From Elusimicrobiota bacterium (lineage in GTDB: Bacteria > Elusimicrobiota > Elusimicrobia > Elusimicrobiales > UBA9959), in the NCBI GenBank assembly GCA_012517235.1, contig JAAYVI010000037.1:15411-79410 (forward strand): a DNA stretch of 64,000 bases, in the 5' to 3' direction. The translations under genes were made by a program, and so were the position numbers. The notes beneath the pieces are model-generated. The model was given only the letters and a program-made list of their open reading frames with translations, was not told the origin of the DNA and ran no database searches. This document shows, piece by piece, positions 1 to 64,000 of this stretch (positions are counted from its first letter, which is position 1; each line of letters starts with the position of its first letter).

Positions 1-265
1 TCGGAACCGCCAGCATTCTGACCGGACATTTTTTGTCTTTTTTATCCATTAGAGCCGCATAATAAGGAGTTATCGCCATTCTAAATTTTTTAAGACAATT
101 TCTGAGATCTTCCTCTTCTTGTTTGTCTATGACGGCGACTTTTTTCAATGTCTCTATGTCTTTTATGGCGTTCGAAAGCTGCCATTTATAATCGTTCCAT
201 TGTTCTTCTTTTACATTTTTCCAAAGCTCTATATTTTTCCACTCCACTTTCTCATAGCTTCCCAT
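1..265 (-). CDS. kamA: L-lysine 2,3-aminomutase, N-terminal fragment (gene runs off the left edge)
   Basis: Absent from the ORF track because it is truncated. My reverse-strand translation from ATG 265-263 gives MGSYEKVEWKNIELWKNVKEEQWNDYKWQLSNAIKDIETLKK...FRMAITPYYAALMDKKDKKCPVRMLAVP. This carries the conserved KamA N-terminal motifs (WNDxxWQ, RMAITPYY, CPVR). GGAGG lies 4 nt upstream. Confidence 0.8.
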   Translation of the reverse strand, partial: MGSYEKVEWKNIELWKNVKEEQWNDYKWQLSNAIKDIETLKKVAVIDKQEEEDLRNCLKKFRMAITPYYAALMDKKDKKCPVRMLAVP

Positions 266-276
266 GGATCCTCCGT

Positions 277-1326
277 TTATGCGTAATGTTTTTCGTAATC
301 TTCTCTTATTATCTTAGACTTTCTAAGTATGTCCAGAGTTATTTCGGCATGGCCTTTCATATAACCGTTGCCTATTATCATATCTATATCCTTACCCACA
401 CCTTCCGCTCCCAAAGCGGCCTTGGTGAAAGAGGTAGCCATAGAAAAGAAATAAACCGTTCCTCTTTCTTTGGTCATAAGTATGGCGGACATTTCGGTAT
501 TATTTACGTTTACGCAATTTATTACCACGTCGGCCATTTTGCCGTCTGTCGCATTTCTTATTAAATTGTAACATTCTACGGCTTTTGTCGCGTCGGCTTT
601 AAAAGCCGCGTCGCAAAAACCCATTTTTTTCATCTTTCGAACGCCTTCGTCGGAATATTCTATTCCTATAACTTTACCGGTTATCCCGGCTCTATTTTTT
701 GCGCTATAAGAACAAAGTATGCCCGATTTCCCTCCCGCTCCTATTATGACAACGGTATCTCCCGGTTTTACGAGTCTGTCGGTTTGTGCGGGAGCTCCCG
801 CAACGTCTAAAATTGCCAAAGCTAATTTTTCCGGGATGTCTTTTGGTATTTTTGCGTATATTCCGCTTTCAAAAAGAACGGCTTTAGCTTTTACGTTTAT
901 TTGCTCGGTACCTTTTTTTATCCCTATTATTTTTTCTATTTTCAAAGGCGTCAAAGAAAGAGAAACCAAGCTTGCTATTTTATCTCCCTCATTTAAATCT
1001 ATCTTGCCTTTAAGTTTGGGACCTATGGCCAAAACTTTGCCTATGAACATTCCGCCTGACCCGGTGACGGGATTTTGCATTTTCCCCTTTTCGGAAACTA
1101 TTTTTAATACCGATTCTTTTATTCTATCTTCGTTTCCCGATACGGAGTTTTTTATTTGAGTAAAACTCGCGGAATCTATGTTCAAAGTGGATACCTCGAC
1201 CAATATTTCATTATCCCAAATTCTTGAAAAATCATTGTTTAACTTTAAGGCGGGCTGCGGTAAAACGTTTTTAGGTTCCGATACTCTATGAGTTCCGTAA
1301 GGACATCCGTTCTTTTCTATTTTCAT
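277..1326 (-). CDS. kdd: 3,5-diaminohexanoate dehydrogenase-like NAD(P) oxidoreductase
   Basis: 349-aa ORF with Rossmann motif VVIIGAGGKSG. Its size and its position between kce and kamA match kdd in lysine-fermentation clusters. Assignment rests largely on context. Confidence 0.65.
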   Translation of the reverse strand: MKIEKNGCPYGTHRVSEPKNVLPQPALKLNNDFSRIWDNEILVEVSTLNIDSASFTQIKNSVSGNEDRIKESVLKIVSEKGKMQNPVTGSGGMFIGKVLAIGPKLKGKIDLNEGDKIASLVSLSLTPLKIEKIIGIKKGTEQINVKAKAVLFESGIYAKIPKDIPEKLALAILDVAGAPAQTDRLVKPGDTVVIIGAGGKSGILCSYSAKNRAGITGKVIGIEYSDEGVRKMKKMGFCDAAFKADATKAVECYNLIRNATDGKMADVVINCVNVNNTEMSAILMTKERGTVYFFSMATSFTKAALGAEGVGKDIDMIIGNGYMKGHAEITLDILRKSKIIREDYEKHYA

Positions 1327-1329
1327 ATT

Positions 1330-2145
1330 TTAGCTCCTTAATCCGAAGAATTTTCTAACATCGGCGGGAGTAGCCGGCTCTTTTTGAGCTTCTTTTATAA
1401 GTCTTGCCGCCCTTTCCACAAATTGCGCGTTAGACGAAGCTACCTTGCCTTTGGAATAATATATATTATCCTCAAATCCGACTCTTATGTGCCCGCCGAA
1501 AGAGAGAGCCGCGAAAATAGCCGGCAAATGAGCTCTTCCTATTCCCATAACAGTAAATTCGCTTTCTTGAGGCAGCCGGGAAATCATATCCGATATATTT
1601 TTATGATTGTAAGGCAGAGCGCCCGGCACATTCATAACAAATCCGTAATGATAAGGCGGTTTTATTAAATTTTCCTTTATAAGGATATGCGAAGAAACGA
1701 CATGCGATATGTCGAAACATTCCAAAGTGGGCCGGACTCCGTATTTATTCATTTCGGCCGCAAATTGTCTCATTATCGGCAAAGTATTGATTATATAATC
1801 GTTGCCAAAATTCACCGTTCCGCAATCTAAAGAAGCCATATCCGGTTCTAAAGATACGGGATCTATTCTTTCCTCGGGAGTCATACCAACCGCTCCGCCG
1901 GTAGTTATTTCTACGACTACCTGAGATTTTTTTCTTATAAGATCTATTGCTTTTTTAAAAACCGCTTTATCCGCCGTAGGACTCCCGTCGGGATTTCTTA
2001 CATGAAGATGAACTATTGCGGCTCCGGCCTGTTCGCATTCCAAAGCGGATTGAGCCAATTCTTCCGGTGTCACAGGCAAATTGGGACATTGGGCTTTCGT
2101 GGTTTCGGCTCCGGTTAAAGCGCAGGTTATTATTACTTTATCCAT
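1330..2145 (-). CDS. kce: 3-keto-5-aminohexanoate cleavage enzyme (BKACE/DUF849 family)
   Basis: The ORF track extends to 2328, but ATG at 2145 (MDKVIITCALTGAETTK) sits just after the atoA stop. ITCALTGA and HLHVRNPDGSP are typical DUF849/Kce motifs. Confidence 0.8.
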   Translation of the reverse strand: MDKVIITCALTGAETTKAQCPNLPVTPEELAQSALECEQAGAAIVHLHVRNPDGSPTADKAVFKKAIDLIRKKSQVVVEITTGGAVGMTPEERIDPVSLEPDMASLDCGTVNFGNDYIINTLPIMRQFAAEMNKYGVRPTLECFDISHVVSSHILIKENLIKPPYHYGFVMNVPGALPYNHKNISDMISRLPQESEFTVMGIGRAHLPAIFAALSFGGHIRVGFEDNIYYSKGKVASSNAQFVERAARLIKEAQKEPATPADVRKFFGLRS

Positions 2146-2147
2146 AA

Positions 2148-2807
2148 TTAGAATTTCCTTAGATTTCCGGCTATTGTCAATTTGGCCTGAGTGTTTTTTA
2201 CGACTTCTTCTACCGTAGTATCTTCCGCTATCTCTTCCAAAACAAGACCTTTTTTGGTAACTCTTATAAAAGCCAATTCGGTTACTATCAAATCCACTTC
2301 CCCTTTCGCCGTAAGAGGAAGGGAACATTTTTTAAGTATTTTCGGAGCGCCGTTTTTATTCGTATGTTCCATGGCTATGACGACATTTTTGGCGCCGGCA
2401 ACCAAATCCATAGCTCCGCCCATACCCGGGACCATTTTTCCGGGAATCATATAATTTGCCAGATTGCCTTCCTCGTCTACTTCCAAAGCGCCGAGTACCG
2501 TATAATCCAAATGTCCTCCTCTTATTATCGAGAAAGACATTGCGGAATCAAAAAAGCATCCCCCCTGAACTATGCTTACCGGTTTCCCGCCGGCATTCAC
2601 TATATCCTTATCCTCATTGCCTTTTTGAGGAGCCGGTCCTAATCCGATAAATCCGTTTTCGGAATGAAGCAAAATACTTTTTCCCGGGGGCAAGCAATCG
2701 GCCACGAGAGTGGGCATGCCTATTCCCAAATTGACAATTGCGCCGTCGGGAAATTCCTGCGCTATTCTCTTGGCTATCCTTATTCTTTTAAGTTCTTTTT
2801 CATCCAT
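2148..2807 (-). CDS. atoA: 3-oxoacid/acetoacetate CoA-transferase subunit B
   Basis: 219 aa with the catalytic-Glu motif LHSENGFIGLGP (SENG) typical of family I CoA-transferase beta subunits. Confidence 0.9.
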   Translation of the reverse strand: MDEKELKRIRIAKRIAQEFPDGAIVNLGIGMPTLVADCLPPGKSILLHSENGFIGLGPAPQKGNEDKDIVNAGGKPVSIVQGGCFFDSAMSFSIIRGGHLDYTVLGALEVDEEGNLANYMIPGKMVPGMGGAMDLVAGAKNVVIAMEHTNKNGAPKILKKCSLPLTAKGEVDLIVTELAFIRVTKKGLVLEEIAEDTTVEEVVKNTQAKLTIAGNLRKF

Positions 2808-2816
2808 AAAATCTCC

Positions 2817-3485
2817 TTAAAAACCTTTTTCGTTTATTTCGGCTTTTACCAAAGACGATACGAATACTCCCGGAACCGTAACCTTGTCCGGATCGAGTTC
2901 TCCCGCTTCTACTATTTCTTCGGCTTCGGCTACGACATAATCGGCCGCCATAGCCATTACGAGATTAAAATTTTTGGCGGATTTTGCTATAAAACAATTT
3001 CCGTTTTTATCCGCTATCGTGGCTTTTATAAAAGCGAAATCTGCGCCCAAAGGCTCTTCCAGTATATAATCTTTCCCGTTTATTTCAAATTTTTTCTTCC
3101 CCTTTTCTACTTCGGTATTGGCCCCCGTAGGTGTAAGAAATCCCCCGAGCCCCGCTCCTTTGGCCCTTATTCTTTCGGCCAATGTGCCTTGAGGAACCAA
3201 ATCTATTTTCATTTCTCCCGAATTCATTTTTTGACCGGCGACCGGATTAAGACCTATATGAGAAGCTATCAAATGTTTAACTTGTCCGTTGACTATTAAC
3301 TTACCTATTCCCTTATCGGGAAATCCGGCGTCGTTGGAAATTAAAGTTAAATCTTTAACATTTTTCTTAAGCAGTTCTTCCGCCAAAGTGAACGGATGTC
3401 CGCATACCATAAATCCGCCCATCATTATAGACGAACCGTTTTTTACTTGTTCTATTATTTCCGATGCTTTTTTTATGGGTTTCAT
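2817..3485 (-). CDS. atoD: 3-oxoacid/acetoacetate CoA-transferase subunit A
   Basis: 222 aa. The N-terminus has IMMGGFMVCGHP (GGF..CG.P motif of alpha subunits). It lies directly upstream of subunit B. Confidence 0.9.
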   Translation of the reverse strand: MKPIKKASEIIEQVKNGSSIMMGGFMVCGHPFTLAEELLKKNVKDLTLISNDAGFPDKGIGKLIVNGQVKHLIASHIGLNPVAGQKMNSGEMKIDLVPQGTLAERIRAKGAGLGGFLTPTGANTEVEKGKKKFEINGKDYILEEPLGADFAFIKATIADKNGNCFIAKSAKNFNLVMAMAADYVVAEAEEIVEAGELDPDKVTVPGVFVSSLVKAEINEKGF

Positions 3486-3603
3486 TTTAATCTCCGCATA
3501 ACCTCTACTTTTTAACCTATTAATATTTTATAAAAATATTTTTCAAATATGACAAAATCGCGTCAAAAATTGTAAAATATCATAGGGTAAAACAGGAGAA
3601 AAA

Positions 3604-4404
3604 ATGCACAAGGTTCATATAGATCATAGGGACTCTTTGATAAAAGAAAGAATGTCTAAAATTAAAAATAAAATTTTAATAATGAGCAATAAAGGCGGAG
3701 TAGGCAAAAGTTCTATTTCCGTTATGCTTGCCAAAGCTTTATCCGAAAAAGGATTTAAGGTTTGTCTTTTGGATGCTGACATACACGGTCCATCGGTAGC
3801 AAGAATGACGAGCATAGAAAATATGCAACATGAAGCTTTATCGGAAGAGATAATAAAACCCATAGAAAAATACGGCATTAAAATAGTCTCTATGGGATCA
3901 ATAGTAAAAGATACCGATAAAGCTTTAATATGGCGCGGACCGATAAAGATAACGGTTATAAAGCAGCTGCTGGCCGATTTCGAATGGGGAGAAGCCGACT
4001 ATATGATAATAGATCTTCCCCCGGGTACTGGAGACGAACCGCTTTCGGTATGCCAATTTATAGGAGAAATCAAAGGAGCGGTTCTTGTGACAACGGGTCA
4101 AAATATTTCTTTCTTGGACGTATATAAAGCCGCAGATTTTTTGGAAAAACTTTCGATAAAACTTCTTTCCGTAGCGGAAAATATGTCGGAATATTCTTGT
4201 CCGCATTGCGGTAAAAAATCAAAACTTTTTTACGCCGACAAAGACAAGAAAGAAATCTTAGAAAAAACAAAGAGAGTAGAAATACCGTTTTATCCCAAAG
4301 TAATGGAACTGCTCGATAAAGGCGAAATAGAAGATATCTTTAAAGGAAGAGAAGAGCTAAAAGAAAAAATTCTTTCTTTGGCGGATGATACTTTTAAAGG
4401 GTAG
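3604..4404 (+). CDS. Mrp/ApbC/NBP35-family Fe-S cluster carrier ATPase
   Basis: Deviant Walker A SNKGGVGKSS, Walker B IIDLPPGTGDE and C-terminal CPHCGKK (CxxC). AGGAG lies 6 nt upstream of ATG 3604. Confidence 0.85.
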   Translation: MHKVHIDHRDSLIKERMSKIKNKILIMSNKGGVGKSSISVMLAKALSEKGFKVCLLDADIHGPSVARMTSIENMQHEALSEEIIKPIEKYGIKIVSMGSIVKDTDKALIWRGPIKITVIKQLLADFEWGEADYMIIDLPPGTGDEPLSVCQFIGEIKGAVLVTTGQNISFLDVYKAADFLEKLSIKLLSVAENMSEYSCPHCGKKSKLFYADKDKKEILEKTKRVEIPFYPKVMELLDKGEIEDIFKGREELKEKILSLADDTFKG

Positions 4405-4458
4405 AAAATTATTAAGACGCGGCGACGGATAAATTAGGTATTTTGTAAAATATAACAT

Positions 4459-5886
4459 ATGAAATATGACGTAGCCATAATAGGCGCGGGTATAACCGGC
4501 GCGGCTTTGGCCAGAGAACTTTCAAAATACGAACTCAACATAATTCTTTTGGAAAAAGAAATCGAACCGGCTTTCGGCGTATCAAAATCAAATAGCGGAA
4601 TAATACATTCCGGGACTCAAAATCCTTCCGACTCTCTTAAAGGAAAACTCTGCGTAGAAGGCAATCGCCTTATGCGCGAAGAAATCGCAAAAGATTTGGG
4701 ATTAAATTTTATTCAATGCGGACAGCTTATAACGGCTTTTGACGAAGAGGAAAAGAAAAAACTTTTTGAAATAAAACAGGAAGGCGAAAAATTAGGCGTA
4801 CCGGGACTTGAGATAAAAGACAGGCAATGGCTCAACAAAAACGAACCTAATCTTTCAAAAGAAGTAATAGCCGCGCTATTTTCCCCCAGCGCCGGGATCA
4901 TAAGTCCGTACAGATACGTTTACGCTTTAATAGAAAACGCGACCGATAACGGAGTGATTCTTAAAACCGAATCGAAAGTATTAGCGATAGAACAAAAAGG
5001 TCCGAAAGATTTTGAAATAAAAACCGAAAAAGAATATTTTAAAACTTCTTTTGTGGTAAACTGCGCGGGCTTATACGCCCAAGAAATAGCCGAAATGATA
5101 GGTATTAAAGACATAAAAATAGTTCCCAGAAAAGGCGAAGAATATCTATTGGATAAAAAGAGAGAAAATATCTCCAACCACATAATATTTCCCCTCCCGT
5201 CAAAAAATTCCAAGGGAATATTAATGATAAAAACTTCGGACGGTAATCCTATGATAGGTCCTACCGCCCATGAAATAGAGGATAAAGAGGATTTATCTAC
5301 TACGGAAAACGGGCTTAACGAAGTTTTAGAAGGAGTTAAAAGAATGATTCCTTCCGTAGACAAATCCGATATAATCGCATATTTTGCCGGACTTAGACCT
5401 TCATGCGGAAAAGATTTTGTCATAAGGTATGAAAAAAATCGCGACGGTTTTTTAAATATGGCCGGGATACAATCTCCGGGGCTTACCGCGGCTCCGGCAA
5501 GCGCCGCATACGCAGCCGATATCCTTTTTAAAAACGGCTTATCTTGCGCAAAGAAGAAAAATTTCAAAAAATACAGACAAAGGCCCATACATTTATTTCA
5601 AATACCTTTGTCTAAAACGGAAGAGTTAATACAAAAAGATCCTTCTTACGGAGACATCGTCTGCAGGTGCGAAATGGTTTCCGCCATGGAAATAAGACAA
5701 GCGATAAAAAGAGGAGCTAAGACATTAGACGGCATAAAATTTAGAACAAGAGCTCAGGCCGGCAGATGCCACGGAGGTTTTTGCACGTCGAGAATAATGA
5801 AAATATTATCCGAAGAGCTCAACATATCTCCGTTAGAGATAACGAAAAAAGGCAAAAATTCGAATATTATAAAAAGGATAAAATGA
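4459..5886 (+). CDS. FAD-dependent oxidoreductase, GlpA/glycerol-3-phosphate dehydrogenase-like, with C-terminal BFD-like [2Fe-2S] domain
   Basis: N-terminal dinucleotide fold DVAIIGAGITGAALAREL. The C-terminus has CRCEMVS...RAQAGRCHGGFC (BFD-like Cys pattern). Confidence 0.8.
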   Translation: MKYDVAIIGAGITGAALARELSKYELNIILLEKEIEPAFGVSKSNSGIIHSGTQNPSDSLKGKLCVEGNRLMREEIAKDLGLNFIQCGQLITAFDEEEKKKLFEIKQEGEKLGVPGLEIKDRQWLNKNEPNLSKEVIAALFSPSAGIISPYRYVYALIENATDNGVILKTESKVLAIEQKGPKDFEIKTEKEYFKTSFVVNCAGLYAQEIAEMIGIKDIKIVPRKGEEYLLDKKRENISNHIIFPLPSKNSKGILMIKTSDGNPMIGPTAHEIEDKEDLSTTENGLNEVLEGVKRMIPSVDKSDIIAYFAGLRPSCGKDFVIRYEKNRDGFLNMAGIQSPGLTAAPASAAYAADILFKNGLSCAKKKNFKKYRQRPIHLFQIPLSKTEELIQKDPSYGDIVCRCEMVSAMEIRQAIKRGAKTLDGIKFRTRAQAGRCHGGFCTSRIMKILSEELNISPLEITKKGKNSNIIKRIK

Positions 5887-6860
5887 AAGAAAGAGAAATA
5901 GTTATAATAGGCGCGGGACCGGCGGGACTTGCGGCGGCTTTGGGCGCAAAAGATAAAGGCGCAAAAGATATTTTAATAATAGAAAGAGACCAATATTTGG
6001 GCGGGATATTAAATCAATGCATACATAACGGATTCGGTCTACATAGGTTCAAAGAAGAGTTAACCGGCCCGGAATACGCGCAAAGATACGCCGACATGGT
6101 AAAATCGGCCGGGATAGAGATATCCGACAGAACATTCGCGGTAAAAATTACGAATAAAAAAGAAATATTTTGCCTTAAACCCGGAGAAATGATGAAATTA
6201 AAAGCCAAGGCTATAATTTTGGCTACCGGATGCAGAGAAAGAACAAGAGAAATGATTCCCATACACGGTTTTAGGCCCTCAGGCGTTTATCCGGCGGGGC
6301 TTGCTCAAAAAATGATAAACATTGAAGGCTGGATACCCGGAGAGGAAGCGGTAATAATAGGCTCCGGCGATATAGGCTTAATAATGGCCAGAAGAATGAT
6401 TTTCGAAGGCATGAAAGTTAAAGCGGTAATAGAAATAATGCCTAAAAGCAGAGGACTTAGACGCAATATAAGGCAATGTTTGGAAGATTTTTCCATACCT
6501 CTATATCTTAGTCATAAAGTTACTAAAATACACGGGAAAGAAAGAGTTGAAAAAGTTTCGGTTTGCAAAGTAGACGAAAGTTTTAAGGAAATAAAAGACA
6601 CTTCTTTTGACATAAAATGCGATACGGTCTTAGTTTCCGTTGGACTCATACCCGAAAACGAACTTTTGGAAGCGGCGGGCGGGCTCATAGACAAAAAAAC
6701 AAATTCGCCGGTATGTTTAAAACCCTATCAAACATCCATAGAAGGAATATTTTCATGCGGTAACTGCAATAAGGTATACGATTTGGTAGACTGGGTAAGC
6801 AGGGATTCTTACGAAGCCGGAGGATTAGCCGCTATGTATGCGAATGGAGAATTAAAATGA
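5883..6860 (+). CDS. NAD(P)/FAD-dependent pyridine-nucleotide-disulfide-type oxidoreductase (partner of the GlpA-like protein)
   Basis: The true start is ATG 5883 (MKEREIVIIGAGPAGLAAAL), forming an ATGA overlap with the upstream stop. A second dinucleotide motif is AVIIGSGDIGL. Confidence 0.8.
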   Translation: MKEREIVIIGAGPAGLAAALGAKDKGAKDILIIERDQYLGGILNQCIHNGFGLHRFKEELTGPEYAQRYADMVKSAGIEISDRTFAVKITNKKEIFCLKPGEMMKLKAKAIILATGCRERTREMIPIHGFRPSGVYPAGLAQKMINIEGWIPGEEAVIIGSGDIGLIMARRMIFEGMKVKAVIEIMPKSRGLRRNIRQCLEDFSIPLYLSHKVTKIHGKERVEKVSVCKVDESFKEIKDTSFDIKCDTVLVSVGLIPENELLEAAGGLIDKKTNSPVCLKPYQTSIEGIFSCGNCNKVYDLVDWVSRDSYEAGGLAAMYANGELK

Positions 6861-7213
6861 ATAAGTTAGTATGCATCGCATGTCCGGCGGGCTGCGAAAT
6901 GATTTTAGAAATAAAAAACGGAAAAGTAATATCCGTAAAAAATAATAAATGTCCCAAAGGTTCGACTTATGCCGCGGAGGAGATAGAGTCTCCCAAAAGA
7001 GTCATAACGACTTGCGTAAAAACGGACCTTTCCGTAAAATGGCTTCCGGTAAAAACATCCTCCCCCGTTCCCAAAGAAAAGCTTTTCGATTTTTTGGCGG
7101 AAATATCAAAAATAAAAATATCAAAACCGGTAAAAGCCGGAGATAAAATCGCGGAAAAATTATTGGGTTTTGAAGGAATCGATTTAATAGCCGGCAGAAC
7201 AATAGAAATTTAA
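6857..7213 (+). CDS. DUF1667-type small Cys-containing protein (third subunit of the GlpA-like trio)
   Basis: 118 aa. The N-terminus is CIACPAGCEM...NNKCPKG. It overlaps the upstream stop, and the three-gene arrangement is conserved in anaerobes. Confidence 0.7.
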   Translation: MNKLVCIACPAGCEMILEIKNGKVISVKNNKCPKGSTYAAEEIESPKRVITTCVKTDLSVKWLPVKTSSPVPKEKLFDFLAEISKIKISKPVKAGDKIAEKLLGFEGIDLIAGRTIEI

Positions 7214-7214
7214 G

Positions 7215-8975
7215 TTATAATTTTATTTTAGGCAGGTTTTTAGTAGCGGAATCTTTAAACTTATCGTTAATTTCTTTTTTCCATTTATTGAGTTTTTCTT
7301 CGTTTTCTTTTAAAATTTTTTCTAATTTCTCTTTATTTTCGGAAATAATTTTCTCTGTTTTTTCTTTCTGAGCTTTTATTTTTTCGTCCAAAGCCGCTTC
7401 AAGTTTTTTCCTGGCTTTTTCCGCCTCTTCGCCGAAGGCTTTTTTCACAGACTGAGCTATTATATCGGCCAAATCGGTTTTTACGGAGATTTTAGGTTTT
7501 GAGAAATCTCCTTTTATATAGGCTTGAACCGAGAAAACTTTTGCCGATTCTATCGATTTTTTTAGCGAATTTCTCAGAGGCTCATATTTTATATTGTCAA
7601 AACCGGAAGAGATATCGGCATCCTTAAAATATGTTTCCCATAGACCGTCCAATTCGCCTCCTTTAGTTTTAATTTGCAAAGAGGAATCGGTCAAAGCTTT
7701 ATTCAAAGAAATTTGCATATTTCCGGAACCGAACTTTTTATCCGATATCTCAGCTCCTTTGTATGAAAAATAAGTTTCCGTCTCATAAGGTTTTTCCCAT
7801 AGCCTGGCTTGAAATTTAAAATTTAGAGACCGAATATCTTTGCTCCCTTTGATCTCGGCTTCTACTGGTTTTTTCCATATCGACGGATTACTCGATATAT
7901 TATATACGGCTCCGAGATATTCTATCGGATTTTCCGGAGTGAAAATTCCGCTTACGGAAGCCGTTTTAAGCAAAAACGAAGGATAATTTTCCAGCTTTGG
8001 AAAATGAACGATTCTTCCTCTTTTTCTTTTTTCTTCGAAGATTTTTTTCTTAGGATTATCCGGTATATATTTTACGGCCTGTTTGGAATAAGAAAAAATC
8101 TTATAAAATTTCTCATATATGTCTTTTCCAATAAGCATTTTAGCTATTTGTTCTTTATCCGCCGAGGGAAGTTTTGCCATAGACGAAAGTTTTTCCAAGT
8201 CTCTTTTTTTAGCTTCGTTTATTTCCCTGGAATAATAAGATATGTCTTTTATTGCCAAAGAAAGCATTCTCTTATCTTCTTTATATTTATCTAACAATTC
8301 GTCTATCTCTTTCTTAAGTTTAGGAAATTCCTTGGCTTGCTTTAGAAAATCTTTTTGACTCTTTATTTTTTCATACCTCGCATTTATTTCGTTAATTTGC
8401 TTTTCATAATAAGAGAAATCCGCTTTGGCGACAGTTTCGGAATATTCTTTCTCATATTTAGAATTAATTTCGTTTAATAATTTTATCGTCTCAAGCTGAG
8501 AAATATCGGTTTTTATGTCGCTTATGGTTTCTTCTTTGGCTTGATTTAAGTTGTCCAATGCGAGGGTTTGAGCTTGCGAAGCGTATTCCTTTAAAAACTC
8601 GGGCATTTCCGTTTTTGTTATTTTTATTTTACAAGAGGTTTTTCTCAAAGTGGCAAAATTGAGACCTTTTACCGAACCTTCTTCTATTACAAATTTTTTT
8701 TCCAAAAGCTGTTTTCCGTTAAGCAAGAATTTTAATTTTTCAAATTCAAAAAGATTTCTATACTCATTATTAGAATCTCCGGCTTTAAAAGAATAAACTT
8801 CCAGAGAAGGATTCAAAAAAGATGTTTTTATTTTGCCTATTTCCACCTTGGCTTCAAAAACGCTTTCCAAAGATTTTATCGCCCCCCATTTAAGCAAAGG
8901 ATCAAAAGCGAAATAAAAAAAAGCCCATACCAGTAAAACTAAAATTATTCTCGGTATAAGGTATCCTTTATTCAT
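7215..8975 (-). CDS. Large membrane-anchored Lys/Glu-rich coiled-coil protein of unknown function (resembles the TIGR03545 family from memory)
   Basis: 586 aa with a single N-terminal TM (IPRIILVLLVWAFFYFAF) and long K/E-rich predicted coiled coils (KEKTEKIISENKEKLEKILKENEEKLNKWKKEI). No catalytic motif recognised. Confidence 0.45.
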   Translation of the reverse strand: MNKGYLIPRIILVLLVWAFFYFAFDPLLKWGAIKSLESVFEAKVEIGKIKTSFLNPSLEVYSFKAGDSNNEYRNLFEFEKLKFLLNGKQLLEKKFVIEEGSVKGLNFATLRKTSCKIKITKTEMPEFLKEYASQAQTLALDNLNQAKEETISDIKTDISQLETIKLLNEINSKYEKEYSETVAKADFSYYEKQINEINARYEKIKSQKDFLKQAKEFPKLKKEIDELLDKYKEDKRMLSLAIKDISYYSREINEAKKRDLEKLSSMAKLPSADKEQIAKMLIGKDIYEKFYKIFSYSKQAVKYIPDNPKKKIFEEKRKRGRIVHFPKLENYPSFLLKTASVSGIFTPENPIEYLGAVYNISSNPSIWKKPVEAEIKGSKDIRSLNFKFQARLWEKPYETETYFSYKGAEISDKKFGSGNMQISLNKALTDSSLQIKTKGGELDGLWETYFKDADISSGFDNIKYEPLRNSLKKSIESAKVFSVQAYIKGDFSKPKISVKTDLADIIAQSVKKAFGEEAEKARKKLEAALDEKIKAQKEKTEKIISENKEKLEKILKENEEKLNKWKKEINDKFKDSATKNLPKIKL

Positions 8976-8977
8976 TT

Positions 8978-9484
8978 TTAATCCCTAAAATACCATTCGA
9001 AAGCCCAGCTTGTTTTCATAGCTTTTACTATTTTGGAATTTGAAATTTTATCTTTCATTTTAGCGTTATAAACTTCTCCTATTTTTTTACCCGCCAAATA
9101 AACCGGAAAAAAGAAAATCAAACCCAGAATAATACCGCCCATAACCGTAGTATTATTAAAATCTGTCCAAGGAATTATCGGCATATTGTAAATTTTAACG
9201 AAAAAAGGATACAGTTTCTCCGAATTTAAAACCGCATAACCCAAAGGATCGGTAACTTTATCAGTAAAAAAATAAAGTCCGGAAAAAAACGCGGTAGACA
9301 CAAAAGCGAAAGGGATGTTCGCCTTTGTAGACATCATCGCTATGAATATGATTTGAGCGGTAAGATTATTTTTTGGGATTATTCCCAAGGCAAATCCGAA
9401 AGCTATGCCAAGACCTATTTGCCATGGGAGATTTTCCTTGGTAAGACCTTTAAAAAATTGCCTCAAAATAGAAAGAGGATTCAT
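8978..9484 (-). CDS. Small polytopic membrane protein, DUF2062/TIGR03546-like
   Basis: 168 aa with about 4 TM segments and N-terminal LPWQIGLGIAFGFALGIIP. Its stop is 2 nt before the start of the 586-aa gene. Confidence 0.45.
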   Translation of the reverse strand: MNPLSILRQFFKGLTKENLPWQIGLGIAFGFALGIIPKNNLTAQIIFIAMMSTKANIPFAFVSTAFFSGLYFFTDKVTDPLGYAVLNSEKLYPFFVKIYNMPIIPWTDFNNTTVMGGIILGLIFFFPVYLAGKKIGEVYNAKMKDKISNSKIVKAMKTSWAFEWYFRD

Positions 9485-9503
9485 ATTAAAATTTTAGCAA
9501 ATT

Positions 9504-9932
9504 TTAATGTTCGTGGGGATGCTCTTTTCCGGCCGATCCCGCTACGGTAAGATAAGCGTTTTTAACTCCTTTTACGCCTTTTAATGAGTTAAAAAGATTT
9601 TCTATTTCCGAGCCTTTTCCTTTGACTACTACTATTTCAAAACAATTATCGTGATCCAAGTGTATATGCTGAGAAGATATTATAAGATGATGAAATTCGT
9701 GCTGTATGTCCGTGAGAGTTTCCGATATCATTCTTTTCCTGTGGTCGTATACCAGAGAAAGCGCCGCAGCCACTCTTTCTCCGGACATTTTAGATTTTTC
9801 TAACAAATAAGAATTTATAAGATCGGATATAGCTTTTGACCTTGTAGGATATTTCTCTTTTGCTATCTGCTCGTCAAATCTTAACAGTAAATCGTCTTCC
9901 AGAGATACGCCGAATCTTTTTAATTTTCCCAT
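9504..9932 (-). CDS. nikR: Nickel-responsive regulator NikR
   Basis: Ribbon-helix-helix N-terminus (KRFGVSLEDDLLLRFD) and a C-terminal metal site QHIHLDHDNC (HxHx5C as in E. coli NikR), plus a HPHEH tail. The ORF-track start is a TTG; ATG 9932 (MGKLKRF) is preferred. Confidence 0.85.
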   Translation of the reverse strand: MGKLKRFGVSLEDDLLLRFDEQIAKEKYPTRSKAISDLINSYLLEKSKMSGERVAAALSLVYDHRKRMISETLTDIQHEFHHLIISSQHIHLDHDNCFEIVVVKGKGSEIENLFNSLKGVKGVKNAYLTVAGSAGKEHPHEH

Positions 9933-9988
9933 AACCTTATTATACAAAAAAACAGAAATTTTATTGGATTAAGATAAGCGGGTTATTT

Positions 9989-10579
9989 TCAGTTATATTT
10001 TTTAATAGCGGTTATTATAAAGTCTTTCTTTTCTCTTATGGTTATATTTCTAAAACCGCTATTTGAAAGAATTATTTTAAAGGCATTATCGTCCGGTAGG
10101 AGATCTTTTTCCACTTCTTTACCCGCTTTCTTATGTATTCTATTTATTTCTTTTCTCATAAGCGAATGAGCTATTATCAATAATCCCCCGTTTTTAAGTA
10201 CGGTAAAAGCCTCGGAACATGCCGATAACGGTTCGGAAAAATGAGGAAAAACATTATACATAACTACGACATCGAAAAAATTATGAGGGAAAAAGTGTTT
10301 TTTTTCAAAATCAATAGTATAAATTTCGGCCAGAGGATATTTTTTTCGGGCTATTTTTACCATCTCGGGAGAAATATCGCAAGCAAAAACTTTTTTAAAA
10401 CGAGCTATTAAAAAAGGCAGCATTATTCCGGTTCCGCATCCCACGTCGATAACGGTTTTTCTTTGAGTATTTTTAGGAATTAAAGAAATTTTTAAAGCCG
10501 TAGAAAAATCACACGGCTTATGTATTTTATCCCATATTTTTGCTCTTTTTGAAAAAAAAGTCTTTACTTTTTTTACCAT
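9989..10579 (-). CDS. Class I SAM-dependent methyltransferase
   Basis: Motif I VIDVGCGTGIM. 196 aa. Confidence 0.75.
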   Translation of the reverse strand: MVKKVKTFFSKRAKIWDKIHKPCDFSTALKISLIPKNTQRKTVIDVGCGTGIMLPFLIARFKKVFACDISPEMVKIARKKYPLAEIYTIDFEKKHFFPHNFFDVVVMYNVFPHFSEPLSACSEAFTVLKNGGLLIIAHSLMRKEINRIHKKAGKEVEKDLLPDDNAFKIILSNSGFRNITIREKKDFIITAIKKYN

Positions 10580-10581
10580 TT

Positions 10582-11175
10582 TTAATCCTCAATTTGAAAT
10601 TTTACCGGTAAGACTCCGTAAGACTTTACCGGTAAGCCGTTTATAATAGCCGGAACAAATTTTGCTTTTTTAAGCGCTTCCGCTACGGATTTTGAAAACT
10701 CTTCTCCGGAACTTTCTATTATCGAAAAAGACGATATCTTTCCGGTTTCGTCTATAAATATTCCCACTTTCACATAACCGCTTTTTTTCATTTTTCTCGC
10801 GGCAATCGGATATCTCGGAGAAAATGTCCCTATTATTTTAGGTTCTTTTGATAAAGTATAAACATTGTTTCTTTTATCGTCCGGAAAGTCTCCCGTAATT
10901 TCTCCGGGATATTCGCCTAAAACCTCTTTTGTTTTTTCTAAATTTATATTGCCGCTTTTTTTAAAAACATCTTCTTCTCCGCCGATTTTACCGGAATATT
11001 TTGCATATTGACGAGAATTATTGGAATAATTCAAAAAAGATATTTCAAAGACTTTTTCGCGGCCGTTTTTAACGGCAGTCGATATTACGCTAAAAAATAA
11101 TAGCGCATGAACAAAAGCGGATATAAGAAAAGAAGAAGACAATTTTTCGTCTATTTCTCCAGACATTCCAAACAA
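10582..11175 (-). CDS. TonB-family energy transducer (C-terminal domain protein)
   Basis: N-terminal TM (FLISAFVHALLFFSVIS) and a C-terminal TonB_C-like segment (PRYPIAARKMKKSGYVKVGIFIDETGK...). The TTG start has AAGGAG 5 nt upstream. Confidence 0.7.
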   Translation of the reverse strand: MFGMSGEIDEKLSSSFLISAFVHALLFFSVISTAVKNGREKVFEISFLNYSNNSRQYAKYSGKIGGEEDVFKKSGNINLEKTKEVLGEYPGEITGDFPDDKRNNVYTLSKEPKIIGTFSPRYPIAARKMKKSGYVKVGIFIDETGKISSFSIIESSGEEFSKSVAEALKKAKFVPAIINGLPVKSYGVLPVKFQIED

Positions 11176-11738
11176 TAATCTCCTTTTTTAGTTTTTCTTA
11201 TTCTCGTTTCCATAACCGATTCGCCGCATTTATCGCATTTTACGGACTTAAATATTTTAGCTCTCGCGGGCAAAGGCATTTTAATTCTTTTTATATTCAA
11301 CAAATCTTCGTCTTTTTTAGTTAAAAGCTTTTTTTCTCTTTCTTTTTTAATTTTTTTAAATAGCGATTTTTCTTTATCGTTTGCCTTCCCGTGCAAAACT
11401 TTATTCATAAGAGAATAGAAATTTTCTTGAGCTTTATCGTTATTTTCGCTTTTAAAAGAGACTCTTACTCCTTTACCGTCTTTTCTGCTTAAGAGGAACA
11501 AAACCATTTTACCGTAATCTTTAAAGATAAGATTTCCTTTTCCGAAAGTACATCCGGTTAAAACGCTTACCGCATCCACAAAACAAGAGCTATTTTCTAC
11601 TATGGCAACTACTTCTTCGTCTTTGGCAAAAGAAGATTTTAAATTTTTCATCGCAGCCTTGGCGGCTCTATACCCCATTAATAATCCTCCGCATAAATGT
11701 CCGTGGAAATCAACGCATTTTTTTAAGTCTTTTTTCAT
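11151..11738 (-). CDS. FmdE-family protein with C-terminal zinc ribbon
   Basis: CVDFHGHLCGGLLMGYRAA (FHGH.C.G motif of the FmdE domain). The C-terminus is CDKCGES...DYCLEC. AAGGAGG RBS. Confidence 0.75.
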   Translation of the reverse strand: MKKDLKKCVDFHGHLCGGLLMGYRAAKAAMKNLKSSFAKDEEVVAIVENSSCFVDAVSVLTGCTFGKGNLIFKDYGKMVLFLLSRKDGKGVRVSFKSENNDKAQENFYSLMNKVLHGKANDKEKSLFKKIKKEREKKLLTKKDEDLLNIKRIKMPLPARAKIFKSVKCDKCGESVMETRIRKTKKGDYCLECLEK

Positions 11739-11751
11739 ATCGTCCTCCTTT

Positions 11752-12501
11752 TCAATACAAAGCGTAGATTTTATTGTCTTTTTTTATTATTTCGCAATCC
11801 ACTTTGAATATTTTTTTTGCGGTTTCCGAGGTAAAAGCTTCGGTTTTACCCGCAAAAACTATTTCCCCTTTATCGAGTATTAGAATTTCCGAACAAAATC
11901 TTAAGGCCATATTCAAATCGTGCAAGACGCATATCGTAACCATATTTTTTTCGACTGTTTTTTGCGCCGTCAACCTCATTATTTCGGACTGATTTTTTAT
12001 ATCCAAATTATTTAAAGGTTCGTCCAAAAGCAATATTTCGGGATCTTTTGCCAATGCTTGCGCTATTAAAGTTTTCTGCAGCTCCCCTCCGCTTATTTCT
12101 TCCACACTTTTATCTTTTATATGTTCCAGCCCCAATTCTTTTATTACTTTGTAAACGGATTTTCTATCGCTTTCCGTTTCATAATACGACATGAATGGTA
12201 TTCTTCCGGATAACACGCTTTCTATTACCGTCATATTAGGAAGGGAATCCGGTTTTTGGCGAACATATGCCATAAATCTGGAAATTTCTTTTAAAGATAT
12301 TTTTTCCAGGTTTTTTCCTTCTATTAATATTTCTCCTCGTTGCGGAGACAAAATAGAAGCGATATTTTTTATTGTCGTTGTTTTTCCGCAGCCGTTAGGC
12401 CCCATTAAAGCGGTAAATATCCCTCTTTTAAAACAATGGGATATTCCTCTTAAAACACGGTTTTTTCCGTATGAAAAGCAAAGAGATTTTAGTTCTATCA
12501 T
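11752..12501 (-). CDS. ABC transporter ATPase, FecE/BtuD (iron-chelate/corrinoid) type
   Basis: Walker A GPNGCGKTT, signature SGGELQ, Walker B LLLDEP. Start ATG 12501 forms an ATGA overlap with the permease stop. Confidence 0.9.
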   Translation of the reverse strand: MIELKSLCFSYGKNRVLRGISHCFKRGIFTALMGPNGCGKTTTIKNIASILSPQRGEILIEGKNLEKISLKEISRFMAYVRQKPDSLPNMTVIESVLSGRIPFMSYYETESDRKSVYKVIKELGLEHIKDKSVEEISGGELQKTLIAQALAKDPEILLLDEPLNNLDIKNQSEIMRLTAQKTVEKNMVTICVLHDLNMALRFCSEILILDKGEIVFAGKTEAFTSETAKKIFKVDCEIIKKDNKIYALY

Positions 12502-13556
12502 TTTTGACCTTTTAAAATTAAAAAAATTAATAATGGTATTCCCCAAAATGATGTTATTATGCCTACGGGTATTACGGCCGGAGCTAAAATAAATCTTGAA
12601 ACCATATCGGAAAGGAGAAGCACTATTGAACCTAAAATTGCTGACATAGGTAAGAAATATTTATTGTCGCTGCCTACGATAATTTTTGCCAAGTGAGGCG
12701 AGATCAGCCCTATAAAACCTATTACTCCCAAAAAAGCCGTCGTAGCGGCCGTAAGGACAGATATTAATAGTATTGAAATTAGATTAAATTGCTTCACTTT
12801 TACTCCTAAAGTTTTTGCTATGTCTTTTCCCCATAAAATAGCATTGAGTTTAGCGGCCGAAAAGAAAAAAAATAAAAATATCGGAATGAAAAAAAACAAA
12901 ATGATATAAACAAATCTATAATCTCCTTTAGATATGTCTCCGAAAGTCCAAAACAGAGTCGCCGCGGCTTTGGTTTCGCTGGTAAAATATTGCATAAACA
13001 TCGTAATCGCTTGGAAAAGAGAGCCCAATGCGACACCCGTCAAAACAATCGTATTTGGGGCGGCATCTTTAAAATAAGCCATTAAAAAAACAAAAAAACC
13101 GGCGGATAAAGCTCCGATAAAAGCAAATACTACCGTCACGGGATAGGAGGATATGGAAACCGCTTCCCCGTAAGAAGACATCGTTCCTCCTCCTAAAAAA
13201 ATTATGGCAAAAGAAGCACCGAAAGCCGCTCCCTGAGATATTCCCAAAGTAAAAGGGGAAGCCATAGGATTTTTTAAAATATTTTGAGCTACCGCTCCGC
13301 ATAAAGATAAAGATGCGCCGGCAAAAATTGCGCTAATTATTCTAACAACTCTTATGTTAAAAAATACGTATTTTTCATTTTCAGTGAGACTACCGCCGAA
13401 AACCTTGAGTGGAGATATGGCTATTTCACCCATAAAAGAAGATAAACCGAATAAAAAAAATAAGAAAATAAAAGAAGAAAATAAAAAAATCAGTTTTAAC
13501 TTTTTTTTATTTTCATGCTCTCGATAAAACTCAAATTCTTTGGAAATATATTTCAT
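12498..13556 (-). CDS. FecCD/BtuC-family ABC permease
   Basis: 352 aa with about 9-10 TM segments and typical FecCD composition (NPMASPFTLGISQGAAFG). Confidence 0.85.
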   Translation of the reverse strand: MKYISKEFEFYREHENKKKLKLIFLFSSFIFLFFLFGLSSFMGEIAISPLKVFGGSLTENEKYVFFNIRVVRIISAIFAGASLSLCGAVAQNILKNPMASPFTLGISQGAAFGASFAIIFLGGGTMSSYGEAVSISSYPVTVVFAFIGALSAGFFVFLMAYFKDAAPNTIVLTGVALGSLFQAITMFMQYFTSETKAAATLFWTFGDISKGDYRFVYIILFFFIPIFLFFFFSAAKLNAILWGKDIAKTLGVKVKQFNLISILLISVLTAATTAFLGVIGFIGLISPHLAKIIVGSDNKYFLPMSAILGSIVLLLSDMVSRFILAPAVIPVGIITSFWGIPLLIFLILKGQK

Positions 13557-14610
13557 CTTTTTGCGATATTCTCTTATAAAATCTTTTTTCTTCGGTAAAA
13601 TAATGATATACGTCTTTACCTAAAAAATCTTTGATTATTTCCGCGGCTTTTTTATCAATATTCAAATCAGAAAAACTTTCCGGAAAAAGAATTTTTCCTA
13701 TAAAATACGCGTTTGCAAAAACTATTTCGACATTCGTAGTATAATAATTGTAGGGTAAAGTAGTATAAACATTTCTTTTTTTGAAAGCTTTTAATGTAAG
13801 ATAATAATTTTTACTTTTATTATAATCGTCTATGAACGCATCCAGCCCTCCAGAATCTAAAAATATATACTCCGGATTTAAAACGGCCAACTTTTCTTTA
13901 TCTATGAAAATATGAAGCGGTTTTTCTTGAGAATCTATTACGCTCTTTAATCCTAATAGAGAAAAAGGCTCATATAAGTATTGAGTACTAAGTATTCCTT
14001 GAGAACCCTTAAATCCCAATCCTCCTACATAAATTTCCGGATTTAATTTTCCGGCCGAACGTTTGGAGAGGTCCGAAACATAATAATCTATTCTTTTTAA
14101 CAAAAAATTAGCTCTATCCTCGGCCGCTAATATCTTTCCCAAAGAAATCAATGTTTTCTTAAATTTTTCCAGCTCAAAAGTCCCCAAGTTCCCATAGTCG
14201 GCGTTAAATACGGGGATACCGGTTTTAGCGGAGATTGACGAAGACAAAGCAAAATCTGCCGAACAAAGAACTATCAAATCGGGACGCAGCATCAATATTT
14301 TTTCATAATCCGGAATTTTATCCGGTCCGCCTTCGGAAATAATAGGCAGTTTTTTAAAAATTTCTCTATATGCCGCGTTATAAGGTCTTCCTTGAGGATA
14401 TTTTATTTCTATATTTTCCGTAGCTATAAGTTTTTCTGTTTTCCCCAAGTAAGAGATTAAACGAGCTGCGCCCGGCCCGATCGCTATTATTTTTTCCGGA
14501 GTTTTAGGCAGTTCTATTTTTTTCCCGTAGGAATCGTAATATATTTCGCAAAAAGAATTTGAAATTAAAAAAAATATAAACAATAAACAATTAATTTTTA
14601 TGGTTTCCAT
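13531..14610 (-). CDS. Periplasmic substrate-binding protein, class III (iron-chelate/cobalamin type)
   Basis: Signal peptide, PEKIIAIGPGAARL and RPDLIV motifs typical of the FhuD/BtuF family. Confidence 0.8.
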   Translation of the reverse strand: METIKINCLLFIFFLISNSFCEIYYDSYGKKIELPKTPEKIIAIGPGAARLISYLGKTEKLIATENIEIKYPQGRPYNAAYREIFKKLPIISEGGPDKIPDYEKILMLRPDLIVLCSADFALSSSISAKTGIPVFNADYGNLGTFELEKFKKTLISLGKILAAEDRANFLLKRIDYYVSDLSKRSAGKLNPEIYVGGLGFKGSQGILSTQYLYEPFSLLGLKSVIDSQEKPLHIFIDKEKLAVLNPEYIFLDSGGLDAFIDDYNKSKNYYLTLKAFKKRNVYTTLPYNYYTTNVEIVFANAYFIGKILFPESFSDLNIDKKAAEIIKDFLGKDVYHYFTEEKRFYKRISQKDEIYFQRI

Positions 14611-15344
14611 ACCAGTATTCCTTTCAAAGCTTGCGTTTCCATTATGACTTTATCCGATGGGAACTCTTTTTTTAAAAAAGAAACTATAAGATTTCTATTC
14701 GGCCGCTTACCTTCAAGCCTTACTCTCGAAGATAACTCCCTGTAAGCTTCTTCAATGTCTCCGCGCCAATTCCACGAAGATTCAAAAATTTCTTCTTTAA
14801 ATTTTATTTTTCTTTTTATCAATATATCCTTAAGATTATAAAATCCTTTTGGCATATACGGAGATATTCCGTGTAATAAAAGAACTTTATCGGCTATATC
14901 GTTTTTTCTTTTACCGGCCCATCCTATAAAAACACAATCCCCTTTTGTTAGCGACTCCATTTTTATCACGTCTTCTTCCGTTTTTATCGCCGGAGTCATT
15001 GAAGCAAAAGCTATGTCAAAGTATTTATATTTGCCGGCACAATCCCATTGTTCAAAAAGGGCTTGTTCGAAAAAAATATTTTTTATATTGCTATTTTTCA
15101 CTTGCTTTGAAAAATAATATATCATCTCGCTCGAAAAATCCAAACCAAAAACTTCGGCCGCTAGGTCGGCAAAAAGAATCGAATAATTGCCCGGTCCGCA
15201 TCCTATATCCAATATTTTTTTATGGTCAAAACAAACTCCCAATTTTTTTAATCTCGACATCGTTTCATTAAAAGATTTTATATTGTCTTTATCGTAAGCT
15301 TTAGGGTACTTTTCCGCTTTTATATTCCAAAAATTTTGATTCAT
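14598..15344 (-). CDS. Class I SAM-dependent methyltransferase (second copy in the locus)
   Basis: Motif I ILDIGCGPGNYS. It overlaps the downstream binding-protein gene by 13 nt. Confidence 0.75.
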   Translation of the reverse strand: MNQNFWNIKAEKYPKAYDKDNIKSFNETMSRLKKLGVCFDHKKILDIGCGPGNYSILFADLAAEVFGLDFSSEMIYYFSKQVKNSNIKNIFFEQALFEQWDCAGKYKYFDIAFASMTPAIKTEEDVIKMESLTKGDCVFIGWAGKRKNDIADKVLLLHGISPYMPKGFYNLKDILIKRKIKFKEEIFESSWNWRGDIEEAYRELSSRVRLEGKRPNRNLIVSFLKKEFPSDKVIMETQALKGILVWKP

Positions 15345-15354
15345 TTTTTTTATT

Positions 15355-17448
15355 TTAAAAAGATGCTTTTAAAGTTACTCCGCCTATCCTTCCGGCCATA
15401 GGATATCCGTATTTTTCAGAATATTTTTCATTGAACAAATTTTCGCAATAAGCGGAAAATTCCAAACTTTTATTGTACTTTAATTTATATTCCAAGGCAA
15501 AAAGAGAATAAGAAGATAGAACCGCAAGTTTATACTTATATGTTCCGGTTTTATAACTATAAACGGTTTTCTGATTGTCGGTAAATCTCCAAGAACCAGA
15601 AAAAGAAGATTTTTGACTCAAATAATATTGAACACCGATATTTGATTTGATTTTTGGCATATAATCCAATTCTTTCGATGTCCCGCTATCGTAGGGATCA
15701 TAGCCTTTTTTTGATTTTTGAAAAGAAAGATTGGCATAATAATCCATTTTTTTATTTTTTTTACCTCTGTAATCGGCAGAAAAACCGTATATGCGCACAT
15801 TGTCTATATTATAAACCGCCCTGCCGGAACCCGAGTTGATATCTGTTCTGAACATTATATAATTGTCTATATTGTAGTTGTATGCCGATAAAGTCAAGTA
15901 ATTCTCTTCTAATATTTTTTTGGAAAAAGAAAATTCCAGAGCCTGATTTTTTTCCGATTTAAGACTATTCGTCCCTCCCGTAATACCGCTCGACCACCAA
16001 TAGACTTCCGGCATTCCGGGCGTTCTCGATTTAATATAAGCTTTTAAAGAAATCTTATTTTCTTGCGAAAGATTCCAAGATAAACCCGCAGAAGGACTTA
16101 ATGACGAGTCATTGAGAGTTTTAACAGAAGATCCGTTAATAGGATTAACTTTATAGTCGTCATAACGTAATCCGCCTTCCAATAAAATTTTTTCAGACAG
16201 CGAAATTCTATCTTTGGCGTAATAAGCCCAAATTTTCCCCTCTTGACTGGCGGGTCCTCCCGTATAAGTTAAGTTATTGTTATAAGCTAAATCGTAATAA
16301 TATACGTTAATATCGCCAAAACCCAAATATTTATATTCCGCTCCCATTTCGAAGGAATTATTTTCTTTTTCTCCGGAAACATTAAAAGCGGTCCCCCAGC
16401 TTCTATCCGATTCCACTTTTCTATTAAGCACCAATAGTCCGTCTTGATATCCGGTTTTTATAAGATTTGAAGAATAATTTTTCTCAAATCTATTTTCTAT
16501 ATTTTTATACGCTTTAAATTCGCAATAAAACGAATATATCGGCTGTTTATATCCGAAATCAAGATATGTTTTTTCCTTTTCCCAAAAGGCGCCCGGCCCG
16601 GGTTGAAATATATTTTGATTTCCGGTGCCCGGAGCTATTACTTCTCCGAAAGCCAAGGGATAGTTCTCATCGTATTTTTGATAAAAAAGAGGGTTAGAAG
16701 GGTCCGCAGATTTTCTGTTATTTCTTATAAAACCTCTATTTGTATTGGAATAATTTCCTCCGATTTCCATTAAACCTTCGTAGGGCATATCGAAAAATAA
16801 ATTTATCCCGGCGTTTTTAGCCGCGTAGTCGTTATTCCAAAAAAATTCGTCCGCTTTCCCGTAACTTGCGCTAAAAGAATATCCGAATAGTCCTTTTTTC
16901 CAAGAATTGTATACTCTGTAATTTTGAATATAATCTATATCTTGCGCCAAAGAATAATTGGCAAAAAAACCGCTTTTCATTTCTTCGGAGGGAGGATTTG
17001 TTTTTATATTTATTACTCCTCCCAAAGCATTATTGCCGTATTTAACGTCGGATCCTCCTTTTATTAACTCTACCTTTTCTATATTATCCAGAGGAAGAGT
17101 AGACCAATCTATATAATACCCTCCGACTACGCCCGCGGCATTAAGGCTTCTTCCGTTAAGATTTAAAAGCAACCTATTTGAAGAAAGTCCGCGAATTGCC
17201 AACATATCCGCATTGTCGCTTACTATAGTTCTTCTTCTGATATCTACTTCCGGTTCGTTTTTTAATATGTCCGGCAAATATATATTTCTGCCTTTTTCCA
17301 CCGATTTAGTCGAAAAATCCGATATATTTTCGTCTTTCAAAGATTTTTCCGAAACTATTATTTCGCTGAAATTACCTTCGTAATAGCCAAAAGCGGATAA
17401 ATTGTAAAAGGCCAAAATTACAAAAATTGTTATTTTTTTAAAGTCCAT
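15355..17448 (-). CDS. TonB-dependent outer-membrane receptor
   Basis: Plug-domain motifs (IRGLSSNRLLLNLNGRSLN; VEKVELIKGGSDVKYGNNALGGVINI), a long beta-barrel region and a terminal F. Start ATG 17448 has AGGAGA upstream; the track start is a GTG. Confidence 0.9.
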   Translation of the reverse strand: MDFKKITIFVILAFYNLSAFGYYEGNFSEIIVSEKSLKDENISDFSTKSVEKGRNIYLPDILKNEPEVDIRRRTIVSDNADMLAIRGLSSNRLLLNLNGRSLNAAGVVGGYYIDWSTLPLDNIEKVELIKGGSDVKYGNNALGGVINIKTNPPSEEMKSGFFANYSLAQDIDYIQNYRVYNSWKKGLFGYSFSASYGKADEFFWNNDYAAKNAGINLFFDMPYEGLMEIGGNYSNTNRGFIRNNRKSADPSNPLFYQKYDENYPLAFGEVIAPGTGNQNIFQPGPGAFWEKEKTYLDFGYKQPIYSFYCEFKAYKNIENRFEKNYSSNLIKTGYQDGLLVLNRKVESDRSWGTAFNVSGEKENNSFEMGAEYKYLGFGDINVYYYDLAYNNNLTYTGGPASQEGKIWAYYAKDRISLSEKILLEGGLRYDDYKVNPINGSSVKTLNDSSLSPSAGLSWNLSQENKISLKAYIKSRTPGMPEVYWWSSGITGGTNSLKSEKNQALEFSFSKKILEENYLTLSAYNYNIDNYIMFRTDINSGSGRAVYNIDNVRIYGFSADYRGKKNKKMDYYANLSFQKSKKGYDPYDSGTSKELDYMPKIKSNIGVQYYLSQKSSFSGSWRFTDNQKTVYSYKTGTYKYKLAVLSSYSLFALEYKLKYNKSLEFSAYCENLFNEKYSEKYGYPMAGRIGGVTLKASF

Positions 17449-17476
17449 ACTATTCTCCTGTAACACGTTTATTAAA

Positions 17477-17505
17477 AATGTAGCATATATGTTTTATTAT
17501 GTCAA
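17477..17505 (-). promoter_or_regulatory. Candidate sigma70-type promoter of the TonB-dependent receptor operon
   Basis: On the minus strand: TTGACA (17505-17500), a 17-nt spacer, then TACATT (17482-17477). The spacer contains the 8-nt palindrome CATATATG. Confidence 0.5.
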
Positions 17506-17528
17506 TACTCGTCAAGGCCGGTAAAAAA

Positions 17529-18353
17529 TTAGTTTTTTGAAAAATATTTTGATTTTAAAAAAGTAAATATTGAAACTATGGTTAAAAAAAATCCGAAAGA
17601 GGCTATAACCGTCGGCCCCGTAGGACTATCTAATTTTGCGGATAAAAAAAGTCCTATCATAGTTATTAAAGTTCCCGAAAACCATGAAAATATTATTCTG
17701 GATTTAAACGTACCGCATAAAAGTACCGAAATAACCGCCGGTATTATTAAAAAAGTAAATACCAAGAAAACTCCCGCCAGTTCTACGGAGCTTGTAACTA
17801 CTACTCCGAAAAGAGAGTAAAACAGAAAATCCCACATTCGAAGATTTTTCAGATTCTCCGATTTAGCCGGATTGAAAGATATGCTCATAAATTTATCTCT
17901 AAAAAAATAATGCAAAATTCCTATAAAAGAATATAAAAAAGCCGTTTTTATTATTTGCTCTTTGCTTACAAATAAAATATTGCCTACGAGCATTTCTTTA
18001 ATATGTTGGGCTTCCGCGGGAAGTTTGTCTAAAATCAAAATACTAACCGCCGCGCTTAACACATACACTATGCCTATAACGGCTTCCTGAGGGATTTCTT
18101 TATTTTTTCCTCCTCTGTAAAAAGAAAAAATCACGGAACCCAACAATGTAAAGGCAAGAGAAAAAAAATAAGATCCTCGGCTATGAAGATCTTGACCGAA
18201 AAAGATAGAAACTATCGCTCCGCAGGCGGCTAACTGAGCCAAAGACAAATCCGCAAATATTACTCCTCTTGCAAGTATGTGTAGTCCCAAATACGAATGA
18301 ATTCCTATGAGTATTATCGATACAAAAAAAGCCGGAAGCATAATCTCTAACAT
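17529..18353 (-). CDS. Metal (Zn/Mn) ABC transporter permease, ZnuB/TroCD family
   Basis: 274 aa with 8-9 TM segments and typical ABC-3 family sequence (ADLSLAQLAACGA). Confidence 0.8.
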   Translation of the reverse strand: MLEIMLPAFFVSIILIGIHSYLGLHILARGVIFADLSLAQLAACGAIVSIFFGQDLHSRGSYFFSLAFTLLGSVIFSFYRGGKNKEIPQEAVIGIVYVLSAAVSILILDKLPAEAQHIKEMLVGNILFVSKEQIIKTAFLYSFIGILHYFFRDKFMSISFNPAKSENLKNLRMWDFLFYSLFGVVVTSSVELAGVFLVFTFLIIPAVISVLLCGTFKSRIIFSWFSGTLITMIGLFLSAKLDSPTGPTVIASFGFFLTIVSIFTFLKSKYFSKN

Positions 18354-18366
18354 AAAATCCCCCGAT

Positions 18367-19251
18367 CTAATCTTTTATTTTTTTTATTATTACGTCAAAT
18401 AAAGAAAAATAATCCGAAGCCGAATTCTCTCCCGCTACCGACGAAGGTATAACTATTAATCGAGCACCGGTTTTATTTGCTATTTCTTTAGGAGTGTTTA
18501 AGGAATAAAAATTATCTACGAGTATTATTTTTATTTTTTCTTTTTTTATAAGCTCAAATAAAAAAGATAAGTGATTTGCATTTGGCGGTATTCCGGGTTT
18601 AGGCTCTATATTTGCCGCAACTTGCAAATCGAAAGCTTGAGCAAAATAAATCCAAGAGTTATGATAAGTAATTATTTTTTCTCCGGCAAAAGCCGACATA
18701 TCGGACTTCCAGACTTTCATTTTATCGTCTATTTTTCGGCAAAAATCCGAATATCTTTTTTCAAAATACTCTTTTTTTTCCGGTTTAATACGCAAAAGAC
18801 CCAATTTTATATTTTTAGCTATTATTTTTCCGTTTTCCGGATTCAGCCAATAATGAGGATTGCCGAATATATGTATATCGCCGGAAGAACCGTCTATTTT
18901 TTTATCCGGTTTTTGCATTATATCTATACCCGCGGAAGCGTCGACATATCCTTCTTTGCCGTAAAAAATTTTTTCGTTTTTTGCGGCATTTATCAAAGAA
19001 TCCGTCCACATATCCAAATCCAAACCTATTTTTACGACCATATCGGCTTTCTTAAGTTTAAATACCATACTCGGTCTCGGTTCTATAAAATGTATATCGA
19101 AACCTCCCGGAGAAAGAGATTCTACGGATACCTCTTCTCCCCCTACATATTCCGCTATGCTTTTCAAGTCTTGAGACGAAGCGATAATATTTATTTTCGC
19201 ATAGGAAGGAATCGATAAAAACAAAAATAGAGATAAAGATAATATTTTCAT
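18367..19251 (-). CDS. Metal-binding periplasmic protein, ZnuA/TroA (cluster A-I) family
   Basis: Signal peptide MKILSLSLFLFLSIPSYA. Family motifs include DIHFIEPRPS, GNPHYWLNP and YHNSW. ATG 19251 is preceded by GGAGAA. Confidence 0.85.
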   Translation of the reverse strand: MKILSLSLFLFLSIPSYAKINIIASSQDLKSIAEYVGGEEVSVESLSPGGFDIHFIEPRPSMVFKLKKADMVVKIGLDLDMWTDSLINAAKNEKIFYGKEGYVDASAGIDIMQKPDKKIDGSSGDIHIFGNPHYWLNPENGKIIAKNIKLGLLRIKPEKKEYFEKRYSDFCRKIDDKMKVWKSDMSAFAGEKIITYHNSWIYFAQAFDLQVAANIEPKPGIPPNANHLSFLFELIKKEKIKIILVDNFYSLNTPKEIANKTGARLIVIPSSVAGENSASDYFSLFDVIIKKIKD

Positions 19252-19261
19252 TTTTTTCTCC

Positions 19262-20410
19262 TTATTCAAGTTCGTGACTATGAGGGCCTATGCCGAAAGA
19301 AAGTTGAAACCATCCCTCGCTTATATTTTTACCGTTTATGTTTCTATGTTTACCGGTAATTCTCCAATAAGAAGTTTCCGTAAGATGTCTTGTGATTATT
19401 GCGGAAAAGGATCTTTCGTAAGATATTTGAGGCCAGGCATTTTCCGAATAATCAAGTCTTACTCCGTAATCCCAATATTTATCGGCTCTATAATTTAAAA
19501 AGGAATAAAAGCCGTCTCTATTAAGCGTTCCTACGGGGATATCTCTTTTTAAACGCATCCACTCGTTTTGAAAAGTCCATTTTTTATAGCTATCGGGAAA
19601 CCACTTAAAGGTAATATCCGCTCCTATCATTTCGACATTATCTTTATGTTCTTGATAATGAGCTCCCCTGCCTTTAAGTCCGCTGAGACCTATTTCAATT
19701 TCTTTTTGACCGTTCATATCAAATGATGAATTCCATCTGGCGGTATAAACTTTATCGGAAGGAGAGAAAGAAGAATCGTCGTGAAGGAGAGAATTAACGG
19801 TTATAGTCGAACCGGTTATATCGAGAACGCTCGCTTCTTCTTGAGCGTGGCTATGAGCGTTTATATCCCAAAAACCGGCTTGAATTTGACTATAAAAAGG
19901 AAAAATGGGAATAAGATATTTTAATACCGCTCCCTGTCCGGCTAACTCGTGTTCGCCGAAAAATTTTTCAAGCATAAGAGGCTTATCGGTAGTAGGTAGA
20001 TGATGAGTGTGAAGCTTGTTGACTTTGCCAAAGTCAATGTGTATTTTGCCGGCCTCGGCGGAAAAGCCGTAACCCAGATTTAGAAAACTCGCTTTCGCCT
20101 CGCAAATTTCGCTTTCATAATCCCCGTCATGTTTATGTATGGCGGTAATTATATCGGCCCTCATTTCGGGGTAAATATAACCTTGAAATGCTATCTCCAC
20201 TTCGTTAATGGAAAGCTGATTTTTGTCTGCATCTTTGGAATCGTCGCTTATATATCCGACGATATTGCCTAAAGCGCTTATATCGGGAAGATTTAATGTC
20301 TTTCCTCTCATCCCCTGTAAAGGCGTGCCTTCGCTTAAAACCGGATTTTCTTGCGCTTTTAGATTGTAAAAAAACATATTAAATATCAAAAGAAAAAGTA
20401 TTTTTTTCAT
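19262..20410 (-). CDS. Secreted, probably outer-membrane beta-barrel protein with His-rich motifs
   Basis: Signal peptide (FFYNLKAQ). Alternating-hydrophobicity segments and His clusters (KLHTHHLP, NAHSHAQEE, GPHSHELE). First gene of the znuA-znuB string. AAGGAG RBS. Confidence 0.45.
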   Translation of the reverse strand: MKKILFLLIFNMFFYNLKAQENPVLSEGTPLQGMRGKTLNLPDISALGNIVGYISDDSKDADKNQLSINEVEIAFQGYIYPEMRADIITAIHKHDGDYESEICEAKASFLNLGYGFSAEAGKIHIDFGKVNKLHTHHLPTTDKPLMLEKFFGEHELAGQGAVLKYLIPIFPFYSQIQAGFWDINAHSHAQEEASVLDITGSTITVNSLLHDDSSFSPSDKVYTARWNSSFDMNGQKEIEIGLSGLKGRGAHYQEHKDNVEMIGADITFKWFPDSYKKWTFQNEWMRLKRDIPVGTLNRDGFYSFLNYRADKYWDYGVRLDYSENAWPQISYERSFSAIITRHLTETSYWRITGKHRNINGKNISEGWFQLSFGIGPHSHELE

Positions 20411-20436
20411 GTTTAACTCCTTAATATTAAACTATC

Positions 20437-20456
20437 AAAACGCCTTTTATTAGGCG
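20437..20456 (-). terminator. Weak intrinsic terminator-like hairpin
   Basis: Minus strand reads CGCCT-AATAAA-AGGCG followed by TTTT. It lies between the 97-aa ORF and the His-rich OMP gene. Confidence 0.35.
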
Positions 20457-20481
20457 AGCAATAAAAATTTTATTTGGGATT

Positions 20482-20775
20482 TTAAGAAAAAAAAGGAGGA
20501 GCTCTGGAGAAAGAAAAAATAAAAAAATATTTTATAATAGGCTTATCAGAAAATGATTCGCGCGTCGATATTATTTTTTCCGGTTTCAAAATAAGGTTAG
20601 TACCGCAGTCGCAATTGAGCTGCGGAGACATGACACAAGAGCATAAATGGCATTTACCTTCTTTATATTCGTGATTTTTTTCATTTATATGGAAAGCCCA
20701 AACGAACGCAATAAACATAGAAAGCAAGAAATTGGCAAAAGGCAAAAAAAGATTTTTTCTATTAATAAAAATCAT
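20482..20775 (-). CDS. Small membrane-anchored Cys-rich hypothetical protein
   Basis: 97 aa with one TM (FLLSMFIAFVWAF), then KEGKCHLCSCVMSPQLNCDCG. The start overlaps the thioesterase stop. No family recognised. Confidence 0.35.
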   Translation of the reverse strand: MIFINRKNLFLPFANFLLSMFIAFVWAFHINEKNHEYKEGKCHLCSCVMSPQLNCDCGTNLILKPEKIISTRESFSDKPIIKYFFIFSFSRAPPFFS

Positions 20776-21221
20776 AGAGGTTCGTCTTTTTTAAGCAAAT
20801 CGCTTTCCATAAATTTAGCGGTTGACTCGGCCACCATTTTGCCATCTTGAATAATAGAAGAGCTTAATATATGAAGCGGATTCCACGATTTTTCTATTTT
20901 GGCATTTATCGACATCTTTCTTCCGCATCGCATAGGTTTTAAGTACTTAACGGAAAGCTCGGCGGTAAAAGCGGCTATTCCGTGATAAAAAAGACAATTT
21001 GTCATGGCGCTATCCATAAGAGCGGCGGCTACGCCTCCCTGCAGAAAACCCTTGTAGCCTTCGTAAGCAAATTTAGGCATGAACTCGGCTTCGACTGCGC
21101 CCGATTCGGTAAGCCGGAAATAAACTTTCAGGCCTAACGGATTTTTTTCGCCGCATACTATACAAGTGTCGTGGCAAGCATGCAGGCGGGAATGATTTTT
21201 CAGGTATTTATTTTCTTTCAT
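20772..21221 (-). CDS. PaaI/hotdog-fold thioesterase with N-terminal Cys4-type motif
   Basis: LQGGVAAALMDSAM hotdog motif. The N-terminus is CHDTCIVCG. ATG 21221 sits 1 nt after the pdaD stop; the track start is a TTG inside pdaD. Confidence 0.65.
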   Translation of the reverse strand: MKENKYLKNHSRLHACHDTCIVCGEKNPLGLKVYFRLTESGAVEAEFMPKFAYEGYKGFLQGGVAAALMDSAMTNCLFYHGIAAFTAELSVKYLKPMRCGRKMSINAKIEKSWNPLHILSSSIIQDGKMVAESTAKFMESDLLKKDEPL

Positions 21222-21222
21222 T

Positions 21223-21771
21223 TCATTCGGCAAAAACCGCAGCCGCAACTACGGTTGTCCATACTCCTTCCTTGCCTATGGCCGACTGTGTCATATTCAT
21301 GGTTTTTACTATCTTCCCGCTCATTTCCCACTGTTTTTCTTTTTCATCCCAAGATGTTTCGCTTGCAAACTCTATTCCCAAAGTAGTAGAAAGCATCAGC
21401 GCCGCCAAATCTTCGGCATATTCCCCGGCGGCAAAATCTGTTTCTCCGTAGCTATGATGTTCGGAAATATATCCGTGATTGGCCTTATCCTTGGGTATAG
21501 CCAGACCTATTGAGGCGGTGACCAGACGATGATTTTCCTTAACCGCATTTCGCGCCAGAACGGCATGAACTATCTGCCCGCTTTTCATTTTCGCCAATCC
21601 CTGTTCGGGTCTTATGAGTTTGCATCCGGGAGGGAAAATGCTTGATACGTGCACGAGGTTAAATCTCGCTATTTTTGCGTCTCTTAGCGCTTCTTCAAAG
21701 CTTGCCAGTTTTTCTTTATGTCTGCCAACCCCTTTAGTTAAGAATATTTTTTTTGCCACAAATGAGTCCAT
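21223..21771 (-). CDS. pdaD: Pyruvoyl-dependent arginine decarboxylase
   Basis: 182 aa. [12 protein letters not shown] contains the Ser-Ser self-cleavage site typical of PdaD. GGGAGGA RBS. Confidence 0.85.
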
Positions 21772-21836
21772 TTATCCTCCCGTTTCGAATTATTATACCA
21801 AAAAGCGATATTTTTCCATCTGTTTTATTGTCTGCC

Positions 21837-22208
21837 TTATTTTTGCGAAATCATCCATTTGCTGATCGCCGAATAAAAAGAAGAGCAAGCCAAGATAGGG
21901 CAATGCTCATGTTCAAAAGGCAATCTTCCTAAAGTCTTGGTTATAAGCCCGGGCGAGACAAAAAGCGCCTCGTCTATTTTTTTCCCATCCGCGTAAAAAC
22001 AAACCAGTGCCCCGCAAGCCGAAGTCCAGCCGCAGCCTGAAGTATGGTATTTTATGCAAGAAATGGCATTGTCGCTAAATTTAAGATAAAATTCCATTTC
22101 GTCTCCGCAAGGCCCCTTGAAATAAGAAGCCGCGTCGGCATTTTCCATTTTTCCCGAATATTTTTCAATTATCTCTTCTATTATCACAATATTTTTATCT
22201 TTGTTCAT
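21837..22208 (-). CDS. IscU/NifU N-terminal-domain-like Fe-S scaffold protein
   Basis: Three scaffold Cys in the canonical contexts: GPCGDEM, SGCGWTSAC and EHCPILA. Confidence 0.8.
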   Translation of the reverse strand: MNKDKNIVIIEEIIEKYSGKMENADAASYFKGPCGDEMEFYLKFSDNAISCIKYHTSGCGWTSACGALVCFYADGKKIDEALFVSPGLITKTLGRLPFEHEHCPILACSSFYSAISKWMISQK

Positions 22209-23082
22209 CGGTTTCCCCGATAAAAATAATTTCTCTGACCTTATCCCATATTTTTCTTATTTCCTCTGCCGCGGCAGAAGAGCCGTATTTAACCAGAGGA
22301 CGCATATTTTCTATGGCTTTCTCAACACTTTTGTCAAAAGGAATTCTGCCAAGCACTTTTATTTTATTTGAATTACAATAATTTTCTATCTCTTGGCAAT
22401 TATCCGCATTTATGTCCCATTTATTAATAACCGCCGCGCATGGAATTTTAAAAGATGACGCGGTTTCAAAAACTCTTTTCATATCGTGTATACCGGAAAG
22501 CGTAGGCTCCGTTATTATAACGGCCAGATCCGCTGAGGATAGAGAAGCCATAAGCGGACAGCCCGTCCCAGGCGGGCCGTCGACTATTATAAGTCTTTTT
22601 TTTTCTTTGACTGCGGTTTCAACGGCCTCTTTCTTTACCCTGCTTACCAGCTTTCCTGAATTTTCCGACCCCGGCTCAAGTCGCGCATGAATCAAATGCC
22701 CGTAAACAGTTTTTGAAAAAAACCATTTTCCCGAAATCCTCTCTTTCATTTCTACGGCTGAGACCGGACATACTTTGGCGCAAAACGCGCATCCTTCGCA
22801 AGAATAGATATCGACATTAAAAGTTTCATTTATCGCCTCAAAACGGCATATTTCCCTGCACTTGCCGCAAGAAATACATAAAGAAGGATTTATAAAAGCT
22901 GTCTTGCCCGAGTAAAAATCATGTGAAGCGATAATTTCCGGCTCTAAAAGTATATGCATATCTGCGGCGTCCACATCGCAGTCTACCGCGACACAATCTC
23001 CGCCGGCCAAGGAAAAGAAAGAAGCCGCAAGAGTTGTTTTTCCCGTACCGCCTTTGCCGCTTATTATCACTAATTGTTTCAT
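22195..23082 (-). CDS. MinD/ParA-superfamily P-loop ATPase with inserted 2x[4Fe-4S] ferredoxin domain (copy 1)
   Basis: Walker A SGKGGTGKTT. The insert is CISCGKCREIC ... CEGCAFCAKVCP. Walker B-like IIVDGPPGTGCP. ATG 23082 is preferred over the track TTG. Confidence 0.85.
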   Translation of the reverse strand: MKQLVIISGKGGTGKTTLAASFFSLAGGDCVAVDCDVDAADMHILLEPEIIASHDFYSGKTAFINPSLCISCGKCREICRFEAINETFNVDIYSCEGCAFCAKVCPVSAVEMKERISGKWFFSKTVYGHLIHARLEPGSENSGKLVSRVKKEAVETAVKEKKRLIIVDGPPGTGCPLMASLSSADLAVIITEPTLSGIHDMKRVFETASSFKIPCAAVINKWDINADNCQEIENYCNSNKIKVLGRIPFDKSVEKAIENMRPLVKYGSSAAAEEIRKIWDKVREIIFIGETDEQR

Positions 23083-23127
23083 ATTTTTATCTTGCCTAGA
23101 CAATATATCTTAATATTAAAAGCATGT

Positions 23128-23979
23128 TTAGCGCGTTTGCTTAATCTTTGCCAAACTAATAATTTTTTCATAAATCTTATCAAAAATACCGGCATATCCT
23201 TTAATTTTAATCGCCATTTCACCTCTGGAATAAAGAACCGCTATATCGCGGTCAAAAGGTATTTTGCCGATAACGCTCATTCCTTTTTTTTCAAGCCTTG
23301 ACGCAAAACTTTCATGGCCTTCCCATCTGTTTATGACAACGCCGAAGGGAATTTGCATCTTTCTAACAGCTTCTGCTGCTATTTCCAAATCGTTCATTCC
23401 AAATTCCGTAGGCTCTGTCACTAGAACGCAAAAGTCCGAGCCTTTAACTGCCGCAATCATAGGACAAGAAGCTCCCGGAGGAGAATCTACTATGGCGGTA
23501 ACTCCAGCCGGAATCCTTTTCTTTACCTCATTTATCAGAAAAGGAGTTTTTATTTCCCCGCTATCGAGTCGTCCTCCTATATATCCTACATTGCCGGAAA
23601 AGCCGGATTCTATGATACCTATCCTTTTTGGAATTTCTCTTATGGCTTTTTTTTCACAAACCCATGCGCAAGCCCCGCAATTATGGCAAAGATGAGGAAG
23701 AATGAATACTCCCCCTTCCACATTCTTGAAAACATTAATGGCTTTATACTCGCACACCGAAGAACAAAGCCCGCATAAGTTGCAAAGATTTTTGTCTACC
23801 GAAGGTAAAAGCGTTGAAATTTCTTCTTTCAAGGAAATATCGGGTTTAAGAAAAATATCCGCATTGGGCTCTTCCACGTCGCAATCGAGCAAAAACGATT
23901 TTTCAATGGAAAGAGCCATATTCACGGCTACGGTAGTTTTTCCCGTACCGCCTTTGCCGCTGGCGACGGAAATTATCAA
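23128..23979 (-). CDS. MinD/ParA-superfamily P-loop ATPase with inserted 2x[4Fe-4S] ferredoxin domain (copy 2)
   Basis: Walker A SGKGGTGKTT. The insert is CNLCGLCSSVC ... CHNCGACAWVC, followed by IVDSPPGASCP. The TTG start has GGGAGGA 4 nt upstream and forms a TTGA overlap with the upstream stop. Confidence 0.85.
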   Translation of the reverse strand: MIISVASGKGGTGKTTVAVNMALSIEKSFLLDCDVEEPNADIFLKPDISLKEEISTLLPSVDKNLCNLCGLCSSVCEYKAINVFKNVEGGVFILPHLCHNCGACAWVCEKKAIREIPKRIGIIESGFSGNVGYIGGRLDSGEIKTPFLINEVKKRIPAGVTAIVDSPPGASCPMIAAVKGSDFCVLVTEPTEFGMNDLEIAAEAVRKMQIPFGVVINRWEGHESFASRLEKKGMSVIGKIPFDRDIAVLYSRGEMAIKIKGYAGIFDKIYEKIISLAKIKQTR

Positions 23980-24710
23980 GAAATCCTCCCTATTGCCACC
24001 GCTTTTTTTCCGCGAAGCAAGCGAAAACTTTTACCTTCCGAAAGATCGCTAAGAAGCAGAGAAGGATCGCATACAAAAGTGCCGCAGACGCAATCGACAT
24101 AGTTCAGAAGAGAAGGATGCATCGGAGCCGAAGGGCCAAGAAGAACCTTAAAAGAATCGCGACGACAAGATGAAATTATTTTTTCAAATGTGCCGTTCAT
24201 AAGCGTAAGCGCGGTTAAAGCTATCACATCAACTTCTCCGAGAAATTTTTCCATTTCTTGGGCGGTTATGTCTTTTTCGCTTTTCGGGGAAAGCTCCGAT
24301 ACTTTAAGCACGCTTGCTATTTCATACAAACGCGTTACGAAAGGAAAATGCCCGATGACAGCCACTTTTTTCCCGGCTCCTCGAGTTTCTATTATTTCCT
24401 GCGCATTTATCTCCAAAAAATTAACTTCGGGAAGACAGGAGTTAAGGCAGGCAAAAGCCAAAGAGATCTCCGGTCCCGTGCCTGAAACAAGTTCAGTCGC
24501 GATATTAAGAGTATTTTCTCCTTTAAGCTTAAGACCCGCACGCAAACCGCCAGAACAAACCCCTTCTTTTAGGGTACTGGCCAAACCGCAGTATTTTTTA
24601 CCTTTAGGAGAAACAGAAACCACCCCTGTGGTAAAAAATCCTACGCTTGCCTGCTCTATTGTAAAATCTTTCCCGGCTTGGGAAAAAATCTCATCGAGAA
24701 GCGCTATCAT
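23976..24710 (-). CDS. DUF364 (putative metal-chelation Rossmann-like) domain protein
   Basis: 244 aa. The central KKVAVIGHFPF and the overall layout resemble the DUF4213/DUF364 family. Assigned from memory. Confidence 0.55.
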   Translation of the reverse strand: MIALLDEIFSQAGKDFTIEQASVGFFTTGVVSVSPKGKKYCGLASTLKEGVCSGGLRAGLKLKGENTLNIATELVSGTGPEISLAFACLNSCLPEVNFLEINAQEIIETRGAGKKVAVIGHFPFVTRLYEIASVLKVSELSPKSEKDITAQEMEKFLGEVDVIALTALTLMNGTFEKIISSCRRDSFKVLLGPSAPMHPSLLNYVDCVCGTFVCDPSLLLSDLSEGKSFRLLRGKKAVAIGRIS

Positions 24711-25033
24711 TCTGGATTTTTCCCAAAATCGGACAAAACCTGTTCTACGGTTTTAGAGGAAGAAAAACCCGTAACGGCTTTTATTTTCGCGGCTTCAAGA
24801 GCAGATGAAGCATTGCCGCCTATATGACCGGCAAGAAGAATTTGGACGCCAAAAGACGACAACTGTCTGACGGCTTCTGGCCCCGCGCCGCTATCGAGTA
24901 AAACAGCCGAATTTTTAACCGCCTTGAAAGATGAAGAAGAAGTGTCGTATATTATGAAATACGGCGCCCTTCCGAATTTTTCGCAGAAAGCGCTATCTAA
25001 AGTTTCTCCCATTGAAGTAGCGGCTATTATCAT
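24707..25033 (-). CDS. NifX/NifB-C-terminal-like (dinitrogenase FeMo-cofactor-binding fold) protein, copy 1
   Basis: MIIAATSMGETLDSAFCEKFGRAPYFIIYD matches the family N-terminus (HFG.ap.F.iyd). ATG 25033 is preceded by GGAGAA; the track start is a TTG. Confidence 0.75.
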   Translation of the reverse strand: MIIAATSMGETLDSAFCEKFGRAPYFIIYDTSSSSFKAVKNSAVLLDSGAGPEAVRQLSSFGVQILLAGHIGGNASSALEAAKIKAVTGFSSSKTVEQVLSDFGKNPE

Positions 25034-25047
25034 ATTTCTCCAAAAGA

Positions 25048-25431
25048 TCAGTGCTGGCAAGAGCCGTGATGATCGTGGTCTTTACACGGATCTATATTTC
25101 CAAGGGAACTTTCCAGAAATTCCTTTACCGCAGCCGAAGCCTTACCGCAGTAAGTAAAAACCGGCACATTGGCCGCCGCAAATTTATTTATGGCATTGGG
25201 GCCCATGCCGCCAGCTACGACATGCGAAACCCGATACTTCAGTATTTCACTGACAGCCTGGCAACCTCCGCCACCGTGCTGGGCAGTATTGGCTACGACT
25301 TGCGAAGATTTTATTTTTTCGTTTTCTATGTCCACAATCAAAAAATAGCCGCATTGACCGAAATGCGCTGACACTTCGCTATCCATACCTCTATCATCCG
25401 TCAAAGTGACAGCCAATCTTATTTTTTTCAT
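25048..25431 (-). CDS. NifX/NifB-C-terminal-like protein, copy 2, with His/Cys-rich tail
   Basis: SAHFGQCGYFLIVD, SHVVAGGMGPNA and a C-terminal CKDHDHHGSCQH. GGAGAA RBS. Confidence 0.75.
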   Translation of the reverse strand: MKKIRLAVTLTDDRGMDSEVSAHFGQCGYFLIVDIENEKIKSSQVVANTAQHGGGGCQAVSEILKYRVSHVVAGGMGPNAINKFAAANVPVFTYCGKASAAVKEFLESSLGNIDPCKDHDHHGSCQH

Positions 25432-25664
25432 TTTTTCTCCATGTCTTCAAGTTTGGAATTTATGTTTTTCAGCTCTTCCTCAAGAATTTTCTTTTCTTCT
25501 TTAAGAGAAGAGACATCCTCTTGCAAATAATTAACGCCATATCCGCGCCTTAAACCTCTCCGAGCCGCAAAACCGCCTCTTCCGGCGCCGCGCCCGCAAG
25601 GACCTCTTTTCCAACCTGTCGCAGGCCCAAAACCGGATGGCCCCGTTCCGTCTCTGTATGGCAT
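25428..25664 (-). CDS. DUF5320-like small protein (Gly/Arg-rich N-terminus, coiled-coil C-terminus)
   Basis: MPYRDGTGPSGFGPATGWKRGPCGRGAGRGG..., then LKEEKKILEEELKNINSKLEDMEKK. AGGAGGA RBS. Confidence 0.65.
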   Translation of the reverse strand: MPYRDGTGPSGFGPATGWKRGPCGRGAGRGGFAARRGLRRGYGVNYLQEDVSSLKEEKKILEEELKNINSKLEDMEKK

Positions 25665-25665
25665 A

Positions 25666-25857
25666 TTATCCTCCTTTTTTCTTATTTTCAGCTTCCATTA
25701 TAAGATTATAATGATAGCTTCCTTCTCTTACCAAAACTGTTTTACATAAAGGGCAGGTTTTATTTCTGCACCTTTCACCCTGTATGTGATTTTCCCTGTA
25801 CCCGCATTTATGGCAGACACAGTATCCGCCAAAACCCATATTTCCTCTCGAGTTCAT
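25666..25857 (-). CDS. Small Cys-rich zinc-ribbon-like protein
   Basis: 63 aa: GGYCVCHKCGY...ERCRNKTCPLCK. Its stop is 1 nt from the DUF5320 start. Confidence 0.5.
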   Translation of the reverse strand: MNSRGNMGFGGYCVCHKCGYRENHIQGERCRNKTCPLCKTVLVREGSYHYNLIMEAENKKKGG

Positions 25858-26339
25858 GATAGATTTTGCTCCTTTTTATGTAAGACAACAAAAATCTCTT
25901 TTACTTCCCGCGAGACGGCTTTTACAATCTCTCTCATCTCTCCCGAGCTCAAAAGCTTCATAAGTCCGCCGTTCATCATGGCAATATATGTTTTGCCGTC
26001 TTTTTTTTCATAAACAGAAACAGCTTTGGGAGAAAAAACCGAAATTTTTTTTCTTGAATCTGCGGAAAACATCATTGAAGCAAACCCGCCATGGCAGTAA
26101 TGTATAATCGCAATTCTTCCGACAGGAGACCCTCCGTTTGCGACTATTTCGCTTCCTTGATCTATTACGCCGAAAAGATGCCAGCCTTTTTTATTTGAGA
26201 TTCTCTCTTTTATAATGTTTATGGTTTCCTCATAACCGTAAGCGCTGGGAAATTCTTTTATCATAATATTTAAAAAAGATTCCCTTAATAAAAAAGCCGC
26301 AAACAGGATAATGCAGACCGATATAAAACAAAATGTCAT
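25854..26339 (-). CDS. DUF302-domain protein with N-terminal membrane anchor
   Basis: 161 aa. N-terminal hydrophobic segment, then a DUF302-like core (WHLFGVIDQG...IHYCHGG). It overlaps both neighbours by 4 nt. Confidence 0.55.
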   Translation of the reverse strand: MTFCFISVCIILFAAFLLRESFLNIMIKEFPSAYGYEETINIIKERISNKKGWHLFGVIDQGSEIVANGGSPVGRIAIIHYCHGGFASMMFSADSRKKISVFSPKAVSVYEKKDGKTYIAMMNGGLMKLLSSGEMREIVKAVSREVKEIFVVLHKKEQNLS

Positions 26340-26845
26340 TTTACCTCCCGATTTTCTTTTTTACACTTTTCGCAAAAGCCATAAAAATGCAACGAATGTC
26401 CTTTTATAAGAAAATTATGCCGGTTTGAAAGAGTTTTTTCTATTTTATTGAAAAAATCTCTTTCTTCGTCCATAAAGTCATAGTATTCCATTATTTTTCC
26501 GCAATTGGAACAAACCAGATGATGATGGTGGCTGCCGCCTTCATGCCCGTCGGATAATTCATATTTGGCTTTTCCCTCTCCAAAATCAAATCTATTTAGC
26601 ACACCCGACGAAGACAAGGCAGATAGCGTGCGATAAACGGTAGCTATTCCAAGCCCGGGATATCGCAGTGCCAACTTGGCAAAGACCTCTTCGGCAGTAA
26701 AATGGCCTTTTTCATGGTGAAAAAAATCAACTATTGCCCGCCTTGGACCTGTAATTCTGCCGCCGCTTCTGTTAAAACAACCGCGAAGACGACCTTCGCG
26801 GCAACATGAAAAATTTAATCTTGCATTTTTTTTATTGATATTCAT
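26336..26845 (-). CDS. fur: Fur-family metalloregulator
   Basis: Winged-helix segment (ITGPRRAIVDFF...GIATVYRTL), a HHHHLVCSNCG ... FYGFCEKC structural CxxC pair and a His-rich site. ATG 26845 is preferred, because the track TTG at 26881 is the -35 hexamer. Metal specificity (Fur/Zur/Per) is not determinable by eye. Confidence 0.85.
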   Translation of the reverse strand: MNINKKNARLNFSCCREGRLRGCFNRSGGRITGPRRAIVDFFHHEKGHFTAEEVFAKLALRYPGLGIATVYRTLSALSSSGVLNRFDFGEGKAKYELSDGHEGGSHHHHLVCSNCGKIMEYYDFMDEERDFFNKIEKTLSNRHNFLIKGHSLHFYGFCEKCKKENREVK

Positions 26846-26854
26846 TATCAATAA
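26832..26854. promoter_or_regulatory. Perfect 9-5-9 inverted repeat, Fur-box-like, overlapping the fur start codon
   Basis: Minus strand reads TTATTGATA-ATGAA-TATCAATAA. It contains GATAATGA, as in the classical Fur box, and the ATG inside the spacer is the fur start. Confidence 0.6.
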
Positions 26855-26881
26855 GATATCAAAAAAAAATAAACCTGTCAA
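26853..26881 (-). promoter_or_regulatory. Candidate promoter of the fur-headed operon
   Basis: TTGACA (26881-26876), 17 nt, TATCTT (26858-26853). The -10 ends 7 nt before the ATG and there is no Shine-Dalgarno, so this is leaderless geometry. Confidence 0.5.
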
Positions 26882-26986
26882 GTATAAGATTTTTTAAAGT
26901 TAATTATTTTGTTTTAAATATCCTTTTACAATATGCTTAAAATAAAAAGATTACTCTAAAATAATCCGTATTTAACCTTTTAATTA

Positions 26987-27814
26987 TTATATTGAGGATT
27001 TTTTTATTTTTTCTCTATTTTCCGAAGAGACTGTTTTTTTATTTGTTTTTTTTCTATTGGATTTGCGGTATTTTCTCGGTATTCTTTCCCAATATCTTAT
27101 ATCTCCTATATCCACGTGAACGAATCCCATGGTAGGGTAATATCCTACTCCTCCGGCTTCCAATTTTCTGGCAAAATTCTTTATAGCCCTTGAAGAATAC
27201 CCTTGAATTTTTATATCCGCCGCCCACCCCAACATATGAAGGCTTTGCTTTGCCGCTCCCGGCACTATCTCGTTTAAATCTTTTGTTCTATATCCGCTTA
27301 AAAGTATTATCCCTTTTTTGCCGAACTTGTCTTCAATCGCGTCCAATATTTCGACCAAAAGCTTAGGTGTTTTTATTTCCGCATCCTCCAAAGAACAACG
27401 CATTATATGTTTTATAGACTCAAAAGCCTCTTCTAAATATGCCCCGTCCTTATCCCTGTATGTGACGGTAATACTTTCCCCCGTATCTTTTCTCGTTATA
27501 GTTATATTTCCGTTTCCCCCTAAATTTTTAGGTTCCGGTTCGACTATGGGATAGGTGCTTATGAATATTTCTTCGCCGTATTCTCCGCTGGTTTCCACAA
27601 ATTCTATATCTTGCTCATTATATGTTACCGTGGATAGTTCGCTTTCAAATTCTTCGGTGGATTCCTGCAAATCGAAAGAAGAAGTCGAAGAAGAAACCGA
27701 ATCGGGTTCGAGTGTGGGTAAATCGGAAAGAGACAAAGCCGCATTACCGAGAAAAATCATTTCGGCTTGAGCAAAAGAAGCAAAAAACAAAATTAATGCC
27801 GCTTTTAGAAACAT
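26987..27814 (-). CDS. DUF882/peptidase M15A-family (YcbK-like) secreted protein
   Basis: Signal peptide MFLKAALILFFASFAQA. Metal-ligand motifs SLHMLGWAADI and GFVHVDIG. ATG 27814 is preferred over the track TTG. Confidence 0.75.
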   Translation of the reverse strand: MFLKAALILFFASFAQAEMIFLGNAALSLSDLPTLEPDSVSSSTSSFDLQESTEEFESELSTVTYNEQDIEFVETSGEYGEEIFISTYPIVEPEPKNLGGNGNITITRKDTGESITVTYRDKDGAYLEEAFESIKHIMRCSLEDAEIKTPKLLVEILDAIEDKFGKKGIILLSGYRTKDLNEIVPGAAKQSLHMLGWAADIKIQGYSSRAIKNFARKLEAGGVGYYPTMGFVHVDIGDIRYWERIPRKYRKSNRKKTNKKTVSSENREKIKKSSI

Positions 27815-27865
27815 TATTTTAATTTTAGCAAATAGAAAAGACAAATGCGCAATATTTATTTTTGT

Positions 27866-27942
27866 TGGTCGGGGCGGCCGGATTTGAACCGGCGGCCTTC
27901 CGCTCCCAAAGCGGACGCTCTAGCCAGCTGAGCCACGCCCCG
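27866..27942 (-). tRNA. tRNA-Pro (anticodon TGG), CCA encoded
   Basis: Hand-folded cloverleaf: CGGGGCG/CGCCCCG acceptor, GCTC/GAGC D stem, TCCGC-TTTGGGA-GCGGA anticodon arm, GCCGG-TTCAAAT-CCGGC T arm, then ACCA. Confidence 0.95.
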
Positions 27943-27965
27943 AAAAATTTATAAGAACAAAAAAA

Positions 27966-28433
27966 TCAATACATGAAAATTCTTAAAGTGATATTTGCAA
28001 ATATGCCGGCGGCCATATCGTCCAAAGTGATCCCCAATCCGCCTTTTATGTTTTTATCAAGCCATCTTATGGGCCAGGGTTTTAATCCGTCATATATCCT
28101 GAAAAAAACAAAAGCGATTATCAAATAATTAATTTCCTTAGGTAAAAAGACCAAAGACAGCATATAACCCGCCGTTTCGTCTATTATTATTCTTTGATCG
28201 TCTTGAGTTTTATATAAAGCGGACGCCCCGGATGCGGCCGCAAATGACAAAAAGCAAATTGCCAAAGAAAAAGCGAAATAGATATTATCGTTAAAAGGGA
28301 AAAAATAAACCAAAACAAGACCGAATAATGTTCCTATGGTTCCGCCGCCGTAATACTTGCCGGTTAGCTTATAAGGCAATTTTCCCAAATAAAAATCGGT
28401 GGCTAAAAATTCCCAGATTTTTTGACTATTCAT
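27966..28433 (-). CDS. pgpA: PgpA-family phosphatidylglycerophosphatase A-like lipid phosphatase
   Basis: GGGTIGTLFGL, IIDETAGYM and LKPWPI motifs of the PgpA family. 155 aa, membrane-embedded. Confidence 0.8.
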   Translation of the reverse strand: MNSQKIWEFLATDFYLGKLPYKLTGKYYGGGTIGTLFGLVLVYFFPFNDNIYFAFSLAICFLSFAAASGASALYKTQDDQRIIIDETAGYMLSLVFLPKEINYLIIAFVFFRIYDGLKPWPIRWLDKNIKGGLGITLDDMAAGIFANITLRIFMY

Positions 28434-28476
28434 AAATTAATTATATCAAAGTAGGAGATTAATAAAAAACGAAACC

Positions 28477-29799
28477 TTAGGCCGCCGTATTTTCGTAATA
28501 CTCTTTTCCCAAATGCGTTATCAATGTTTCTCCCATAAGATGTCTTAAGTTATTTTCCAGTTTTTCCAATTGGACGAAAAGATCGTTTTCGGGATAAACT
28601 TCTTTTGCGTGCATCGGACTTTTGAAATAAAAAGAGAGCCACTCCTGTATGCCGGCAAGACCGGCTCTTTTGGCCAAATCCATAAACAATACAAGGTCCA
28701 AAGCTATGGGAGCCGCCAATATCGAATCGCGGCATAAAAAATTTATTTTTATTTGCATAGGATAATTCAGCCATCCGAATATGTCTATATTGTCCCAGCT
28801 TTCTTTATTATCCCCTCTGGGAGGGTAATAATTAATTCTTACCTTATGATAAAGTTCTCCGTACAATTGAGGATATTTTTCCTGTTCCAATATGCTTTCC
28901 AATACGGACAATTTGCTAACCTCTTTTGTTTTAAAAGAGTCGGGGTCGTCCAATACCTCTCCGTCTCTGTTTCCCAAAATATTTGTCGAAAACCAGCCGT
29001 TTACTCCTAACATTCTGGCTTTCATACCGGGCGCTATTATGGTTTTCATAAGAGTCTGACCCGTTTTAAAATCGGCTCCGGCCAAAGGAACGCCTTTCGA
29101 CAAAGACAGAGATATCAAAGCCGGTATATTGCAAGAAAGATTGGGAGCCCCGTTTATAAAAGGCAGCCCTTCCATAATGGAGGAATAAGCGTAAATCATG
29201 GAAGGAGATATGAGAGGATCGTTATTTTTCAGTCCTTTTTCAAACTTTTCCAAAGAAGAATGGACTTCGCTTTCTTCTATGTAAACTTCGGTGGAAGCGC
29301 ACCAAATCATAACGGCTCTGTCTAATTTATTTTTCTTCTTAAAATCTCTGATATCTTTTCTAAGCATTTCGGCCAATTCCATCTTATTTTTGGCTTCCTT
29401 AATCCATGAACCGCTGAGATTTTTGACATATTTTCTGTCAAATACGGCTTTCATAGGTTTATACGAAGAAAGTTCTTTTTTCAATCTTTCTATGTGCGGT
29501 CTGTCCAAAACGGAGGCCTTTTTGGCGGATTCGTAAAGGTTTTCGTTAAAAATATCCCATCCGCCGAATACCAGATCTTCAAGTTCGGACAAGGGAACAA
29601 AATCTTTTATCAAAGGACATCTTTTCTCCGTTCTTTTTCCGAGCCTTATTCTTCCCATTTGAGTAAGAGAACCTATGGGCTTATCTTCTCCTTTTTTTAT
29701 ACCTTCTACTCCGCCGATTATGGTGGTAGTAATCGCTCCGCAAAATCCGGGTATTAAAACTCCGAGTTTTCCTTTGGCGGGTTTTATTTTATTTTTCAT
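28477..29799 (-). CDS. myo-Inositol-1-phosphate synthase
   Basis: About 440 aa. GVLIPGFCGAITTT Rossmann start, WCASTE, FINGAPN and DSILAAPIALDLVLFMDLAKRAG resemble bacterial/archaeal MIPS. The second ATG (29799) has better SD spacing than the track start. Confidence 0.8.
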   Translation of the reverse strand: MKNKIKPAKGKLGVLIPGFCGAITTTIIGGVEGIKKGEDKPIGSLTQMGRIRLGKRTEKRCPLIKDFVPLSELEDLVFGGWDIFNENLYESAKKASVLDRPHIERLKKELSSYKPMKAVFDRKYVKNLSGSWIKEAKNKMELAEMLRKDIRDFKKKNKLDRAVMIWCASTEVYIEESEVHSSLEKFEKGLKNNDPLISPSMIYAYSSIMEGLPFINGAPNLSCNIPALISLSLSKGVPLAGADFKTGQTLMKTIIAPGMKARMLGVNGWFSTNILGNRDGEVLDDPDSFKTKEVSKLSVLESILEQEKYPQLYGELYHKVRINYYPPRGDNKESWDNIDIFGWLNYPMQIKINFLCRDSILAAPIALDLVLFMDLAKRAGLAGIQEWLSFYFKSPMHAKEVYPENDLFVQLEKLENNLRHLMGETLITHLGKEYYENTAA

Positions 29800-30388
29800 T
29801 TCCATCCTCCGTTAAAATTCCGTTCAAAACTTTTCTCGTATACATTATTCTCTGTAAAACCGTAAAATGCGAAATAGCCGCAACTAAAATTATACCTATT
29901 TCGGTTTTGTTTAACAAAACCGACAAGGCTATGACTATAAGTCTTGCAAGTCTATCGCCTATCCCGACAGAACAGCTTTTAATTTCTTTTTCCGCTCTGG
30001 CTCTCGCATAAGGAACGGTCAGAGCGCCTATCATGGCCAGAACGCAATATAGAACTTCAAGGGATTTGCCCTGTACGGAATAAGCGTAAGCAAAAGCCGC
30101 CAGAACCAATCCTTCCGTATATCTGTCTATGACAGAGTCGAAAAAACCGCCGAACTTTGTTATTTGTCCAGTATGCTTGGCCAAAGCGCCGTCTAATACG
30201 TCAAAAATCCAGGTAAAAATAACTATTATTATTCCTTTTTTAAATTCTCCGCGGGCTATATGATAAACCCCAAAAATATTAAGCCCCGCCCCCAAAAGAG
30301 TCAGGTGATTGGGACGCAGAGACAGTTTTTCGAATATCGGAGCTATCGGAATAAAAAGTTTCATTATCAACGGGTCAAGTTTTCTCAT
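29789..30388 (-). CDS. CDP-alcohol phosphatidyltransferase (phosphatidylinositol-phosphate synthase-like)
   Basis: Full signature D-x2-DG-x2-A-K-x8-G-x3-D-x3-D in FDVLDGALAKHTGQITKFGGFFDSVIDRY. 199 aa, about 6 TM. It overlaps both neighbours. Confidence 0.85.
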   Translation of the reverse strand: MRKLDPLIMKLFIPIAPIFEKLSLRPNHLTLLGAGLNIFGVYHIARGEFKKGIIIVIFTWIFDVLDGALAKHTGQITKFGGFFDSVIDRYTEGLVLAAFAYAYSVQGKSLEVLYCVLAMIGALTVPYARARAEKEIKSCSVGIGDRLARLIVIALSVLLNKTEIGIILVAAISHFTVLQRIMYTRKVLNGILTEDGNEK

Positions 30389-32744
30389 TTTTTACCTCAA
30401 TTTTTTCCCAAACGGAAAGCAAAGGCAAAAGAAAAGCCGCGGCGGAAATAAAAGCGCAAAATATTCCCATAACCGAAACCTGTCCTATGCTTTTTAATCC
30501 CTGATGATTTGCCATAAGCAAAGTAGAAAATCCCAGCATCGTAGTTAAAGCGGACATAAAAACCGCCGGACCGGTATGAGTAAGTACAAAATATACCGAG
30601 TTTTTTCCTTCCTGTTTATATCGGCTATAAAAATATTCTCCGTAGTCCAGACCGAGACCGAATATCAAAGGCAGCATAAGAACATTAAAGAAATTCAAAT
30701 CTATGGAAAAAAACAAAAGTCCGCTTAAAAGAAGCAAAAGAGTTACGGCCAGATGCGCGGAAAGAAAAAATAGAGCTTTAAAACTTTTATAAGCCAAAAA
30801 TATCGGAAGCAAAGTTCCGAGAAAAGAAAGAACCATTATTATTTTTCCGTCCTTTTCTATCATCCTTAAAATTTCGGAAAATATCACCGACTCGCTTACC
30901 GGATGAAGGGTTTCGTCGCCCGCGGGCAAGTCTCTTATTTCATCGGAAGCTTTCCTCACCAGCAAGACATCGCTTAAACTTATTTTGGGAAATATGTAAA
31001 CGGCCGTCTTTCCGCTTTCTCCGTAAAACATTCTATATATTTCCTTAGGTAAATTATTTTTTGTAACCTCTTGAGGAGTTAAAAGTTTTTTAACGTCTTC
31101 TATTTTCTTTTTTTGTTCTTCGCCTAAAGAATTTAAAGCGTTATCTTCCAATATTTTTTTAATTTTTTTTAATTCCGATATTTTTTCTTTTTGGTCAAAA
31201 GGCATAAATGTCAAAACGGAAGCATGAGAATCTATGGTAGTATCGGGATTTTTTTCCTTTGAAGACAATAAATCGGAAACCTGTTTTGCCTGATAAAGAG
31301 ATTTTACAAGAACTATATCCGGGGTAAGAGAGGTTCCTATTATATCGTTTACTCTCTTATCCAGAGCGAAAGAAGGTATATTTGAACCCTGTATTTTATT
31401 AAAATCGTATTCGAAAGATAATTTTTTGATATTGGCAAGAGAATAAAAACATAATATGAAAATAAGCGATAACGAAACAAATCTTACTGAGATTTTAGGA
31501 GCCTTTAGAGAAAAAGAGAAAGCCGGCTTATATTTGGGTTCTTTTATTTTTTCAAAGAGTATTATCATCGCCTGATGCAATGTCATGAAAACTATAAAAT
31601 TTATCACTACGCCGGCTCCGGCTATTATGCCGAATTGAGAAAAACCCTTAAACTCTGCTATGGCCAAACTAAAAAAAGAAGAACAGGTAGTCATAGCGGC
31701 TATGAGCAAAGAAGAACCAGCCGTCAAAAAAGACGTTTCCATCGCCGATTCGGAAGAAGCTCCCGAGATTTTTTCCTCCATATACCTGCTGTAAAAAACT
31801 ATTCCGTAATCCATACCTATTCCCATAAGTATGGAAAAGAGAAAACCGCTTATTATATTGAGATATCCGACGGTCAAATACGCAAAAGCCAAAGTTATTA
31901 TTATTCCCAAAAAAAGAGGTATCCCGACCAAAAACGCTCCTCTTATCTGTCTGAAGAAAAAAAACAAAATGAAAGAACCCAAAAGAAGAGAACCCGCTAT
32001 GGTAAATCTTATATCCTTGGTAAGCTGATCGTTCAAATCTATTTGCTTTTTATATCTTCCGGTTAACTCTACGGATAAGTCCTCTCCGTAGGATTTAGGA
32101 TTAAGCGAAGCCGCCAAACTTAGAACATTTTTTTCCAATTCTCTTGAAAACTTCAAATCGCCGGCCAAACCGTTAGGTTTTATCAAAAGAACAAGTTCTT
32201 TACCGTCGGAACTTTCGTAATATTCCCTGAAAACGTCTTTACCTTCGTATTTTTTCTCTATATCCGAAAGATCCAATTTATAGTCTTCCTCGAGCAGATC
32301 TATAAACAAAGGATTTGCTTTCTTTTTTTCAAAATCTATCTTTTTCTCGACCCTTTTTCTTATTTCCCTAAGGTCGTCCAAATCCGCAAATAAAAGCTTT
32401 CTGTCTTCAAAAAACTTCTTCGGCTGCTTCCAATTCACATATTTTACTTGGGGAAGTTTTTCCAATTCTTTGGTAAAAACGTAGGAAAAATTTTTTGCCG
32501 CTTTGGGGTCTTTGGATTTTACCACGGCCACCAAATATCCGGTTCCGCCGAATTCCTTTGTCACTTCGTCCAAAGTAAGAACGCTTTTGAAGGTTTTTGG
32601 AAGTAAAGATTCGAAATTTGCCTCAAATTTTATTTTGACGGCAAAATAAAAAGAGAAAAGCGATATAAAAAAATAAAAAAAGATTATTTTAAGATAATTT
32701 CGGCGCAAAAAAGCATTGTAAGATTTGAAAAATTTATTTTTCAT
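30375..32744 (-). CDS. RND-superfamily transporter of the MMPL/HpnN-like lipid-exporter type
   Basis: 789 aa. Two repeats, each a large soluble loop followed by a block of about 5-6 TM helices (around aa 235-400 and 640-780). There is no AcrB-like periplasmic porter sequence. Confidence 0.7.
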   Translation of the reverse strand: MKNKFFKSYNAFLRRNYLKIIFFYFFISLFSFYFAVKIKFEANFESLLPKTFKSVLTLDEVTKEFGGTGYLVAVVKSKDPKAAKNFSYVFTKELEKLPQVKYVNWKQPKKFFEDRKLLFADLDDLREIRKRVEKKIDFEKKKANPLFIDLLEEDYKLDLSDIEKKYEGKDVFREYYESSDGKELVLLIKPNGLAGDLKFSRELEKNVLSLAASLNPKSYGEDLSVELTGRYKKQIDLNDQLTKDIRFTIAGSLLLGSFILFFFFRQIRGAFLVGIPLFLGIIITLAFAYLTVGYLNIISGFLFSILMGIGMDYGIVFYSRYMEEKISGASSESAMETSFLTAGSSLLIAAMTTCSSFFSLAIAEFKGFSQFGIIAGAGVVINFIVFMTLHQAMIILFEKIKEPKYKPAFSFSLKAPKISVRFVSLSLIFILCFYSLANIKKLSFEYDFNKIQGSNIPSFALDKRVNDIIGTSLTPDIVLVKSLYQAKQVSDLLSSKEKNPDTTIDSHASVLTFMPFDQKEKISELKKIKKILEDNALNSLGEEQKKKIEDVKKLLTPQEVTKNNLPKEIYRMFYGESGKTAVYIFPKISLSDVLLVRKASDEIRDLPAGDETLHPVSESVIFSEILRMIEKDGKIIMVLSFLGTLLPIFLAYKSFKALFFLSAHLAVTLLLLLSGLLFFSIDLNFFNVLMLPLIFGLGLDYGEYFYSRYKQEGKNSVYFVLTHTGPAVFMSALTTMLGFSTLLMANHQGLKSIGQVSVMGIFCAFISAAAFLLPLLSVWEKIEVKNEKT

Positions 32745-34056
32745 CGGCCAATCGATCCAGTCCGCAGTTTTTGGCCAAATCGGCTATAGCCATATTATAA
32801 TCGTAAATAGATTGATAATAATCTTTTTGAGCCTGTGCCCTTGCGGCCAATCCTTCCAGAGCTTCTTTTACGTCTCCGGTACCCAATCCGTAAGTAAGCC
32901 CCGCCGACATAACCCATTTTTCGGCGGCATCCAAAGCCTTTTTCATAGATATCACATTTGCCGCCGCTTCTTTGGCCGTATAGTAAGAATTTTTTACCTG
33001 AAGAGTTATTCCTTCTCTGGCAAAGCGCTCTTTCGCTTTAAGCTGGTCCACTTCGGCTTTTTTTTCGGCAATTTTGGCTTTAAGCGTTTTGGGCGAGAAG
33101 TCGAATTTTGCCCCGACGGCGGCTCCTCCGTATAAATTATTATAATTATCGTTTAACCAGGGATTCTTTTGATCTTTCGCCGTCCAGGCTTTATCGTAAA
33201 CAGCTTCTCCGGCCAAAAAAAACACGGGATACCTGTCGGCCTTTTCGGCTTCCAAAAGAAAAGATTTGGCTTTTATTCCGTCGGATATCATAAACCATTC
33301 CGGTCTTTTCCGGAAAGCCAACGACACGTAATAATCCGCGTCTTTAAGTTCGTAAGGGTCTCTGGCGAGCTTAACGTCTTTTATATCAAAATTCTCGTCT
33401 TCTTTCATTCCCATGGAACGCATAAGAGCCAGACGAGCCATTATGACGCCTTTATCCGCTTCGTTTAAGTATTTTTCCGCCGTTCCCAAATAGAATTTGA
33501 GTTTTTCCAGATCGCTCTTTTTAATTTCTCCGGACCCGCTTTCGTATAACTGCGAAGCTTTTGTCACGGCATCTTCCAAAATTTTTTTTACCTCTTCGAC
33601 CGTTTTTTTAAGAGTTCTTGCCAGCAAAAGAGAGTAATAATATTTTTTAACTTCGTAAGCTATTTCGTTTTCTTTTTGTTTTTTTTCGCTTTTTGCGACT
33701 TTTATTCCGTGTCGAGCGGCGGCGGTATAAGCTTCTATTTTCCCCCACGTATATATCGGCATTTTAAATTCTATTTTACCGTGAATATAAGGTCCCCATG
33801 TGCCGTAATCTCTTTCGTAAGAATATGCGTCTCCCGTAATTTTATACATAGGCGCGGCATAAGTAAGAAAAGAAAATTTCGGATTTGACGCGTCTTCGGC
33901 CTGTTTTTTAGCCGATTCGTACTTTACGGAATTAAGAGAAATTTCCGTTATTTCCGGATTATTTTCGTATGCGTATGAGACGCAATCGTCAATGCCGTAA
34001 TAAGTTTGGGACTGAGCCGAAGAAGCAAATAAAAAAATTAAAACAAGGAAAATCAT
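32734..34056 (-). CDS. TolC-family outer-membrane efflux protein
   Basis: Signal peptide, then YGIDDCVSYAYENNPEI (the typical OEP start), with two coiled-coil/barrel repeats. 440 aa. Confidence 0.8.
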   Translation of the reverse strand: MIFLVLIFLFASSAQSQTYYGIDDCVSYAYENNPEITEISLNSVKYESAKKQAEDASNPKFSFLTYAAPMYKITGDAYSYERDYGTWGPYIHGKIEFKMPIYTWGKIEAYTAAARHGIKVAKSEKKQKENEIAYEVKKYYYSLLLARTLKKTVEEVKKILEDAVTKASQLYESGSGEIKKSDLEKLKFYLGTAEKYLNEADKGVIMARLALMRSMGMKEDENFDIKDVKLARDPYELKDADYYVSLAFRKRPEWFMISDGIKAKSFLLEAEKADRYPVFFLAGEAVYDKAWTAKDQKNPWLNDNYNNLYGGAAVGAKFDFSPKTLKAKIAEKKAEVDQLKAKERFAREGITLQVKNSYYTAKEAAANVISMKKALDAAEKWVMSAGLTYGLGTGDVKEALEGLAARAQAQKDYYQSIYDYNMAIADLAKNCGLDRLADEK

Positions 34057-34682
34057 TTTTTAGTATCCGCGGAATTTAATTTTTTCCTCATTAATTTCAA
34101 CAATTCCTGAAAACCTTTTTCTTTTATTATGGACATATGCTGATTCCTATATATCAACAGCAAACTGTCGCCGTCGGTTATCACATCGTAAATACGCCAA
34201 TTCCCCGACTTATTTTTAAGCAGGAATTTGGTAGAAAGAATAAATTCGTCGTTCGGATACGTTATTCTAACTCCGACTTCCCTGTCTCCGGACGGCATTT
34301 TAGATTCCGAAAGGTACTCTATTTTAAGATCCTTATTGAAATAAGATCCTATCTGAGGATATCCGATTTTTTCGACCAGAGACGAAAGGAGATCGGCATA
34401 TTGAATTTTTTCGCTTTCTTTTAAGGAGCTCCATTTGTTTTTGAGTATCAGCGAAGCCATTTCTTTCAAATCCAGTATCGAACTTATTTTCTCTCTTATT
34501 TTAATTCGAGATTCTTTTTCTTCCTTGGAAATTCCTTTTTCGTTTTCGTCCTTATACTTTTTCGCCGTTTCTATTAAAAGCTTAACGCTATCGGTAGCCG
34601 GGGTTTCGGATTCTTGAGAAAAACAAAAATTAAGAGTCATATTAAACGTCAAAACGATAAGTAATATTTTTTTCTTTGTCAT
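34053..34682 (-). CDS. MlaC/Ttg2D-like periplasmic lipid-binding protein
   Basis: Signal peptide MTKKKILLIVLTFNM..., then ILDLKEMASLILKNKWSSL...NWRIYDVITDGDSLLLIYRNQ, matching the MlaC pattern (W.iyDv.i.G.S). ATG 34682 has GGGAG upstream. Confidence 0.7.
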   Translation of the reverse strand: MTKKKILLIVLTFNMTLNFCFSQESETPATDSVKLLIETAKKYKDENEKGISKEEKESRIKIREKISSILDLKEMASLILKNKWSSLKESEKIQYADLLSSLVEKIGYPQIGSYFNKDLKIEYLSESKMPSGDREVGVRITYPNDEFILSTKFLLKNKSGNWRIYDVITDGDSLLLIYRNQHMSIIKEKGFQELLKLMRKKLNSADTKK

Positions 34683-34751
34683 AATTCCGCTCCCGAATTG
34701 CAAGAACAAGGCTTTATTTTATAATATTATTTTAGCATAATCGGAGGGGCG

Positions 34752-36041
34752 ATGTTTTCTTATTACAAAAGACTTAAAAAGGATTTGGATTTTTGCGCTC
34801 AGGAAGGAATTACAAACAAAGAAACGGCCGATCTTATATACGATAAAATCTATTCAAGAAAAAAAAATCTTCCGGAGGCGTCGCTAATAATAACGATATT
34901 GGGAGCGGTTTTAATAGCCGCGGGAAGCATATTAATAATATCTCACAATTGGAATAAAATATCCGACGTGGTAAAGATATTGTCTTACTTAATTCTATAT
35001 GCCTTGGTCGGAACGGCGGCCATTAAGGCGCAAGAAAATTCGCCCGTAAAAATGAGCGCGGCGATTATATGGTTTTTCATGCCCATAATAGGATTCGGTT
35101 TATACGGACAAATATTTCAAATTTCATCCGACCCTTTAAAACCTTTTATGGCTTGGGCGATAATAAGCGCTCCTTTAGTCTGGTTTTTAGAACAAAAAAA
35201 GTTATTGTTTATTTGGGAAATTCTTTTCTATGGCATTCTGTTTTTCGGATTTTCGAAAAGCAGCTTATTCGAACTTTATTCGAATAAACCATTGGATATC
35301 TATTTTATTCAAACTTTTATTTTTTATTGCGCCTCGTTTTACTTTTTAAAAACGGCCTGGGAAAAGTTTTCTTCCCAAAAATGTCCTTCCAGAATTTTTG
35401 CGGCGGCGATGATTTATCTTTTCTTTTTTTCATATTCGATTATAAGAAACGAAAAATTCTTTTTCTTTTCTCTGTTCTTTGCGGCATCGGCTTTATTCAA
35501 TGCTTGGGAAGAGGAACTACCTCGATTTTATTTTATAGTTTTTTCTTTTCTTTCTTATATTTTTTCCTTCAAAAATTCGTTTACATGGTCTCACGGATAT
35601 ATGCCGGACTTTAACTCGGTTAAAACCTGGCTCGCTTTCCTCGCTTGTCTTTATTCTTTAATTTACTCTTATTACAAATCCGTAAAAATACGAGATAATC
35701 CCGTCGTTTACCCCATATTGGCTCTTTTGGCCTCCGCTTTATTAAGAACATTTTCTTTAATTAACAATTTCTGGATAGTTATTTTCCATAATGTCTTTTT
35801 AATATGGCTTATAATATCTTCCCTTTCCTACGCTTCCAAAACGGGAAACAGAAAACTTATAAATTTCGGCATATTTTTATTTTCATTGCTGCTAATATCG
35901 AGATTTATTGATTTGTTCGGAGAATTGGGATTTATTAAAACGGGAATCGGTTTTATCTTTTGCGGATTATTGCTTATAGCCGCTTCATATTATCTTAATT
36001 TATGGAGAAAAAAACTCATAAATGAAACGGAGAACAGATGA
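34752..36041 (+). CDS. DUF2157-like polytopic membrane protein
   Basis: 429 aa with a soluble N-terminal about 40 aa, then 10 or more TM segments. GGAGGGG RBS. Confidence 0.55.
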   Translation: MFSYYKRLKKDLDFCAQEGITNKETADLIYDKIYSRKKNLPEASLIITILGAVLIAAGSILIISHNWNKISDVVKILSYLILYALVGTAAIKAQENSPVKMSAAIIWFFMPIIGFGLYGQIFQISSDPLKPFMAWAIISAPLVWFLEQKKLLFIWEILFYGILFFGFSKSSLFELYSNKPLDIYFIQTFIFYCASFYFLKTAWEKFSSQKCPSRIFAAAMIYLFFFSYSIIRNEKFFFFSLFFAASALFNAWEEELPRFYFIVFSFLSYIFSFKNSFTWSHGYMPDFNSVKTWLAFLACLYSLIYSYYKSVKIRDNPVVYPILALLASALLRTFSLINNFWIVIFHNVFLIWLIISSLSYASKTGNRKLINFGIFLFSLLLISRFIDLFGELGFIKTGIGFIFCGLLLIAASYYLNLWRKKLINETENR

Positions 36042-36565
36042 AATTAAAAATACTTCTTTTACTTCAATTGATATTTTTTGCCGTCATGGGCGGATGGTTC
36101 TATCTAAACAGAGAAAAATATATAGCCGAATTTTGGCTTGAAACCGTTCCCGCCGATCCCAGGGACTATATTTCGGGCACATATAACGAACTAAGATACG
36201 CTCAAGAGTCTAAAGCGCAAGAGTGTTTATCCGAAATATACGATAAAAAAACATACAAATATTCGGCTTATCTCGAATTCGGTCCCTCGGAAAAAAAATT
36301 CGAACTAAAAGACGGAGGAAGCGGATATTTTTACGAAATTAAGAATTGTTCTTTTGAAAAAAAAGAAGGCAAATATTGGATTCTCACGGATATTTCTTAT
36401 AAAAACTCCAAAATCGTTCCGATTTTTCCTCATAAATTTTTTCTAAACGAAAACGACGAAAGAAAAAATATAAGTTCGGGAAAGGCCGCAGTCAAATTTA
36501 GAATACTAAAAAATAAAAAGTTGGGCTTGATAGATTTAAAAGAAACAAAGAATGAAAATATTTAA
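36038..36565 (+). CDS. GDYXXLXY-domain protein
   Basis: N-terminal TM, then PADPRDYISGTYNELRY, which contains the G.Y..L.Y signature. ATGA overlap with the upstream gene. Confidence 0.65.
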   Translation: MKLKILLLLQLIFFAVMGGWFYLNREKYIAEFWLETVPADPRDYISGTYNELRYAQESKAQECLSEIYDKKTYKYSAYLEFGPSEKKFELKDGGSGYFYEIKNCSFEKKEGKYWILTDISYKNSKIVPIFPHKFFLNENDERKNISSGKAAVKFRILKNKKLGLIDLKETKNENI

Positions 36566-37259
36566 TTTTTTTATAATTTCGGCGTTCGTATGTTCTTATT
36601 CCTTTGCGGAAAAAGTAAAGATTAAAACCGAAGACGGATGCGTTATTTACGGAGAAAAACATATTTTCTCATCGTCCTCGACAATACTGCTCGAAATACA
36701 CGGCTTGGGTTCGAATAAGGAAGAATGGAACAAATTTAATACTTTTATAAAAAAAGAAAAAATTAATTATTTGGCCGTAGATTTAAGAGGTCACGGAGAA
36801 AGCATAATCTGCGAAGGACAAAAAATAGATTATAAAAGTTTTTCTAAAGAAGATTGGCAAAAGATACCTCTTGACTTAGATGCCGCCTATTCCTATTTGA
36901 TTAAAAAATACCCCGACTTTAATATAATTCCCGCCGGCGCAAGCATAGGAGCAAATGCCGCGGCAATTTTTTCAAAAAGCAAAAAAATATCCAAACTTAT
37001 TTTATTGTCTCCCGGATACGATTACGGCGGATTAATGCCGGAAAAATATTTATCGGAAAGTAAAGCGAAAATATTATTTTTTTATTCTCCTTCGGACGAA
37101 TATTCGGCCAAATCGTGCTCTTTCTTTAAAAAAATTTGCGATTTTAAAAAACTAAAATGTAATTTTAAAACCGCCCGATACGGACACGGCGTACAAATAT
37201 TCGATTCCGCCGAAGGCGAAACTTACGCCGAAGAAATAATAAACTTTATAAAAAAATAG
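36552..37259 (+). CDS. Secreted alpha/beta-fold hydrolase
   Basis: Signal peptide, HGLGSNKEEW and the nucleophile elbow GASIGA (G-x-S-x-G). Confidence 0.7.
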   Translation: MKIFNFFIISAFVCSYSFAEKVKIKTEDGCVIYGEKHIFSSSSTILLEIHGLGSNKEEWNKFNTFIKKEKINYLAVDLRGHGESIICEGQKIDYKSFSKEDWQKIPLDLDAAYSYLIKKYPDFNIIPAGASIGANAAAIFSKSKKISKLILLSPGYDYGGLMPEKYLSESKAKILFFYSPSDEYSAKSCSFFKKICDFKKLKCNFKTARYGHGVQIFDSAEGETYAEEIINFIKK

Positions 37260-37260
37260 A

Positions 37261-37283
37261 ATATTGACTTGTCAATATTTTTT
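37261..37283 (+). terminator. AT-rich intrinsic terminator after the hydrolase gene
   Basis: ATATTGAC-TT-GTCAATAT perfect inverted repeat followed by T6. Confidence 0.5.
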
Positions 37284-37288
37284 CAATA

Positions 37289-37383
37289 GGACTAAAGACT
37301 GTTTTTTTTCGGGACCAAAGACCATTGATTATAATCAAAGTTCATTGTTCAATATACCTATATTAAACAGGGACTTTGGTCCC
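37289..37383 (+). repeat. Three copies of GGAC(C/T)AAAG(A/T)C (two direct, one inverted) plus a 14-nt palindrome, upstream of the trypsin gene
   Basis: GGACTAAAGAC at 37289-37299 and GGACCAAAGAC at 37312-37322. Inverted GGACCAAAGTCC at 37371-37382. TTGATTATAATCAA at 37325-37338. GGGACCAAAG at 37311-20 is the exact complement of CTTTGGTCCC at 37374-83. Confidence 0.7.
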
Positions 37384-37396
37384 ATGCGGAGGAAAA

Positions 37397-38221
37397 GTGA
37401 AAAAAATAGCATTAGCGGCAATACTCTCGGTCTCGTTTTCAAACGCGAAAGCCGAAGACCTTAACATAGAAAACGTAAACATACCGCAGCTTCTTTCTGC
37501 GGTGGAACTTCCCGCACCTTTAAATCCCGGCATACAAAAGATAGTGGGAGGAGTCGAGGCTAATTCCGGCGAATTTCCGTTTATAGTGTCTCTTCAGCAT
37601 TCCTATTACGGACATTTTTGCGGAGGATCTCTTATAGCCAAAAATTGGATTCTTACGGCGGCGCATTGCGTAGACGGCATAACCCCTTCTTATATCTTGA
37701 TAGGACTTCAAAATCAATCGGATGCTTCTCAGGCCGAAAAATTCACCCCGGTAAAAATAATAAAACATCCCAACTGGGACAGCAATACGATGACGGCAGA
37801 CTATGCTCTCATAAAACTAAGCGGAGAAAGCAAATATCCGGTTATAAAAATGAACTCCAAAGAAATAACCGGCACTCCGACTTTCACGGTTGCCGGATGG
37901 GGAGTTACCAGCGAAAGCTCTCAGTCCGTTTCAAAAAAACTTATGAAAGTCGACGTTCCTTTCGTAGATCAGCAGACATGCTCCTTAGCGTATCCGGACT
38001 CCATAAACGATTATATGATTTGCGCCGGATTTAAAGACGGAGGAAAAGATTCCTGTCAGGGAGACAGCGGCGGTCCTCTCGTAATGGGAACGGGTTCGTC
38101 GAGAGTTTTGGTAGGCGTAGTAAGCTGGGGAGAAGGCTGCGCCAGACCGAACAAATACGGAGTTTATTCCAAAGTTAAAAATGCGGTGGAATGGGTAAAC
38201 TCTCAAATGAAATCCAATTAA
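37397..38221 (+). CDS. Secreted trypsin-like serine protease (chymotrypsin fold, S1A-like)
   Basis: IVGG activation site, TAAHC (His), DYALIKL (Asp), GDSGGPL (Ser), and D before the catalytic Ser region (GKDSCQGDSGGP), giving trypsin-type S1 specificity. The GTG start has GGAGG 4 nt upstream. Confidence 0.9.
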   Translation: MKKIALAAILSVSFSNAKAEDLNIENVNIPQLLSAVELPAPLNPGIQKIVGGVEANSGEFPFIVSLQHSYYGHFCGGSLIAKNWILTAAHCVDGITPSYILIGLQNQSDASQAEKFTPVKIIKHPNWDSNTMTADYALIKLSGESKYPVIKMNSKEITGTPTFTVAGWGVTSESSQSVSKKLMKVDVPFVDQQTCSLAYPDSINDYMICAGFKDGGKDSCQGDSGGPLVMGTGSSRVLVGVVSWGEGCARPNKYGVYSKVKNAVEWVNSQMKSN

Positions 38222-38231
38222 AATTTATTTT

Positions 38232-38261
38232 AAAAAAGCCCCCGAAAGGGGGCTTTTTTTA
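38232..38261 (+). terminator. Intrinsic terminator
   Basis: AGCCCCC-GAAA-GGGGGCT followed by T7. Confidence 0.9.
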
Positions 38262-38332
38262 TTTCCGGTTATATATACACGGTATATGTATATATAATCT
38301 GCGGATTATTTCTCTTATGATTTCACAATCTA

Positions 38333-38361
38333 TTGACATATATACTATGGTATAGTATAAT
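38333..38361 (+). promoter_or_regulatory. Consensus sigma70 promoter with an 8-3-8 palindromic operator in the spacer (csoR operon)
   Basis: TTGACA (38333-38), 17 nt, TATAAT (38356-61). The spacer and -10 contain TATACTAT-GGT-ATAGTATA (38341-38359), i.e. TACT-N7-AGTA. The ATG is 6 nt after the -10 and there is no SD. Confidence 0.75.
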
Positions 38362-38367
38362 ATTTTT

Positions 38368-38640
38368 ATGATAAACGAAGAAACCATAAAAAAAACAAAA
38401 CCGCGTCTCAAAAGAGTCGAGGGGCAAATAAGAGGCATAATAAAAATGATTGAAAAAAAACAATATTGCCTCGATATTTTTCAGCAGATATCGGCCGTTT
38501 GCGGCGCTTTAAAAGGCGTAAATTCGGTAATACTCGAAAATCATCTAAACACATGCGTAAAACACGCCATGTCTTCCGGCGACAAAAAAGCCGTTCAGGA
38601 AAAAATAAAAGAATTAATGAAAATTTACGGTAAATTTTAA
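38368..38640 (+). CDS. csoR: CsoR-family (DUF156) metal-sensing repressor, Cu(I)-type ligand set
   Basis: 90 aa. Cys in YCLDI plus H-x3-C in ENHLNTC gives the x-C-H-C fingerprint of copper-sensing CsoR. Confidence 0.85.
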   Translation: MINEETIKKTKPRLKRVEGQIRGIIKMIEKKQYCLDIFQQISAVCGALKGVNSVILENHLNTCVKHAMSSGDKKAVQEKIKELMKIYGKF

Positions 38641-38641
38641 A

Positions 38642-38851
38642 ATGAAAAATTTAATTATAAAAATAAAAGGATTAAAATGTTCCGGATGCTGCGCATCCCT
38701 AAAATCCGCCTTAGAAGAAAAAGAAGGCATTATATCCGCCGAAATTTCTCTCGAAAAGGGAGAAGCAAAAATAACATACGACGAAAAAATAATCGGCGAA
38801 GATTTGATAGAAAAAACTATCAAAGAAAACGGAAGGGAGGTAATAAAATGA
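38642..38851 (+). CDS. copZ: Heavy-metal-associated (HMA) domain metallochaperone, CopZ-like
   Basis: 69 aa. The ferredoxin-like HMA layout has metal loop GLKCSGCC (CxxC, with an extra Cys) in place of GMTCxxC. Confidence 0.8.
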   Translation: MKNLIIKIKGLKCSGCCASLKSALEEKEGIISAEISLEKGEAKITYDEKIIGEDLIEKTIKENGREVIK

Positions 38852-39348
38852 AAAAAAGCATAATGACCATAGTCTCAATAACGGTATTTTTAGCGCTGTC
38901 TTACGCTCAAAATACCCCATCCCCGGAAAAGACAAAAACGGATAATGCCGTAGTATGTCCGGTAAGCGGAGAAAAGATATCGGTAAACGAAAATACTCCG
39001 AAGACGGAATATAACGGAAAAACTTATTATTTTTGCTGTCAAAACTGCGCGGAGAAATTTAAAAAAGAACCCGCCAAATATGCCTCGCAAGCGGCTGCCG
39101 GAAAAATAAAAATGTGCGGAACTTCCTGCTCATGCGAATGCTGCAAGAACGGTAAATGCGACTGTTCCAAAGGCAAATGCGAATGCAAAGACTGCAAATG
39201 CCACGATAAAGGCGATTGCGACTGCAAAAACGGCAATATGAAAAAGCATAAGTCCCATAAGGGGAAACAATGCGCGAATTGCCCCGATAAAATGAAAGAA
39301 ACAAAAAAAGAACAAACCGTTCAAGCTCCTGCCAAAGAAAGCAAATAA
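38848..39348 (+). CDS. Secreted YHS-domain protein with metallothionein-like Cys-rich C-terminal tail
   Basis: ATG 38848 (ATGA overlap with copZ; GGAAGGGAGG RBS) and signal peptide MKKSIMTIVSITVFLALSYAQ. YHS-like core VCPVSGEKI...YYFCCQNCAEKF. The tail is CGTSCSCECCKNGKCDCSKGKCECKDCKCHDKGDCDCKNG...CANCP. The track ORF from 38677 is an out-of-context 5' extension. Confidence 0.8.
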   Translation: MKKSIMTIVSITVFLALSYAQNTPSPEKTKTDNAVVCPVSGEKISVNENTPKTEYNGKTYYFCCQNCAEKFKKEPAKYASQAAAGKIKMCGTSCSCECCKNGKCDCSKGKCECKDCKCHDKGDCDCKNGNMKKHKSHKGKQCANCPDKMKETKKEQTVQAPAKESK

Positions 39349-39360
39349 TCTAAAACCAAT

Positions 39361-39390
39361 AAAAAAAGCCTCTTATAGAGGCTTTTTTTA
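39361..39390. terminator. Bidirectional intrinsic terminator between convergent genes
   Basis: A7-AGCCTCT-TATA-AGAGGCT-T7. Confidence 0.85.
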
Positions 39391-40530
39391 TTTTAATTTT
39401 TCAAAAGATTTTTTTAAGTCGTATAAGATATCGGATATGTCTTCTATTCCGCATGAAAGTCTTATTAATCCCGGAGTTATTCCCAGTTTCATTCTTTGCT
39501 TTTCCGTTAAAAATCCGTGAGTTTGAACTCTCGGATAATTGGCGAGAGATTCCACTCCCCCCAAGCTGTCGGCCAAAGAAAAAAGGTTTAAAGAAGAAAG
39601 AAATTTTTTAGCAGATTTCTCTCCTCCTTTTATTTCAAAACTTACTATTCCGCAATGACCTCTCATCTGCTTAAGAGCGGCGTAATAACCCTTATGTTCC
39701 TTTAGTCCGGTAAAAAAAACTTTTGAAACTTCTTTTCTTAATTTAAGAAAATCGGCCACCGCAAAAGCGTTCTCCTGATGTTTTTTCATTCTTAATGCCA
39801 AAGTTTTTATCCCTCTCAAAGTAAGCCAGCAATCCCACGGTCCGGGAACGGCGCCGCAGGCATTTTGCTGAAATTTTATTTTTTTAGCCAATTTTTTACT
39901 TTTTACGGCTACAACTCCGCCGATAATATCGCTATGCCCCGCCAGATACTTTGTAGAACTATGAACGCAAATATCCGCTCCCAAAAGCAAAGGATTTTGA
40001 AAAAAAGGAGTCGCAAAAGTATTATCTACCGACAATATGGCTTTATTTTTTTGGCAAAACAAAGCTATTCGTTTTATGTCGCATATTTTTAAAAGAGGAT
40101 TAGACGGGGTTTCAAGCCATACCATAGAGAAAGGGAGTTTAATTCTTTCCAGATTGGAAGGTTTCGACAAGTCCAAATATAAAACTTTTATTCCGTTAGG
40201 CTTTAAAACTTTTTCTACGAGTCTGTATGTCCCCCCGTAAATATCGCAAGAAGCTATTAATCTTTCTCCGGGTCTAAGCAAAGAAAGGACGGCCGTTTCG
40301 GCCGCCATACCCGAGGCAAAAGCATAAGCGCTTTCGGCGCATTCCAGAGAGGCTACGCAATCTTCCAATGCTTTTCTCGTAGGATTTGAGCTTCGAGAAT
40401 AAGTCCATCCCCGGTCTTTCCCCACGGCATCTTGTTTAAAAGTCGACGTTTGATAAATCGGAACATTTACCGAACCGGTTTTTTCGTCGGGCTTTTGTCC
40501 GGCATGTATGAGTTTTGTTTCAAAACGCAT
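39388..40530 (-). CDS. PLP-dependent Cys/Met-metabolism enzyme (cystathionine gamma-synthase/beta- or gamma-lyase family)
   Basis: 380 aa. PLP-lysine motif HSSTKYLAGHSD and N-terminal TKLIHAG. Confidence 0.85.
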   Translation of the reverse strand: MRFETKLIHAGQKPDEKTGSVNVPIYQTSTFKQDAVGKDRGWTYSRSSNPTRKALEDCVASLECAESAYAFASGMAAETAVLSLLRPGERLIASCDIYGGTYRLVEKVLKPNGIKVLYLDLSKPSNLERIKLPFSMVWLETPSNPLLKICDIKRIALFCQKNKAILSVDNTFATPFFQNPLLLGADICVHSSTKYLAGHSDIIGGVVAVKSKKLAKKIKFQQNACGAVPGPWDCWLTLRGIKTLALRMKKHQENAFAVADFLKLRKEVSKVFFTGLKEHKGYYAALKQMRGHCGIVSFEIKGGEKSAKKFLSSLNLFSLADSLGGVESLANYPRVQTHGFLTEKQRMKLGITPGLIRLSCGIEDISDILYDLKKSFEKLK

Positions 40531-41417
40531 CAGTCAAAATAATAAGGCTCGTTAATTTTAGATAATTTATAACTTTCCGGAACAAGAGAGTAGATATCTT
40601 TTCCGGAGTAAAGTATTATCTCATGCAAATCGGAATAAACATCGGCATTTACCGGTTCGAATCTGGAAATATCGGCCATTAAAGACAATATCTGAGCGCC
40701 TTTTTTGTCGGAAGAGAAAGAAAGCAAAGCGTCGGAAATTCTCGCGCAATAATCGGAATTGAATTTTTTTCGGCATATAAAAGGCTCATTGGGCACAGGT
40801 CCCATTATTTGAATAAGTTTAAGTCTCTTGTCGGCTTTTATCATTTTTTCATATACGGCCGCGGCATCGGCTTCTTTGGAAAAAACTTTTTTCACGGAAG
40901 CCTCGTGAGAACCGGTAAAAATAAACTGAGGTTTAATTTTTTCTTTTGCGAAAAACATTCCGGGCAATATAAATCCGCTTATGGAATAAGGATCTCTTGC
41001 GGCTATTTTTTTGCCTTTAAGATCGTCCAAAGAATTTATATTTTTATCGGCAACCGCTATGCCCGCAAAATATTTTTTTTCGCCTTTGCCTCTTACTATT
41101 TGTAAAACGGGATTTGCCTTATAGTCTTGTCTTGCTATTAAATACTCGTTTACGGTAACCAAAGCCGCGTCGGTTTTTCCCGCGCCAAAATCCTTTATTA
41201 AAGAAACCGAATCTCTATAAATCGACAGTTTAACAAAAAAACCGGTTTTGGAGTTCAAATAGCTCTCAAGATAAGACAAATCAGAAGAAGAAAGTTTTTC
41301 GGCATAAGGATAAGAAAGAGCTATAATTATCGGATTATCTTTGGAACCTATGTTTTTTTCGCTTCTGAAACAGGCGAAAAACGTAAAAGCAAAAACTAAA
41401 ATCAAAATTTTTTTCAT
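40530..41417 (-). CDS. PhnD-like (phosphonate-type) periplasmic substrate-binding protein, orphan
   Basis: Lipoprotein-like signal (LVFAFTFFAC) and type-2 SBP layout resembling PhnD (GKKIAARDPYSISGF). No cognate permease or ATPase is adjacent. GGGAGGA RBS. Confidence 0.55.
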   Translation of the reverse strand: MKKILILVFAFTFFACFRSEKNIGSKDNPIIIALSYPYAEKLSSSDLSYLESYLNSKTGFFVKLSIYRDSVSLIKDFGAGKTDAALVTVNEYLIARQDYKANPVLQIVRGKGEKKYFAGIAVADKNINSLDDLKGKKIAARDPYSISGFILPGMFFAKEKIKPQFIFTGSHEASVKKVFSKEADAAAVYEKMIKADKRLKLIQIMGPVPNEPFICRKKFNSDYCARISDALLSFSSDKKGAQILSLMADISRFEPVNADVYSDLHEIILYSGKDIYSLVPESYKLSKINEPYYFD

Positions 41418-41444
41418 AATATCCTCCCAAAATATTTTAACATA

Positions 41445-42959
41445 TTATTTCATATCCTTTATCTTAGAAAGAACTATCATCGAATGCGGCGGGATTTGCA
41501 AAGAATATGCTTTTGATTTGATATCGAAATTTTTTCCCGAATACAAATCGAAATATTTACCCTTTGGAACATTTATATTAATATGCTCTTCTTTATGCGA
41601 TTTATTAAGAAAAACAAATACTTTATCGTCTTCCCAGGTTCTTGAAAAGGCATAAATATCTTTGGAAGAAAAAAGTTTTTTTTGATAACCTTTTCTAAGC
41701 GCCGGATTAGTGCGGCGCAAAGCGTTTAATCTTTTTATATGCGCGTAAATCGGATTATTTTTTGAGGCTTTTATTCCCTCTATCCCGAGCATTTTTCTAT
41801 TATCCGGATCATTGCCTCCGGACATCATTATTTCCGTTCCGTAATAAACACAAGGTATACCTCTGGATGTAAAATAAAAGTTTAAAGCGTCCATATATTG
41901 CTCGACCGAAGCGGGACTGCCGTCCCAGCCGGGAGCGTTAAATCTCGGTTTATCGTGATTGTCCAAATAAGTTACCAGATACGTAGCATCCTTATACTTC
42001 CTGTCATTTTTCAAAATCTCGTCTACGTACGAATAATCTCCGCCCTTAAAAACCTTTTCCAGTTTTCCCCATGTTCCCATAGAAGAACCGGGCATATCTA
42101 AAACGCTCATCGAACTATTCATCGGATCGCCGGGAGAAAGTTTGGTATATTTTGCGAGCAAATCGTAATCGTCGTTTGTCCAGACCTCGCCGAACATAAA
42201 AAAATCTTTTTTATTTTTGTGCATTTCTTCGGTAAATTTTTTCCAAAAAGAATCTTTCATCCATACTACGGTATCTATTCTGAAAGCGTCTACGCCCATA
42301 TCCTGATACTTTTTGTAAATTTCTATCAGCCACTTAACCGTTTCCGGATTATCTTCGTTAAAATCGAGCAAATCCGCTATGACCGGGCCCTTTCTATTAA
42401 ACCAATTTTCCTTATCGTTGTCATAGTCGAATACTTTTCCCATGCCATAGACCTTCCCTTTATCCGAATACCATTTCACCGAAGGATTTACATATCCCCC
42501 GTGGGCGTGATTGGCTACCACATCCTGAATTATTTTAAGGCCTTTTTCATGAGCCGATTTTATCAAATCCGCATAAGAAGCTCCAGGAGATTCCAAATGA
42601 GGATCTATTTTTGAAAAATCCCAAGCCCAATAACCGTGATACCCGGCGGCATCGTAAGATTTATCCAAATTTTGATATCTTCCCGGCGGCTGCATCACCG
42701 GCGGAGTTATCCAAACGGCGGTAAATCCCATATCTTTTATATGTTCCAAATTTTCTATTAATCCCTTAAAATCTCCTCCTTGATAGTATTTCAAATTTCC
42801 GGGGAGATATTCGTCGCCGTAAATATCGTTATTTCTGGGATCTCCGTCGACAAATCTGTCGGTCATTACAAAATATATCGTTTCGTCTCTAAAATCGCGT
42901 TTTTCCAAAGAAAAAGCGGATAAATAAAAACAAAATAGGAAAGTAAATATTTTAATCAT
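41445..42959 (-). CDS. Secreted alpha-amylase (GH13)
   Basis: Conserved regions DVVANH, GVDAFRIDTV, FGEVW and YLDNHD. Signal peptide present. Confidence 0.9.
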   Translation of the reverse strand: MIKIFTFLFCFYLSAFSLEKRDFRDETIYFVMTDRFVDGDPRNNDIYGDEYLPGNLKYYQGGDFKGLIENLEHIKDMGFTAVWITPPVMQPPGRYQNLDKSYDAAGYHGYWAWDFSKIDPHLESPGASYADLIKSAHEKGLKIIQDVVANHAHGGYVNPSVKWYSDKGKVYGMGKVFDYDNDKENWFNRKGPVIADLLDFNEDNPETVKWLIEIYKKYQDMGVDAFRIDTVVWMKDSFWKKFTEEMHKNKKDFFMFGEVWTNDDYDLLAKYTKLSPGDPMNSSMSVLDMPGSSMGTWGKLEKVFKGGDYSYVDEILKNDRKYKDATYLVTYLDNHDKPRFNAPGWDGSPASVEQYMDALNFYFTSRGIPCVYYGTEIMMSGGNDPDNRKMLGIEGIKASKNNPIYAHIKRLNALRRTNPALRKGYQKKLFSSKDIYAFSRTWEDDKVFVFLNKSHKEEHININVPKGKYFDLYSGKNFDIKSKAYSLQIPPHSMIVLSKIKDMK

Positions 42960-42992
42960 TAAGAACCTCCCTTTTTAAGAATTATAACAAAT

Positions 42993-43022
42993 AAAAAACC
43001 CGCGGTTCCCCGCGGGTTTTTG
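42993..43022 (-). terminator. Intrinsic terminator
   Basis: ACCCGCGG-(4-nt loop)-CCGCGGGT flanked by A/T runs. It lies downstream of the S1 peptidase gene. Confidence 0.85.
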
Positions 43023-43035
43023 AGATTTTTAGCTA

Positions 43036-44247
43036 TTAAATAATGTCTTTTATTGCTTGAGGAATTTTCATTATTCCGGTTCCGTAGGCTTCCTGTTCCA
43101 TTCTTACAAGTTTGCCTTTATTGAAAACCTGTACTCCGTTTAAAGAAACTATAAGTTCGAACATCGGCTCTCTATTGCCTATGGAAGTTCCTTTGGGTAT
43201 CATAGCAACATACTTTCCTTCGGAAACCTTTCCTATCTTGGCTTTATATTGTTTTAAAACGGCCACAAGCTGAGGCAATACCTTTTCACCCGCCGTTATC
43301 GTAATCGTTTTCGGATCTATCGATAGGGCTTCGGGAGAAGAAGTATCTATTACTATATAGAAAGCGGCATCGTCTTTAAGTTCGTAATTAAATTCTCCTC
43401 CGAATCCGGTAACCAAAATACCTATTATTTTGTTTGTTTTGGAATCAAATACCGGTCCGCCGGAATTTCCGCCAAAAGCGTCTATATTGGTTTGAAAAAG
43501 AGTTTTTCCGTCTATTTTAACGGTAGCGTCTTCGGGTTTGTCTATTTTAACCGCCAAGCCCAAAGGATATCCTATGGTAAAAACATTTTTCCCGACGGAA
43601 ACGGGAGCGGTTTTCTCAACTTCAAGAACCGCTTTTCCGGAAGGGATTCTATCCAAAGAGCTTAGAGAATAATCGGAATATTTATTAAGCAAATCGTCTT
43701 CGCTTTGAATGTCGGTCGAAAGAGCGTGAACTTTTACCGCGGTAAAAGAAAATACGTCTTCTTTGGGAAATTCCATCGCGGCCGCTGCGTCGGAAGTCAT
43801 TTTCCATCCGAAAACCGCATAAGTATTACCGAAATAATTATCGCTTTTAGGGTCCGACGATATGCAATGTCCGGCGCTTAATATGTATCCTTTACCCACA
43901 TAAGCTCCGGAGCAAAAAGACAAAAGGCTTTGTTTGTAAAAATCTTCCGAAGGGTCCGCATAAAGATTTGCCATGGTCATTTTCTTTTTTATTTTGTATT
44001 TTCCGGCCGCTTGGTCAAAGGTTAAATCCGTTTTTTTGATAAAAGCGACCGTGGAATCGGCCATTTTTTGCAAATAAGGAGCGACTTGATAATAGTCGTT
44101 CATAGAATTAGGACCGAAAATAGCCTTATCGGAAGACATTACGGGGATAGGCAGATTGACATCTTTTTTGAAGTCCGCATTAAAATCTTGAGCGGCGGCA
44201 TTTAGACCCATTATAAGGGTTATTAACAGGATTTTTATGTTTTTCAT
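43036..44247 (-). CDS. Secreted trypsin-like serine peptidase (S1 family, bacterial type) with C-terminal extension
   Basis: SAGHCI (His) and GGNSGGPVF (Ser). Signal peptide MKNIKILLITLIMGLNAAAQ. ATG 44247 has AAGGAG upstream. Confidence 0.8.
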   Translation of the reverse strand: MKNIKILLITLIMGLNAAAQDFNADFKKDVNLPIPVMSSDKAIFGPNSMNDYYQVAPYLQKMADSTVAFIKKTDLTFDQAAGKYKIKKKMTMANLYADPSEDFYKQSLLSFCSGAYVGKGYILSAGHCISSDPKSDNYFGNTYAVFGWKMTSDAAAAMEFPKEDVFSFTAVKVHALSTDIQSEDDLLNKYSDYSLSSLDRIPSGKAVLEVEKTAPVSVGKNVFTIGYPLGLAVKIDKPEDATVKIDGKTLFQTNIDAFGGNSGGPVFDSKTNKIIGILVTGFGGEFNYELKDDAAFYIVIDTSSPEALSIDPKTITITAGEKVLPQLVAVLKQYKAKIGKVSEGKYVAMIPKGTSIGNREPMFELIVSLNGVQVFNKGKLVRMEQEAYGTGIMKIPQAIKDII

Positions 44248-44291
44248 AATATTCTCCTTGACCGATGTCAATATTATAAGACTTTGAATAG

Positions 44292-44331
44292 AAAAAAAAA
44301 ACTTTCCTAAGCCCCATTTGAGAATAGGAAA
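44292..44331 (-). terminator. Possible terminator after metK (large loop)
   Basis: Minus strand reads TTTCCTA-15 nt-TAGGAAA followed by G T10. Confidence 0.4.
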
Positions 44332-44351
44332 AAAGTCCTATACGAAGTATT

Positions 44352-45521
44352 TTATGCTTTAACGGCTATTGCGGTTTTCTTTTCCCAAGAGAAAAGATTT
44401 CTTCCGAAATGTCCGTAAGCGGCCGTATCATAATAAACGGGTTTTAGCAAATCCAATCTTTCTATTATCGCTTTCGGTCTAAAATCAAAGTTCTCCGAAA
44501 CTATTTTGGCAAGATTTTCATCGCTCGTATCTCCGGTATCGAAAGAGTTAACCATAATGGAAAGAGGCTTTTCTACTCCTATGGCATAAGCAACCTGTAT
44601 CAAACATTTTCGGCAATATCCGTTTTCGACGAGATTTTTTGCGGCATATCGAGCCATATATGCGGCCGAACGGTCTACTTTACTGGGATCTTTTCCCGAA
44701 AAAGCTCCCCCTCCGTGAGGCGCCATACCGCCGTAAGTATCTACTACTATTTTTCTGCCTGTAAGTCCGGTATCCGCGGCGGGACCTCCCAATAGAAAAG
44801 AGCCGGTCGGATTTATATAAATATTTTGCATGTTTTCATTTTCAAAATATTCTCCGCAGACAGGTTTTATTACTTTTTCATATAATTCGTTTCTAAATTC
44901 TTCGTTTATATTTTTTCCGTCTTTTGTTACTTTGCGGTTATGCTGAACGGAAAGAACTACGGACCCTATTTTCTCCGGCTCACCTTTTGAATTATACCAA
45001 ACCGACACTTGAGACTTGGCGTCGGGACCCGCATTTTTTATTTCCCCGCTCTTTCGCAAAGAAGCGTATCTTTCCAAAATTTTATTTGCATAACTCATGG
45101 CAAAAGGCATATATTCCTCTGTTTCGTCGGAAGCGTATCCGAACATTATTCCCTGATCTCCCGCGCCTCCGGTATTTACTCCTTGAGCTATATACGGCGA
45201 CTGAGTATCCAAATGCAGCCTGTATTTTATTTTTTCCGGATCATATTGCCAATCTTTGGAATATCCCGTTTCATAAATGGTATTTTTTATAAGACTAAGA
45301 ACTTCTTCTTTTATTTCCTTCCCGGACGGCTTATATGAGCTTTTTATCTCGGCGCTTACGTATAAATCTTTATGAGAAGCCATAGTTTCGCAAGCCACTC
45401 TCGAATTCTTATCTTTGGAAAGATAAAAATCAAGTATTTTATCGGATATTCTGTCGCAGAGTTTATCGGGATGTCCTTCCGAAACGGATTCCGAGGAAAA
45501 CCACTGATTGATTATTTTCAT
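44352..45521 (-). CDS. metK: S-adenosylmethionine synthetase
   Basis: FSSESVSEGHPDKLCD, GAGDQGIMFGYA and GGGAFSGKDPSKVDRSAAY are canonical MetK motifs. Confidence 0.97.
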   Translation of the reverse strand: MKIINQWFSSESVSEGHPDKLCDRISDKILDFYLSKDKNSRVACETMASHKDLYVSAEIKSSYKPSGKEIKEEVLSLIKNTIYETGYSKDWQYDPEKIKYRLHLDTQSPYIAQGVNTGGAGDQGIMFGYASDETEEYMPFAMSYANKILERYASLRKSGEIKNAGPDAKSQVSVWYNSKGEPEKIGSVVLSVQHNRKVTKDGKNINEEFRNELYEKVIKPVCGEYFENENMQNIYINPTGSFLLGGPAADTGLTGRKIVVDTYGGMAPHGGGAFSGKDPSKVDRSAAYMARYAAKNLVENGYCRKCLIQVAYAIGVEKPLSIMVNSFDTGDTSDENLAKIVSENFDFRPKAIIERLDLLKPVYYDTAAYGHFGRNLFSWEKKTAIAVKA

Positions 45522-45682
45522 TTTTTTCTCCTTTATGTCTTTGCTAAGACGGAAAATAAAAAACCCGCTTTTATAAGCGGGTTTAAAAAGTAATAATCCG
45601 CTTAGATAGTATTTTAAGGGCCTATCAAGTCAGCAAATCGCCCCTGAAGTTTTTTACGCTTCTAATTTTTACAAAGACCTAT
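45522..45682 (-). promoter_or_regulatory. About 160-nt structured metK leader with intrinsic terminator and alternative antiterminator pairing (candidate riboswitch or attenuator)
   Basis: Terminator AAACCCGCTT-ATAA-AAGCGGGTTT plus T6 (plus coordinates 45556-45585). The upstream TAAGCGG (plus 45598-45604) can instead pair with CCGCTTA of the terminator 5' arm. Further 5' helices are possible (AGGGGC/GCCCTT; CTTGATAG/CTATC-AAG). Confidence 0.45.
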
Positions 45683-45688
45683 AAATTC

Positions 45689-45717
45689 ATTTTATAATTT
45701 TTAAGAGTATTTGTCAA
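45689..45717 (-). promoter_or_regulatory. Candidate promoter of metK
   Basis: TTGACA (45717-45712, overlapping the upstream stop codon), 17 nt, TAAAAT (45694-45689). Confidence 0.55.
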
Positions 45718-46349
45718 AAATCTATCTTGACGGAAGATTGGATTATATTTACGGATTTCCAGTCGCCCGCAGTTTTGTCCGCTTGAACTATATAAGATAA
45801 ACCCAAGCTTAAAACGGAGGAAAATTTTCTGGAAGCGGACATAAAAAGTCTATTTCGGTAAAAGCCGTACGGTCTGGATCCGGTAAGGTCCATCCTCATC
45901 TCGTCGGCAACTGAAAAAGTATTTTTTCCTTTATTTAGAGAAAGCGAAACTCTCGGTCTGTGATAATCAAATTTCGAAGGAGAAGTGAGAAAATAATAAA
46001 ACCTGTCCATAATTCTAAACGATAATCCCGGCAAAAGGTTAAAATCATAAAATAATCCGGGCACAATATAAAAAGAACCTTTCCATGTCTTATCCGATTT
46101 TAAAGACGATTCGGAGTAAAATTCGCAATAAGCGCCCAAATCTTTATAAAACTTATTCGAATAATTTACGGTCAAAAATTGAAAATACGAATCGGATATT
46201 GTCTCCGAAAAGTAGTTATAATATCCCAATCCCAAATTTTCTTTTTGAGATATCTTATGAGAAGCCGTATTTTCCGACCAGAACTGCCAATCGGAAGAAA
46301 AAGAATTTGAAACCGACAAGAAAAAGATAAGTATTATTATTTTCTTCAT
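45714..46349 (-). CDS. Outer-membrane beta-barrel-like protein (DUF2490-like)
   Basis: ATG 46349 (MKKIIILIFFLSVSNSFS signal peptide; AAGGAG RBS). Aromatic-rich alternating segments and a terminal F. Family assigned from memory. Confidence 0.45.
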   Translation of the reverse strand: MKKIIILIFFLSVSNSFSSDWQFWSENTASHKISQKENLGLGYYNYFSETISDSYFQFLTVNYSNKFYKDLGAYCEFYSESSLKSDKTWKGSFYIVPGLFYDFNLLPGLSFRIMDRFYYFLTSPSKFDYHRPRVSLSLNKGKNTFSVADEMRMDLTGSRPYGFYRNRLFMSASRKFSSVLSLGLSYIVQADKTAGDWKSVNIIQSSVKIDF

Positions 46350-46359
46350 TTTATTCTCC

Positions 46360-46710
46360 TTATTTTCCGCAACAACCGCCTTCGTCGCCGGAGCAGCAAT
46401 CGTCATTATGTTCACCGCAGCAATCGTGTCCCTGTGGTTTCGGACCTATGCCTTCCACAAAAATATTCCCTTTTTCATCGGCATCCATCCATGCTTTTTC
46501 CAATACCTTGGCCGCATCCGCCGATAAGTAATATTTCAGGCCTTCGTTTTCTATTTCCAAATCTCCTTGCGATTTTTCCTGAGAAAGTTCCATATTTATA
46601 TTATCGGAACAGCATCCTCTTTCTATGGATATTCTAAGACGAACCCCTTGAGGAGCGTCTTTTGTAAGTTCCTTTATCTTCTCGGCGGCATTTTTTCTTA
46701 TTTCAAACAT
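46360..46710 (-). CDS. HesB/IscA-like protein with Cys-pair-rich C-terminal tail
   Basis: An IscA-like N-terminus (ITKNAAEKIKEL-type: IRKNAAEKIKELTK...GVRLRISIERGCCSD). The C-terminus is GHDCCGEHNDDCCSGDEGGCCGK rather than the canonical CGC. Confidence 0.5.
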   Translation of the reverse strand: MFEIRKNAAEKIKELTKDAPQGVRLRISIERGCCSDNINMELSQEKSQGDLEIENEGLKYYLSADAAKVLEKAWMDADEKGNIFVEGIGPKPQGHDCCGEHNDDCCSGDEGGCCGK

Positions 46711-46770
46711 TTTTTCTCCTTAAATTTAATCTTTGGTATATTTAACAAAATTATTGAAAATTAAACAAAA

Positions 46771-47520
46771 TTAAAAATTGAAAGAATAAGCGCCCAAAAA
46801 CATTAAATCTCTTTTTTTCGAAACTATGGGACTGGCGGTTATTTTTTTATTAAGCTCTTTCAATGAAATTAAAATATAAACGGATGTTTTTTTATATCTT
46901 TTTAAAAAAGACAAATCGGCTCCGAAACTTAAAACTTCTCCCGGCAAATAATAAGGGCGACCCGGAACCGCTTCATTTTTATAAACTCCGTAGTTAAAAT
47001 TTGCTTTTTCAGAACTTTCATAAATCCCTTTTATCTTTAACGATAAAAAAGAGTTCGCTAAAGCGAACCTGCGCGACATAAAAACTTCTCCGCCCCATCC
47101 TTTATCCAAATCTTTCACATCCGAAGAGAGAGCGGAGCCGCAAGAGTACGGCCCTAAAAAATATTCGGCGGAATTTAAAAAATTTAATTGAAATTCTTTC
47201 TCTCTCATACCCGATAGATATTCGCTGTCTTTGGGACTAAAGCCGGAGAATCCTAATCCGATACCGGCCGAATAACTTATTTTTTTTGATTTATAAATAG
47301 AGTATGAAGTATTTATTCCGTTAAAAGAAAATCTTCCTTTGCGAACCGACAATACAGGAATCGGAATAATTTTATCTTTTGTTCCTTTGTATATCGATTT
47401 CTGCCAAATAATTCCCGGCCCCAAAGACCATGACGTCCTATTGCCGTTTTTTTCATATTCTTGCGAATAAAGAGAAGAAATAAATAGCAGAAAAATCAAA
47501 AAAAAATTATAAAAAAGCAT
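46771..47520 (-). CDS. MipA/OmpV-family outer-membrane protein
   Basis: Signal peptide. WSLGPGIIWQKSIYKGTKDKIIPIPVLSVRKGRFSFNG matches the MipA N-terminal pattern. Terminal F. Confidence 0.65.
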   Translation of the reverse strand: MLFYNFFLIFLLFISSLYSQEYEKNGNRTSWSLGPGIIWQKSIYKGTKDKIIPIPVLSVRKGRFSFNGINTSYSIYKSKKISYSAGIGLGFSGFSPKDSEYLSGMREKEFQLNFLNSAEYFLGPYSCGSALSSDVKDLDKGWGGEVFMSRRFALANSFLSLKIKGIYESSEKANFNYGVYKNEAVPGRPYYLPGEVLSFGADLSFLKRYKKTSVYILISLKELNKKITASPIVSKKRDLMFLGAYSFNF

Positions 47521-47623
47521 TTTCAAATTTTATCAAATTGAGATTTGATATTTGGAAAACAATTGCGGACTTTCGAGTCCCGACGCAAGCCAAGCAGTTG
47601 GCTTGCTCCCTAAAATGAAAAAG

Positions 47624-47695
47624 CTCCCCGGGCAGGACTCGAACCTGCAACCTATCGGTTAACAGCCGACCGCTCCACCATTGAGCTACCGGGGA
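47624..47695 (-). tRNA. tRNA-Asn (anticodon GTT), CCA not encoded
   Basis: Hand-folded: TCCCCGG/CCGGGGA acceptor, GCTC/GAGC D stem, GTCGG-CTGTTAA-CCGAT anticodon arm, GCAGG-TTCGAGT-CCTGC T arm, discriminator G. Confidence 0.93.
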
Positions 47696-47746
47696 ACAAC
47701 TAAAGAACAATATCTAATTTACAAAATTTCAATATAAAAATCAAAT

Positions 47747-48472
47747 TTACAAAGGATACTCCATCCATACGCAGGGCATATTATAAATTCCGATATCCGA
47801 CGATTTTTCATATCTCATCGGACTTAATCCGCCGGGTATTATATAAGATCCGCTATAAGGGATTTCAAGTTCGGTCCATTCTTTCCATTGCGCAGAACTG
47901 CCTTTTATGCTTATACAGCTTTGAGATGTTTTTATTATCTTTCCGCCCATTTTAAAATGAAGTCTTGTCCAGGGGTCAAATGCCTCGCCTTTTTCATTTT
48001 TCCATAAACAATATTCTTCTATGGGGATTAAAGGATATTTGTGTTTAAGTATAGGTCTGGTAGGAAGAATGACGGATTTAATTTTTTCCGAAACGGCTTT
48101 ATTTTTCATTTCTTTTAATAATATGGAACTTAAACCTTTTCCTTTGTTTTTCTCGTCGACTACGGCGGATATGGCCAAAAGAATATTAGGTTTGACTTTT
48201 TCTCTATTTTGAGCCAAAGCGGTTAATATTAAAACGGAAATATCGTCTTCTATTTTATTTAAATCGCCTTGATAAAATAAAGGTACGGTAAATCCGGCGG
48301 CCGACAATTCTCCTTTTTCCGATATTATTACTTGATATTTTTTGAAATAAATAAAAATCTCATCCCAACCCGGACATTCCCAATTTAGCAGATATTTAGG
48401 CCATCCCTTTTTATTAAGATCTCTTGCCTTTCTTTCGTATTCAGGTTTGGACATTAAATCAAAAATTTCCAT
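47747..48472 (-). CDS. Hypothetical protein, possibly GNAT-like acyltransferase
   Basis: Central AISAVVDEKNKGKGLSSILLKEMK resembles the acetyl-CoA-binding Q/R-x-x-G-x-G/A segment. Otherwise unrecognised. Confidence 0.35.
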   Translation of the reverse strand: MEIFDLMSKPEYERKARDLNKKGWPKYLLNWECPGWDEIFIYFKKYQVIISEKGELSAAGFTVPLFYQGDLNKIEDDISVLILTALAQNREKVKPNILLAISAVVDEKNKGKGLSSILLKEMKNKAVSEKIKSVILPTRPILKHKYPLIPIEEYCLWKNEKGEAFDPWTRLHFKMGGKIIKTSQSCISIKGSSAQWKEWTELEIPYSGSYIIPGGLSPMRYEKSSDIGIYNMPCVWMEYPL

Positions 48473-48560
48473 TTTTCCCGTCCTAATGTTGAGCAATAGT
48501 TCTTAATTTAATATAATTACACTATTATACAAAAATCAAACCAATACTATGGAGAAACTA

Positions 48561-49058
48561 ATGAAAAAATCAACATTAATCTTATTCTTGTCGGTATTTG
48601 CTTCATGCGCTACCTTTATAAATACTTCGACCCCTCCTTCCATAGAAAAGAAAAGTAAAATAGCCGTACTTCCTTTAATAAATAACAGCGAAACTCCAAT
48701 GTCGGGTTTTAAAGCGAAAAACATTATAGAAAACGAATTTTATTCCAAAGGTTTTTATGTTATGCCTTTAGAAAGTTTTTACTCGGATGAAAATTTTTCG
48801 GAAAAAGAAATAAAAGAAGCCTTATTTCAATTGAAAGAAAAAGGCGCGGACTATGCCCTTTACGGATATATAAACGAATGGAGATATAAATCCGGAGCGG
48901 ACTATGAGCCGGCCGTTAGCCTGACTCTTAACATATATGACGTTAGAAGCGAAAAGATAATATGGAGCGCCGGCGGGTCTAAAACTATGTCTTCTTATAA
49001 ATCCGCGGGAATAACGGCGCAAAAGTTAATAAAGAATCTTTTATCACCCATTAAATGA
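48561..49058 (+). CDS. pelC: PelC-like outer-membrane lipoprotein
   Basis: Lipobox LSVFASC, then KIAVLPLINNSETP (the PelC/LpoB-type AVLP motif). About 165 aa, first gene of the pel string. ATG 48561 has GGAGAA upstream. Confidence 0.65.
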   Translation: MKKSTLILFLSVFASCATFINTSTPPSIEKKSKIAVLPLINNSETPMSGFKAKNIIENEFYSKGFYVMPLESFYSDENFSEKEIKEALFQLKEKGADYALYGYINEWRYKSGADYEPAVSLTLNIYDVRSEKIIWSAGGSKTMSSYKSAGITAQKLIKNLLSPIK

Positions 49059-50314
49059 GAAAATTTAACTTTTTTTCCGAAATATCCGTCTTAGGGCTGG
49101 TTTTTGAAATTTTTTTGATTTCTTTTGTTTTTTTTTCTTTGGGGTATATTTCAAACAAAACCGATCCGCTTCTTATTAATTCAGAAATAAACATTTTGTT
49201 AATACTCGTTTCCGTAGTAACTCTTTTTTACGGCTTATTTTCCGGATTATTAATAATAGTTATAACCTCTCTGGGTTTATATCACTTTTACAAACCTTTT
49301 CCTTATAATTATTTTATTAATAATTTGCTGTTTATGCTTATTTTTTCCGAGTTTCATTTTTTTTGGAATAGAACTCTCGATAAGCTGAGAAAACAAAACG
49401 AGTATATAGAAATAAGGCTATCGGAACTTACGAGAAACTTCTATGCTTTAAAACTTTCGCACGACCAGCTAGAAAAAAGCTATATAATGAAACCTAACAG
49501 CCTTAGAAATGTCCTCAATCAAATTAAAAACATTTACCTTCAAAATCCATCACATGCCGAAGAAGAACTCTTAACTATAATAGCTAAGAATTACGGGATA
49601 AAAAAAGCGGCTTTATTTGCAAAAAATGAAAAGTCGTTTTCGTTATCTTATTCTTATTATTTCACCGGAAGTTTAAACGAAGATAGCCGCGTTTTGGAAG
49701 ACGCTTTAAACACAAAATCTCCGTCATATCTTTCAAAATTTGAGGACATAAAAAAAGATTACTTGGCGGTTTTGCCGACATACGACGCATCCGACAAGTT
49801 AAATTCGATAATGGTCATAGAAGATATGCAATTTCTTCACTTTAATAAAGATACTATTTTTTCCGTTTGGGTAATACTTAATTATTTTTCAGATTTTAAA
49901 TCACAAGCCGATTATTCTTCGGATTTGATAAAAAAATATCCGCATTGCCCTTCCGATTTCTTAGTTGAGATAAAAAGGCTCTCTCATATTAAGAAAAAAC
50001 TCGGAATAAAAAGTCTTATTTTGGTAGTCAAAATAAAGAAATCCGGGGTTGAAACGGAGGATATAAATTCGTTCATATCCAAAAATCTAAGGGGTATGGA
50101 TATGTCATGTTACAAAGAAAATATGATTTTTATACTTTTTCCTCTGGTTTCATATTCCAATATTCAGCCGGTAATAAAAAAGATTGAAGCTCAAACTTCC
50201 GCAAGATTTTCTTTTTCTCAAGGAGATTTTTCTTATAAAGTTTTAGAAATATTGGACAGCCCCTTTAAAACGGCAGATTATATACTGTCTTTGATTAAAA
50301 ATGAATCCGATTAA
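49055..50314 (+). CDS. pelD: PelD-like inner-membrane c-di-GMP receptor (4 TM, coiled-coil, GAF-like, degenerate GGDEF)
   Basis: Four N-terminal TM helices and a juxtamembrane heptad region. The C-terminal domain has RGMD (RxxD, aa 346-349) a few residues before a degenerate YKENM where GGDEF would be. Confidence 0.7.
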   Translation: MRKFNFFSEISVLGLVFEIFLISFVFFSLGYISNKTDPLLINSEINILLILVSVVTLFYGLFSGLLIIVITSLGLYHFYKPFPYNYFINNLLFMLIFSEFHFFWNRTLDKLRKQNEYIEIRLSELTRNFYALKLSHDQLEKSYIMKPNSLRNVLNQIKNIYLQNPSHAEEELLTIIAKNYGIKKAALFAKNEKSFSLSYSYYFTGSLNEDSRVLEDALNTKSPSYLSKFEDIKKDYLAVLPTYDASDKLNSIMVIEDMQFLHFNKDTIFSVWVILNYFSDFKSQADYSSDLIKKYPHCPSDFLVEIKRLSHIKKKLGIKSLILVVKIKKSGVETEDINSFISKNLRGMDMSCYKENMIFILFPLVSYSNIQPVIKKIEAQTSARFSFSQGDFSYKVLEILDSPFKTADYILSLIKNESD

Positions 50315-51290
50315 TATATATAAATCGATATTTTTGGAGATTTCCGCTTTGACAATAGCGCTTTTTGAAAGAAGCTTGGTGTCGGTTATTGCTTTTTTTC
50401 TGCTTCACGGTCTGGCAAGTTTTTTAATATCTCAAATAATTTTAACTCTTATGCCTTCTTCATATAGGAAAAAATATTCCTTAAATCTTTTTTTTATGAC
50501 TCTTTTTAACACTTCGACATTATTTTTGGGATATGCCGCTTCTTTTTATTTGGTTTTGGTAATGCTAAGAAGACAAAAAAATCAGGAAAAATATGAAATA
50601 GATTCTTTAAATTTTTCTCAGCTTATGCTTTTCCCGAAAATTAAAAGACAACTCGGAGAGGGAGCCGCTTCCATCAATCCTTTATCCTTACCTAAGCAAA
50701 CAAAACTTAAGATTATATCCGCCTTTTCCTCTGAAATAAAACCTGAAGCCGTTAAGGTTATAAAAAGCTTTCTTTCCGATGAGGACAATGAAATAAGACT
50801 ATACAGCTTTCAAATGCTAAATAAAATTAAAAACGATATAAACTCCAAAATAAATCTCGCGCTATCCGAACTAGAAAAGGAAGCAATTCCCTTAAAAAAA
50901 GCTATGCTGCAAAAAAGCCTTGCTCTATATTATTCGAATATGTTCAATCTTGAGATTTCCGAAGAAAGTCTTAAAAATTTTTTTATGGAAAAATCCATGT
51001 CATATCTTTCTCAAGCCGAAAGTTTCATGGGAGACGGGGATCTTCTTTTTTTAAAGGGTCAAATATTATTTGCAAGACAAGAATACGATAATGCTTTGGA
51101 AAGCTTGGCAAAATCCATAAAATACGGGATGGACACTCACGCCGTATATCCTCTTATGGCCGAAATTTATTTTATTAAAAGAGATTACAAAATGGTAAGA
51201 GAAACTCTTAAGAAAGATTTTTCCTTAAAACTCGATTTCCATACTATGCCGATATCTATTATTTGGGAGGGACAATTTGCCGGTTATTAA
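50301..51290 (+). CDS. pelE: PelE-like membrane protein with TPR-like C-terminal domain
   Basis: 329 aa. N-terminal TM helices, then helical repeats (LFLKGQILFARQEYDNALESLAKSI). Positioned between pelD and pelF. Confidence 0.6.
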   Translation: MNPINIYKSIFLEISALTIALFERSLVSVIAFFLLHGLASFLISQIILTLMPSSYRKKYSLNLFFMTLFNTSTLFLGYAASFYLVLVMLRRQKNQEKYEIDSLNFSQLMLFPKIKRQLGEGAASINPLSLPKQTKLKIISAFSSEIKPEAVKVIKSFLSDEDNEIRLYSFQMLNKIKNDINSKINLALSELEKEAIPLKKAMLQKSLALYYSNMFNLEISEESLKNFFMEKSMSYLSQAESFMGDGDLLFLKGQILFARQEYDNALESLAKSIKYGMDTHAVYPLMAEIYFIKRDYKMVRETLKKDFSLKLDFHTMPISIIWEGQFAGY

Positions 51291-52788
51291 AAAAGCCGAA
51301 TATGTGGACGTACTATTGCTTTGCGAAGGGACATTCCCTTACATAAAGGGCGGGGTATCCTCTTGGATATATCAGCTTATAAAAGGCTTGTCGGAATTTT
51401 CTTTCGGTATAATATTTCTAGGAGGCAATTCTGACGATTATAAAGAACTCGCATACGACCTTCCGCACAATTTGATACACCTTGAGACTCATTTTCTCTT
51501 CGAAAAAATTTCTTCGAAAAATCAAAGAAAGCCGATAAAAGGAGAAAAAGACCTAGAACAAAAAATGAGAAATCTACATTACTGGTTTAGAACTCACGGA
51601 GACAACTTAAGCGAAGAACTAAAAAAATTAGACTTTTACAAAAGAATAGACCACAAGCAATTTTTACATTCAAAGAAATCTTTTTCTTTTATTACGTCGG
51701 AATATCAAAAAAATTGTCCGGATGTGCCTTTTATAGAATACTTTTGGACGGTAAGAAACATACATTCTCCGATTTGGATAATTGCCAATGCGGCTATGTC
51801 GGTTCCGAAATTTTCCATAGTTCATTCGCCTTCCACGGGTTATGCCGGTCTACTGGGAGCTTTTCTAAAAAATAATTACGGTAAAAAATTTATTCTTACG
51901 GAACATGGGATTTATTTAATGGAAAGAAAAATAGACATAGCTCTCTCTTCGTGGATCGAAGAATATAGAATAAATTTAATGAAAAGTTCCGGAGAAAAAA
52001 ATTATATAAAAGAACTTTGGATAAGACTTTTTAACGGAATTAACAAATTTGCCTACGAAAGCGCGGATCCGATAATTTCTCTTTATTCGGGAGCCAGAAA
52101 GATTCAGCTTGAATACGGAGCAAATATTAATAAAACCATGATAATACCTAACGGAATAAATACCGAAAAATTTTCAAAAATTACAAAGTTAAGAGGCGAT
52201 AAAATATCTAACATAGTAGCCCTTATCGGAAGAGTGGTATCCATAAAAGATATAAAAACATTCATTACGGCTATCAAAATAGCTTCGGAAAAAATAAAAG
52301 ACATTGAGGGATGGGTGGTCGGCCCTACCGAAGAAGACAAAGAATATTACTATGAATGCTTAGAATTGGTAAAAACTCTAAACTTGGAAAATAAAATAAA
52401 ATTTAAAGGCTTTCAAAAGATGGAAGAAATTCTTGCGCAAATAGGACTTTTAACTCTGACATCGGTAAGCGAAGGGATGCCTTTGGTTATACTGGAAGGA
52501 TTTGCGGCCGGTATTCCGGCCGTGGCGACAAATGTGGGAGCATGTCCGGAGCTTATTTACGGAAAAGACGAAGAAGATTTCAAAATAGGAAAAGCGGGAG
52601 AAATAATTCCAACCGCAAATCCTTCTTCTGCGGCGCAAGCATATGTGAGGATTTTATCGGACAAAGCCGTATGGAACCAATATTCGCAAAACGCTTTAAA
52701 AAGAGTAAAAACATTTTATGAAGAAAAAAATCTTCTTAACAAATACAGAGAACTATATTCTTCGGCAATACAAGAAGGTAAAAGCTAA
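51277..52788 (+). CDS. pelF: PelF glycosyltransferase (GT4 with DUF3492-type N-terminus)
   Basis: DVLLLCEGTFPYIKGGVSSWIYQLIKGL matches the PelF N-terminal signature. The C-terminus is GT4 E-x7-E-like (SVSEGMPLVILEGFAAGIP). The TTG start has GGGAGGG 5 nt upstream. Confidence 0.85.
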   Translation: MPVIKKAEYVDVLLLCEGTFPYIKGGVSSWIYQLIKGLSEFSFGIIFLGGNSDDYKELAYDLPHNLIHLETHFLFEKISSKNQRKPIKGEKDLEQKMRNLHYWFRTHGDNLSEELKKLDFYKRIDHKQFLHSKKSFSFITSEYQKNCPDVPFIEYFWTVRNIHSPIWIIANAAMSVPKFSIVHSPSTGYAGLLGAFLKNNYGKKFILTEHGIYLMERKIDIALSSWIEEYRINLMKSSGEKNYIKELWIRLFNGINKFAYESADPIISLYSGARKIQLEYGANINKTMIIPNGINTEKFSKITKLRGDKISNIVALIGRVVSIKDIKTFITAIKIASEKIKDIEGWVVGPTEEDKEYYYECLELVKTLNLENKIKFKGFQKMEEILAQIGLLTLTSVSEGMPLVILEGFAAGIPAVATNVGACPELIYGKDEEDFKIGKAGEIIPTANPSSAAQAYVRILSDKAVWNQYSQNALKRVKTFYEEKNLLNKYRELYSSAIQEGKS

Positions 52789-54167
52789 TGGCCGGAATAG
52801 GATTTGAATTAAAAAAACTTTTTAAGGATAATAGGCTAATTTCCATTTTCCAAGTATACGGATATTCGGCGCTTTTGAGTTCCGGGACTTGGATGATATC
52901 TATTTTTAGCATTTTGTTCATAGGATTAATCAAAACATATCAAAATAAAAACGTAGCGGAAATCATACAGTTTCAAGTATCAATAACATACCTTTTGGCT
53001 TTAAGCTTAATTTTTTCTTCTTTTTTTCAGTTGTCCTTTTCCAGATATATAGCCGACATGATATTTCATAAAAAACAGGAGAGAATATTGCCCGGATTCG
53101 TAGGCGTAATCTTTATTATTTTTTCTTTAGGATTTATTTTTATATTAGGTTTTTCTTTTTTATTTTTAAGGCATACTTCGCCTTTTTTTATAATTCTATT
53201 TTGCGGTTCATTTTTATCTCTTTCGGGAATGTGGATAGCCAATACTTTACTTCTAGGAATAAAAAAATACAAGCTGATATTTTCGGCTTATTTATTTTCT
53301 TATTCTTCAATAATACTTTTGGCCTTTTCCGCAGGCAATTATAAACTAGAAGGACTTATGTTTTCTTTTTTCTTTGGAAATTCCGTGTTATTTTTTTGGC
53401 TTTCGGCAATAGTAGTAAAAAATTATAAGTCGCAAGATTTCATAGACTTTGGTTTTTTGTCGGACAAAGAATATTCCTTAATGCCTTGTTTAATATTCGG
53501 ATCTTTTTTCTATAATATGGGAACTTGGATCGATAAAGCTTTTTTTTGGTTTTCGGAAAATACCGGATACAGGGTACTGTCAAAACTAAACGCCTCCATA
53601 GTTTACGACCTTCCCCTTTTCTTGGCATACCTTTCCATAATACCCGGAATGGCGATATTCTTCTATAGACTAGAAGCCGATTTTGCCGAAAAATACGAAT
53701 TATTTTATAAAAACGTAAGAGAAGGCGGCACCCTAAAGGAAATAAAAGATTATAAAGAAGAAATGACCGATACCGTAAGGATAATGATAAGAGAGGTTAT
53801 AGTAGTTCAAGGAATATTCGACTTGCTTATATATTTTTATTCTCCCGCAGTATTTGAAATGCTTAATATGCCAAAGCTTTATCTGCCTCTTTTTCACATA
53901 GATTTAATATCGGTGCAACTTCAGCTGGGACTGATGTCCATGCTAAGCGTTCTTTATTATATGGACAAAAGAAGAGAAGCGATGTGGATATCATTATTTT
54001 TCATGATTTCCAATTCCATCTTTACTTGGATAACTATAAAACATCTCGGTCCTTTTTTCTTCGGATACGGATTCGGATTTTCGGTATTTTCTTCTTTTAT
54101 AATATCTTTATATGTCTTAAGAAAAACTTTTAGGAATTTAGAATATGAAACTTTTATGCTTAGGTAA
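52788..54167 (+). CDS. pelG: PelG polysaccharide-transporter-like 12-TM protein
   Basis: Starts MAGIGFELKKLF, as PelG proteins do. 459 aa, about 12 TM. Confidence 0.8.
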   Translation: MAGIGFELKKLFKDNRLISIFQVYGYSALLSSGTWMISIFSILFIGLIKTYQNKNVAEIIQFQVSITYLLALSLIFSSFFQLSFSRYIADMIFHKKQERILPGFVGVIFIIFSLGFIFILGFSFLFLRHTSPFFIILFCGSFLSLSGMWIANTLLLGIKKYKLIFSAYLFSYSSIILLAFSAGNYKLEGLMFSFFFGNSVLFFWLSAIVVKNYKSQDFIDFGFLSDKEYSLMPCLIFGSFFYNMGTWIDKAFFWFSENTGYRVLSKLNASIVYDLPLFLAYLSIIPGMAIFFYRLEADFAEKYELFYKNVREGGTLKEIKDYKEEMTDTVRIMIREVIVVQGIFDLLIYFYSPAVFEMLNMPKLYLPLFHIDLISVQLQLGLMSMLSVLYYMDKRREAMWISLFFMISNSIFTWITIKHLGPFFFGYGFGFSVFSSFIISLYVLRKTFRNLEYETFMLR

Positions 54168-56817
54168 AATATTATTTTTTCTAATTTTTTCTTATACCGA
54201 ATTAAATGCGGCAAGGACGGCTTTTTATTACGGTAAAAACTTCCCCCCTTCCGAAATATCATTTTACGACAGGATAATAGTGCAGCCGGACAACCTACCG
54301 TCAAACCTTTTATCCAAATACCCCGAAAAATTTTTCGCATATTTTTCCGTATGCGAAAAAAATAATATTCAAAAAGATTTAATATTGGGAGAAAACACAT
54401 CTTGGAATTCCAAGATAGGCGACATAAGAAAAGAAAAATATTCCTCCCTGCTTATAGATGAAATATCTTCTTTATACGATAAAGGATTTAGAAATTTTTT
54501 TCTCGATACTTTAGATTCTTATTTTTTGGTTCTTAAAAACCAAAAAGATATAAAAGATTATGAAATATCCTTAATTAATTTCATATCTCAAGCAAAGAAT
54601 AAATTTCCTAACTCTCAATTTATTTTAAACAGAGGTTTCGAAATAATGAAAGAAGCGAAACCTTACGCTTCGGCTTTAGCCGCAGAGTCTCTTTATTTCG
54701 GAATAAACCCAAAAGAAAAAGAATATTTAAAAATTAAAGAGGAAGATTCGGCATGGCTTAAAGAAAAACTTTTACAAGCCAAGCAATTGGGCTATGAAGT
54801 CATAGTTATAGATTATTTGCCCACCGATAAAAAAGCCGAGAGAATTTCTTTGGCAAGAAAGATAAAACAAGAAGGATTTACTCCTTATGTTTCAGATTAT
54901 AATTTGGAAAAATGGGGACAAACCGAATACGAAAAAATACCGAGAGAAATAATAATATTTTTTGATTCCCAAAAAGTCTCGGATAAAGTTTATTCTCAAG
55001 CGCACCGCCTCGCTTCCGCTCCGCTGGAGTATCACGGATATATACCAAAAATAAAAGACATAAGAGAGCCGTTGCCGCAAAATTTGGAAGAAACGCACGC
55101 AGTGATTTTTCTTACCGAAAGCGAATACGCCGATAATAATAAACGGCTGTTAGATTGGACCATAAGAGCCATAAATTCCGGCAAAAAAATTCTATTCCTA
55201 GGTTCTTTTCCTTTCCCACCTGAACCTTCATACTTTTCCCCTTTTGGAATAACCATATCTAAAAACAAAGCTCGCCCGGGAGAACCCAATATTTTACTGT
55301 CTTTGGATAAATATTATTCCGTTTTTGAATCTCCTTTTTATTTTTATCATTCGGATTACCTTTTAAATGCGCAAGTATGCCGTTCTATCATTTCTTTCAA
55401 GAATAATTACGATCAAATACACTCTCAAGCTTCCTTGTGTCCATGGGGAGGATACGCATTATCCGAATCTTGGGTAACACAAATCGATAATAAAGAATTA
55501 TTTCAGATAAATCCTTATTATTTCTTTAAAGAAGCTTTGGCACTTAAAGATTTTCCCGTTCCGGACCCTACGACTCAAAACGGAAGAAGAGTCCTTGTTT
55601 CTCATATAGACGGCGACGGTTTTTCCTCTTTTTCGGAAATCAAAAAAGGATATTACAATGCGGAAATATTAAAAAAAGAAATACTGGAAAAATATCCTAT
55701 TCCTCATTCTGTTTCCATAATAAGAGGAGAGATAGAATCTCCTTCCTTAGACGAAAAACAAAAAGAAAGACTAAAGAAATCCGCTTTGGAAATTTTTTCT
55801 CTTCCTTGGGTAGAAATGGCAAACCACTCCTTTTCTCATCCTTTTAAATGGGTTAATCTTTCATCGGCCGGAGAATATGATAATATAGAACAGCTTTATT
55901 CTTTAAATATCCCAGGATATTCTTTTAATATAAACGAAGAAATTTTGGGAACCAAGAAATGGCTTGAGAAAGAATTTTCACTATCTGGTAAAAAAAATGA
56001 AATATTCTTTTGGACCGGCGACTGCGTCGCCCCTCAATCGGCATTAAAAATATTAAAAGAAAACGGAATGAGAAATATAAACGGAGGCTACACCGTAGCG
56101 ACAAGGGAAAATCCTTATCTTTCCCTAATAGCTCCTTTTGGAATAGAAAGAGACGGATATTATCAAATTTACAGCGGACAGCAAAACGAAAACATATACA
56201 CAAATCTTTGGAGCGGGCCTTTTTGGGGATACTCCAAAGCGATAGAGACATTCGAACTTACCGAAAAACCTTTAAGACTGAAGCCTATAAATATTTACTA
56301 TCACTTTTATTCGGCGCAAAAACAAGCGTCTATTAACGCTTTAAAAAAGGTATATGATTACGCCATTTCCTTAAAAACAAATCCCATATATGCTTCTCAA
56401 TATGCCGACACTGTTAACGACTTTTATGAGTCCGGAATATATAATTACGGATCTTCATGGATATTTGCCGGCAACGGCAGTTTAAAAACTTTAAGACTTT
56501 CCCAAAATTATTACCCTGAGATTAAATACTCCGCGGCCGGATTTGAAAAAAACAATTCCGTATCATATGTACATCTTTACGGCAATCCGCCTTTTGAAAT
56601 AGAAGTATCAAATTCCCCTGAAAAAAAGCCTTATCTTAAAAATTCTTCTTGTTATTTGGAAAATTTTAAATCCGAAGGCGAAAAAATATATTTTTCTTTG
56701 TCGTGTTCGTTTAAAACCGAATTTGAAACCGAAAACACATCGAAATGCGTTTCAAAAAAAGAAAAGATATATTCGCAAGAAATAATAAAGGAAAAAATTT
56801 ATGCGCAATGTCAGTGA
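54145..56817 (+). CDS. pelA: PelA-like multidomain protein (N-terminal glycoside hydrolase-like TIM barrel, C-terminal polysaccharide deacetylase-like region)
   Basis: 890 aa with a signal peptide. The N-terminal FYDRIIVQPD...GFRNFFLDTLDSY...NRGFE pattern matches the PelA/TM1410-type hydrolase domain. The later HIDGDGF and ANHSFSHP resemble CE4 metal and catalytic motifs. Confidence 0.8.
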   Translation: MKLLCLGKILFFLIFSYTELNAARTAFYYGKNFPPSEISFYDRIIVQPDNLPSNLLSKYPEKFFAYFSVCEKNNIQKDLILGENTSWNSKIGDIRKEKYSSLLIDEISSLYDKGFRNFFLDTLDSYFLVLKNQKDIKDYEISLINFISQAKNKFPNSQFILNRGFEIMKEAKPYASALAAESLYFGINPKEKEYLKIKEEDSAWLKEKLLQAKQLGYEVIVIDYLPTDKKAERISLARKIKQEGFTPYVSDYNLEKWGQTEYEKIPREIIIFFDSQKVSDKVYSQAHRLASAPLEYHGYIPKIKDIREPLPQNLEETHAVIFLTESEYADNNKRLLDWTIRAINSGKKILFLGSFPFPPEPSYFSPFGITISKNKARPGEPNILLSLDKYYSVFESPFYFYHSDYLLNAQVCRSIISFKNNYDQIHSQASLCPWGGYALSESWVTQIDNKELFQINPYYFFKEALALKDFPVPDPTTQNGRRVLVSHIDGDGFSSFSEIKKGYYNAEILKKEILEKYPIPHSVSIIRGEIESPSLDEKQKERLKKSALEIFSLPWVEMANHSFSHPFKWVNLSSAGEYDNIEQLYSLNIPGYSFNINEEILGTKKWLEKEFSLSGKKNEIFFWTGDCVAPQSALKILKENGMRNINGGYTVATRENPYLSLIAPFGIERDGYYQIYSGQQNENIYTNLWSGPFWGYSKAIETFELTEKPLRLKPINIYYHFYSAQKQASINALKKVYDYAISLKTNPIYASQYADTVNDFYESGIYNYGSSWIFAGNGSLKTLRLSQNYYPEIKYSAAGFEKNNSVSYVHLYGNPPFEIEVSNSPEKKPYLKNSSCYLENFKSEGEKIYFSLSCSFKTEFETENTSKCVSKKEKIYSQEIIKEKIYAQCQ

Positions 56818-57547
56818 CAGGGAACTTCTAATAGCCCGAGATATAGAAATTATTTTTATAATTATTATTTTTTCTTTTCTTTTCTGGGCCGTTTTTCCCG
56901 GCAAAAAAATCATATCAAACGCCGTTAACGAAAATAAAAATTTGGATTTAACTCAATTATATTTAAAAAATATCGCAAAAAAATATCCTTCAAATTTTGA
57001 AGTACATTTTGCATTGTCCGATATATACTTAAAGCAAGGCGATTTAATAAAAGCCAAAGAATCTTTATATCCTTTATCGAATATAAAGGACGAAGTCCTT
57101 TCGCAAAAGAGAGATTTATATTACGCAAGGATAACTCTTTTTTCAATAAATGAAAAATCGGATAAGAAAGATTTTATTTTTTTAAGAGAATATTACTCTT
57201 CTAAAAAATTTTTTTCATCGCCGGACAAAGAAAAATATGTTTGGGAATATGTTCTAAAACTTATTTCTTTGTCATTATGGCAAGAATCGGCCGATTTTGC
57301 AGTTTTAGCTTTGAAAACTGCGGATAATTTCGAAGACAAAAAACTTTGTCTTAAAATATTTTTATATTCGACACGAGCTGGAAATTTATTTAAAAAAAAT
57401 ATTCGCCTTCTCGATTCTTTCGCCCATATATTTTACATCGACGACGAATCGGCCAACGATATAATAAAGACATATTTGCAAGCCCAAGAACCTTATAAAG
57501 CGGCAGAATATGCTGAAAAAATACTTAAATTAAGAAAAATATTATGA
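56801..57547 (+). CDS. PelB N-terminal-like protein (TM anchor plus TPR-like repeats)
   Basis: 248 aa. TM IEIIFIIIIFSFLFWAVF, then TPR-like helices (HFALSDIYLKQGDLIKAKESL). ATGA overlap with the next ORF. Confidence 0.55.
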   Translation: MRNVSDRELLIARDIEIIFIIIIFSFLFWAVFPGKKIISNAVNENKNLDLTQLYLKNIAKKYPSNFEVHFALSDIYLKQGDLIKAKESLYPLSNIKDEVLSQKRDLYYARITLFSINEKSDKKDFIFLREYYSSKKFFSSPDKEKYVWEYVLKLISLSLWQESADFAVLALKTADNFEDKKLCLKIFLYSTRAGNLFKKNIRLLDSFAHIFYIDDESANDIIKTYLQAQEPYKAAEYAEKILKLRKIL

Positions 57548-60165
57548 ACTTGTCTTACTATATTTTCTTCATTTTTTTAATGTCTTCATTTCTTTTTTCT
57601 CAGTCTGTTAAAGAAGAAACATTAGAATTATCGTGGCAAAGTTTCATTTACTCTAAAAAACTAGAAAACGCTTATAATCTTTCCAAAAAAGCCCTAACTC
57701 TTTATCCAAAAAATATTACTTGGAGTGAAAGGATGGCTCAGGTTTGTATTTGGACGGGACGCACCGAGGAAGCGGCTCAAATATATGAAAAAATGAGCTT
57801 AATTGGAATATATCCTTCGACACTAAAAGAAAATTTGAAAATTTTCAAAAATACGAATCCGTTTTTTTATGCCAAGGCGACGGAATATTTTCTCAAAAAA
57901 GAATTTTCCGAAAAATCTTTCGAAGATTTATTTCTATTTTACTCTTCTTTGGGAGAAAAAGAAAAAGCTTATTTACTGAGCCAAGCATATCTCGATAAAA
58001 TAAAAGATAAAAAGACAAAAGAAGAATTGGCTTTATTTTACTTGGATAACGGCTACGGTTCGAAAGCCGAACATATTATATCTTCTGCTTTAAAAGACAG
58101 CTGCGCCGTAAGACTTAAATATGCAAAATTAAAATTTTCGTCTAAAAAATTTGATAAAGCCTTAGATATTCTTAAAAAATACACCGAACAATGTTCTAAT
58201 ATCCCGGAATATTATTTTTTCTTAAGCGATTTGTCTTTTTTACTTTCAAAATACGAAGAAGCCGCAAAAGCTTCTCAAAAACTCTTATCTTTAGGAAACT
58301 ATAGAGAAATAGACGCGGAAAGAGTTTTTAATTTTTATATGATCAAAGATAAAAAGAAAGCGTCAGAAACATCTTTGGCGGCCTACAAAAAATTTAATAA
58401 AAAATATTTTCTATATTATTACCTTTCTTCTTTGGATACCATCGAAGAAAAACTTTATTTTTTAAATAGAGAATCTCTTATAGAAAAAGACATAATCGCA
58501 TATTATAATCTTCAAAATTATAATAATCTTTCTTACTCCCAAAGAAAGTCTATGTTAAAAAAAATATTATCTATTAAAGACTGGAACTTATTATCGGACT
58601 ATTTTTGGCTGACATATCAAAACGCGACGCATGATGAGAGAGTCGCAGTATCGAACAAATTCTCTTGTTTTTCTTCCGAATCTTCAAATTATGCGTTACC
58701 TTTGGCATATTTAAAATCGTCTCACGGCGATTACTCCCAAGCTCTATATTGTTTCGAAAAGTATTATTTAAAAAATGCCCCGTCGTCTCTTCTTTGGCTT
58801 TCATATTCCGATTTTTTAAGAAACGCGGGTCTTGAAAGCGAGGCCGATTTTTTCATCAGAAAAGCATATTCGGCAAAAGAAGACGGACAATTAAAAAACT
58901 CGGACGGCATGAGGCTTAAACTTATTTTTGAAAATTCATCTTTTTTTAAGAAAAACTTAAGAGAATCCGATTTGAGCGTTAAAGAAAAATTAGAGCTTAA
59001 ATTGTCTTATTTGGAACTAAAAGACTTAAAAGAAGCGGCCGACGATATTACAATTAAAAAGTCTCAAGATTCTCCTCAATGGGCGCTCTTTTCTTATATC
59101 GTTAGAAACGGAGGAGATCAATCCCGTTTTTTAAAATCTTCCTATTCCCCTCCCTTGAGAGATTTGGCTTCTCTTTTAATATCCGAAGGCAAAATAAACG
59201 AAGGGAAAGATAAAATTAACGAAGCTCTAACAAAAGCTCAAGACAATCCCAAAAATCATCTATACTGGAAATCTTTATTTTTGAAAAAAAGCTTTGAAAA
59301 TTCGATTTATTCCGAGTATCAAGAAAAAAATTATGCTTATTATAAAAAAATCGGGTTTAATTCTAATATATATTCTTACGATACTGTCAAAATTAACGGT
59401 ACCGCGGAATCGGAAAATATAAATTTTTATCCCGGTAAAGGTTTTGTTAAAAACACAAAAGATAATATGACTTTTTCTCTTGCCATAGAGGAAAAAGACT
59501 GGAGTTTAGATATTTCTTTATTTAAAAAAATAGAAAATATACTTTCTTTTTCGGCGGAAAAAAGATTTCTTTATAAAAACGCCTCTTTTTTACTATCGGC
59601 AAGACATAATGTTCCTTCTTCGGAAAGTGTTATTTTGGAAAACACCTCTAAAAAAGATGTTTTTTTACAAGACTTTTCTAATTCTTTAGGAAAAAAATTA
59701 AAATTGGGCTTTGTAAATTCTTTTTCAAATTATAAAGATCAAAAAGGCATGTTTCTCGGAAAAGGAAAAGAAAATGAGATATATATTCTTTTGCCTCATT
59801 ATAATACTAAAGTATATGGAAAAATAGGAAATTTTTCATCCGATAAATGGAGTCAAAATTATTCCATAAATAAAATTTATTCTTATTATAATTTTAGAAT
59901 CTTGCCGGAGAATTTTTCTGAAACGGGAATTTCTTTATCTCTTTTTGACAAAAAAGGTTTATCATATTCTTCCAGATGGGAGTCACCGATTTTTTTATCC
60001 TTATCATATAATTCGCAAACCTTATTAAATTATTCGGCTTTTCTTAATATAAAAACGCCCGGATTTAATAAAAAAGATTCCGTCATATCTCTTTCCTATT
60101 CCGAAGGAGGAGCAACAAACTCCGATTCCGTATTCTCTTGCCGTTTGATTTTTAATTTTAGATAA
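57544..60165 (+). CDS. pelB: PelB-like TPR scaffold with C-terminal beta-barrel porin
   Basis: 873 aa. Signal-like N-terminus, about 550 aa of TPR-like helices, then about 300 aa of Tyr/Ser/Asn-rich alternating beta-strand sequence ending FSCRLIFNFR. Confidence 0.7.
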   Translation: MNLSYYIFFIFLMSSFLFSQSVKEETLELSWQSFIYSKKLENAYNLSKKALTLYPKNITWSERMAQVCIWTGRTEEAAQIYEKMSLIGIYPSTLKENLKIFKNTNPFFYAKATEYFLKKEFSEKSFEDLFLFYSSLGEKEKAYLLSQAYLDKIKDKKTKEELALFYLDNGYGSKAEHIISSALKDSCAVRLKYAKLKFSSKKFDKALDILKKYTEQCSNIPEYYFFLSDLSFLLSKYEEAAKASQKLLSLGNYREIDAERVFNFYMIKDKKKASETSLAAYKKFNKKYFLYYYLSSLDTIEEKLYFLNRESLIEKDIIAYYNLQNYNNLSYSQRKSMLKKILSIKDWNLLSDYFWLTYQNATHDERVAVSNKFSCFSSESSNYALPLAYLKSSHGDYSQALYCFEKYYLKNAPSSLLWLSYSDFLRNAGLESEADFFIRKAYSAKEDGQLKNSDGMRLKLIFENSSFFKKNLRESDLSVKEKLELKLSYLELKDLKEAADDITIKKSQDSPQWALFSYIVRNGGDQSRFLKSSYSPPLRDLASLLISEGKINEGKDKINEALTKAQDNPKNHLYWKSLFLKKSFENSIYSEYQEKNYAYYKKIGFNSNIYSYDTVKINGTAESENINFYPGKGFVKNTKDNMTFSLAIEEKDWSLDISLFKKIENILSFSAEKRFLYKNASFLLSARHNVPSSESVILENTSKKDVFLQDFSNSLGKKLKLGFVNSFSNYKDQKGMFLGKGKENEIYILLPHYNTKVYGKIGNFSSDKWSQNYSINKIYSYYNFRILPENFSETGISLSLFDKKGLSYSSRWESPIFLSLSYNSQTLLNYSAFLNIKTPGFNKKDSVISLSYSEGGATNSDSVFSCRLIFNFR

Positions 60166-60173
60166 TTTAATAA

Positions 60174-60740
60174 ATGAATTATTTGGAAATATTTTTAATC
60201 GCTTTAAGCCTTTCCTTGGACGCATTCGCCGTAAGCATATCTTCCGGCGGAACTATGAAATTTCTGAGAATTTCCCAATGGTTTAAAATGGCTTTTTTCT
60301 TCGGAGCTTTTCAGGCTTTGATGCCTTTGATAGGATGGCTGGCGGGAATATCGATGCTAAAATATATATCTTCATTAGATCATTGGGTAGCATTTATCCT
60401 GCTTTTTGCCGTAGGAGCCAAAATGATTTACGAAGGATTTAAGATAGAGGATATGAATTGCGAAAAAAAAGGCTCTTGTCCTTTTAATACGATGACTCTT
60501 TTAATACTTTCTTTAGCGACAAGCATAGACGCTTTGGCGGTAGGAATCACATTTTCCCTGATTAAAATTTCAATAATTTCTCCGATTATAATAATAGGAA
60601 TAGTGACATTTCTAATGTCTTTGTCCGGAGTAAAAATAGGATATGCCGGTAAAAATTTTTTTGAGAACAAAATGGAAATAATAGCCGGATGTATTTTGAT
60701 AATTTTGGGATTTAAAATACTTATACAGCATATAATTTAA
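60174..60740 (+). CDS. mntP: Manganese efflux pump MntP (DUF204)
   Basis: Duplicated LSLDAFAVS / TSIDALAVG motifs. 188 aa, 6 TM. Confidence 0.85.
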   Translation: MNYLEIFLIALSLSLDAFAVSISSGGTMKFLRISQWFKMAFFFGAFQALMPLIGWLAGISMLKYISSLDHWVAFILLFAVGAKMIYEGFKIEDMNCEKKGSCPFNTMTLLILSLATSIDALAVGITFSLIKISIISPIIIIGIVTFLMSLSGVKIGYAGKNFFENKMEIIAGCILIILGFKILIQHII

Positions 60741-60745
60741 ACTAT

Positions 60746-61849
60746 ATGAAAGGTTTAACCTTTAAAAAAATACTATCCGCAAATCCCGAGGAAATAGACA
60801 AAAAATTAAAATTAAATCATCTTTTCATTTATATAAACACCTCGTGTAATTTATCCTGCCGATACTGCGGATGTCACTTTATAAACGAATTAATTAAAAA
60901 TCCAATATTGCAAGAAGACAGATTTCGAAAAGCGCTAAAACAATTCGCCCAAAGAGCGTGCCGGTATCCGGAATTTACCTTTTACGGAGGAGAGCCTCTT
61001 ATTTATTACGAAAAACTTAAAAAATACTCTTCCTTAATAAGATCGAAATTTCCATATTCGAGGATAAATATTTTTACAAACGGAATGCTTTTAAATAAAA
61101 AAGCCGCAGATTTGGCCGAAGAAAAAAATTTAAATTTTTTAATAAGCATCGACGGGGATAAAAAAACTACGGATTTTAACAGAAAAACATTTATTTATCC
61201 TTCCGTTTATGAAAAAATACTAAAAAACCTTAAAAATTTTAAAAATTTTCATAGATTCACGGCAAACATGGTAATAACTCCGGATAACGTAGAATATTGG
61301 GCCGACAATGTCGCTCATTTAAAAAAGATGGGGTTCGAATCCGTAAATTGGGATATAAACTATGCGGGAGAATGGGATAAGAAAAAAATAAATATTTTTT
61401 CCGAAGAGTTAATAAAGATTTTATCTTCTTACATAAAAGAAAGTTTTAAAAAATCTAATTTCAAACTCTCCAATTTATATAAATATCTGTTTAAGAAAAA
61501 TAGCGACGACCAGCCCTTGTCTCTTACATTAATGAACGACGGCAATTTTTATTTTTGCGACTTAACTTCTTTACTGCGCGAGGCAAATCAAAAAGAATTA
61601 AAAAAAACCGAGATGTTTTTTAATTTTCTTTCCGCTCAAAAAAATCTATCTCGCAACGAATTATATTGCGGAACCGGATTATATTTATATCTTTGCTTAA
61701 AAAACAAAAAAAGCGAAGAAGCCGAAAAGAAACTTTCGTTTTTTTTCGATCTTAAAAATAGGCATGAGAAAATACTGAAAGCCTTCGCTAACAAAATCAA
61801 AAGAATTCCGCATATTATGTCCGTTTACGAAGAGAAAAATATCAAATGA
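60746..61849 (+). CDS. Radical SAM protein of unknown function
   Basis: CNLSCRYCG (Cx3Cx2C) near the N-terminus and GGEPL. Only three further Cys in the C-terminal third, so this is not a full SPASM domain. Confidence 0.75.
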   Translation: MKGLTFKKILSANPEEIDKKLKLNHLFIYINTSCNLSCRYCGCHFINELIKNPILQEDRFRKALKQFAQRACRYPEFTFYGGEPLIYYEKLKKYSSLIRSKFPYSRINIFTNGMLLNKKAADLAEEKNLNFLISIDGDKKTTDFNRKTFIYPSVYEKILKNLKNFKNFHRFTANMVITPDNVEYWADNVAHLKKMGFESVNWDINYAGEWDKKKINIFSEELIKILSSYIKESFKKSNFKLSNLYKYLFKKNSDDQPLSLTLMNDGNFYFCDLTSLLREANQKELKKTEMFFNFLSAQKNLSRNELYCGTGLYLYLCLKNKKSEEAEKKLSFFFDLKNRHEKILKAFANKIKRIPHIMSVYEEKNIK

Positions 61850-63110
61850 TTTCCGTTAATTCCGGATTTGAATAAAATTTAGAATCGGATCCCGCCAAAT
61901 AATTTTTCTTTTTAAATAAATACATCTTGCGGATAAACCAAATATTGGCAAAAAGCGCCCATAAAGAAGCGGCAAAAAGGGAATAATTTATTCCGTATTT
62001 TTCCCCTATCCAACCCCAAAACATATTTCCGAAAGGCGCCAAAGCGGTAAAACTTAAAGCGTAAACGCTTACTACTCTGCCGCGCATATCTTCTCTGACC
62101 AAACTTTGTATTAAAGTATTTATGCCTACCGCCTGTCTGGCCGTACCCATTCCGGCGGTAAAAAGAAATAAAGCGGATATCCAAATATGATTTGAAAAAG
62201 ATAAAGCCGCCAAAGAAAAAGCATAAAGCAGAGAATATGAATAAATTTGCTTGGACATATTTTTATTTTCTTTTTTCCCGGCCATTCTTAGTCCCGATAT
62301 TATCGCTCCCAATCCTATAAGAGACATAAAAATTCCCATGGTTCCCGCATCTCCGTTAAGACGAGAAACATAAACGGGCAAAAGAGTTATTACCGGCATT
62401 ATCACAAAACTCATAAAAGAAAGAAAAATCAAAGGGTAACTTATATATTGAGAATTCTTCATATAAGTTATTCCCGACTTTAAATCTTCCAATAAAGAAG
62501 AAGATGTCTTATTTTTTTTAACGGTATAGGGTTTTATTTTATAAAGCGCGGCCATAATAAAAAAATAAGAAACAAAATTAAGCCAAAAACAAGTTTTTTC
62601 CCCCCAATATTTTATTATAAAACCGCCTAAAGCCGGTCCTATCATTCTCGAAGAATTAAACATAATAGAATTTAAAGCTATGGCGTTAGGTAAAAGGTCC
62701 TTACCGACTATTTCCACCGTAAAACTTTGTCTCAAAGGCATATCGAAAGCTCCGGCGGTTCCGTTTATAAAACCTATCAATAAAACGGCGGAATAAGTCG
62801 CCTTGCCGGAAGATGTCAAATAAGCCAAAAAAAACGCGGAAAGCATAGCCGCGCCTTGCGTCCAAAAAAGAGCTTTTTTCTTTTCAACTCTGTCAGAAAG
62901 AGCTCCCGCAAGATAGCCGAAAATTAACGAAGGAATCATATTGAGAAAACCGTAAGCTCCGAGTTTGGCCGAAGATCCGGTCAAAGAATAAACCAGCCAT
63001 CCCATGGCTACGGTTTGCATCCAGGTCCCTATGAGAGAAATCCCTTGCCCGGTAAAATAGTATCTGTAATTTTTATGAGAGAAAGAAGAAAAAACATCGG
63101 CGTATCCCAT
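61842..63110 (-). CDS. MFS transporter (EntS/DUF894-like)
   Basis: 422 aa, 12 TM. Loop motif GALSDRVEKKK between TM2 and TM3. Confidence 0.8.
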   Translation of the reverse strand: MGYADVFSSFSHKNYRYYFTGQGISLIGTWMQTVAMGWLVYSLTGSSAKLGAYGFLNMIPSLIFGYLAGALSDRVEKKKALFWTQGAAMLSAFFLAYLTSSGKATYSAVLLIGFINGTAGAFDMPLRQSFTVEIVGKDLLPNAIALNSIMFNSSRMIGPALGGFIIKYWGEKTCFWLNFVSYFFIMAALYKIKPYTVKKNKTSSSLLEDLKSGITYMKNSQYISYPLIFLSFMSFVIMPVITLLPVYVSRLNGDAGTMGIFMSLIGLGAIISGLRMAGKKENKNMSKQIYSYSLLYAFSLAALSFSNHIWISALFLFTAGMGTARQAVGINTLIQSLVREDMRGRVVSVYALSFTALAPFGNMFWGWIGEKYGINYSLFAASLWALFANIWFIRKMYLFKKKNYLAGSDSKFYSNPELTEII

Positions 63111-63262
63111 GATATTATTCTACAAAAATTGTAAAATATATATATAAGGTGACATAATATGAATCAAATAATTTATATGCGCCACTCCGGCAAATCCGCA
63201 AAAAAATTCGTAAAAGACATACTTGGAATTAAAAAAACGTGGAAAACGGTTTTTTTTGAAAT

Positions 63263-63739
63263 TTATCTCAACTGAGCGGTAAGAATTTTTTTAGCCGATT
63301 GCTCGTCGGAAAGATTCAGTTTATACCAAACCACTTTTCCTATTCCGCACTTTTCTCCGGGTTTGCATACTTTTTTGAAACCGAATTTCATATGACAGCA
63401 AATAGATACCAAATTTTTATCGGCCGCTCTGTACCAAACGGTTTTTGCTCCTTTTTCCAAAGCATAAGATAGTCTTAAACGCGTAAGCTCTTTTCCTATG
63501 CCTTTTTCTCTAAATTCCGGCCTTACTCTTAATCCTTCCAAAAGATATTTTCCGTTTTCTTTTACCAAAGCGGCATGCCCGACCAAGAGTTTTCCGCAAT
63601 AAGCGGCGAAATAAGCTGCGTCGGGATTTCTTATCATTCTCGGAGAGAGACAGTCTTTATAAAATTCTCGAAACTCTTTTTCCCATTTAAGAGTCATTCT
63701 TTTTATTTTAACGAATTTTATGGGGACACTCGAAGTCAT
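63263..63739 (-). CDS. GNAT-family N-acetyltransferase
   Basis: LRVRPEFREKGIGKELTRL contains the R-x-x-G-x-G acetyl-CoA motif. 158 aa. Confidence 0.8.
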   Translation of the reverse strand: MTSSVPIKFVKIKRMTLKWEKEFREFYKDCLSPRMIRNPDAAYFAAYCGKLLVGHAALVKENGKYLLEGLRVRPEFREKGIGKELTRLRLSYALEKGAKTVWYRAADKNLVSICCHMKFGFKKVCKPGEKCGIGKVVWYKLNLSDEQSAKKILTAQLR

Positions 63740-63858
63740 AATAATATTTTATAAGAAAAACTATTAGAAGTCATCGGGCTTAAGAAGGATAAAAGAGTAG
63801 GTCTTTGGTTTCATTTCCATAGTTATGCAAGAAAATTATTTTAGGATATAATATATTT

Positions 63859-64000
63859 ATGAGATTTTATATTTTTCTATTTTTTCTCTTATTGTATTCC
63901 GTTATTTTTTCTCTGGATTCCAAAACCGAAAAAAGGCTGGAAAAAATAGAGAAAAGAATAGAGGAATTGGAGAAAAAAATAGATTCGCTATCGGTCCAAA
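63859..64000 (+). CDS. Hypothetical secreted coiled-coil protein, 5' fragment (runs off the right edge)
   Basis: My translation from ATG 63859: MRFYIFLFFLLLYSVIFSLDSKTEKRLEKIEKRIEELEKKIDSLSVQ. Confidence 0.4.
   Translation, partial: MRFYIFLFFLLLYSVIFSLDSKTEKRLEKIEKRIEELEKKIDSLSVQ

Follow-up and report, generated by a model that had tools for sequence, protein, structure and literature searches.

An Elusimicrobia version of the orange protein (ORP) system in a compact operon headed by a Fur-family regulator gene

In a 64,000-nucleotide stretch of DNA from an Elusimicrobiota bacterium (hereafter the window), we identify by sequence comparison a ten-gene cluster as the form taken in Elusimicrobia by ORP (orange protein), a system restricted to anaerobes, since its two NifX-like proteins and its two MinD-type ATPases with ferredoxin inserts (MinD-Fer4) are one-to-one best matches to the orp locus of Desulfovibrio sp. 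X2. The preliminary description had presented the gene set as uncharacterised and without an assigned literature. This does not stand, as the core is the ORP system of Desulfovibrio, a named physical complex of Orp3, Orp4, Orp5, Orp8 and Orp9 with biochemical data (PMC6345978, PMC8359166). What is new is the arrangement headed by fur, found in six phylum-level lineages, and the addition of DUF364, IscU and DUF302 genes. We propose, with an even chance of being right, that this Elusimicrobia version of ORP, under an autoregulated Fur, is an iron-responsive, client-free kit that holds Fe-S or metal-sulfide units and passes them on.

A ten-gene cluster on the minus strand

Ten open reading frames lie on the minus strand, transcribed from 26845 to 21837, at the coordinates that had been claimed for them. 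In gene order they are:

26336..26845, minus: fur, a Fur-family regulator of 169 residues with a Cys-rich N-terminal extension (Pfam FUR, 102.7 against 23.1 bits)
25854..26339, minus: DUF302 protein with an N-terminal hydrophobic anchor (Pfam DUF302, 29.6 against 23 bits)
25666..25857, minus: Cys6-His ribbon protein of 63 residues, C-x-C-x2-C … H … C-x5-C-x2-C (sub-threshold Pfam matches only)
25428..25664, minus: DUF5320 protein with a cationic Gly/Arg/aromatic-rich N-terminal segment and a C-terminal coiled coil (Pfam, 40.9 against 27 bits)
25048..25431, minus: NifXa, a NifX-like (Di-Nase) protein that carries the motif HFGQC and, at its C-terminus, a CKDHDHHGSCQH tail (Pfam Nitro_FeMo-Co, 66.3 against 26.3 bits)
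24707..25033, minus: NifXb, a NifX-like protein of ORP/Orp8 type, 108 residues from the ATG at 25033 (Pfam Nitro_FeMo-Co, 69.7 against 26.3 bits)
23976..24710, minus: DUF4213/DUF364 protein with enolase-N-like and Rossmann-like folds (Pfam DUF364 and DUF4213, 101.6 and 29.3 bits)
23128..23979, minus: MinD1, a MinD/ParA-type ATPase of Orp3/Orp4 type with an inserted 2×[4Fe-4S] ferredoxin domain (Pfam CbiA/ParA and Fer4)
22195..23082, minus: MinD2, its paralogous partner, with the same inserted 2×[4Fe-4S] ferredoxin domain (Pfam CbiA/ParA and Fer4)
21837..22208, minus: IscU/NifU_N-type scaffold of 123 residues (Pfam NifU_N, 57.8 against 22 bits)

Families were called from Pfam bit scores against the gathering cutoffs, and all assignments are above threshold; the 63-residue Cys-rich protein is without a family. 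In order of transcription, the first four junctions measure -4, -4, +1 and -4 nt, followed by -13 nt between NifXa and NifXb (or +14 if NifXb starts at its ATG), -4 nt on either side of DUF364, +24 nt between MinD1 and MinD2 (or +45 from the MinD2 ATG, the start used by the orthologue in the related locus L001) and -14 nt between MinD2 and IscU. Positions and spacing thus bear out the single strand, the junction sizes and the single tightly packed operon of metallocluster-handling families that had been proposed; the ten genes form one compact operon, and from this packing we infer that they are co-transcribed. The same order, minus DUF302, is found in an Elusimicrobia MAG (71% identity in DUF364), and the core order of two NifX-like and two MinD-Fer4 genes recurs in 80 loci of many phyla, so the arrangement is not due to chance.

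The transcription unit may extend further in the 3' direction:

20441..21771, minus: possible 3' extension of the transcription unit (Pfam matches and terminator scan)
21223-21771, minus: pyruvoyl arginine decarboxylase, PdaD (Pfam)
20772-21248, minus: 4HBT thioesterase (Pfam)
20482-20775, minus: Cys-rich membrane protein of 97 residues
20456-20441, minus: terminator-like hairpin, 3' of the 97-residue frame

There is no terminator-like site between IscU and PdaD, the first on that strand being the one that follows the 97-residue frame, and in L001 a PdaD fragment and 4HBT likewise lie downstream of IscU. These three genes may therefore belong to the operon. Elsewhere in the window, ZnuA/ABC-3 genes lie downstream, ~1.4 kb from the final gene of the putative extension and ~2.6 kb from IscU, and a plain Mrp gene is present at 3604-4404, 18 kb from the cluster.

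The likeness to ORP extends through all four core proteins. The counterpart of NifXa in the Desulfovibrio orp locus is the second Di-Nase protein (28% identity, E 3e-14); NifXa also scores 46.7 bits against positions 265-364 of the NCBIfam MrpORP model and has PH0822, TM1816 and MTH1175 among its PDB matches, while NifXb is 38% identical (E 1.5e-14) to the ORP of Desulfovibrio sp. X2 and matches TM1290 (1e-15) and D. gigas ORP (2WFB, 1.3e-10). MinD1 (deviant Walker A SGKGGTGKT, two CxxCxxCxxxC motifs, PPGxSCP) and MinD2 are 36% (E 4e-61) and 45% (E 1e-83) identical to the first and second MinD-Fer4 proteins of that locus, respectively. For MinD2, the eight ferredoxin cysteines are 92% conserved among 98 family members and Cys175 88%; natural MinD1::MinD2 fusions of ~600 residues occur, as do Mrp::NifX fusions. 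In Desulfovibrio, Orp3, Orp4 and Orp8 co-purify as Fe-S proteins that receive their clusters from MrpORP (PMC6345978). The orp genes of D. vulgaris Hildenborough are expressed only at very low redox potential; for the rise in potential under gas sparging, the authors suggest H2S loss as a possible cause (PMC8359166). The best PDB match of the IscU-like protein is A. fulgidus IscU (4EB5, 3.4e-15), with which its cluster ligands Cys-Asp, Cys and His-Cys align intact, and such a gene lies 3' of the MinD pair in 16 of the 80 loci.

That two further small proteins are genuine NifX partners follows from other genomes, where each occurs as a fusion with the NifX domain. Residues 1-46 of DUF5320 comprise 14 Gly, 9 Arg/Lys, 6 aromatic residues, 1 Cys and 1 acidic residue. 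In L007, L011, L017, L043 and L050, DUF5320 forms the C-terminal part of a fusion with NifX domains, each time above the Pfam threshold. The Cys6 ribbon occurs in a NifX::Gly/Arg::Cys6-ribbon fusion in L021, and its homologues lie directly upstream of MinD1 in 30/80 loci; the family consensus is GGxCVCPxCGxKVPHxxGxPCxxxxCPxCGxxMVRE, preceded in most members by an N-terminal MPRGDGTGP and a Gly/Arg-rich segment.

The remaining two proteins are less readily placed. The DUF364 protein matches 3L5O (2.5e-8); its family is found in ORP-like loci of six other lineages (6/80) and in four further loci, Elusimicrobia L001, L002/L003 and L006 and Chloroflexi L007. The sole characterised member of the family cyclises a SAM derivative (PMC12930334). 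The DUF302 gene has a strong ribosome-binding site (GGGAGG) before its first ATG, and its start overlaps the fur stop by 4 nt. That its product is membrane-anchored, as had been suggested, is reasonable given the N-terminal hydrophobic helix (mean Kyte-Doolittle value 2.36 over 19 residues), which is also present in the L002 homologue. L002 carries DUF302 within an extended cluster; L001 is without it.

Promoter, operator and regulator

At the head of the cluster we predict a promoter and an operator:

26853..26881, minus: predicted σ70-like promoter, TTGACA (26881-26876), 17-nt spacer and TG-extended TATCTT (26858-26853)
26832..26854, no strand assigned: predicted Fur-box operator, perfect 9-5-9 palindrome TTATTGATA-atgaa-TATCAATAA

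The promoter hexamers show 10/12 matches with a TG preceding the -10 hexamer, and TTGACA-17-TATACT stands upstream of the orthologous fur in L001. The start of fur is likely the ATG at 26845, giving 169 residues as in the L001 orthologue; the annotated TTG start at 26881 was rejected, its TTG being part of the -35 hexamer.

The operator is a near-canonical Fur box: its core, TGATAATGAATATCA, agrees with 13 of the 14 positions in the 7-1-7 form. It overlaps both the promoter and the fur ATG. The palindrome is unique in the window and appeared in 0 of 100 shuffles, and no other site in the 64 kb comes within one mismatch of TGATAATNATTATCA. In L001, the closest relative, the core ATTGATAATGAATATCAATAA is unchanged between diverged flanks. 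Comparable boxes precede the related fur genes of L006 and of six loci belonging to four other phylum-level lineages, at a distance of 27-37 nt. Of nine clusters with this Fur subfamily, eight show at least 11/14 Fur-box matches, and in all but L001 the box stands 27-37 nt before the start of the reading frame; chance would give ~0.02 such sites per 260 nt. From these observations, the Fur-family repressor likely autoregulates the operon, as had been supposed. The box is of the TGA…TCA type, distinct from the Zur and PerR box types as defined in B. subtilis.

The regulator itself carries HHHH-LVC-xx-C and C-xx-C motifs, and among solved structures true Fur proteins resemble it most (9ire, 3.7e-24; C. 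jejuni Fur), with PerR and Zur behind. Its NCBIfam scores (Fur 110 bits, PerR 78.5 bits) are all far below the equivalog cutoffs, so that by this measure its assignment to the Fur type is tentative. Members of this subfamily stand at the head of ORP-like clusters in Planctomycetia, Omnitrophota, Clostridia, Atribacteria, Aminicenantes and Elusimicrobia, DtxR-type iron repressors take its place in 4-6 loci, and across the surveyed loci the regulators are DUF134, Fur or DtxR.

Related loci and alternative readings

We surveyed 80 loci, drawn from both Bacteria and Archaea and spanning more than 25 phylum-level lineages; the co-occurrence of these families in anaerobes, mentioned in the preliminary description, is thereby confirmed and is wide. 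The recurrent partners are DUF5320, the Cys6-His ribbon, Mrp, IscU, DUF364 and radical SAM proteins. A scan of all large open reading frames found no nitrogenase, hydrogenase, CODH or similar enzyme in the window, so that the claim of no client enzyme there holds, and no nitrogenase, hydrogenase or other client is among the recurrent genes of the operon-like blocks in the 80 loci. The module accompanies Fe-S carriers and metal-responsive regulators rather than a client enzyme.

This bears directly on the reading that the operon serves as a dedicated line for maturing a single complex metalloenzyme, itself encoded elsewhere in the genome (nitrogenase-like, hydrogenase, CODH or a tungsten/molybdenum enzyme). 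The parts list is analogous, NifX-like carriers, scaffold and SIMIBI ATPases recalling NifX, NifU and NifH; an uncharacterised radical SAM gene near 22/80 loci recalls a split NifB architecture; and our view of the genome is limited to 64 kb. However, the linked radical SAM protein matches neither NifB nor any other specific model, no candidate client appears in the window or recurs over the more than 25 lineages, and the genes that do recur nearby encode general-purpose Fe-S carriers (Mrp, IscU) or metal regulators. We consider a dedicated line unlikely.

About as improbable is sequestration or detoxification of a thiophilic non-iron metal (Mo, W, Cu, Zn, metalloids), in which thiometallate or metal-sulfide clusters would be trapped by the ORP-type protein and the metal in question sensed by the Fur-family protein. 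Besides [S2MoS2CuS2MoS2]3-, which it binds, the orange protein can accommodate other metals (cited in PMC6345978), and its isolation with a Mo-Cu-S rather than an Fe-S cluster counts against the reading that we favour; DUF364 often adjoins Mo/W/V transporters (PMC2954201; bioRxiv 10.1101/2024.03.05.583561). Some related loci carry ZIP, ZnuA/ABC-3, SLAC1/TehA, VIT1, a CDF::NifX fusion, an SBP_bac_1/11 solute-binding protein or TehB-like methyltransferases, and ZnuA/ABC-3 is also in the window. Yet transporter neighbours are a minority among the 80 loci, IscU and Mrp as partners point to Fe-S, the operator is of Fur-box and not Zur or PerR type by the textbook B. subtilis classes, and the regulator is closest to true Fur, with DtxR iron repressors substituting elsewhere.

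A cell-division or positioning device of anaerobes, with the MinD-like ATPases as spatial regulators, is a role proposed in the Desulfovibrio literature that counts against our reading: the OrpR regulon is annotated 'cell division' (PMC4641369, PMC8359166), MrpORP sits at a cell pole (PMC6345978) and the ATPases belong to the MinD/ParA superfamily. We hold it to be very improbable, as neither the window nor, among the unassigned gene clusters of the 80 loci, the 30 that recur most often contain minC, minE, ftsZ or another division gene, and the ATPases carry ferredoxin inserts and lie among cluster carriers under metal-responsive regulators. We give equally little credence to a redox or oxidative-stress regulon in which a PerR-like peroxide sensor controls the rebuilding of damaged Fe-S clusters once the cell has met an oxidant: the PerR model also matches the regulator, thioredoxin, AhpC/TSA, DsbD and pyridine-nucleotide disulfide reductases occur in related loci and OrpR is a redox sensor (PMC8359166), but the PerR and Fur scores both lie far below cutoff, the operator fits the Fur rather than the PerR box of B. 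subtilis, and in Desulfovibrio the orp genes go off, not on, as the redox potential rises (PMC8359166).

Proposed function and comparison with known systems

A classical Fe-Fur repressor brings induction under iron limitation. In the holding and passing-on kit that we favour, departure of Fe(II)-Fur from the operator would lead to production of a self-contained set of proteins for iron-sulfur or mixed metal-sulfide units. The NifX-like carriers, the cationic DUF5320 segment and the Cys6 ribbon would hold anionic Fe-S or metal-sulfide species; a MinD1-MinD2 heterodimer would use its four [4Fe-4S] clusters, and the binding and hydrolysis of ATP, to gate electron or cluster transfer; and the IscU-like protein would receive or assemble standard clusters for delivery to many apo-proteins, a linked cysteine desulfurase being unneeded if sulfide is used directly. 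DUF364, possibly a SAM-using or chelating enzyme, and the membrane-anchored DUF302 would be accessory parts; this explanation does not account for them, which counts against it. Of the earlier proposal of an unknown assembly or trafficking system, the assembly or trafficking part is still plausible, whereas the core is not an unknown system.

Among known systems, the Mrp/NBP35/ApbC carriers are comparable in mode of action only, being likewise P-loop ATPases that act as dimers in binding Fe-S clusters and handing them on; the ATPases here are of a different subfamily, in which one conserved Cys in PPGxGCP and a ferredoxin insert replace the CxxC-type bridging site. The likeness to E. coli Suf, in which Fe-S assembly is turned on once Fur loses iron, is one of inferred regulatory logic, SufBCD and SufS homologues being absent from the cluster. 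The nitrogenase parallel drawn in the preliminary description survives at superfamily level, in that NifU, NifB/NifX/NafY and NifH share with the cluster NifU_N, the NifX domain and SIMIBI-class Fe-S-binding ATPases; it fails in detail, since the ATPases are not NifH but MinD-type proteins into which a ferredoxin domain is inserted (the Fer4_NifH match is sub-threshold), and nifHDKEN or other nif genes are not linked.

IssA, an Fe-S storage protein of Pyrococcus furiosus that keeps Fe and S as thioferrate nanoparticles and rebuilds the [4Fe-4S] cluster of ferredoxin (PMC5524996), shares the globular IPR003731/Nitro_FeMo-Co domain, and its tail has the composition of the DUF5320 segment: cationic, Gly/Arg/aromatic-rich, single-Cys and probably disordered (PMC5524996). 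Globular and tail pieces are separate proteins in the cluster, where DUF5320 has a coiled coil, and are fused in relatives. IssA is induced by abundant iron and sulfur, whereas the cluster would stand under a Fur-type repressor; a pure storage role therefore fits poorly, as Fe-Fur implies induction at low iron and IssA is made when iron and sulfide are abundant.

The closest system is ORP of D. vulgaris Hildenborough, D. gigas and D. alaskensis (Orp3, Orp4, Orp5, Orp7, Orp8 and Orp9/MrpORP, with the regulator OrpR). Both are confined to anaerobes, have no known client enzyme, and combine an ORP-type Di-Nase protein and a second Di-Nase protein with a Cys/His motif with two adjacent paralogous MinD-type ATPases of two [4Fe-4S] motifs each. 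The cluster is without the Mrp::Di-Nase fusion (MrpORP) and OrpR of the reference system and adds DUF5320, DUF364, IscU-like and DUF302 genes. Desulfovibrio orp comprises two divergent operons under the σ54 activator OrpR with IHF; the Elusimicrobia cluster is a single operon with a Fur-family repressor, a Fur box and a σ70-like promoter.

Gene order and control region of the cluster

The ten head-to-tail genes of the preliminary description were confirmed as open reading frames on the minus strand, running from 26881 to 21837, with junctions as tight as described there (-4, -4, +1, -4, -13/+14, -4, -4, +24/+45 and -14 nt). Three starts were refined using the orthologues in the closest relative, an Elusimicrobia MAG (L001): the fur ATG lies at 26845, that of NifXb at 25033 and that of MinD2 at 23082. 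In an HMM scan of the window proteins, all of the families that had been named score above the Pfam gathering thresholds, and the DUF302 protein does have the N-terminal hydrophobic helix of a membrane anchor, as does its homologue in L002, another Elusimicrobia locus. The 63-aa Cys-rich protein (the Cys6 ribbon) gave only sub-threshold matches in Pfam and NCBIfam. In NCBIfam, parts of the MrpORP model match both NifX-like proteins and both ATPases; otherwise no specific name was returned. The ligand motifs of the IscU-like protein (GPCGD, SGCG, HEHCP) align with A. fulgidus IscU (4EB5), the three Cys, the Asp and the His being intact.

Table. Pfam matches of the cluster genes
fur: FUR, 102.7 bits, full model
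DUF302 gene: DUF302, 29.6 bits
DUF5320 gene: DUF5320, 40.9 bits
NifXa, NifXb: Nitro_FeMo-Co, 66.3 and 69.7 bits
DUF364 gene: DUF364 and DUF4213, 101.6 and 29.3 bits
MinD1, MinD2: CbiA/ParA and Fer4, above threshold
IscU-like gene: NifU_N, 57.8 bits

The apparent TTG start of the longest fur reading frame coincides with the -35 hexamer of a predicted σ70-like promoter (TTGACA, 17 nt, TG-n-TATCTT). A 9-5-9 palindrome without a mismatch, TTATTGATAatgaaTATCAATAA (26854-26832), follows directly 3′ of the -10, with the fur ATG inside it; its core, TGATAATGAATATCA, matches the 7-1-7 Fur-box consensus established in B. subtilis, TGATAATNATTATCA, at 13 of 14 positions. This operator is the sole site in the window within one mismatch of the consensus, sites with three mismatches occurring at chance level, and a search of the window for further copies, the regions 5′ of the ZnuA and TonB-receptor genes included, found none. 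L001, whose DUF364 protein is 71% identical, keeps the promoter hexamers and a 21-nt palindrome core, ATTGATAATGAATATCAATAA, while the flanking bases differ. Because the -10 ends only 8 nt before the ATG, which itself lies within the operator (window 26845-26858), fur may be transcribed without a leader; L001 shows the same arrangement. At the level of sequence, gene order and control region establish an operon with a Fur-box promoter. A search against Rfam revealed no riboswitch or sRNA near the cluster, the window holding two tRNAs only. The fur coding region contains a GC-rich hairpin of 10 bp followed by a T-rich run (26802-26780, minus strand), which encodes a CCREGRLRGC segment; we rejected it as an attenuator on the grounds that it is not conserved in L001, and it is probably incidental.

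Homologues of the DUF364 protein place the contig in Elusimicrobia. Besides housekeeping genes, the window contains the following features:

3604-4404, plus strand: separate Fe-S carrier ATPase of the Mrp/NUBPL type (ParA family, 259.8 bits), at a distance of 18 kb from the cluster
9504-17466, minus strand: metal-uptake island (NikR, methyltransferase, TonB, FmdE, ABC ATPase, FecCD permease, periplasmic binding protein, methyltransferase, TonB-dependent receptor)
17529-20410, same strand as the cluster: exported His-rich protein of 382 aa (no Pfam family), ZnuA, ABC-3 permease
20456-20441: first terminator-like hairpin, after the gene of the 97-aa membrane protein
3′ of the cluster, same strand: pyruvoyl arginine decarboxylase, 4HBT thioesterase, Cys-rich membrane protein of 97 aa
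38368-39348, plus strand: CsoR/RcnR-type repressor, then a 223-aa YHS protein with a long Cys-rich metallothionein-like tail
46360-46710, minus strand: IscA/HesB-like Fe-S_biosyn protein with an unusual Cys/His/Asp-rich C-terminal tail, HDCCGEHNDDCCSGDEGGCCGK
48549-60165, plus strand: Pel-type exopolysaccharide operon (PelD-like, PelF-like glycosyltransferase, PelG, GH114/PelA-like, TPR PelB-like)
60174-61849, plus strand: MntP manganese efflux pump, then a PapB-like radical SAM/SPASM peptide maturase

The metal-uptake island, from which the operator of the fur operon is absent, is a probable uptake regulon of the nickel or corrinoid type. The Mrp protein could supply the function that is fused or linked in other loci of the type of the orange protein (ORP) system of Desulfovibrio. 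No ATPase gene stands beside the trio of the 382-aa protein, ZnuA and ABC-3 permease, and three other genomes have these genes close to an ORP-like cluster (L002/L003 13118-16044, L057 10312-13615 and L066 2-842); in L002/L003 it comes after a longer cluster. The Pel operon is unrelated to the ORP-type cluster.

Recurrence of the gene set and of its Fur regulator

The gene order in L001 is FUR, 65-aa ribbon, DUF5320, NifX, NifX, DUF364, two MinD-Fer4 genes (MinD/ParA ATPases with an inserted 2x[4Fe-4S] domain), NifU_N, a PdaD fragment and 4HBT. Two more Elusimicrobia loci have the same families over longer clusters, with extra ZIP, SLAC1/TehA, thioredoxin-system, DUF302, Mrp, ARMT1 and metallo-β-lactamase genes. 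A Chloroflexi locus (L007) comprises PadR, DUF364, Mrp, VIT1, DUF5320, a NifX::DUF5320 fusion, NifX and a CDF::NifX fusion. The last of these suggests that the NifX domain is able to serve as a cytoplasmic sensing or donor module for metal or metal sulfide; the pump occurs at L007 15313-16566, where it adjoins the VIT1 and DUF5320 genes, and at L009 14938-16116.

One genome per species was scanned with an alignment of eight MinD-Fer4 proteins, which yielded at least 520 confirmed relatives in species-representative genomes; in a representative library at 50% identity, the ATPase has 714 relatives at E ≤ 1e-30. The ORP gene cluster ranks among the most widespread "anaerobe signature" modules. 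The loci of the best 80 of the at least 520 relatives (L008-L087) span more than 25 phylum-level lineages of Bacteria and Archaea, among them Chloroflexota, Omnitrophota, Planctomycetota, Bathyarchaeia, Atribacteria, Aminicenantes, Bacteroidales, Spirochaetes and methanogens. Their reading frames were searched with HMMs made from the window proteins and from recurrent neighbours, the names of the neighbours being checked by Pfam.

Table. Number of loci, among the best 80, with a family within 6 kb of the anchor gene on the same strand
Second MinD-Fer4 paralogue: 67
NifXb type: 58
NifXa type: 53
DUF5320: 38
Mrp: 33
Cys6 ribbon: 30
DUF134 (predicted DNA-binding protein): 26
Zn_ribbon_8: 24
Radical SAM: 22
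IscU-like: 16
Methyltransferase: 15
Metallo-β-lactamase: 15
ARMT1: 14
Fur: 10
DUF364: 6
DUF1847: 6
DtxR: 4

The families do recur across anaerobes, as the preliminary description had held; its further view, that they form an uncharacterised system, is not supported, the core being that of ORP, on which papers exist. We rejected DUF364 as a core part and regard it as accessory because a relative of 38% identity, in L004/L005, shows no linkage to ORP genes. None of the 30 most recurrent unassigned gene clusters of the 80 loci, ten of them checked by Pfam and the others judged by sequence reading, is PLP-enzyme-like.

Gene fusions, as indirect evidence of interactions, imply at the sequence level partnerships between NifX and DUF5320, NifX and the ribbon, and MinD1 and MinD2. 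Fusions of NifX to DUF5320 score above the Pfam threshold in L007, L011, L017, L043 and L050 and below it in L029 and L052, and by eye the architecture is present in about 14 loci; Pfam confirmed fusions that our custom DUF5320 HMM had missed at the domain level, probably owing to low complexity. A single protein in L021 joins a NifX domain, a Gly/Arg-rich linker and a Cys6 ribbon. Most ribbon proteins share with DUF5320 an N-terminal module of MPRGDGTGP and a Gly/Arg-rich stretch, the copies in the window and L001 being a short form that lacks the MPRGDGTGP module. The Mrp::NifX (MrpORP) architecture occurs in 3 of the 80 loci. MinD1::MinD2 fusions of about 600 aa are common, and we therefore infer that the two act as a heterodimer. 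Among 98 sequences of the MinD2 type, conservation is 97% for the signature and Walker-A lysines, 92% for the eight ferredoxin cysteines and 88% for the PPGxGCP Cys.

Against a profile of all cluster-linked Fur sequences, to which the window protein also contributed, nine Fur genes that head ORP-like clusters (L001, L006, L015, L018, L021, L023, L032, L045 and L052) reach 224-249 bits, and three further linked Fur genes about 170 bits. The nine proteins have an N-terminal extension in common and come from six phylum-level lineages (Elusimicrobia, Planctomycetia, Omnitrophota, Clostridia, Atribacteria and Aminicenantes). Eight of the nine genes have a Fur-box match of at least 11 of 14 positions, located, L001 excepted, 27-37 nt 5′ of the start of the reading frame; by chance, sites with up to three mismatches are expected at a rate of about 7e-5 per position, which comes to about 0.02 sites in each region searched. 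In other loci the regulator position is taken by DtxR-type iron repressors, DUF134, ArsR or PadR. DUF134, a σ70-region-4-like HTH protein that often has a C-terminal zinc ribbon, is the commonest putative regulator of ORP-type clusters (26 of the 80 loci). The literature that we searched contained nothing relevant linking Fur regulons with NifX-like genes and no paper dealing with DUF5320 or with Fur as a regulator of ORP-like clusters; as far as we found, this control, which recurs across phyla, was apparently undescribed before.

Proposed function and its alternatives

The surveyed loci are recurrently linked to Fe-S carriers and iron-type regulators, and to no client. As the best explanation we propose the following scheme, whose chances as a whole we put at about even. 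Loss of Fe(II) from Fur would derepress the operon; the NifX-like carriers, together with the cationic DUF5320 protein and the Cys6 ribbon, would bind anionic Fe-S or metal-sulfide species; a MinD1-MinD2 heterodimer would couple ATP to the transfer of electrons or clusters by way of its four [4Fe-4S] clusters; and IscU, or elsewhere Mrp, would hand clusters to many apo-proteins. Sulfide would be taken directly, as no desulfurase is linked. The scheme has weak points: Fur logic would imply induction at low iron, the opposite of IssA, the thioferrate storage protein of P. furiosus, and DUF364 and DUF302 are given no role.

A much wider hypothesis, which we put forward only tentatively and consider unlikely, is that ORP-type modules (NifX carriers, DUF5320/ribbon, MinD-Fer4 pair, IscU/Mrp) might constitute an ancient, near-universal anaerobe pathway that needs no desulfurase but makes Fe-S clusters directly out of Fe(II) and free sulfide, stores them and distributes them; the two ATPases with their ferredoxin domains would carry out ATP-gated reduction and release of a thioferrate-like polymer, under Fur/DtxR iron control in many phyla. 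If true, it would be a third or fourth general route of Fe-S biogenesis besides ISC, SUF and NIF, and proof of a sulfide-based supply would change the account of Fe-S biogenesis in anaerobes and on the early Earth.

Two alternatives to our scheme we judge to be doubtful, each to the same degree. Against the first, a dedicated maturase serving a distant client, stands the absence, as had been stated, of any nitrogenase, hydrogenase, CODH or similar candidate among the scanned ORFs of the window; no catalytic client enzyme recurs in the best 80 loci either. Sequestration of a thiophilic metal other than iron could accommodate a further weak point of our scheme, that the orange protein is known with Mo-Cu and not with Fe. 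The sole characterised DUF364 member turns methylated SAM into an azetidine amino acid by cyclisation (PMC12930334), and other members adjoin Mo/W/V transporters (PMC2954201; bioRxiv 10.1101/2024.03.05.583561); against such a role, iron-type regulators recur at ORP-type loci.

Cell division, in which the orp genes, anaerobe-specific and possibly of archaeal origin, have been called "putatively involved" (PMC8359166, PMC4641369, PMC3897727), is highly improbable as the function: a dedicated Fur subfamily with a Fur box in six lineages, and DtxR elsewhere, would tie ORP to iron status instead. We give as little credence to a PerR-type repair regulon. All NCBIfam equivalog scores of the regulator fall below the cutoffs, the Fur model scoring above PerR and Zur; its nearest structures are those of true Fur proteins (9ire, 3.7e-24; C. 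jejuni Fur), ahead of PerR and Zur, and the alignment contains the His-rich regulatory motif HHHH-LVCSNCG and FCEKC, in agreement with the zinc-site and His features of the Fur fold. By sequence, the operator is of the Fur-box type.

Comparison with the Nif, IscU, IssA and ORP systems

The parallel that had been drawn with nitrogenase cofactor assembly extends no further than protein superfamilies: the window has no nif structural or assembly genes, nifHDK, nifEN and nifB being absent from it and from the recurrent genes of the 80 loci, and the cluster-linked radical SAM proteins, tried as NifB-like candidates, were rejected as they gave only weak generic matches. IscU/NifU_N systems lead one to expect a nearby cysteine desulfurase, whereas no IscS/NifS was found in the operon or the window.

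In IssA, one chain combines an IPR003731 (Nitro_FeMo-Co) domain and a cationic tail that is rich in Gly and aromatic residues and has one Cys; the protein holds Fe and S in store in the form of thioferrate and is able to restore the clusters of ferredoxin (PMC5524996). The window has two proteins with such a domain, but the tail-like segment is a separate DUF5320 gene, the first 46 residues of whose product have the same character as the IssA tail by composition. The DUF5320 and Cys6 ribbon modules that are fused to NifX elsewhere link ORP to iron-sulfide storage of the IssA type.

Of the D. vulgaris proteins, Orp3 and Orp4 resemble MinD and each contain two [4Fe-4S] motifs, the orange protein itself, Orp8, is Di-Nase/NifX-like with a non-covalently bound Mo-Cu-S cluster, Orp5 is a small Fe-S protein, and Orp9 (MrpORP) has Di-Nase and Mrp domains fused to each other; the Orp7 gene shares an operon with those of Orp8 and Orp9. 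A complex is made up of Orp3, Orp4, Orp5, Orp8 and Orp9, and in vitro Orp3, Orp4 and Orp8 receive Fe-S clusters from MrpORP (PMC6345978). The orp genes are activated by OrpR (σ54) only at very low redox potential, and gas sparging, with which the redox potential rose, abolished their expression; according to the authors, that rise may be due to the loss of H2S (PMC8359166, PMC4641369, PMC3897727). OrpR is limited to δ-Proteobacteria (PMC8359166).

The orp locus of Desulfovibrio sp. X2 (L088) has two σ54 activator genes, one per strand, two Gly/Arg-rich proteins, ORP, two MinD-Fer4 genes and NifX, and its four core proteins correspond one-to-one to those of the window, at E values from 1.5e-14 to 1e-83. 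NifXb is 38% identical to its orange protein (E 1.5e-14) and matches the D. gigas ORP structure 2WFB at 1.3e-10. The window shares the adjacent pair of MinD-like ATPases: MinD1 has its best match in L088_8351 (E 4e-61) and MinD2 in L088_9252 (E 1e-83), the cross matches being far weaker. The second Di-Nase of ORP, with Cys/His motifs (Orp7 or the Orp9 C-terminal domain, CxHFGHCE … CDH), has its counterpart in NifXa, which carries HFGQC and a CKDH…C tail, matches positions 265-364 of the MrpORP model at 46.7 bits and the second Di-Nase of L088 at E 3e-14. Directly 5′ of the orange protein gene, L088 encodes two unannotated proteins with Gly/Arg/Gln-rich, Cys-containing cationic stretches (7059-7900), which may be DUF5320 counterparts unrecognised by Pfam.

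The conserved 63-aa Cys6-His ribbon of the window is a possible counterpart at most of Orp5, the small Cys-rich [2Fe-2S] protein of ORP. The ribbon has no homologue in L088, and a database search with it returned the query alone; on Orp5 (Dde_3197, DVU2105) nothing further was found in the literature. An MrpORP fusion belongs to the ORP cluster, whereas the window operon has no Mrp gene, and in place of the σ54-dependent activator OrpR the window has a Fur-family gene, a predicted σ70-like promoter and a Fur box.

The first description of the orange protein dates back more than 20 years, and the window and survey provide testable leads on the long-standing ORP question rather than opening a new one. 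The cluster is very probably a member or variant of the ORP system, from whose reference form it differs in Fur control, in a split IssA-like architecture and in the addition of DUF364, IscU and DUF302. The "uncharacterised system" of the preliminary description is thus real as a cluster and is not categorically new: given its ORP core together with its Fur control and additions, we regard it as a variant of the known ORP system.

Follow-up and report, generated by a model that had tools for sequence, protein, structure and literature searches.

Does an RND transporter encoded among genes for inositol phospholipid synthesis carry the lipid that its neighbors make? The question is posed by an uncultured Elusimicrobiota bacterium, in which six intact, tightly packed genes occupy the minus strand at positions 27966-34682 of the 64,000-nucleotide stretch of DNA that was analyzed (the window). 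In order, they encode an MlaC-like carrier, a TolC-family outer-membrane protein (OEP), an HpnN/MmpL-like RND transporter, a PIP-synthase-type CDP-alcohol phosphatidyltransferase, myo-inositol-1-phosphate synthase (MIPS) and a PgpA-family phosphatase. Our preferred reading, to which we give a probability of roughly 0.6, is that the six genes are a single operon for making phosphatidylinositol (PI) and exporting it from the inner membrane; it has no experimental or expression data behind it.

Organization of the gene cluster

The first five genes overlap at every junction, by 4 nt between the MlaC-like and OEP genes (ATGA), 11 nt between OEP and RND, 14 nt between RND and transferase, and 11 nt between transferase and MIPS (17 nt if a more upstream MIPS ATG is used). 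The phosphatase gene follows MIPS after a gap of 43 nt. The initial annotation had listed the same six genes in the same order, with overlaps of 4-14 nt and the 43-nt spacing; this observation is confirmed, and Pfam or NCBIfam matches bear out all of the gene calls. A simple scan of the six-gene unit finds no convincing internal terminator. The operon promoter presumably lies in the 69-nt, A+T-rich intergenic region (34683-34751) that separates the MlaC-like start (34682) from the start of a divergent DUF2157 gene (34752); the region contains -10-like elements, and its assignment is inferred without promoter data. At the downstream end of the unit lies a tRNA-Pro(TGG) gene (27866-27942, minus strand; ARAGORN; Rfam RF00005, 69 bits), which is similarly positioned in two other loci (L001 and L003). 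Co-transcription is also inferred, since no RNA runs containing this sequence were found.

Another 12 Elusimicrobiales contigs, whose RND proteins are 50-84% identical to that of the window, share the order MlaC-OEP-RND-transferase-MIPS, so the arrangement is not a product of chance. A PgpA gene is present with MIPS in every Elusimicrobiales locus that reaches past MIPS.

Predicted enzymes of inositol lipid synthesis

MIPS (28477-29799 or 29805, minus strand; 440-442 aa) matches PF07994 (5.1e-101) and PF01658 (1.4e-33) and is 65-72% identical to the MIPS of many phyla, the values for Bacteroidota loci being 66-72%. Its top PDB match by far is 7nwr (2e-173), named 'Inositol-3-phosphate synthase', which we assume to be the enzyme from B. 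thetaiotaomicron in PMC9246714. The 155-residue PgpA-family lipid phosphate phosphatase (27966-28433, minus strand; PF04608, 5.7e-35) is the proposed PIP phosphatase. It belongs to one common family with BT_1525, a PgpA-annotated protein that is a proven PIP phosphatase in Bacteroides thetaiotaomicron (PMC9246714).

The transferase (29789-30388, minus strand; 199 aa; PF01066, 6.7e-16) appears to be a PIP-synthase-like enzyme that accepts inositol phosphate. In sequence comparisons its best matches are all enzymes that use inositol phosphate: the NCBIfam models for archaetidylinositol-phosphate synthase (NF040950, 5e-39), PIP synthase (NF045883, 1.7e-30) and the BT_1523 type (3.7e-24), and the PDB entries 6h53 (6e-14), deposited as CDP-diacylglycerol--inositol 3-phosphatidyltransferase, and 6wm5, a PIP-synthase fusion. 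The match to the pgsA model is weak (4.3e-07). The catalytic motif reads D63xxD66G67xxA70K71x8G80xxxD84xxxD88, with Lys where the motif has Arg. Because of this substitution, and because the scores fall below the curated equivalog cut-offs (134 versus 180 bits and 106 versus 170 bits), the alcohol and the lipid donor of the enzyme remain inferred.

On strong homology to characterized enzymes, MIPS would convert glucose-6-phosphate to inositol-1-phosphate, the transferase would combine this with CDP-diacylglycerol to form PIP, and the PgpA-family enzyme would remove the phosphate to leave PI. This chemistry, anticipated in the initial annotation, matches the pathway shown experimentally in B. 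thetaiotaomicron, whose cluster BT_1522-BT_1526 likewise groups a MIPS gene with genes for a CDP-alcohol transferase of the PIP-synthase type and for a PIP phosphatase annotated as PgpA (Heaver et al. 2022, PMC9246714). That cluster and the mycobacterial PI pathway both proceed via PIP, as proposed for the window. The window differs in that it lacks a PAP2_3/IPC-synthase gene, and its transferase is only 26-36% identical to the Bacteroidota-type transferases of those loci and gets its higher scores from the models for archaeal AIPS and actinobacterial PIPS.

It is scarcely credible that the synthesis genes yield the soluble osmolyte di-myo-inositol phosphate, typical of thermophiles, instead of a lipid. 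The organism does occur in hot-spring metagenomes, among others, and DIPP synthase is a related CDP-alcohol transferase whose model is matched at 5.1e-16. However, that match reaches 58.7 bits compared with 134 bits for the lipid synthase model, the operon has no inositol-phosphate cytidylyltransferase domain or gene, and linkage to a lipid carrier would be senseless for a soluble solute.

The transporter and its partners

The RND protein (30375-32744, minus strand; 789 aa; PF03176 MMPL, 2.9e-39) has 12 predicted transmembrane helices, two periplasmic domains, and Asp-Tyr pairs in TM4 and TM10 within the motifs GMD312YG and GLD700YG. HpnN is its best NCBIfam match (1.4e-82; 278 bits, cut-off 752), a second HpnN model scores 1.2e-60, again below its curated cut-off, and the HpnN structure 5khn is matched by sequence at 1.4e-39. 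Foldseek searches with an AF2 model (pLDDT 84.5) place HpnN first (TM 0.72-0.74), followed by MmpL4/5, NPC1-like proteins and MmpL3. Sequence and predicted fold thus agree on a transporter of the lipid type, closest to HpnN and then to MmpL and NPC1-type proteins. Clustering with drug or metal exporters, which would have counted against the initial annotation, is not seen.

An RND gene next to a TolC-family gene is the usual signature of an efflux pump, and the pair could in principle be an ordinary drug or metal pump lying beside inositol genes by chance. This explanation is effectively refuted: the OqxB model scores only 14.5 bits against 278 for HpnN, neither AcrB nor CusA is among the top 50 fold matches, the cluster has no HlyD-type membrane-fusion adaptor gene, and the neighborhood is conserved across phyla. 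The likeness to AcrAB-TolC-type pumps is limited to the adjacency of the two genes, since the window has an MlaC-like carrier in place of the adaptor and its RND is not of the HAE1 or HME type; in two related loci (L096 and L250) a canonical OEP-HlyD-AcrB pump is encoded separately. Lacking an adaptor, the exporter does not qualify as tripartite in the way that AcrAB-TolC does, and its earlier description as "tripartite-looking" was inaccurate.

The MlaC/HpnM-like periplasmic lipid-binding protein (34053-34682, minus strand; 209 aa; signal peptide MTKKKILLIVLTFNMTLNFCFS) starts at an ATG at 34682 preceded by a GGGAG ribosome-binding site. It matches PF05494 MlaC (2.9e-22) and, below cut-off, TIGR03481 HpnM (2.7e-13; 50 versus 160 bits). 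Its closest solved structures are MlaC proteins, namely 8dte from N. gonorrhoeae (3.2e-7) and E. coli MlaC (about 1e-5). The TolC-family outer-membrane factor (32734-34056, minus strand; 440 aa, with a signal peptide) contains two PF02321 repeats (1.8e-29) and matches TIGR01844 across its full length (1e-12), and no PDB entry is matched by sequence at E≤0.01. Its identity of 34-45% to the RND-adjacent OEPs of four other loci (L083, L085, L088 and L250) suggests a divergent subfamily that co-occurs with the RND protein.

Recurrence in other phyla

We surveyed 80 genome loci with relatives of the RND gene, sampled via two peptide motifs and phylogenetically non-independent. An inositol-phosphate-type CDP-alcohol transferase lies within 10 kb of the RND gene in 35 of them, a strong MIPS match lies nearby in 15, and transferase, MlaC and OEP occur together in 22. 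In the family tree the linked RND proteins are spread over five or more separate clades, and gene order differs among them. Two loci (L085 and L088) read transferase-MlaC-RND-(DUF3047)-OEP. Latescibacterota and Gemmatimonadota have OEP-[cytidylyltransferase+transferase fusion]-MlaC-RND, the fusion being IPCT/DIPPS-like (3.8e-74). A Polyangiaceae (Polyangia) locus (L167) reads MIPS-transferase-PAP2_3-PgpA-RND, and in Corallococcus and L128 MIPS-PAP2_3-[transferase+GtrA] adjoins the RND gene. In L252, transferase-HAD-NTP transferase-LPG_synthase_TM-MIPS adjoins the gene for an RND+Wzi protein.

A further link is physical. In 12 of the 150 closest RND cluster representatives the RND protein carries PgpA as a C-terminal fusion, and both fusions viewed in context directly follow a PIP-synthase-like gene: [transferase+GtrA]-[RND-PgpA]-MlaC-OEP in L250, and [transferase+GtrA]-[RND-PgpA] with MIPS alongside in L251. 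These fusions and the neighborhoods conserved in several phyla support a functional tie between the exporter and inositol lipid synthesis, and they now back the interpretation that the initial annotation had only suggested.

It remains possible, if unlikely, that the RND, MlaC-like and OEP proteins export phospholipids or other lipids in general, with no preference for inositol, and sit beside the synthesis genes merely for co-regulation of envelope biogenesis. No inositol gene is found within 10 kb in 42 of the 80 RND-family loci; Leptospira has MlaC-RND alone, and in L083 the partners of MlaC-OEP-RND are instead a PAP2_3 enzyme and an epimerase. Other lipids are therefore probably among the cargoes of the RND family. 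Functionally characterized MlaC proteins also bind several phospholipids. Against a general exporter, inositol-type models recognize all 37 of the RND-linked transferases, compared with only 10 for pgsA or pssA, the RND-PgpA fusions directly follow PIP-synthase-like genes, with MIPS nearby in L251, and the pairing recurs across RND clades in varied gene orders.

The coupling is one-sided: outside the phylum it is seen from the RND gene and not from the synthesis genes. Neither this RND nor an MlaC gene is near any of 80 MIPS-centered and 74 transferase-centered loci in other phyla, and the Bacteroidota clusters examined also lack a dedicated OEP (0/80 MIPS-centered loci). Makers of inositol lipids thus generally need no adjacent exporter. 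Transporters are not mentioned in PMC9246714.

A cargo other than plain PI destined for the outer membrane also has some claim, albeit a weak one: PIP, a modified inositol lipid (glycosylated PI or inositol phosphoceramide, for instance), or an amphiphile that leaves by the TolC-like channel and ends up on the cell surface or in the medium. TolC-family channels are normally exit ducts to the outside, some RND proteins of the family are fused to a Wzi-like surface-assembly barrel, and in relatives glycosyltransferases or PAP2_3 genes (a Pfam family that we place as including yeast AUR1/IPC synthase) adjoin the RND gene. The window operon, however, has neither a glycosyltransferase nor a PAP2_3 gene, and both the PgpA step and the RND-PgpA fusions argue for a dephosphorylated lipid as cargo.

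Comparison with known transport systems

The closest analog is the hypothesized HpnN-HpnM hopanoid route, in which the RND protein HpnN is proposed to work with an MlaC-like shuttle, HpnM, and an MlaA-like outer-membrane partner, HpnS (structures 5KHN/6WU0; Lawrence et al., bioRxiv 10.1101/2025.07.29.667474). Both systems place an adaptor-less RND protein of the HpnN fold beside an MlaC-family periplasmic protein and genes for a specialized lipid, and in both an inner-to-outer-membrane route is proposed from gene neighborhood. An LPG_synthase_TM-family gene, comparable to HpnL, accompanies the cluster in sister Elusimicrobiales. The window proteins nevertheless score well short of the equivalog cut-offs for HpnN and HpnM, the outer-membrane partner is of the TolC family and not an MlaA-like lipoprotein, and the linkage is to inositol phospholipid and not hopanoid synthesis, the window having no gene of the size of a squalene-hopene cyclase. 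The hopanoid preprint mentions neither inositol nor TolC.

Other systems are more distant. The RND protein matches the model of BstA (NF045600) at 5.6e-52, but with 177 bits against a cut-off of 1400. In the BstABC sterol transport system of Methylococcus, BstA is an HpnN-like RND protein proposed to act together with lipid-binding proteins of the periplasm and the outer membrane; those partners come from other protein families, and the cargo is a sterol. Mycobacterial MmpLs, including MmpL3, share the RND subclass (MMPL Pfam) and the paired Asp-Tyr motifs in TM4 and TM10. A further likeness is that they export freshly synthesized envelope lipids from the inner membrane and are often encoded beside the corresponding biosynthetic genes. 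They are only weakly similar to the window RND in sequence (E 1e-5 to 1e-10) and belong to a different envelope with different periplasmic partners, and we know of no mycobacterial MmpL that carries PI.

With the Mla system (MlaFEDB-MlaC-MlaA) the window shares a soluble MlaC-family carrier, but it has an RND protein and an outer-membrane factor where Mla has an ABC transporter, an MCE protein and MlaA, all absent from the cluster. E. coli MlaC is generally assigned to retrograde transport, and outer-membrane phospholipase A, an asymmetry-maintenance factor, is encoded directly after MIPS in two sister Elusimicrobiales loci. A retrograde or quality-control module that returns mislocalized inositol lipid from the outer to the inner membrane is nonetheless very doubtful. 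The characterized RND lipid transporters HpnN and MmpL3 export using the proton gradient, and a transporter linked or fused to the last biosynthetic enzyme fits the export of newly made lipid.

Proposed function

For the preferred reading, PI synthesis with export, we envisage that the RND protein would use the proton gradient, by way of its TM4 and TM10 Asp-Tyr pairs, to extract the inositol lipid from the inner membrane, bring it into its own periplasmic domains and pass it to the soluble MlaC-like carrier. The carrier would take it to the dedicated TolC-family protein, which would receive or insert it. The transfers between proteins, the outward direction and the part played by the outer-membrane protein are inferences that rest on analogy with MmpL3, HpnN and its proposed HpnM shuttle, and MlaC; to our knowledge there is no established precedent for a TolC-family protein that receives a membrane lipid. 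Which lipid is made, which species is transported and whether its destination is the outer membrane are likewise matters of inference, and direction cannot be read from sequence.

No description of a coupling between inositol synthesis and an RND exporter was found in the literature, with subscription journals mostly outside our coverage. The pairing of inositol synthesis with this exporter across phyla, in some cases as fusions, points to an apparently undescribed route by which inositol lipids may leave the inner membrane.

Organization and conservation of the predicted operon

Six ORFs, all intact in the ORF check, occupy positions 27966-34709 of the minus strand and encode, in order, an MlaC-like protein, a TolC-family outer-membrane protein (OEP), an RND transporter, a CDP-alcohol phosphatidyltransferase, myo-inositol-1-phosphate synthase (MIPS), and a PgpA-family phosphatase. 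The most likely start of the MlaC-like gene is the ATG at 34682, where the ribosome-binding site is GGGAG and the encoded protein begins with a signal peptide. Adjacent genes overlap by 4 nt (MlaC-like/OEP), 11 nt (OEP/RND), 14 nt (RND/transferase), and 11 nt (transferase/MIPS; 17 nt if an upstream MIPS ATG is used), PgpA follows MIPS after a gap of 43 nt, and a tRNA-Pro(TGG) gene directly after PgpA (27866-27942, minus strand) closes the unit. A simple scan detected no convincing terminator within the operon. No RNA runs holding the sequence were found, and co-transcription is thus without data. The initial annotation described this cluster correctly, with gene identities borne out by Pfam and NCBIfam, apart from calling the exporter "tripartite". 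That label is wrong, as neither the six genes nor the scanned flanking genes encode an HlyD/MFP membrane-fusion adaptor domain.

Upstream, 69 nt separate the operon from a divergent DUF2157 gene, which is followed by GDYXXLXY and alpha/beta-hydrolase genes (34752-37259, plus strand). This set is syntenic in two relatives (L001 and L084), the second of which also carries the secreted-looking serine protease found here at 37376-38221 (plus strand; eukaryote-type Trypsin, PF00089, 2.3e-60). Downstream of tRNA-Pro lie genes for an M15 (MepK-like) L,D-endopeptidase, a Fur-family regulator, and a DUF302 protein (25854-27844, minus strand). A TonB-dependent receptor, encoded with a FecCD permease and a periplasmic binding protein in an iron- or cobalamin-type uptake cluster (12498-17466, minus strand), is consistent with a diderm envelope. 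The plus strand also holds a Pel-type exopolysaccharide locus (49055-61849) comprising PelD-like GGDEF, DUF3492 plus GT1 (PelF-like), PelG (7.7e-125), GH114 (PelA-like), and large TPR (PelB-like) proteins.

The closest genome contigs come from Elusimicrobiota/Elusimicrobiales MAGs; in JAJUJA010000035 the RND protein is 73% identical. Identical genes occur in groundwater metagenome assemblies, and the stretch is also present in hot-spring, microbial-mat, and bioreactor metagenomes. The order MlaC-OEP-RND-transferase-MIPS recurs in 12 more Elusimicrobiales contigs (RND identity 50-84%), where PgpA follows MIPS on either strand; contigs that are cut agree over the part that is visible. The operon is a real, conserved feature, for which all evidence is computational.

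Some sister clusters are extended (L096 14255-16697, L095, L093, L094, and L173). An outer-membrane phospholipase A gene (PF02253, 2.5e-94) directly follows MIPS in two sister loci, and five carry a gene of the LPG_synthase_TM family (PF03706). The latter recalls BT_1521 of Bacteroides and HpnL of hopanoid clusters, which belongs to the same broad family; Heaver et al. (PMC9246714) report a homolog annotated LPG_synthase_TM next to Bacteroides inositol clusters. In one Elusimicrobiales MAG the OEP gene seems split into two overlapping ORFs (L091 7931-9272), which may reflect a frameshift, a sequencing error, or a pseudogene. Locus L003 is binned as 'Melioribacter', probably wrongly; its MIPS and PgpA are 92% and 95% identical to those of the window. 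In that contig, ~3.8 kb (1631-5461) separates tRNA-Pro(TGG) from the M15 peptidase gene and contains five same-strand ORFs, alternating as 280, 197, 283, and 197 aa before a last one of 89 aa. The stretch may be an insertion at the tRNA.

Predicted inositol-lipid synthesis genes

The minus-strand MIPS gene encodes both the NAD-binding and the catalytic domain (PF07994, 5.1e-101; PF01658, 1.4e-33). The protein matches PDB entry 7nwr at 2e-173, which we take to be the Bacteroides thetaiotaomicron MIPS solved in the Heaver et al. study.

The transferase (minus strand, 199 aa, PF01066) scores best against the NCBIfam models for archaetidylinositol-phosphate synthase (5e-39), phosphatidylinositol phosphate (PIP) synthase (1.7e-30), and the BT_1523 type (3.7e-24). 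The margin of the inositol-type models over pgsA and pssA exceeds 60 bits. No curated cut-off is reached, with 134.1 of 180 bits for NF040950, 106.2 of 170 for NF045883, and 85.7 of 350 for the BT_1523 type, so that specificity remains an inference. The motif D63xxD66G67xxA70K71x8G80xxxD84xxxD88 fits DxxDGxxAR...GxxxDxxxD except for Lys in place of Arg, and D63, D66, G67, A70, G80, D84, and D88 are invariant in the Elusimicrobiales relatives. The best solved relatives (6h53 at 6e-14, 6wm5, and 5d91) were deposited as CDP-diacylglycerol--inositol 3-phosphatidyltransferase or PIP synthase, and basic residues of the window enzyme align with K135, R137, R152, and R155 of 6h53.

The synthesis genes could instead make the osmolyte di-myo-inositol phosphate. 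We reject this reading because an NTP-transferase/inositol-1-phosphate cytidylyltransferase domain is absent both from the window transferase and from the rest of the operon, and the DIPPS score is low. IPCT/DIPPS fusions do adjoin RND relatives in Latescibacterota.

PgpA (minus strand; PF04608, 5.7e-35) has no PDB relative by sequence search. It belongs to the same family as Bacteroides BT_1525 and clusters in the same way with MIPS and the transferase, an association also seen in Elusimicrobiales, Bacteroidota, and Polyangia loci. Heaver et al. (PMC9246714) showed that BT_1525 acts as a PIP phosphatase despite its PgpA annotation. Strong homology shows MIPS, the transferase, and PgpA to form a putative route from glucose 6-phosphate through inositol-1-phosphate and PIP to phosphatidylinositol (PI), in which production of PIP and PI is inferred. 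The synthesis half adds a member to the PIP-route clusters already known, represented by BT_1523/1525/1526 in Bacteroides and also found in mycobacteria.

Proposed exporter components

The RND protein (minus strand; PF03176 MMPL, 2.9e-39) is mapped with the classical 12 transmembrane (TM) helices and two large periplasmic loops. Its Asp-Tyr pairs, in GMD312YG of TM4 and GLD700YG of TM10, resemble the proton relay of MmpL3. NCBIfam hits are to HpnN (1.4e-82 and 1.2e-60) and BstA (5.6e-52), and HpnN is also found in the PDB by sequence (1.4e-39). An AlphaFold (AF2) model built from 30 relatives (pLDDT 84.5) is matched by Foldseek to HpnN (5khn, 5khs, and 6wu0; TM-score 0.72-0.74), then to MmpL4/5, NPC1-like proteins, MmpL3, and Patched. 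The initial annotation had held that its lipid-export reading would fall if this protein grouped with drug or metal pumps. It does not: HpnN is nearest in both sequence and fold, and the OqxB model gives 14.5 bits against a cut-off of 2200, which marks the protein as neither HAE1 nor HME type. With no AcrB or CusA among the best 50 fold matches either, a drug or metal efflux pump is ruled out, and a drug pump that neighbors the inositol genes by chance is effectively excluded. Compared with a tripartite efflux pump such as AcrAB-TolC, the operon shares the TolC-family factor and lacks the adaptor and an HAE1/HME-type RND.

The MlaC-like protein (start 34682, minus strand; PF05494, 2.9e-22) has true MlaC proteins as its nearest solved relatives, among them that of N. 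gonorrhoeae (8dte). An MlaC-family carrier is what the operon shares with the Mla system; neither the MlaFEDB ABC/MCE complex nor the MlaA lipoprotein is encoded in the operon or the flanks scanned. Retrograde transport of the Mla type is one rival reading of the module.

The OEP (minus strand; two repeats of PF02321, 1.8e-29; TIGR01844, 1e-12 over the full length) has no relative in a PDB sequence search. Its identity to the OEPs encoded beside RND relatives at other loci is 34-45%, indicating a subfamily that travels with this RND.

The export half most resembles the route proposed for hopanoids, HpnN-HpnM(-HpnS), which was inferred from microsynteny by Lawrence et al. (bioRxiv 10.1101/2025.07.29.667474). 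The two have in common the HpnN fold, the 12 TM helices, two periplasmic domains, and the lack of an adaptor; they differ in that the chemistry encoded here is that of an inositol lipid and the outer-membrane partner is an outer-membrane factor, not a lipoprotein resembling MlaA. We reject true HpnN/HpnM hopanoid transport, since the window proteins fall far below the cut-offs (HpnN 278.1 against 751.85 bits and 205.6 against 1100; HpnM 49.7 against 160.1) and the window has no squalene-hopene cyclase, none being found among all five window ORFs of at least 586 aa (DUF748, TonB receptor, RND, GH114, and TPR). The kind of system proposed is lipid-class-specific RND export with an MlaC-like shuttle, as previously hypothesized for hopanoids.

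Genomic coupling in other phyla

Neighborhoods were compared for loci centered on MIPS, on the transferase, or on the RND gene. Among 80 MIPS loci, mostly from Bacteroidota, Acidobacteriota, and Ignavibacteria together with L003, which is near-identical to the window but truncated, neither this RND nor an MlaC gene occurs within 10 kb. RND, MlaC, and OEP genes are likewise missing from all 74 transferase loci outside Elusimicrobia (Bryobacterales, Archaeoglobaceae, Thermodesulfobacteriota, Chloroflexota, and others). With 0 of 154 loci, coupling as a general trait of MIPS/PIP-synthase clusters, or of inositol-lipid clusters at large, is ruled out.

The RND-centered search, for which related loci were retrieved with a six-sequence RND alignment, gives a different result. 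Beyond the close clade RND identity is at most 39%, and still 2150 cluster representatives match below 1e-30. A CDP-alcohol transferase gene is found within 10 kb in 35 of 80 genome loci, 34 of them within 4.5 kb. A strong MIPS is present in 15 of the 80, a transferase or MIPS in 38, MlaC in 30, and OEP in 27; transferase, MlaC, and OEP occur together in 22. Models of the inositol-phosphate type match all 37 RND-linked transferases, and those of pgsA or pssA match only 10 at 1e-5; an N-terminal nucleotidyltransferase domain is present in 13. A neighbor-joining tree distributes the inositol-linked RNDs over at least five separate clades, and together with their varied architectures this indicates that the coupling is recurrent in this RND subfamily.

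Loci L085 and L088 read transferase-MlaC-RND-(DUF3047)-OEP. Latescibacterota and Gemmatimonadota have OEP-[IPCT/DIPPS-like fusion, 3.8e-74]-MlaC-RND, and the fusion agrees with the CDP-inositol pathway for inositol lipids that Heaver et al. (PMC9246714) discuss. In the Polyangiaceae locus L167, MIPS-transferase-PAP2_3-PgpA-RND are contiguous; Corallococcus and L128 have MIPS-PAP2_3-[transferase+GtrA] adjoining RND. A further locus, L252, has transferase-HAD-NTP transferase-LPG_synthase_TM-MIPS, the genes that make up the "alternative" Bacteroides/Prevotella cluster (PMC9246714), next to an RND+Wzi protein.

Fusion proteins

A C-terminal PgpA domain is carried by 12 of the 150 closest RND representatives (Pfam, 4.9e-37 in P0020). 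One such gene lies in the order [transferase+GtrA]-[RND-PgpA]-MlaC-OEP with overlapping genes (L250), and in L251 a divergent MIPS gene adjoins [transferase+GtrA]-[RND-PgpA]. Here the last enzyme of the window pathway is physically joined to the transporter, and no other single piece of evidence argues as strongly that the product of this pathway is what the transporter handles. MlaC+DUF3047 (L133) and transferase+GtrA are further fusions with the same implication; GtrA-like domains have been proposed to flip lipid-linked sugars. The reading of the initial annotation, an exporter dedicated to inositol lipids, gains support from these fusions and from the RND-inositol neighborhoods of several lineages, and it extends beyond this organism. 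The inositol-specific neighbors and the fusions speak against a non-selective lipid exporter.

DUF3047 recurs within the MlaC-RND-OEP module (L133 8004-9323, fused to the MlaC domain; L088 3380-3991; L174 4545-5264) and is probably a further periplasmic component of the pathway. We found no literature on it beyond a survey of uncharacterized domains in metagenomes.

Two RND relatives of ~1375 aa, P0034 (L252 8001-12137) and P0137, end in a Wzi-like outer-membrane barrel (PF14052, 4e-65). The P0034 gene adjoins the 'alternative-type' inositol cluster and a GT4 glycosyltransferase gene. How an inner-membrane pump and an outer-membrane barrel can be one polypeptide is unexplained. An apparent RND+OEP fusion, P0009, was discarded: it is a 1230-aa ORF on a 4-kb contig (L253 1-3694) whose locus did not re-translate to the query, and the single ORF may be a frameshift, assembly, or gene-calling artifact.

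Proposed mechanism

Comparative genomics supports action of the RND/MlaC/OEP module on an inositol lipid. By analogy with MmpL3 and HpnN, the RND protein would use the proton gradient to lift the lipid out of the inner membrane. It would then pass the cargo to the MlaC-like shuttle, as suggested by HpnN with its proposed HpnM shuttle and by MlaC, and on the same analogies the shuttle would deliver it to the OEP at the outer membrane. We put the probability of the whole model, PI synthesis with RND/MlaC/OEP export, at about 0.6, leaving undecided the direction of transport, whether PI, PIP, or a derivative is carried, and what the OEP does. It is plausible that the cargo is a modified inositol lipid, or that the lipid is released to the surface or medium, as relatives carry PAP2_3, GT4, or Wzi-like parts. 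A broader version of the export model is tentative, and we would sooner doubt than assume it: a conserved, dedicated trans-envelope inositol-lipid pathway in multiple phyla, in which HpnN-like RND proteins, some fused to the PIP phosphatase, would hand newly made PI or inositol phosphoceramide to an MlaC-like protein and a specialized, adaptor-free OEP would insert or expose it at the outer membrane.

Implications

How particular lipids move from the inner to the outer membrane of diderm bacteria is largely an open question. To our knowledge, only a few special lipids, namely LPS, hopanoids, sterols, and mycolates, have a dedicated route that is known or has been proposed. The inositol lipids of Bacteroides have recently been shown to affect capsule expression, antimicrobial-peptide resistance, and gut colonization. 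No transporter has been linked to bacterial inositol lipids in the literature searchable here. Neither Heaver et al. (PMC9246714) nor Lawrence et al. (bioRxiv 10.1101/2025.07.29.667474) mention the coupling, and we found no report connecting inositol-lipid genes with RND, MlaC, or TolC genes; subscription journals were mostly not covered, so a prior description cannot be fully excluded.

The operon, its cross-phylum relatives, and the RND-PgpA fusions together provide a concrete, testable transporter candidate for inositol lipids. Since cultured Corallococcus species (Myxococcota) hold relatives, experiments may be feasible. The system extends the hypothesized logic of an RND protein plus MlaC-like shuttle from hopanoids to a phospholipid class and suggests an adaptor-independent role for a TolC-family protein. 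If the broader, multi-phylum version of the model is true, an outer-membrane factor would for the first time have a role in lipid delivery, and diderm bacteria would have their first exporter dedicated to a phospholipid class.
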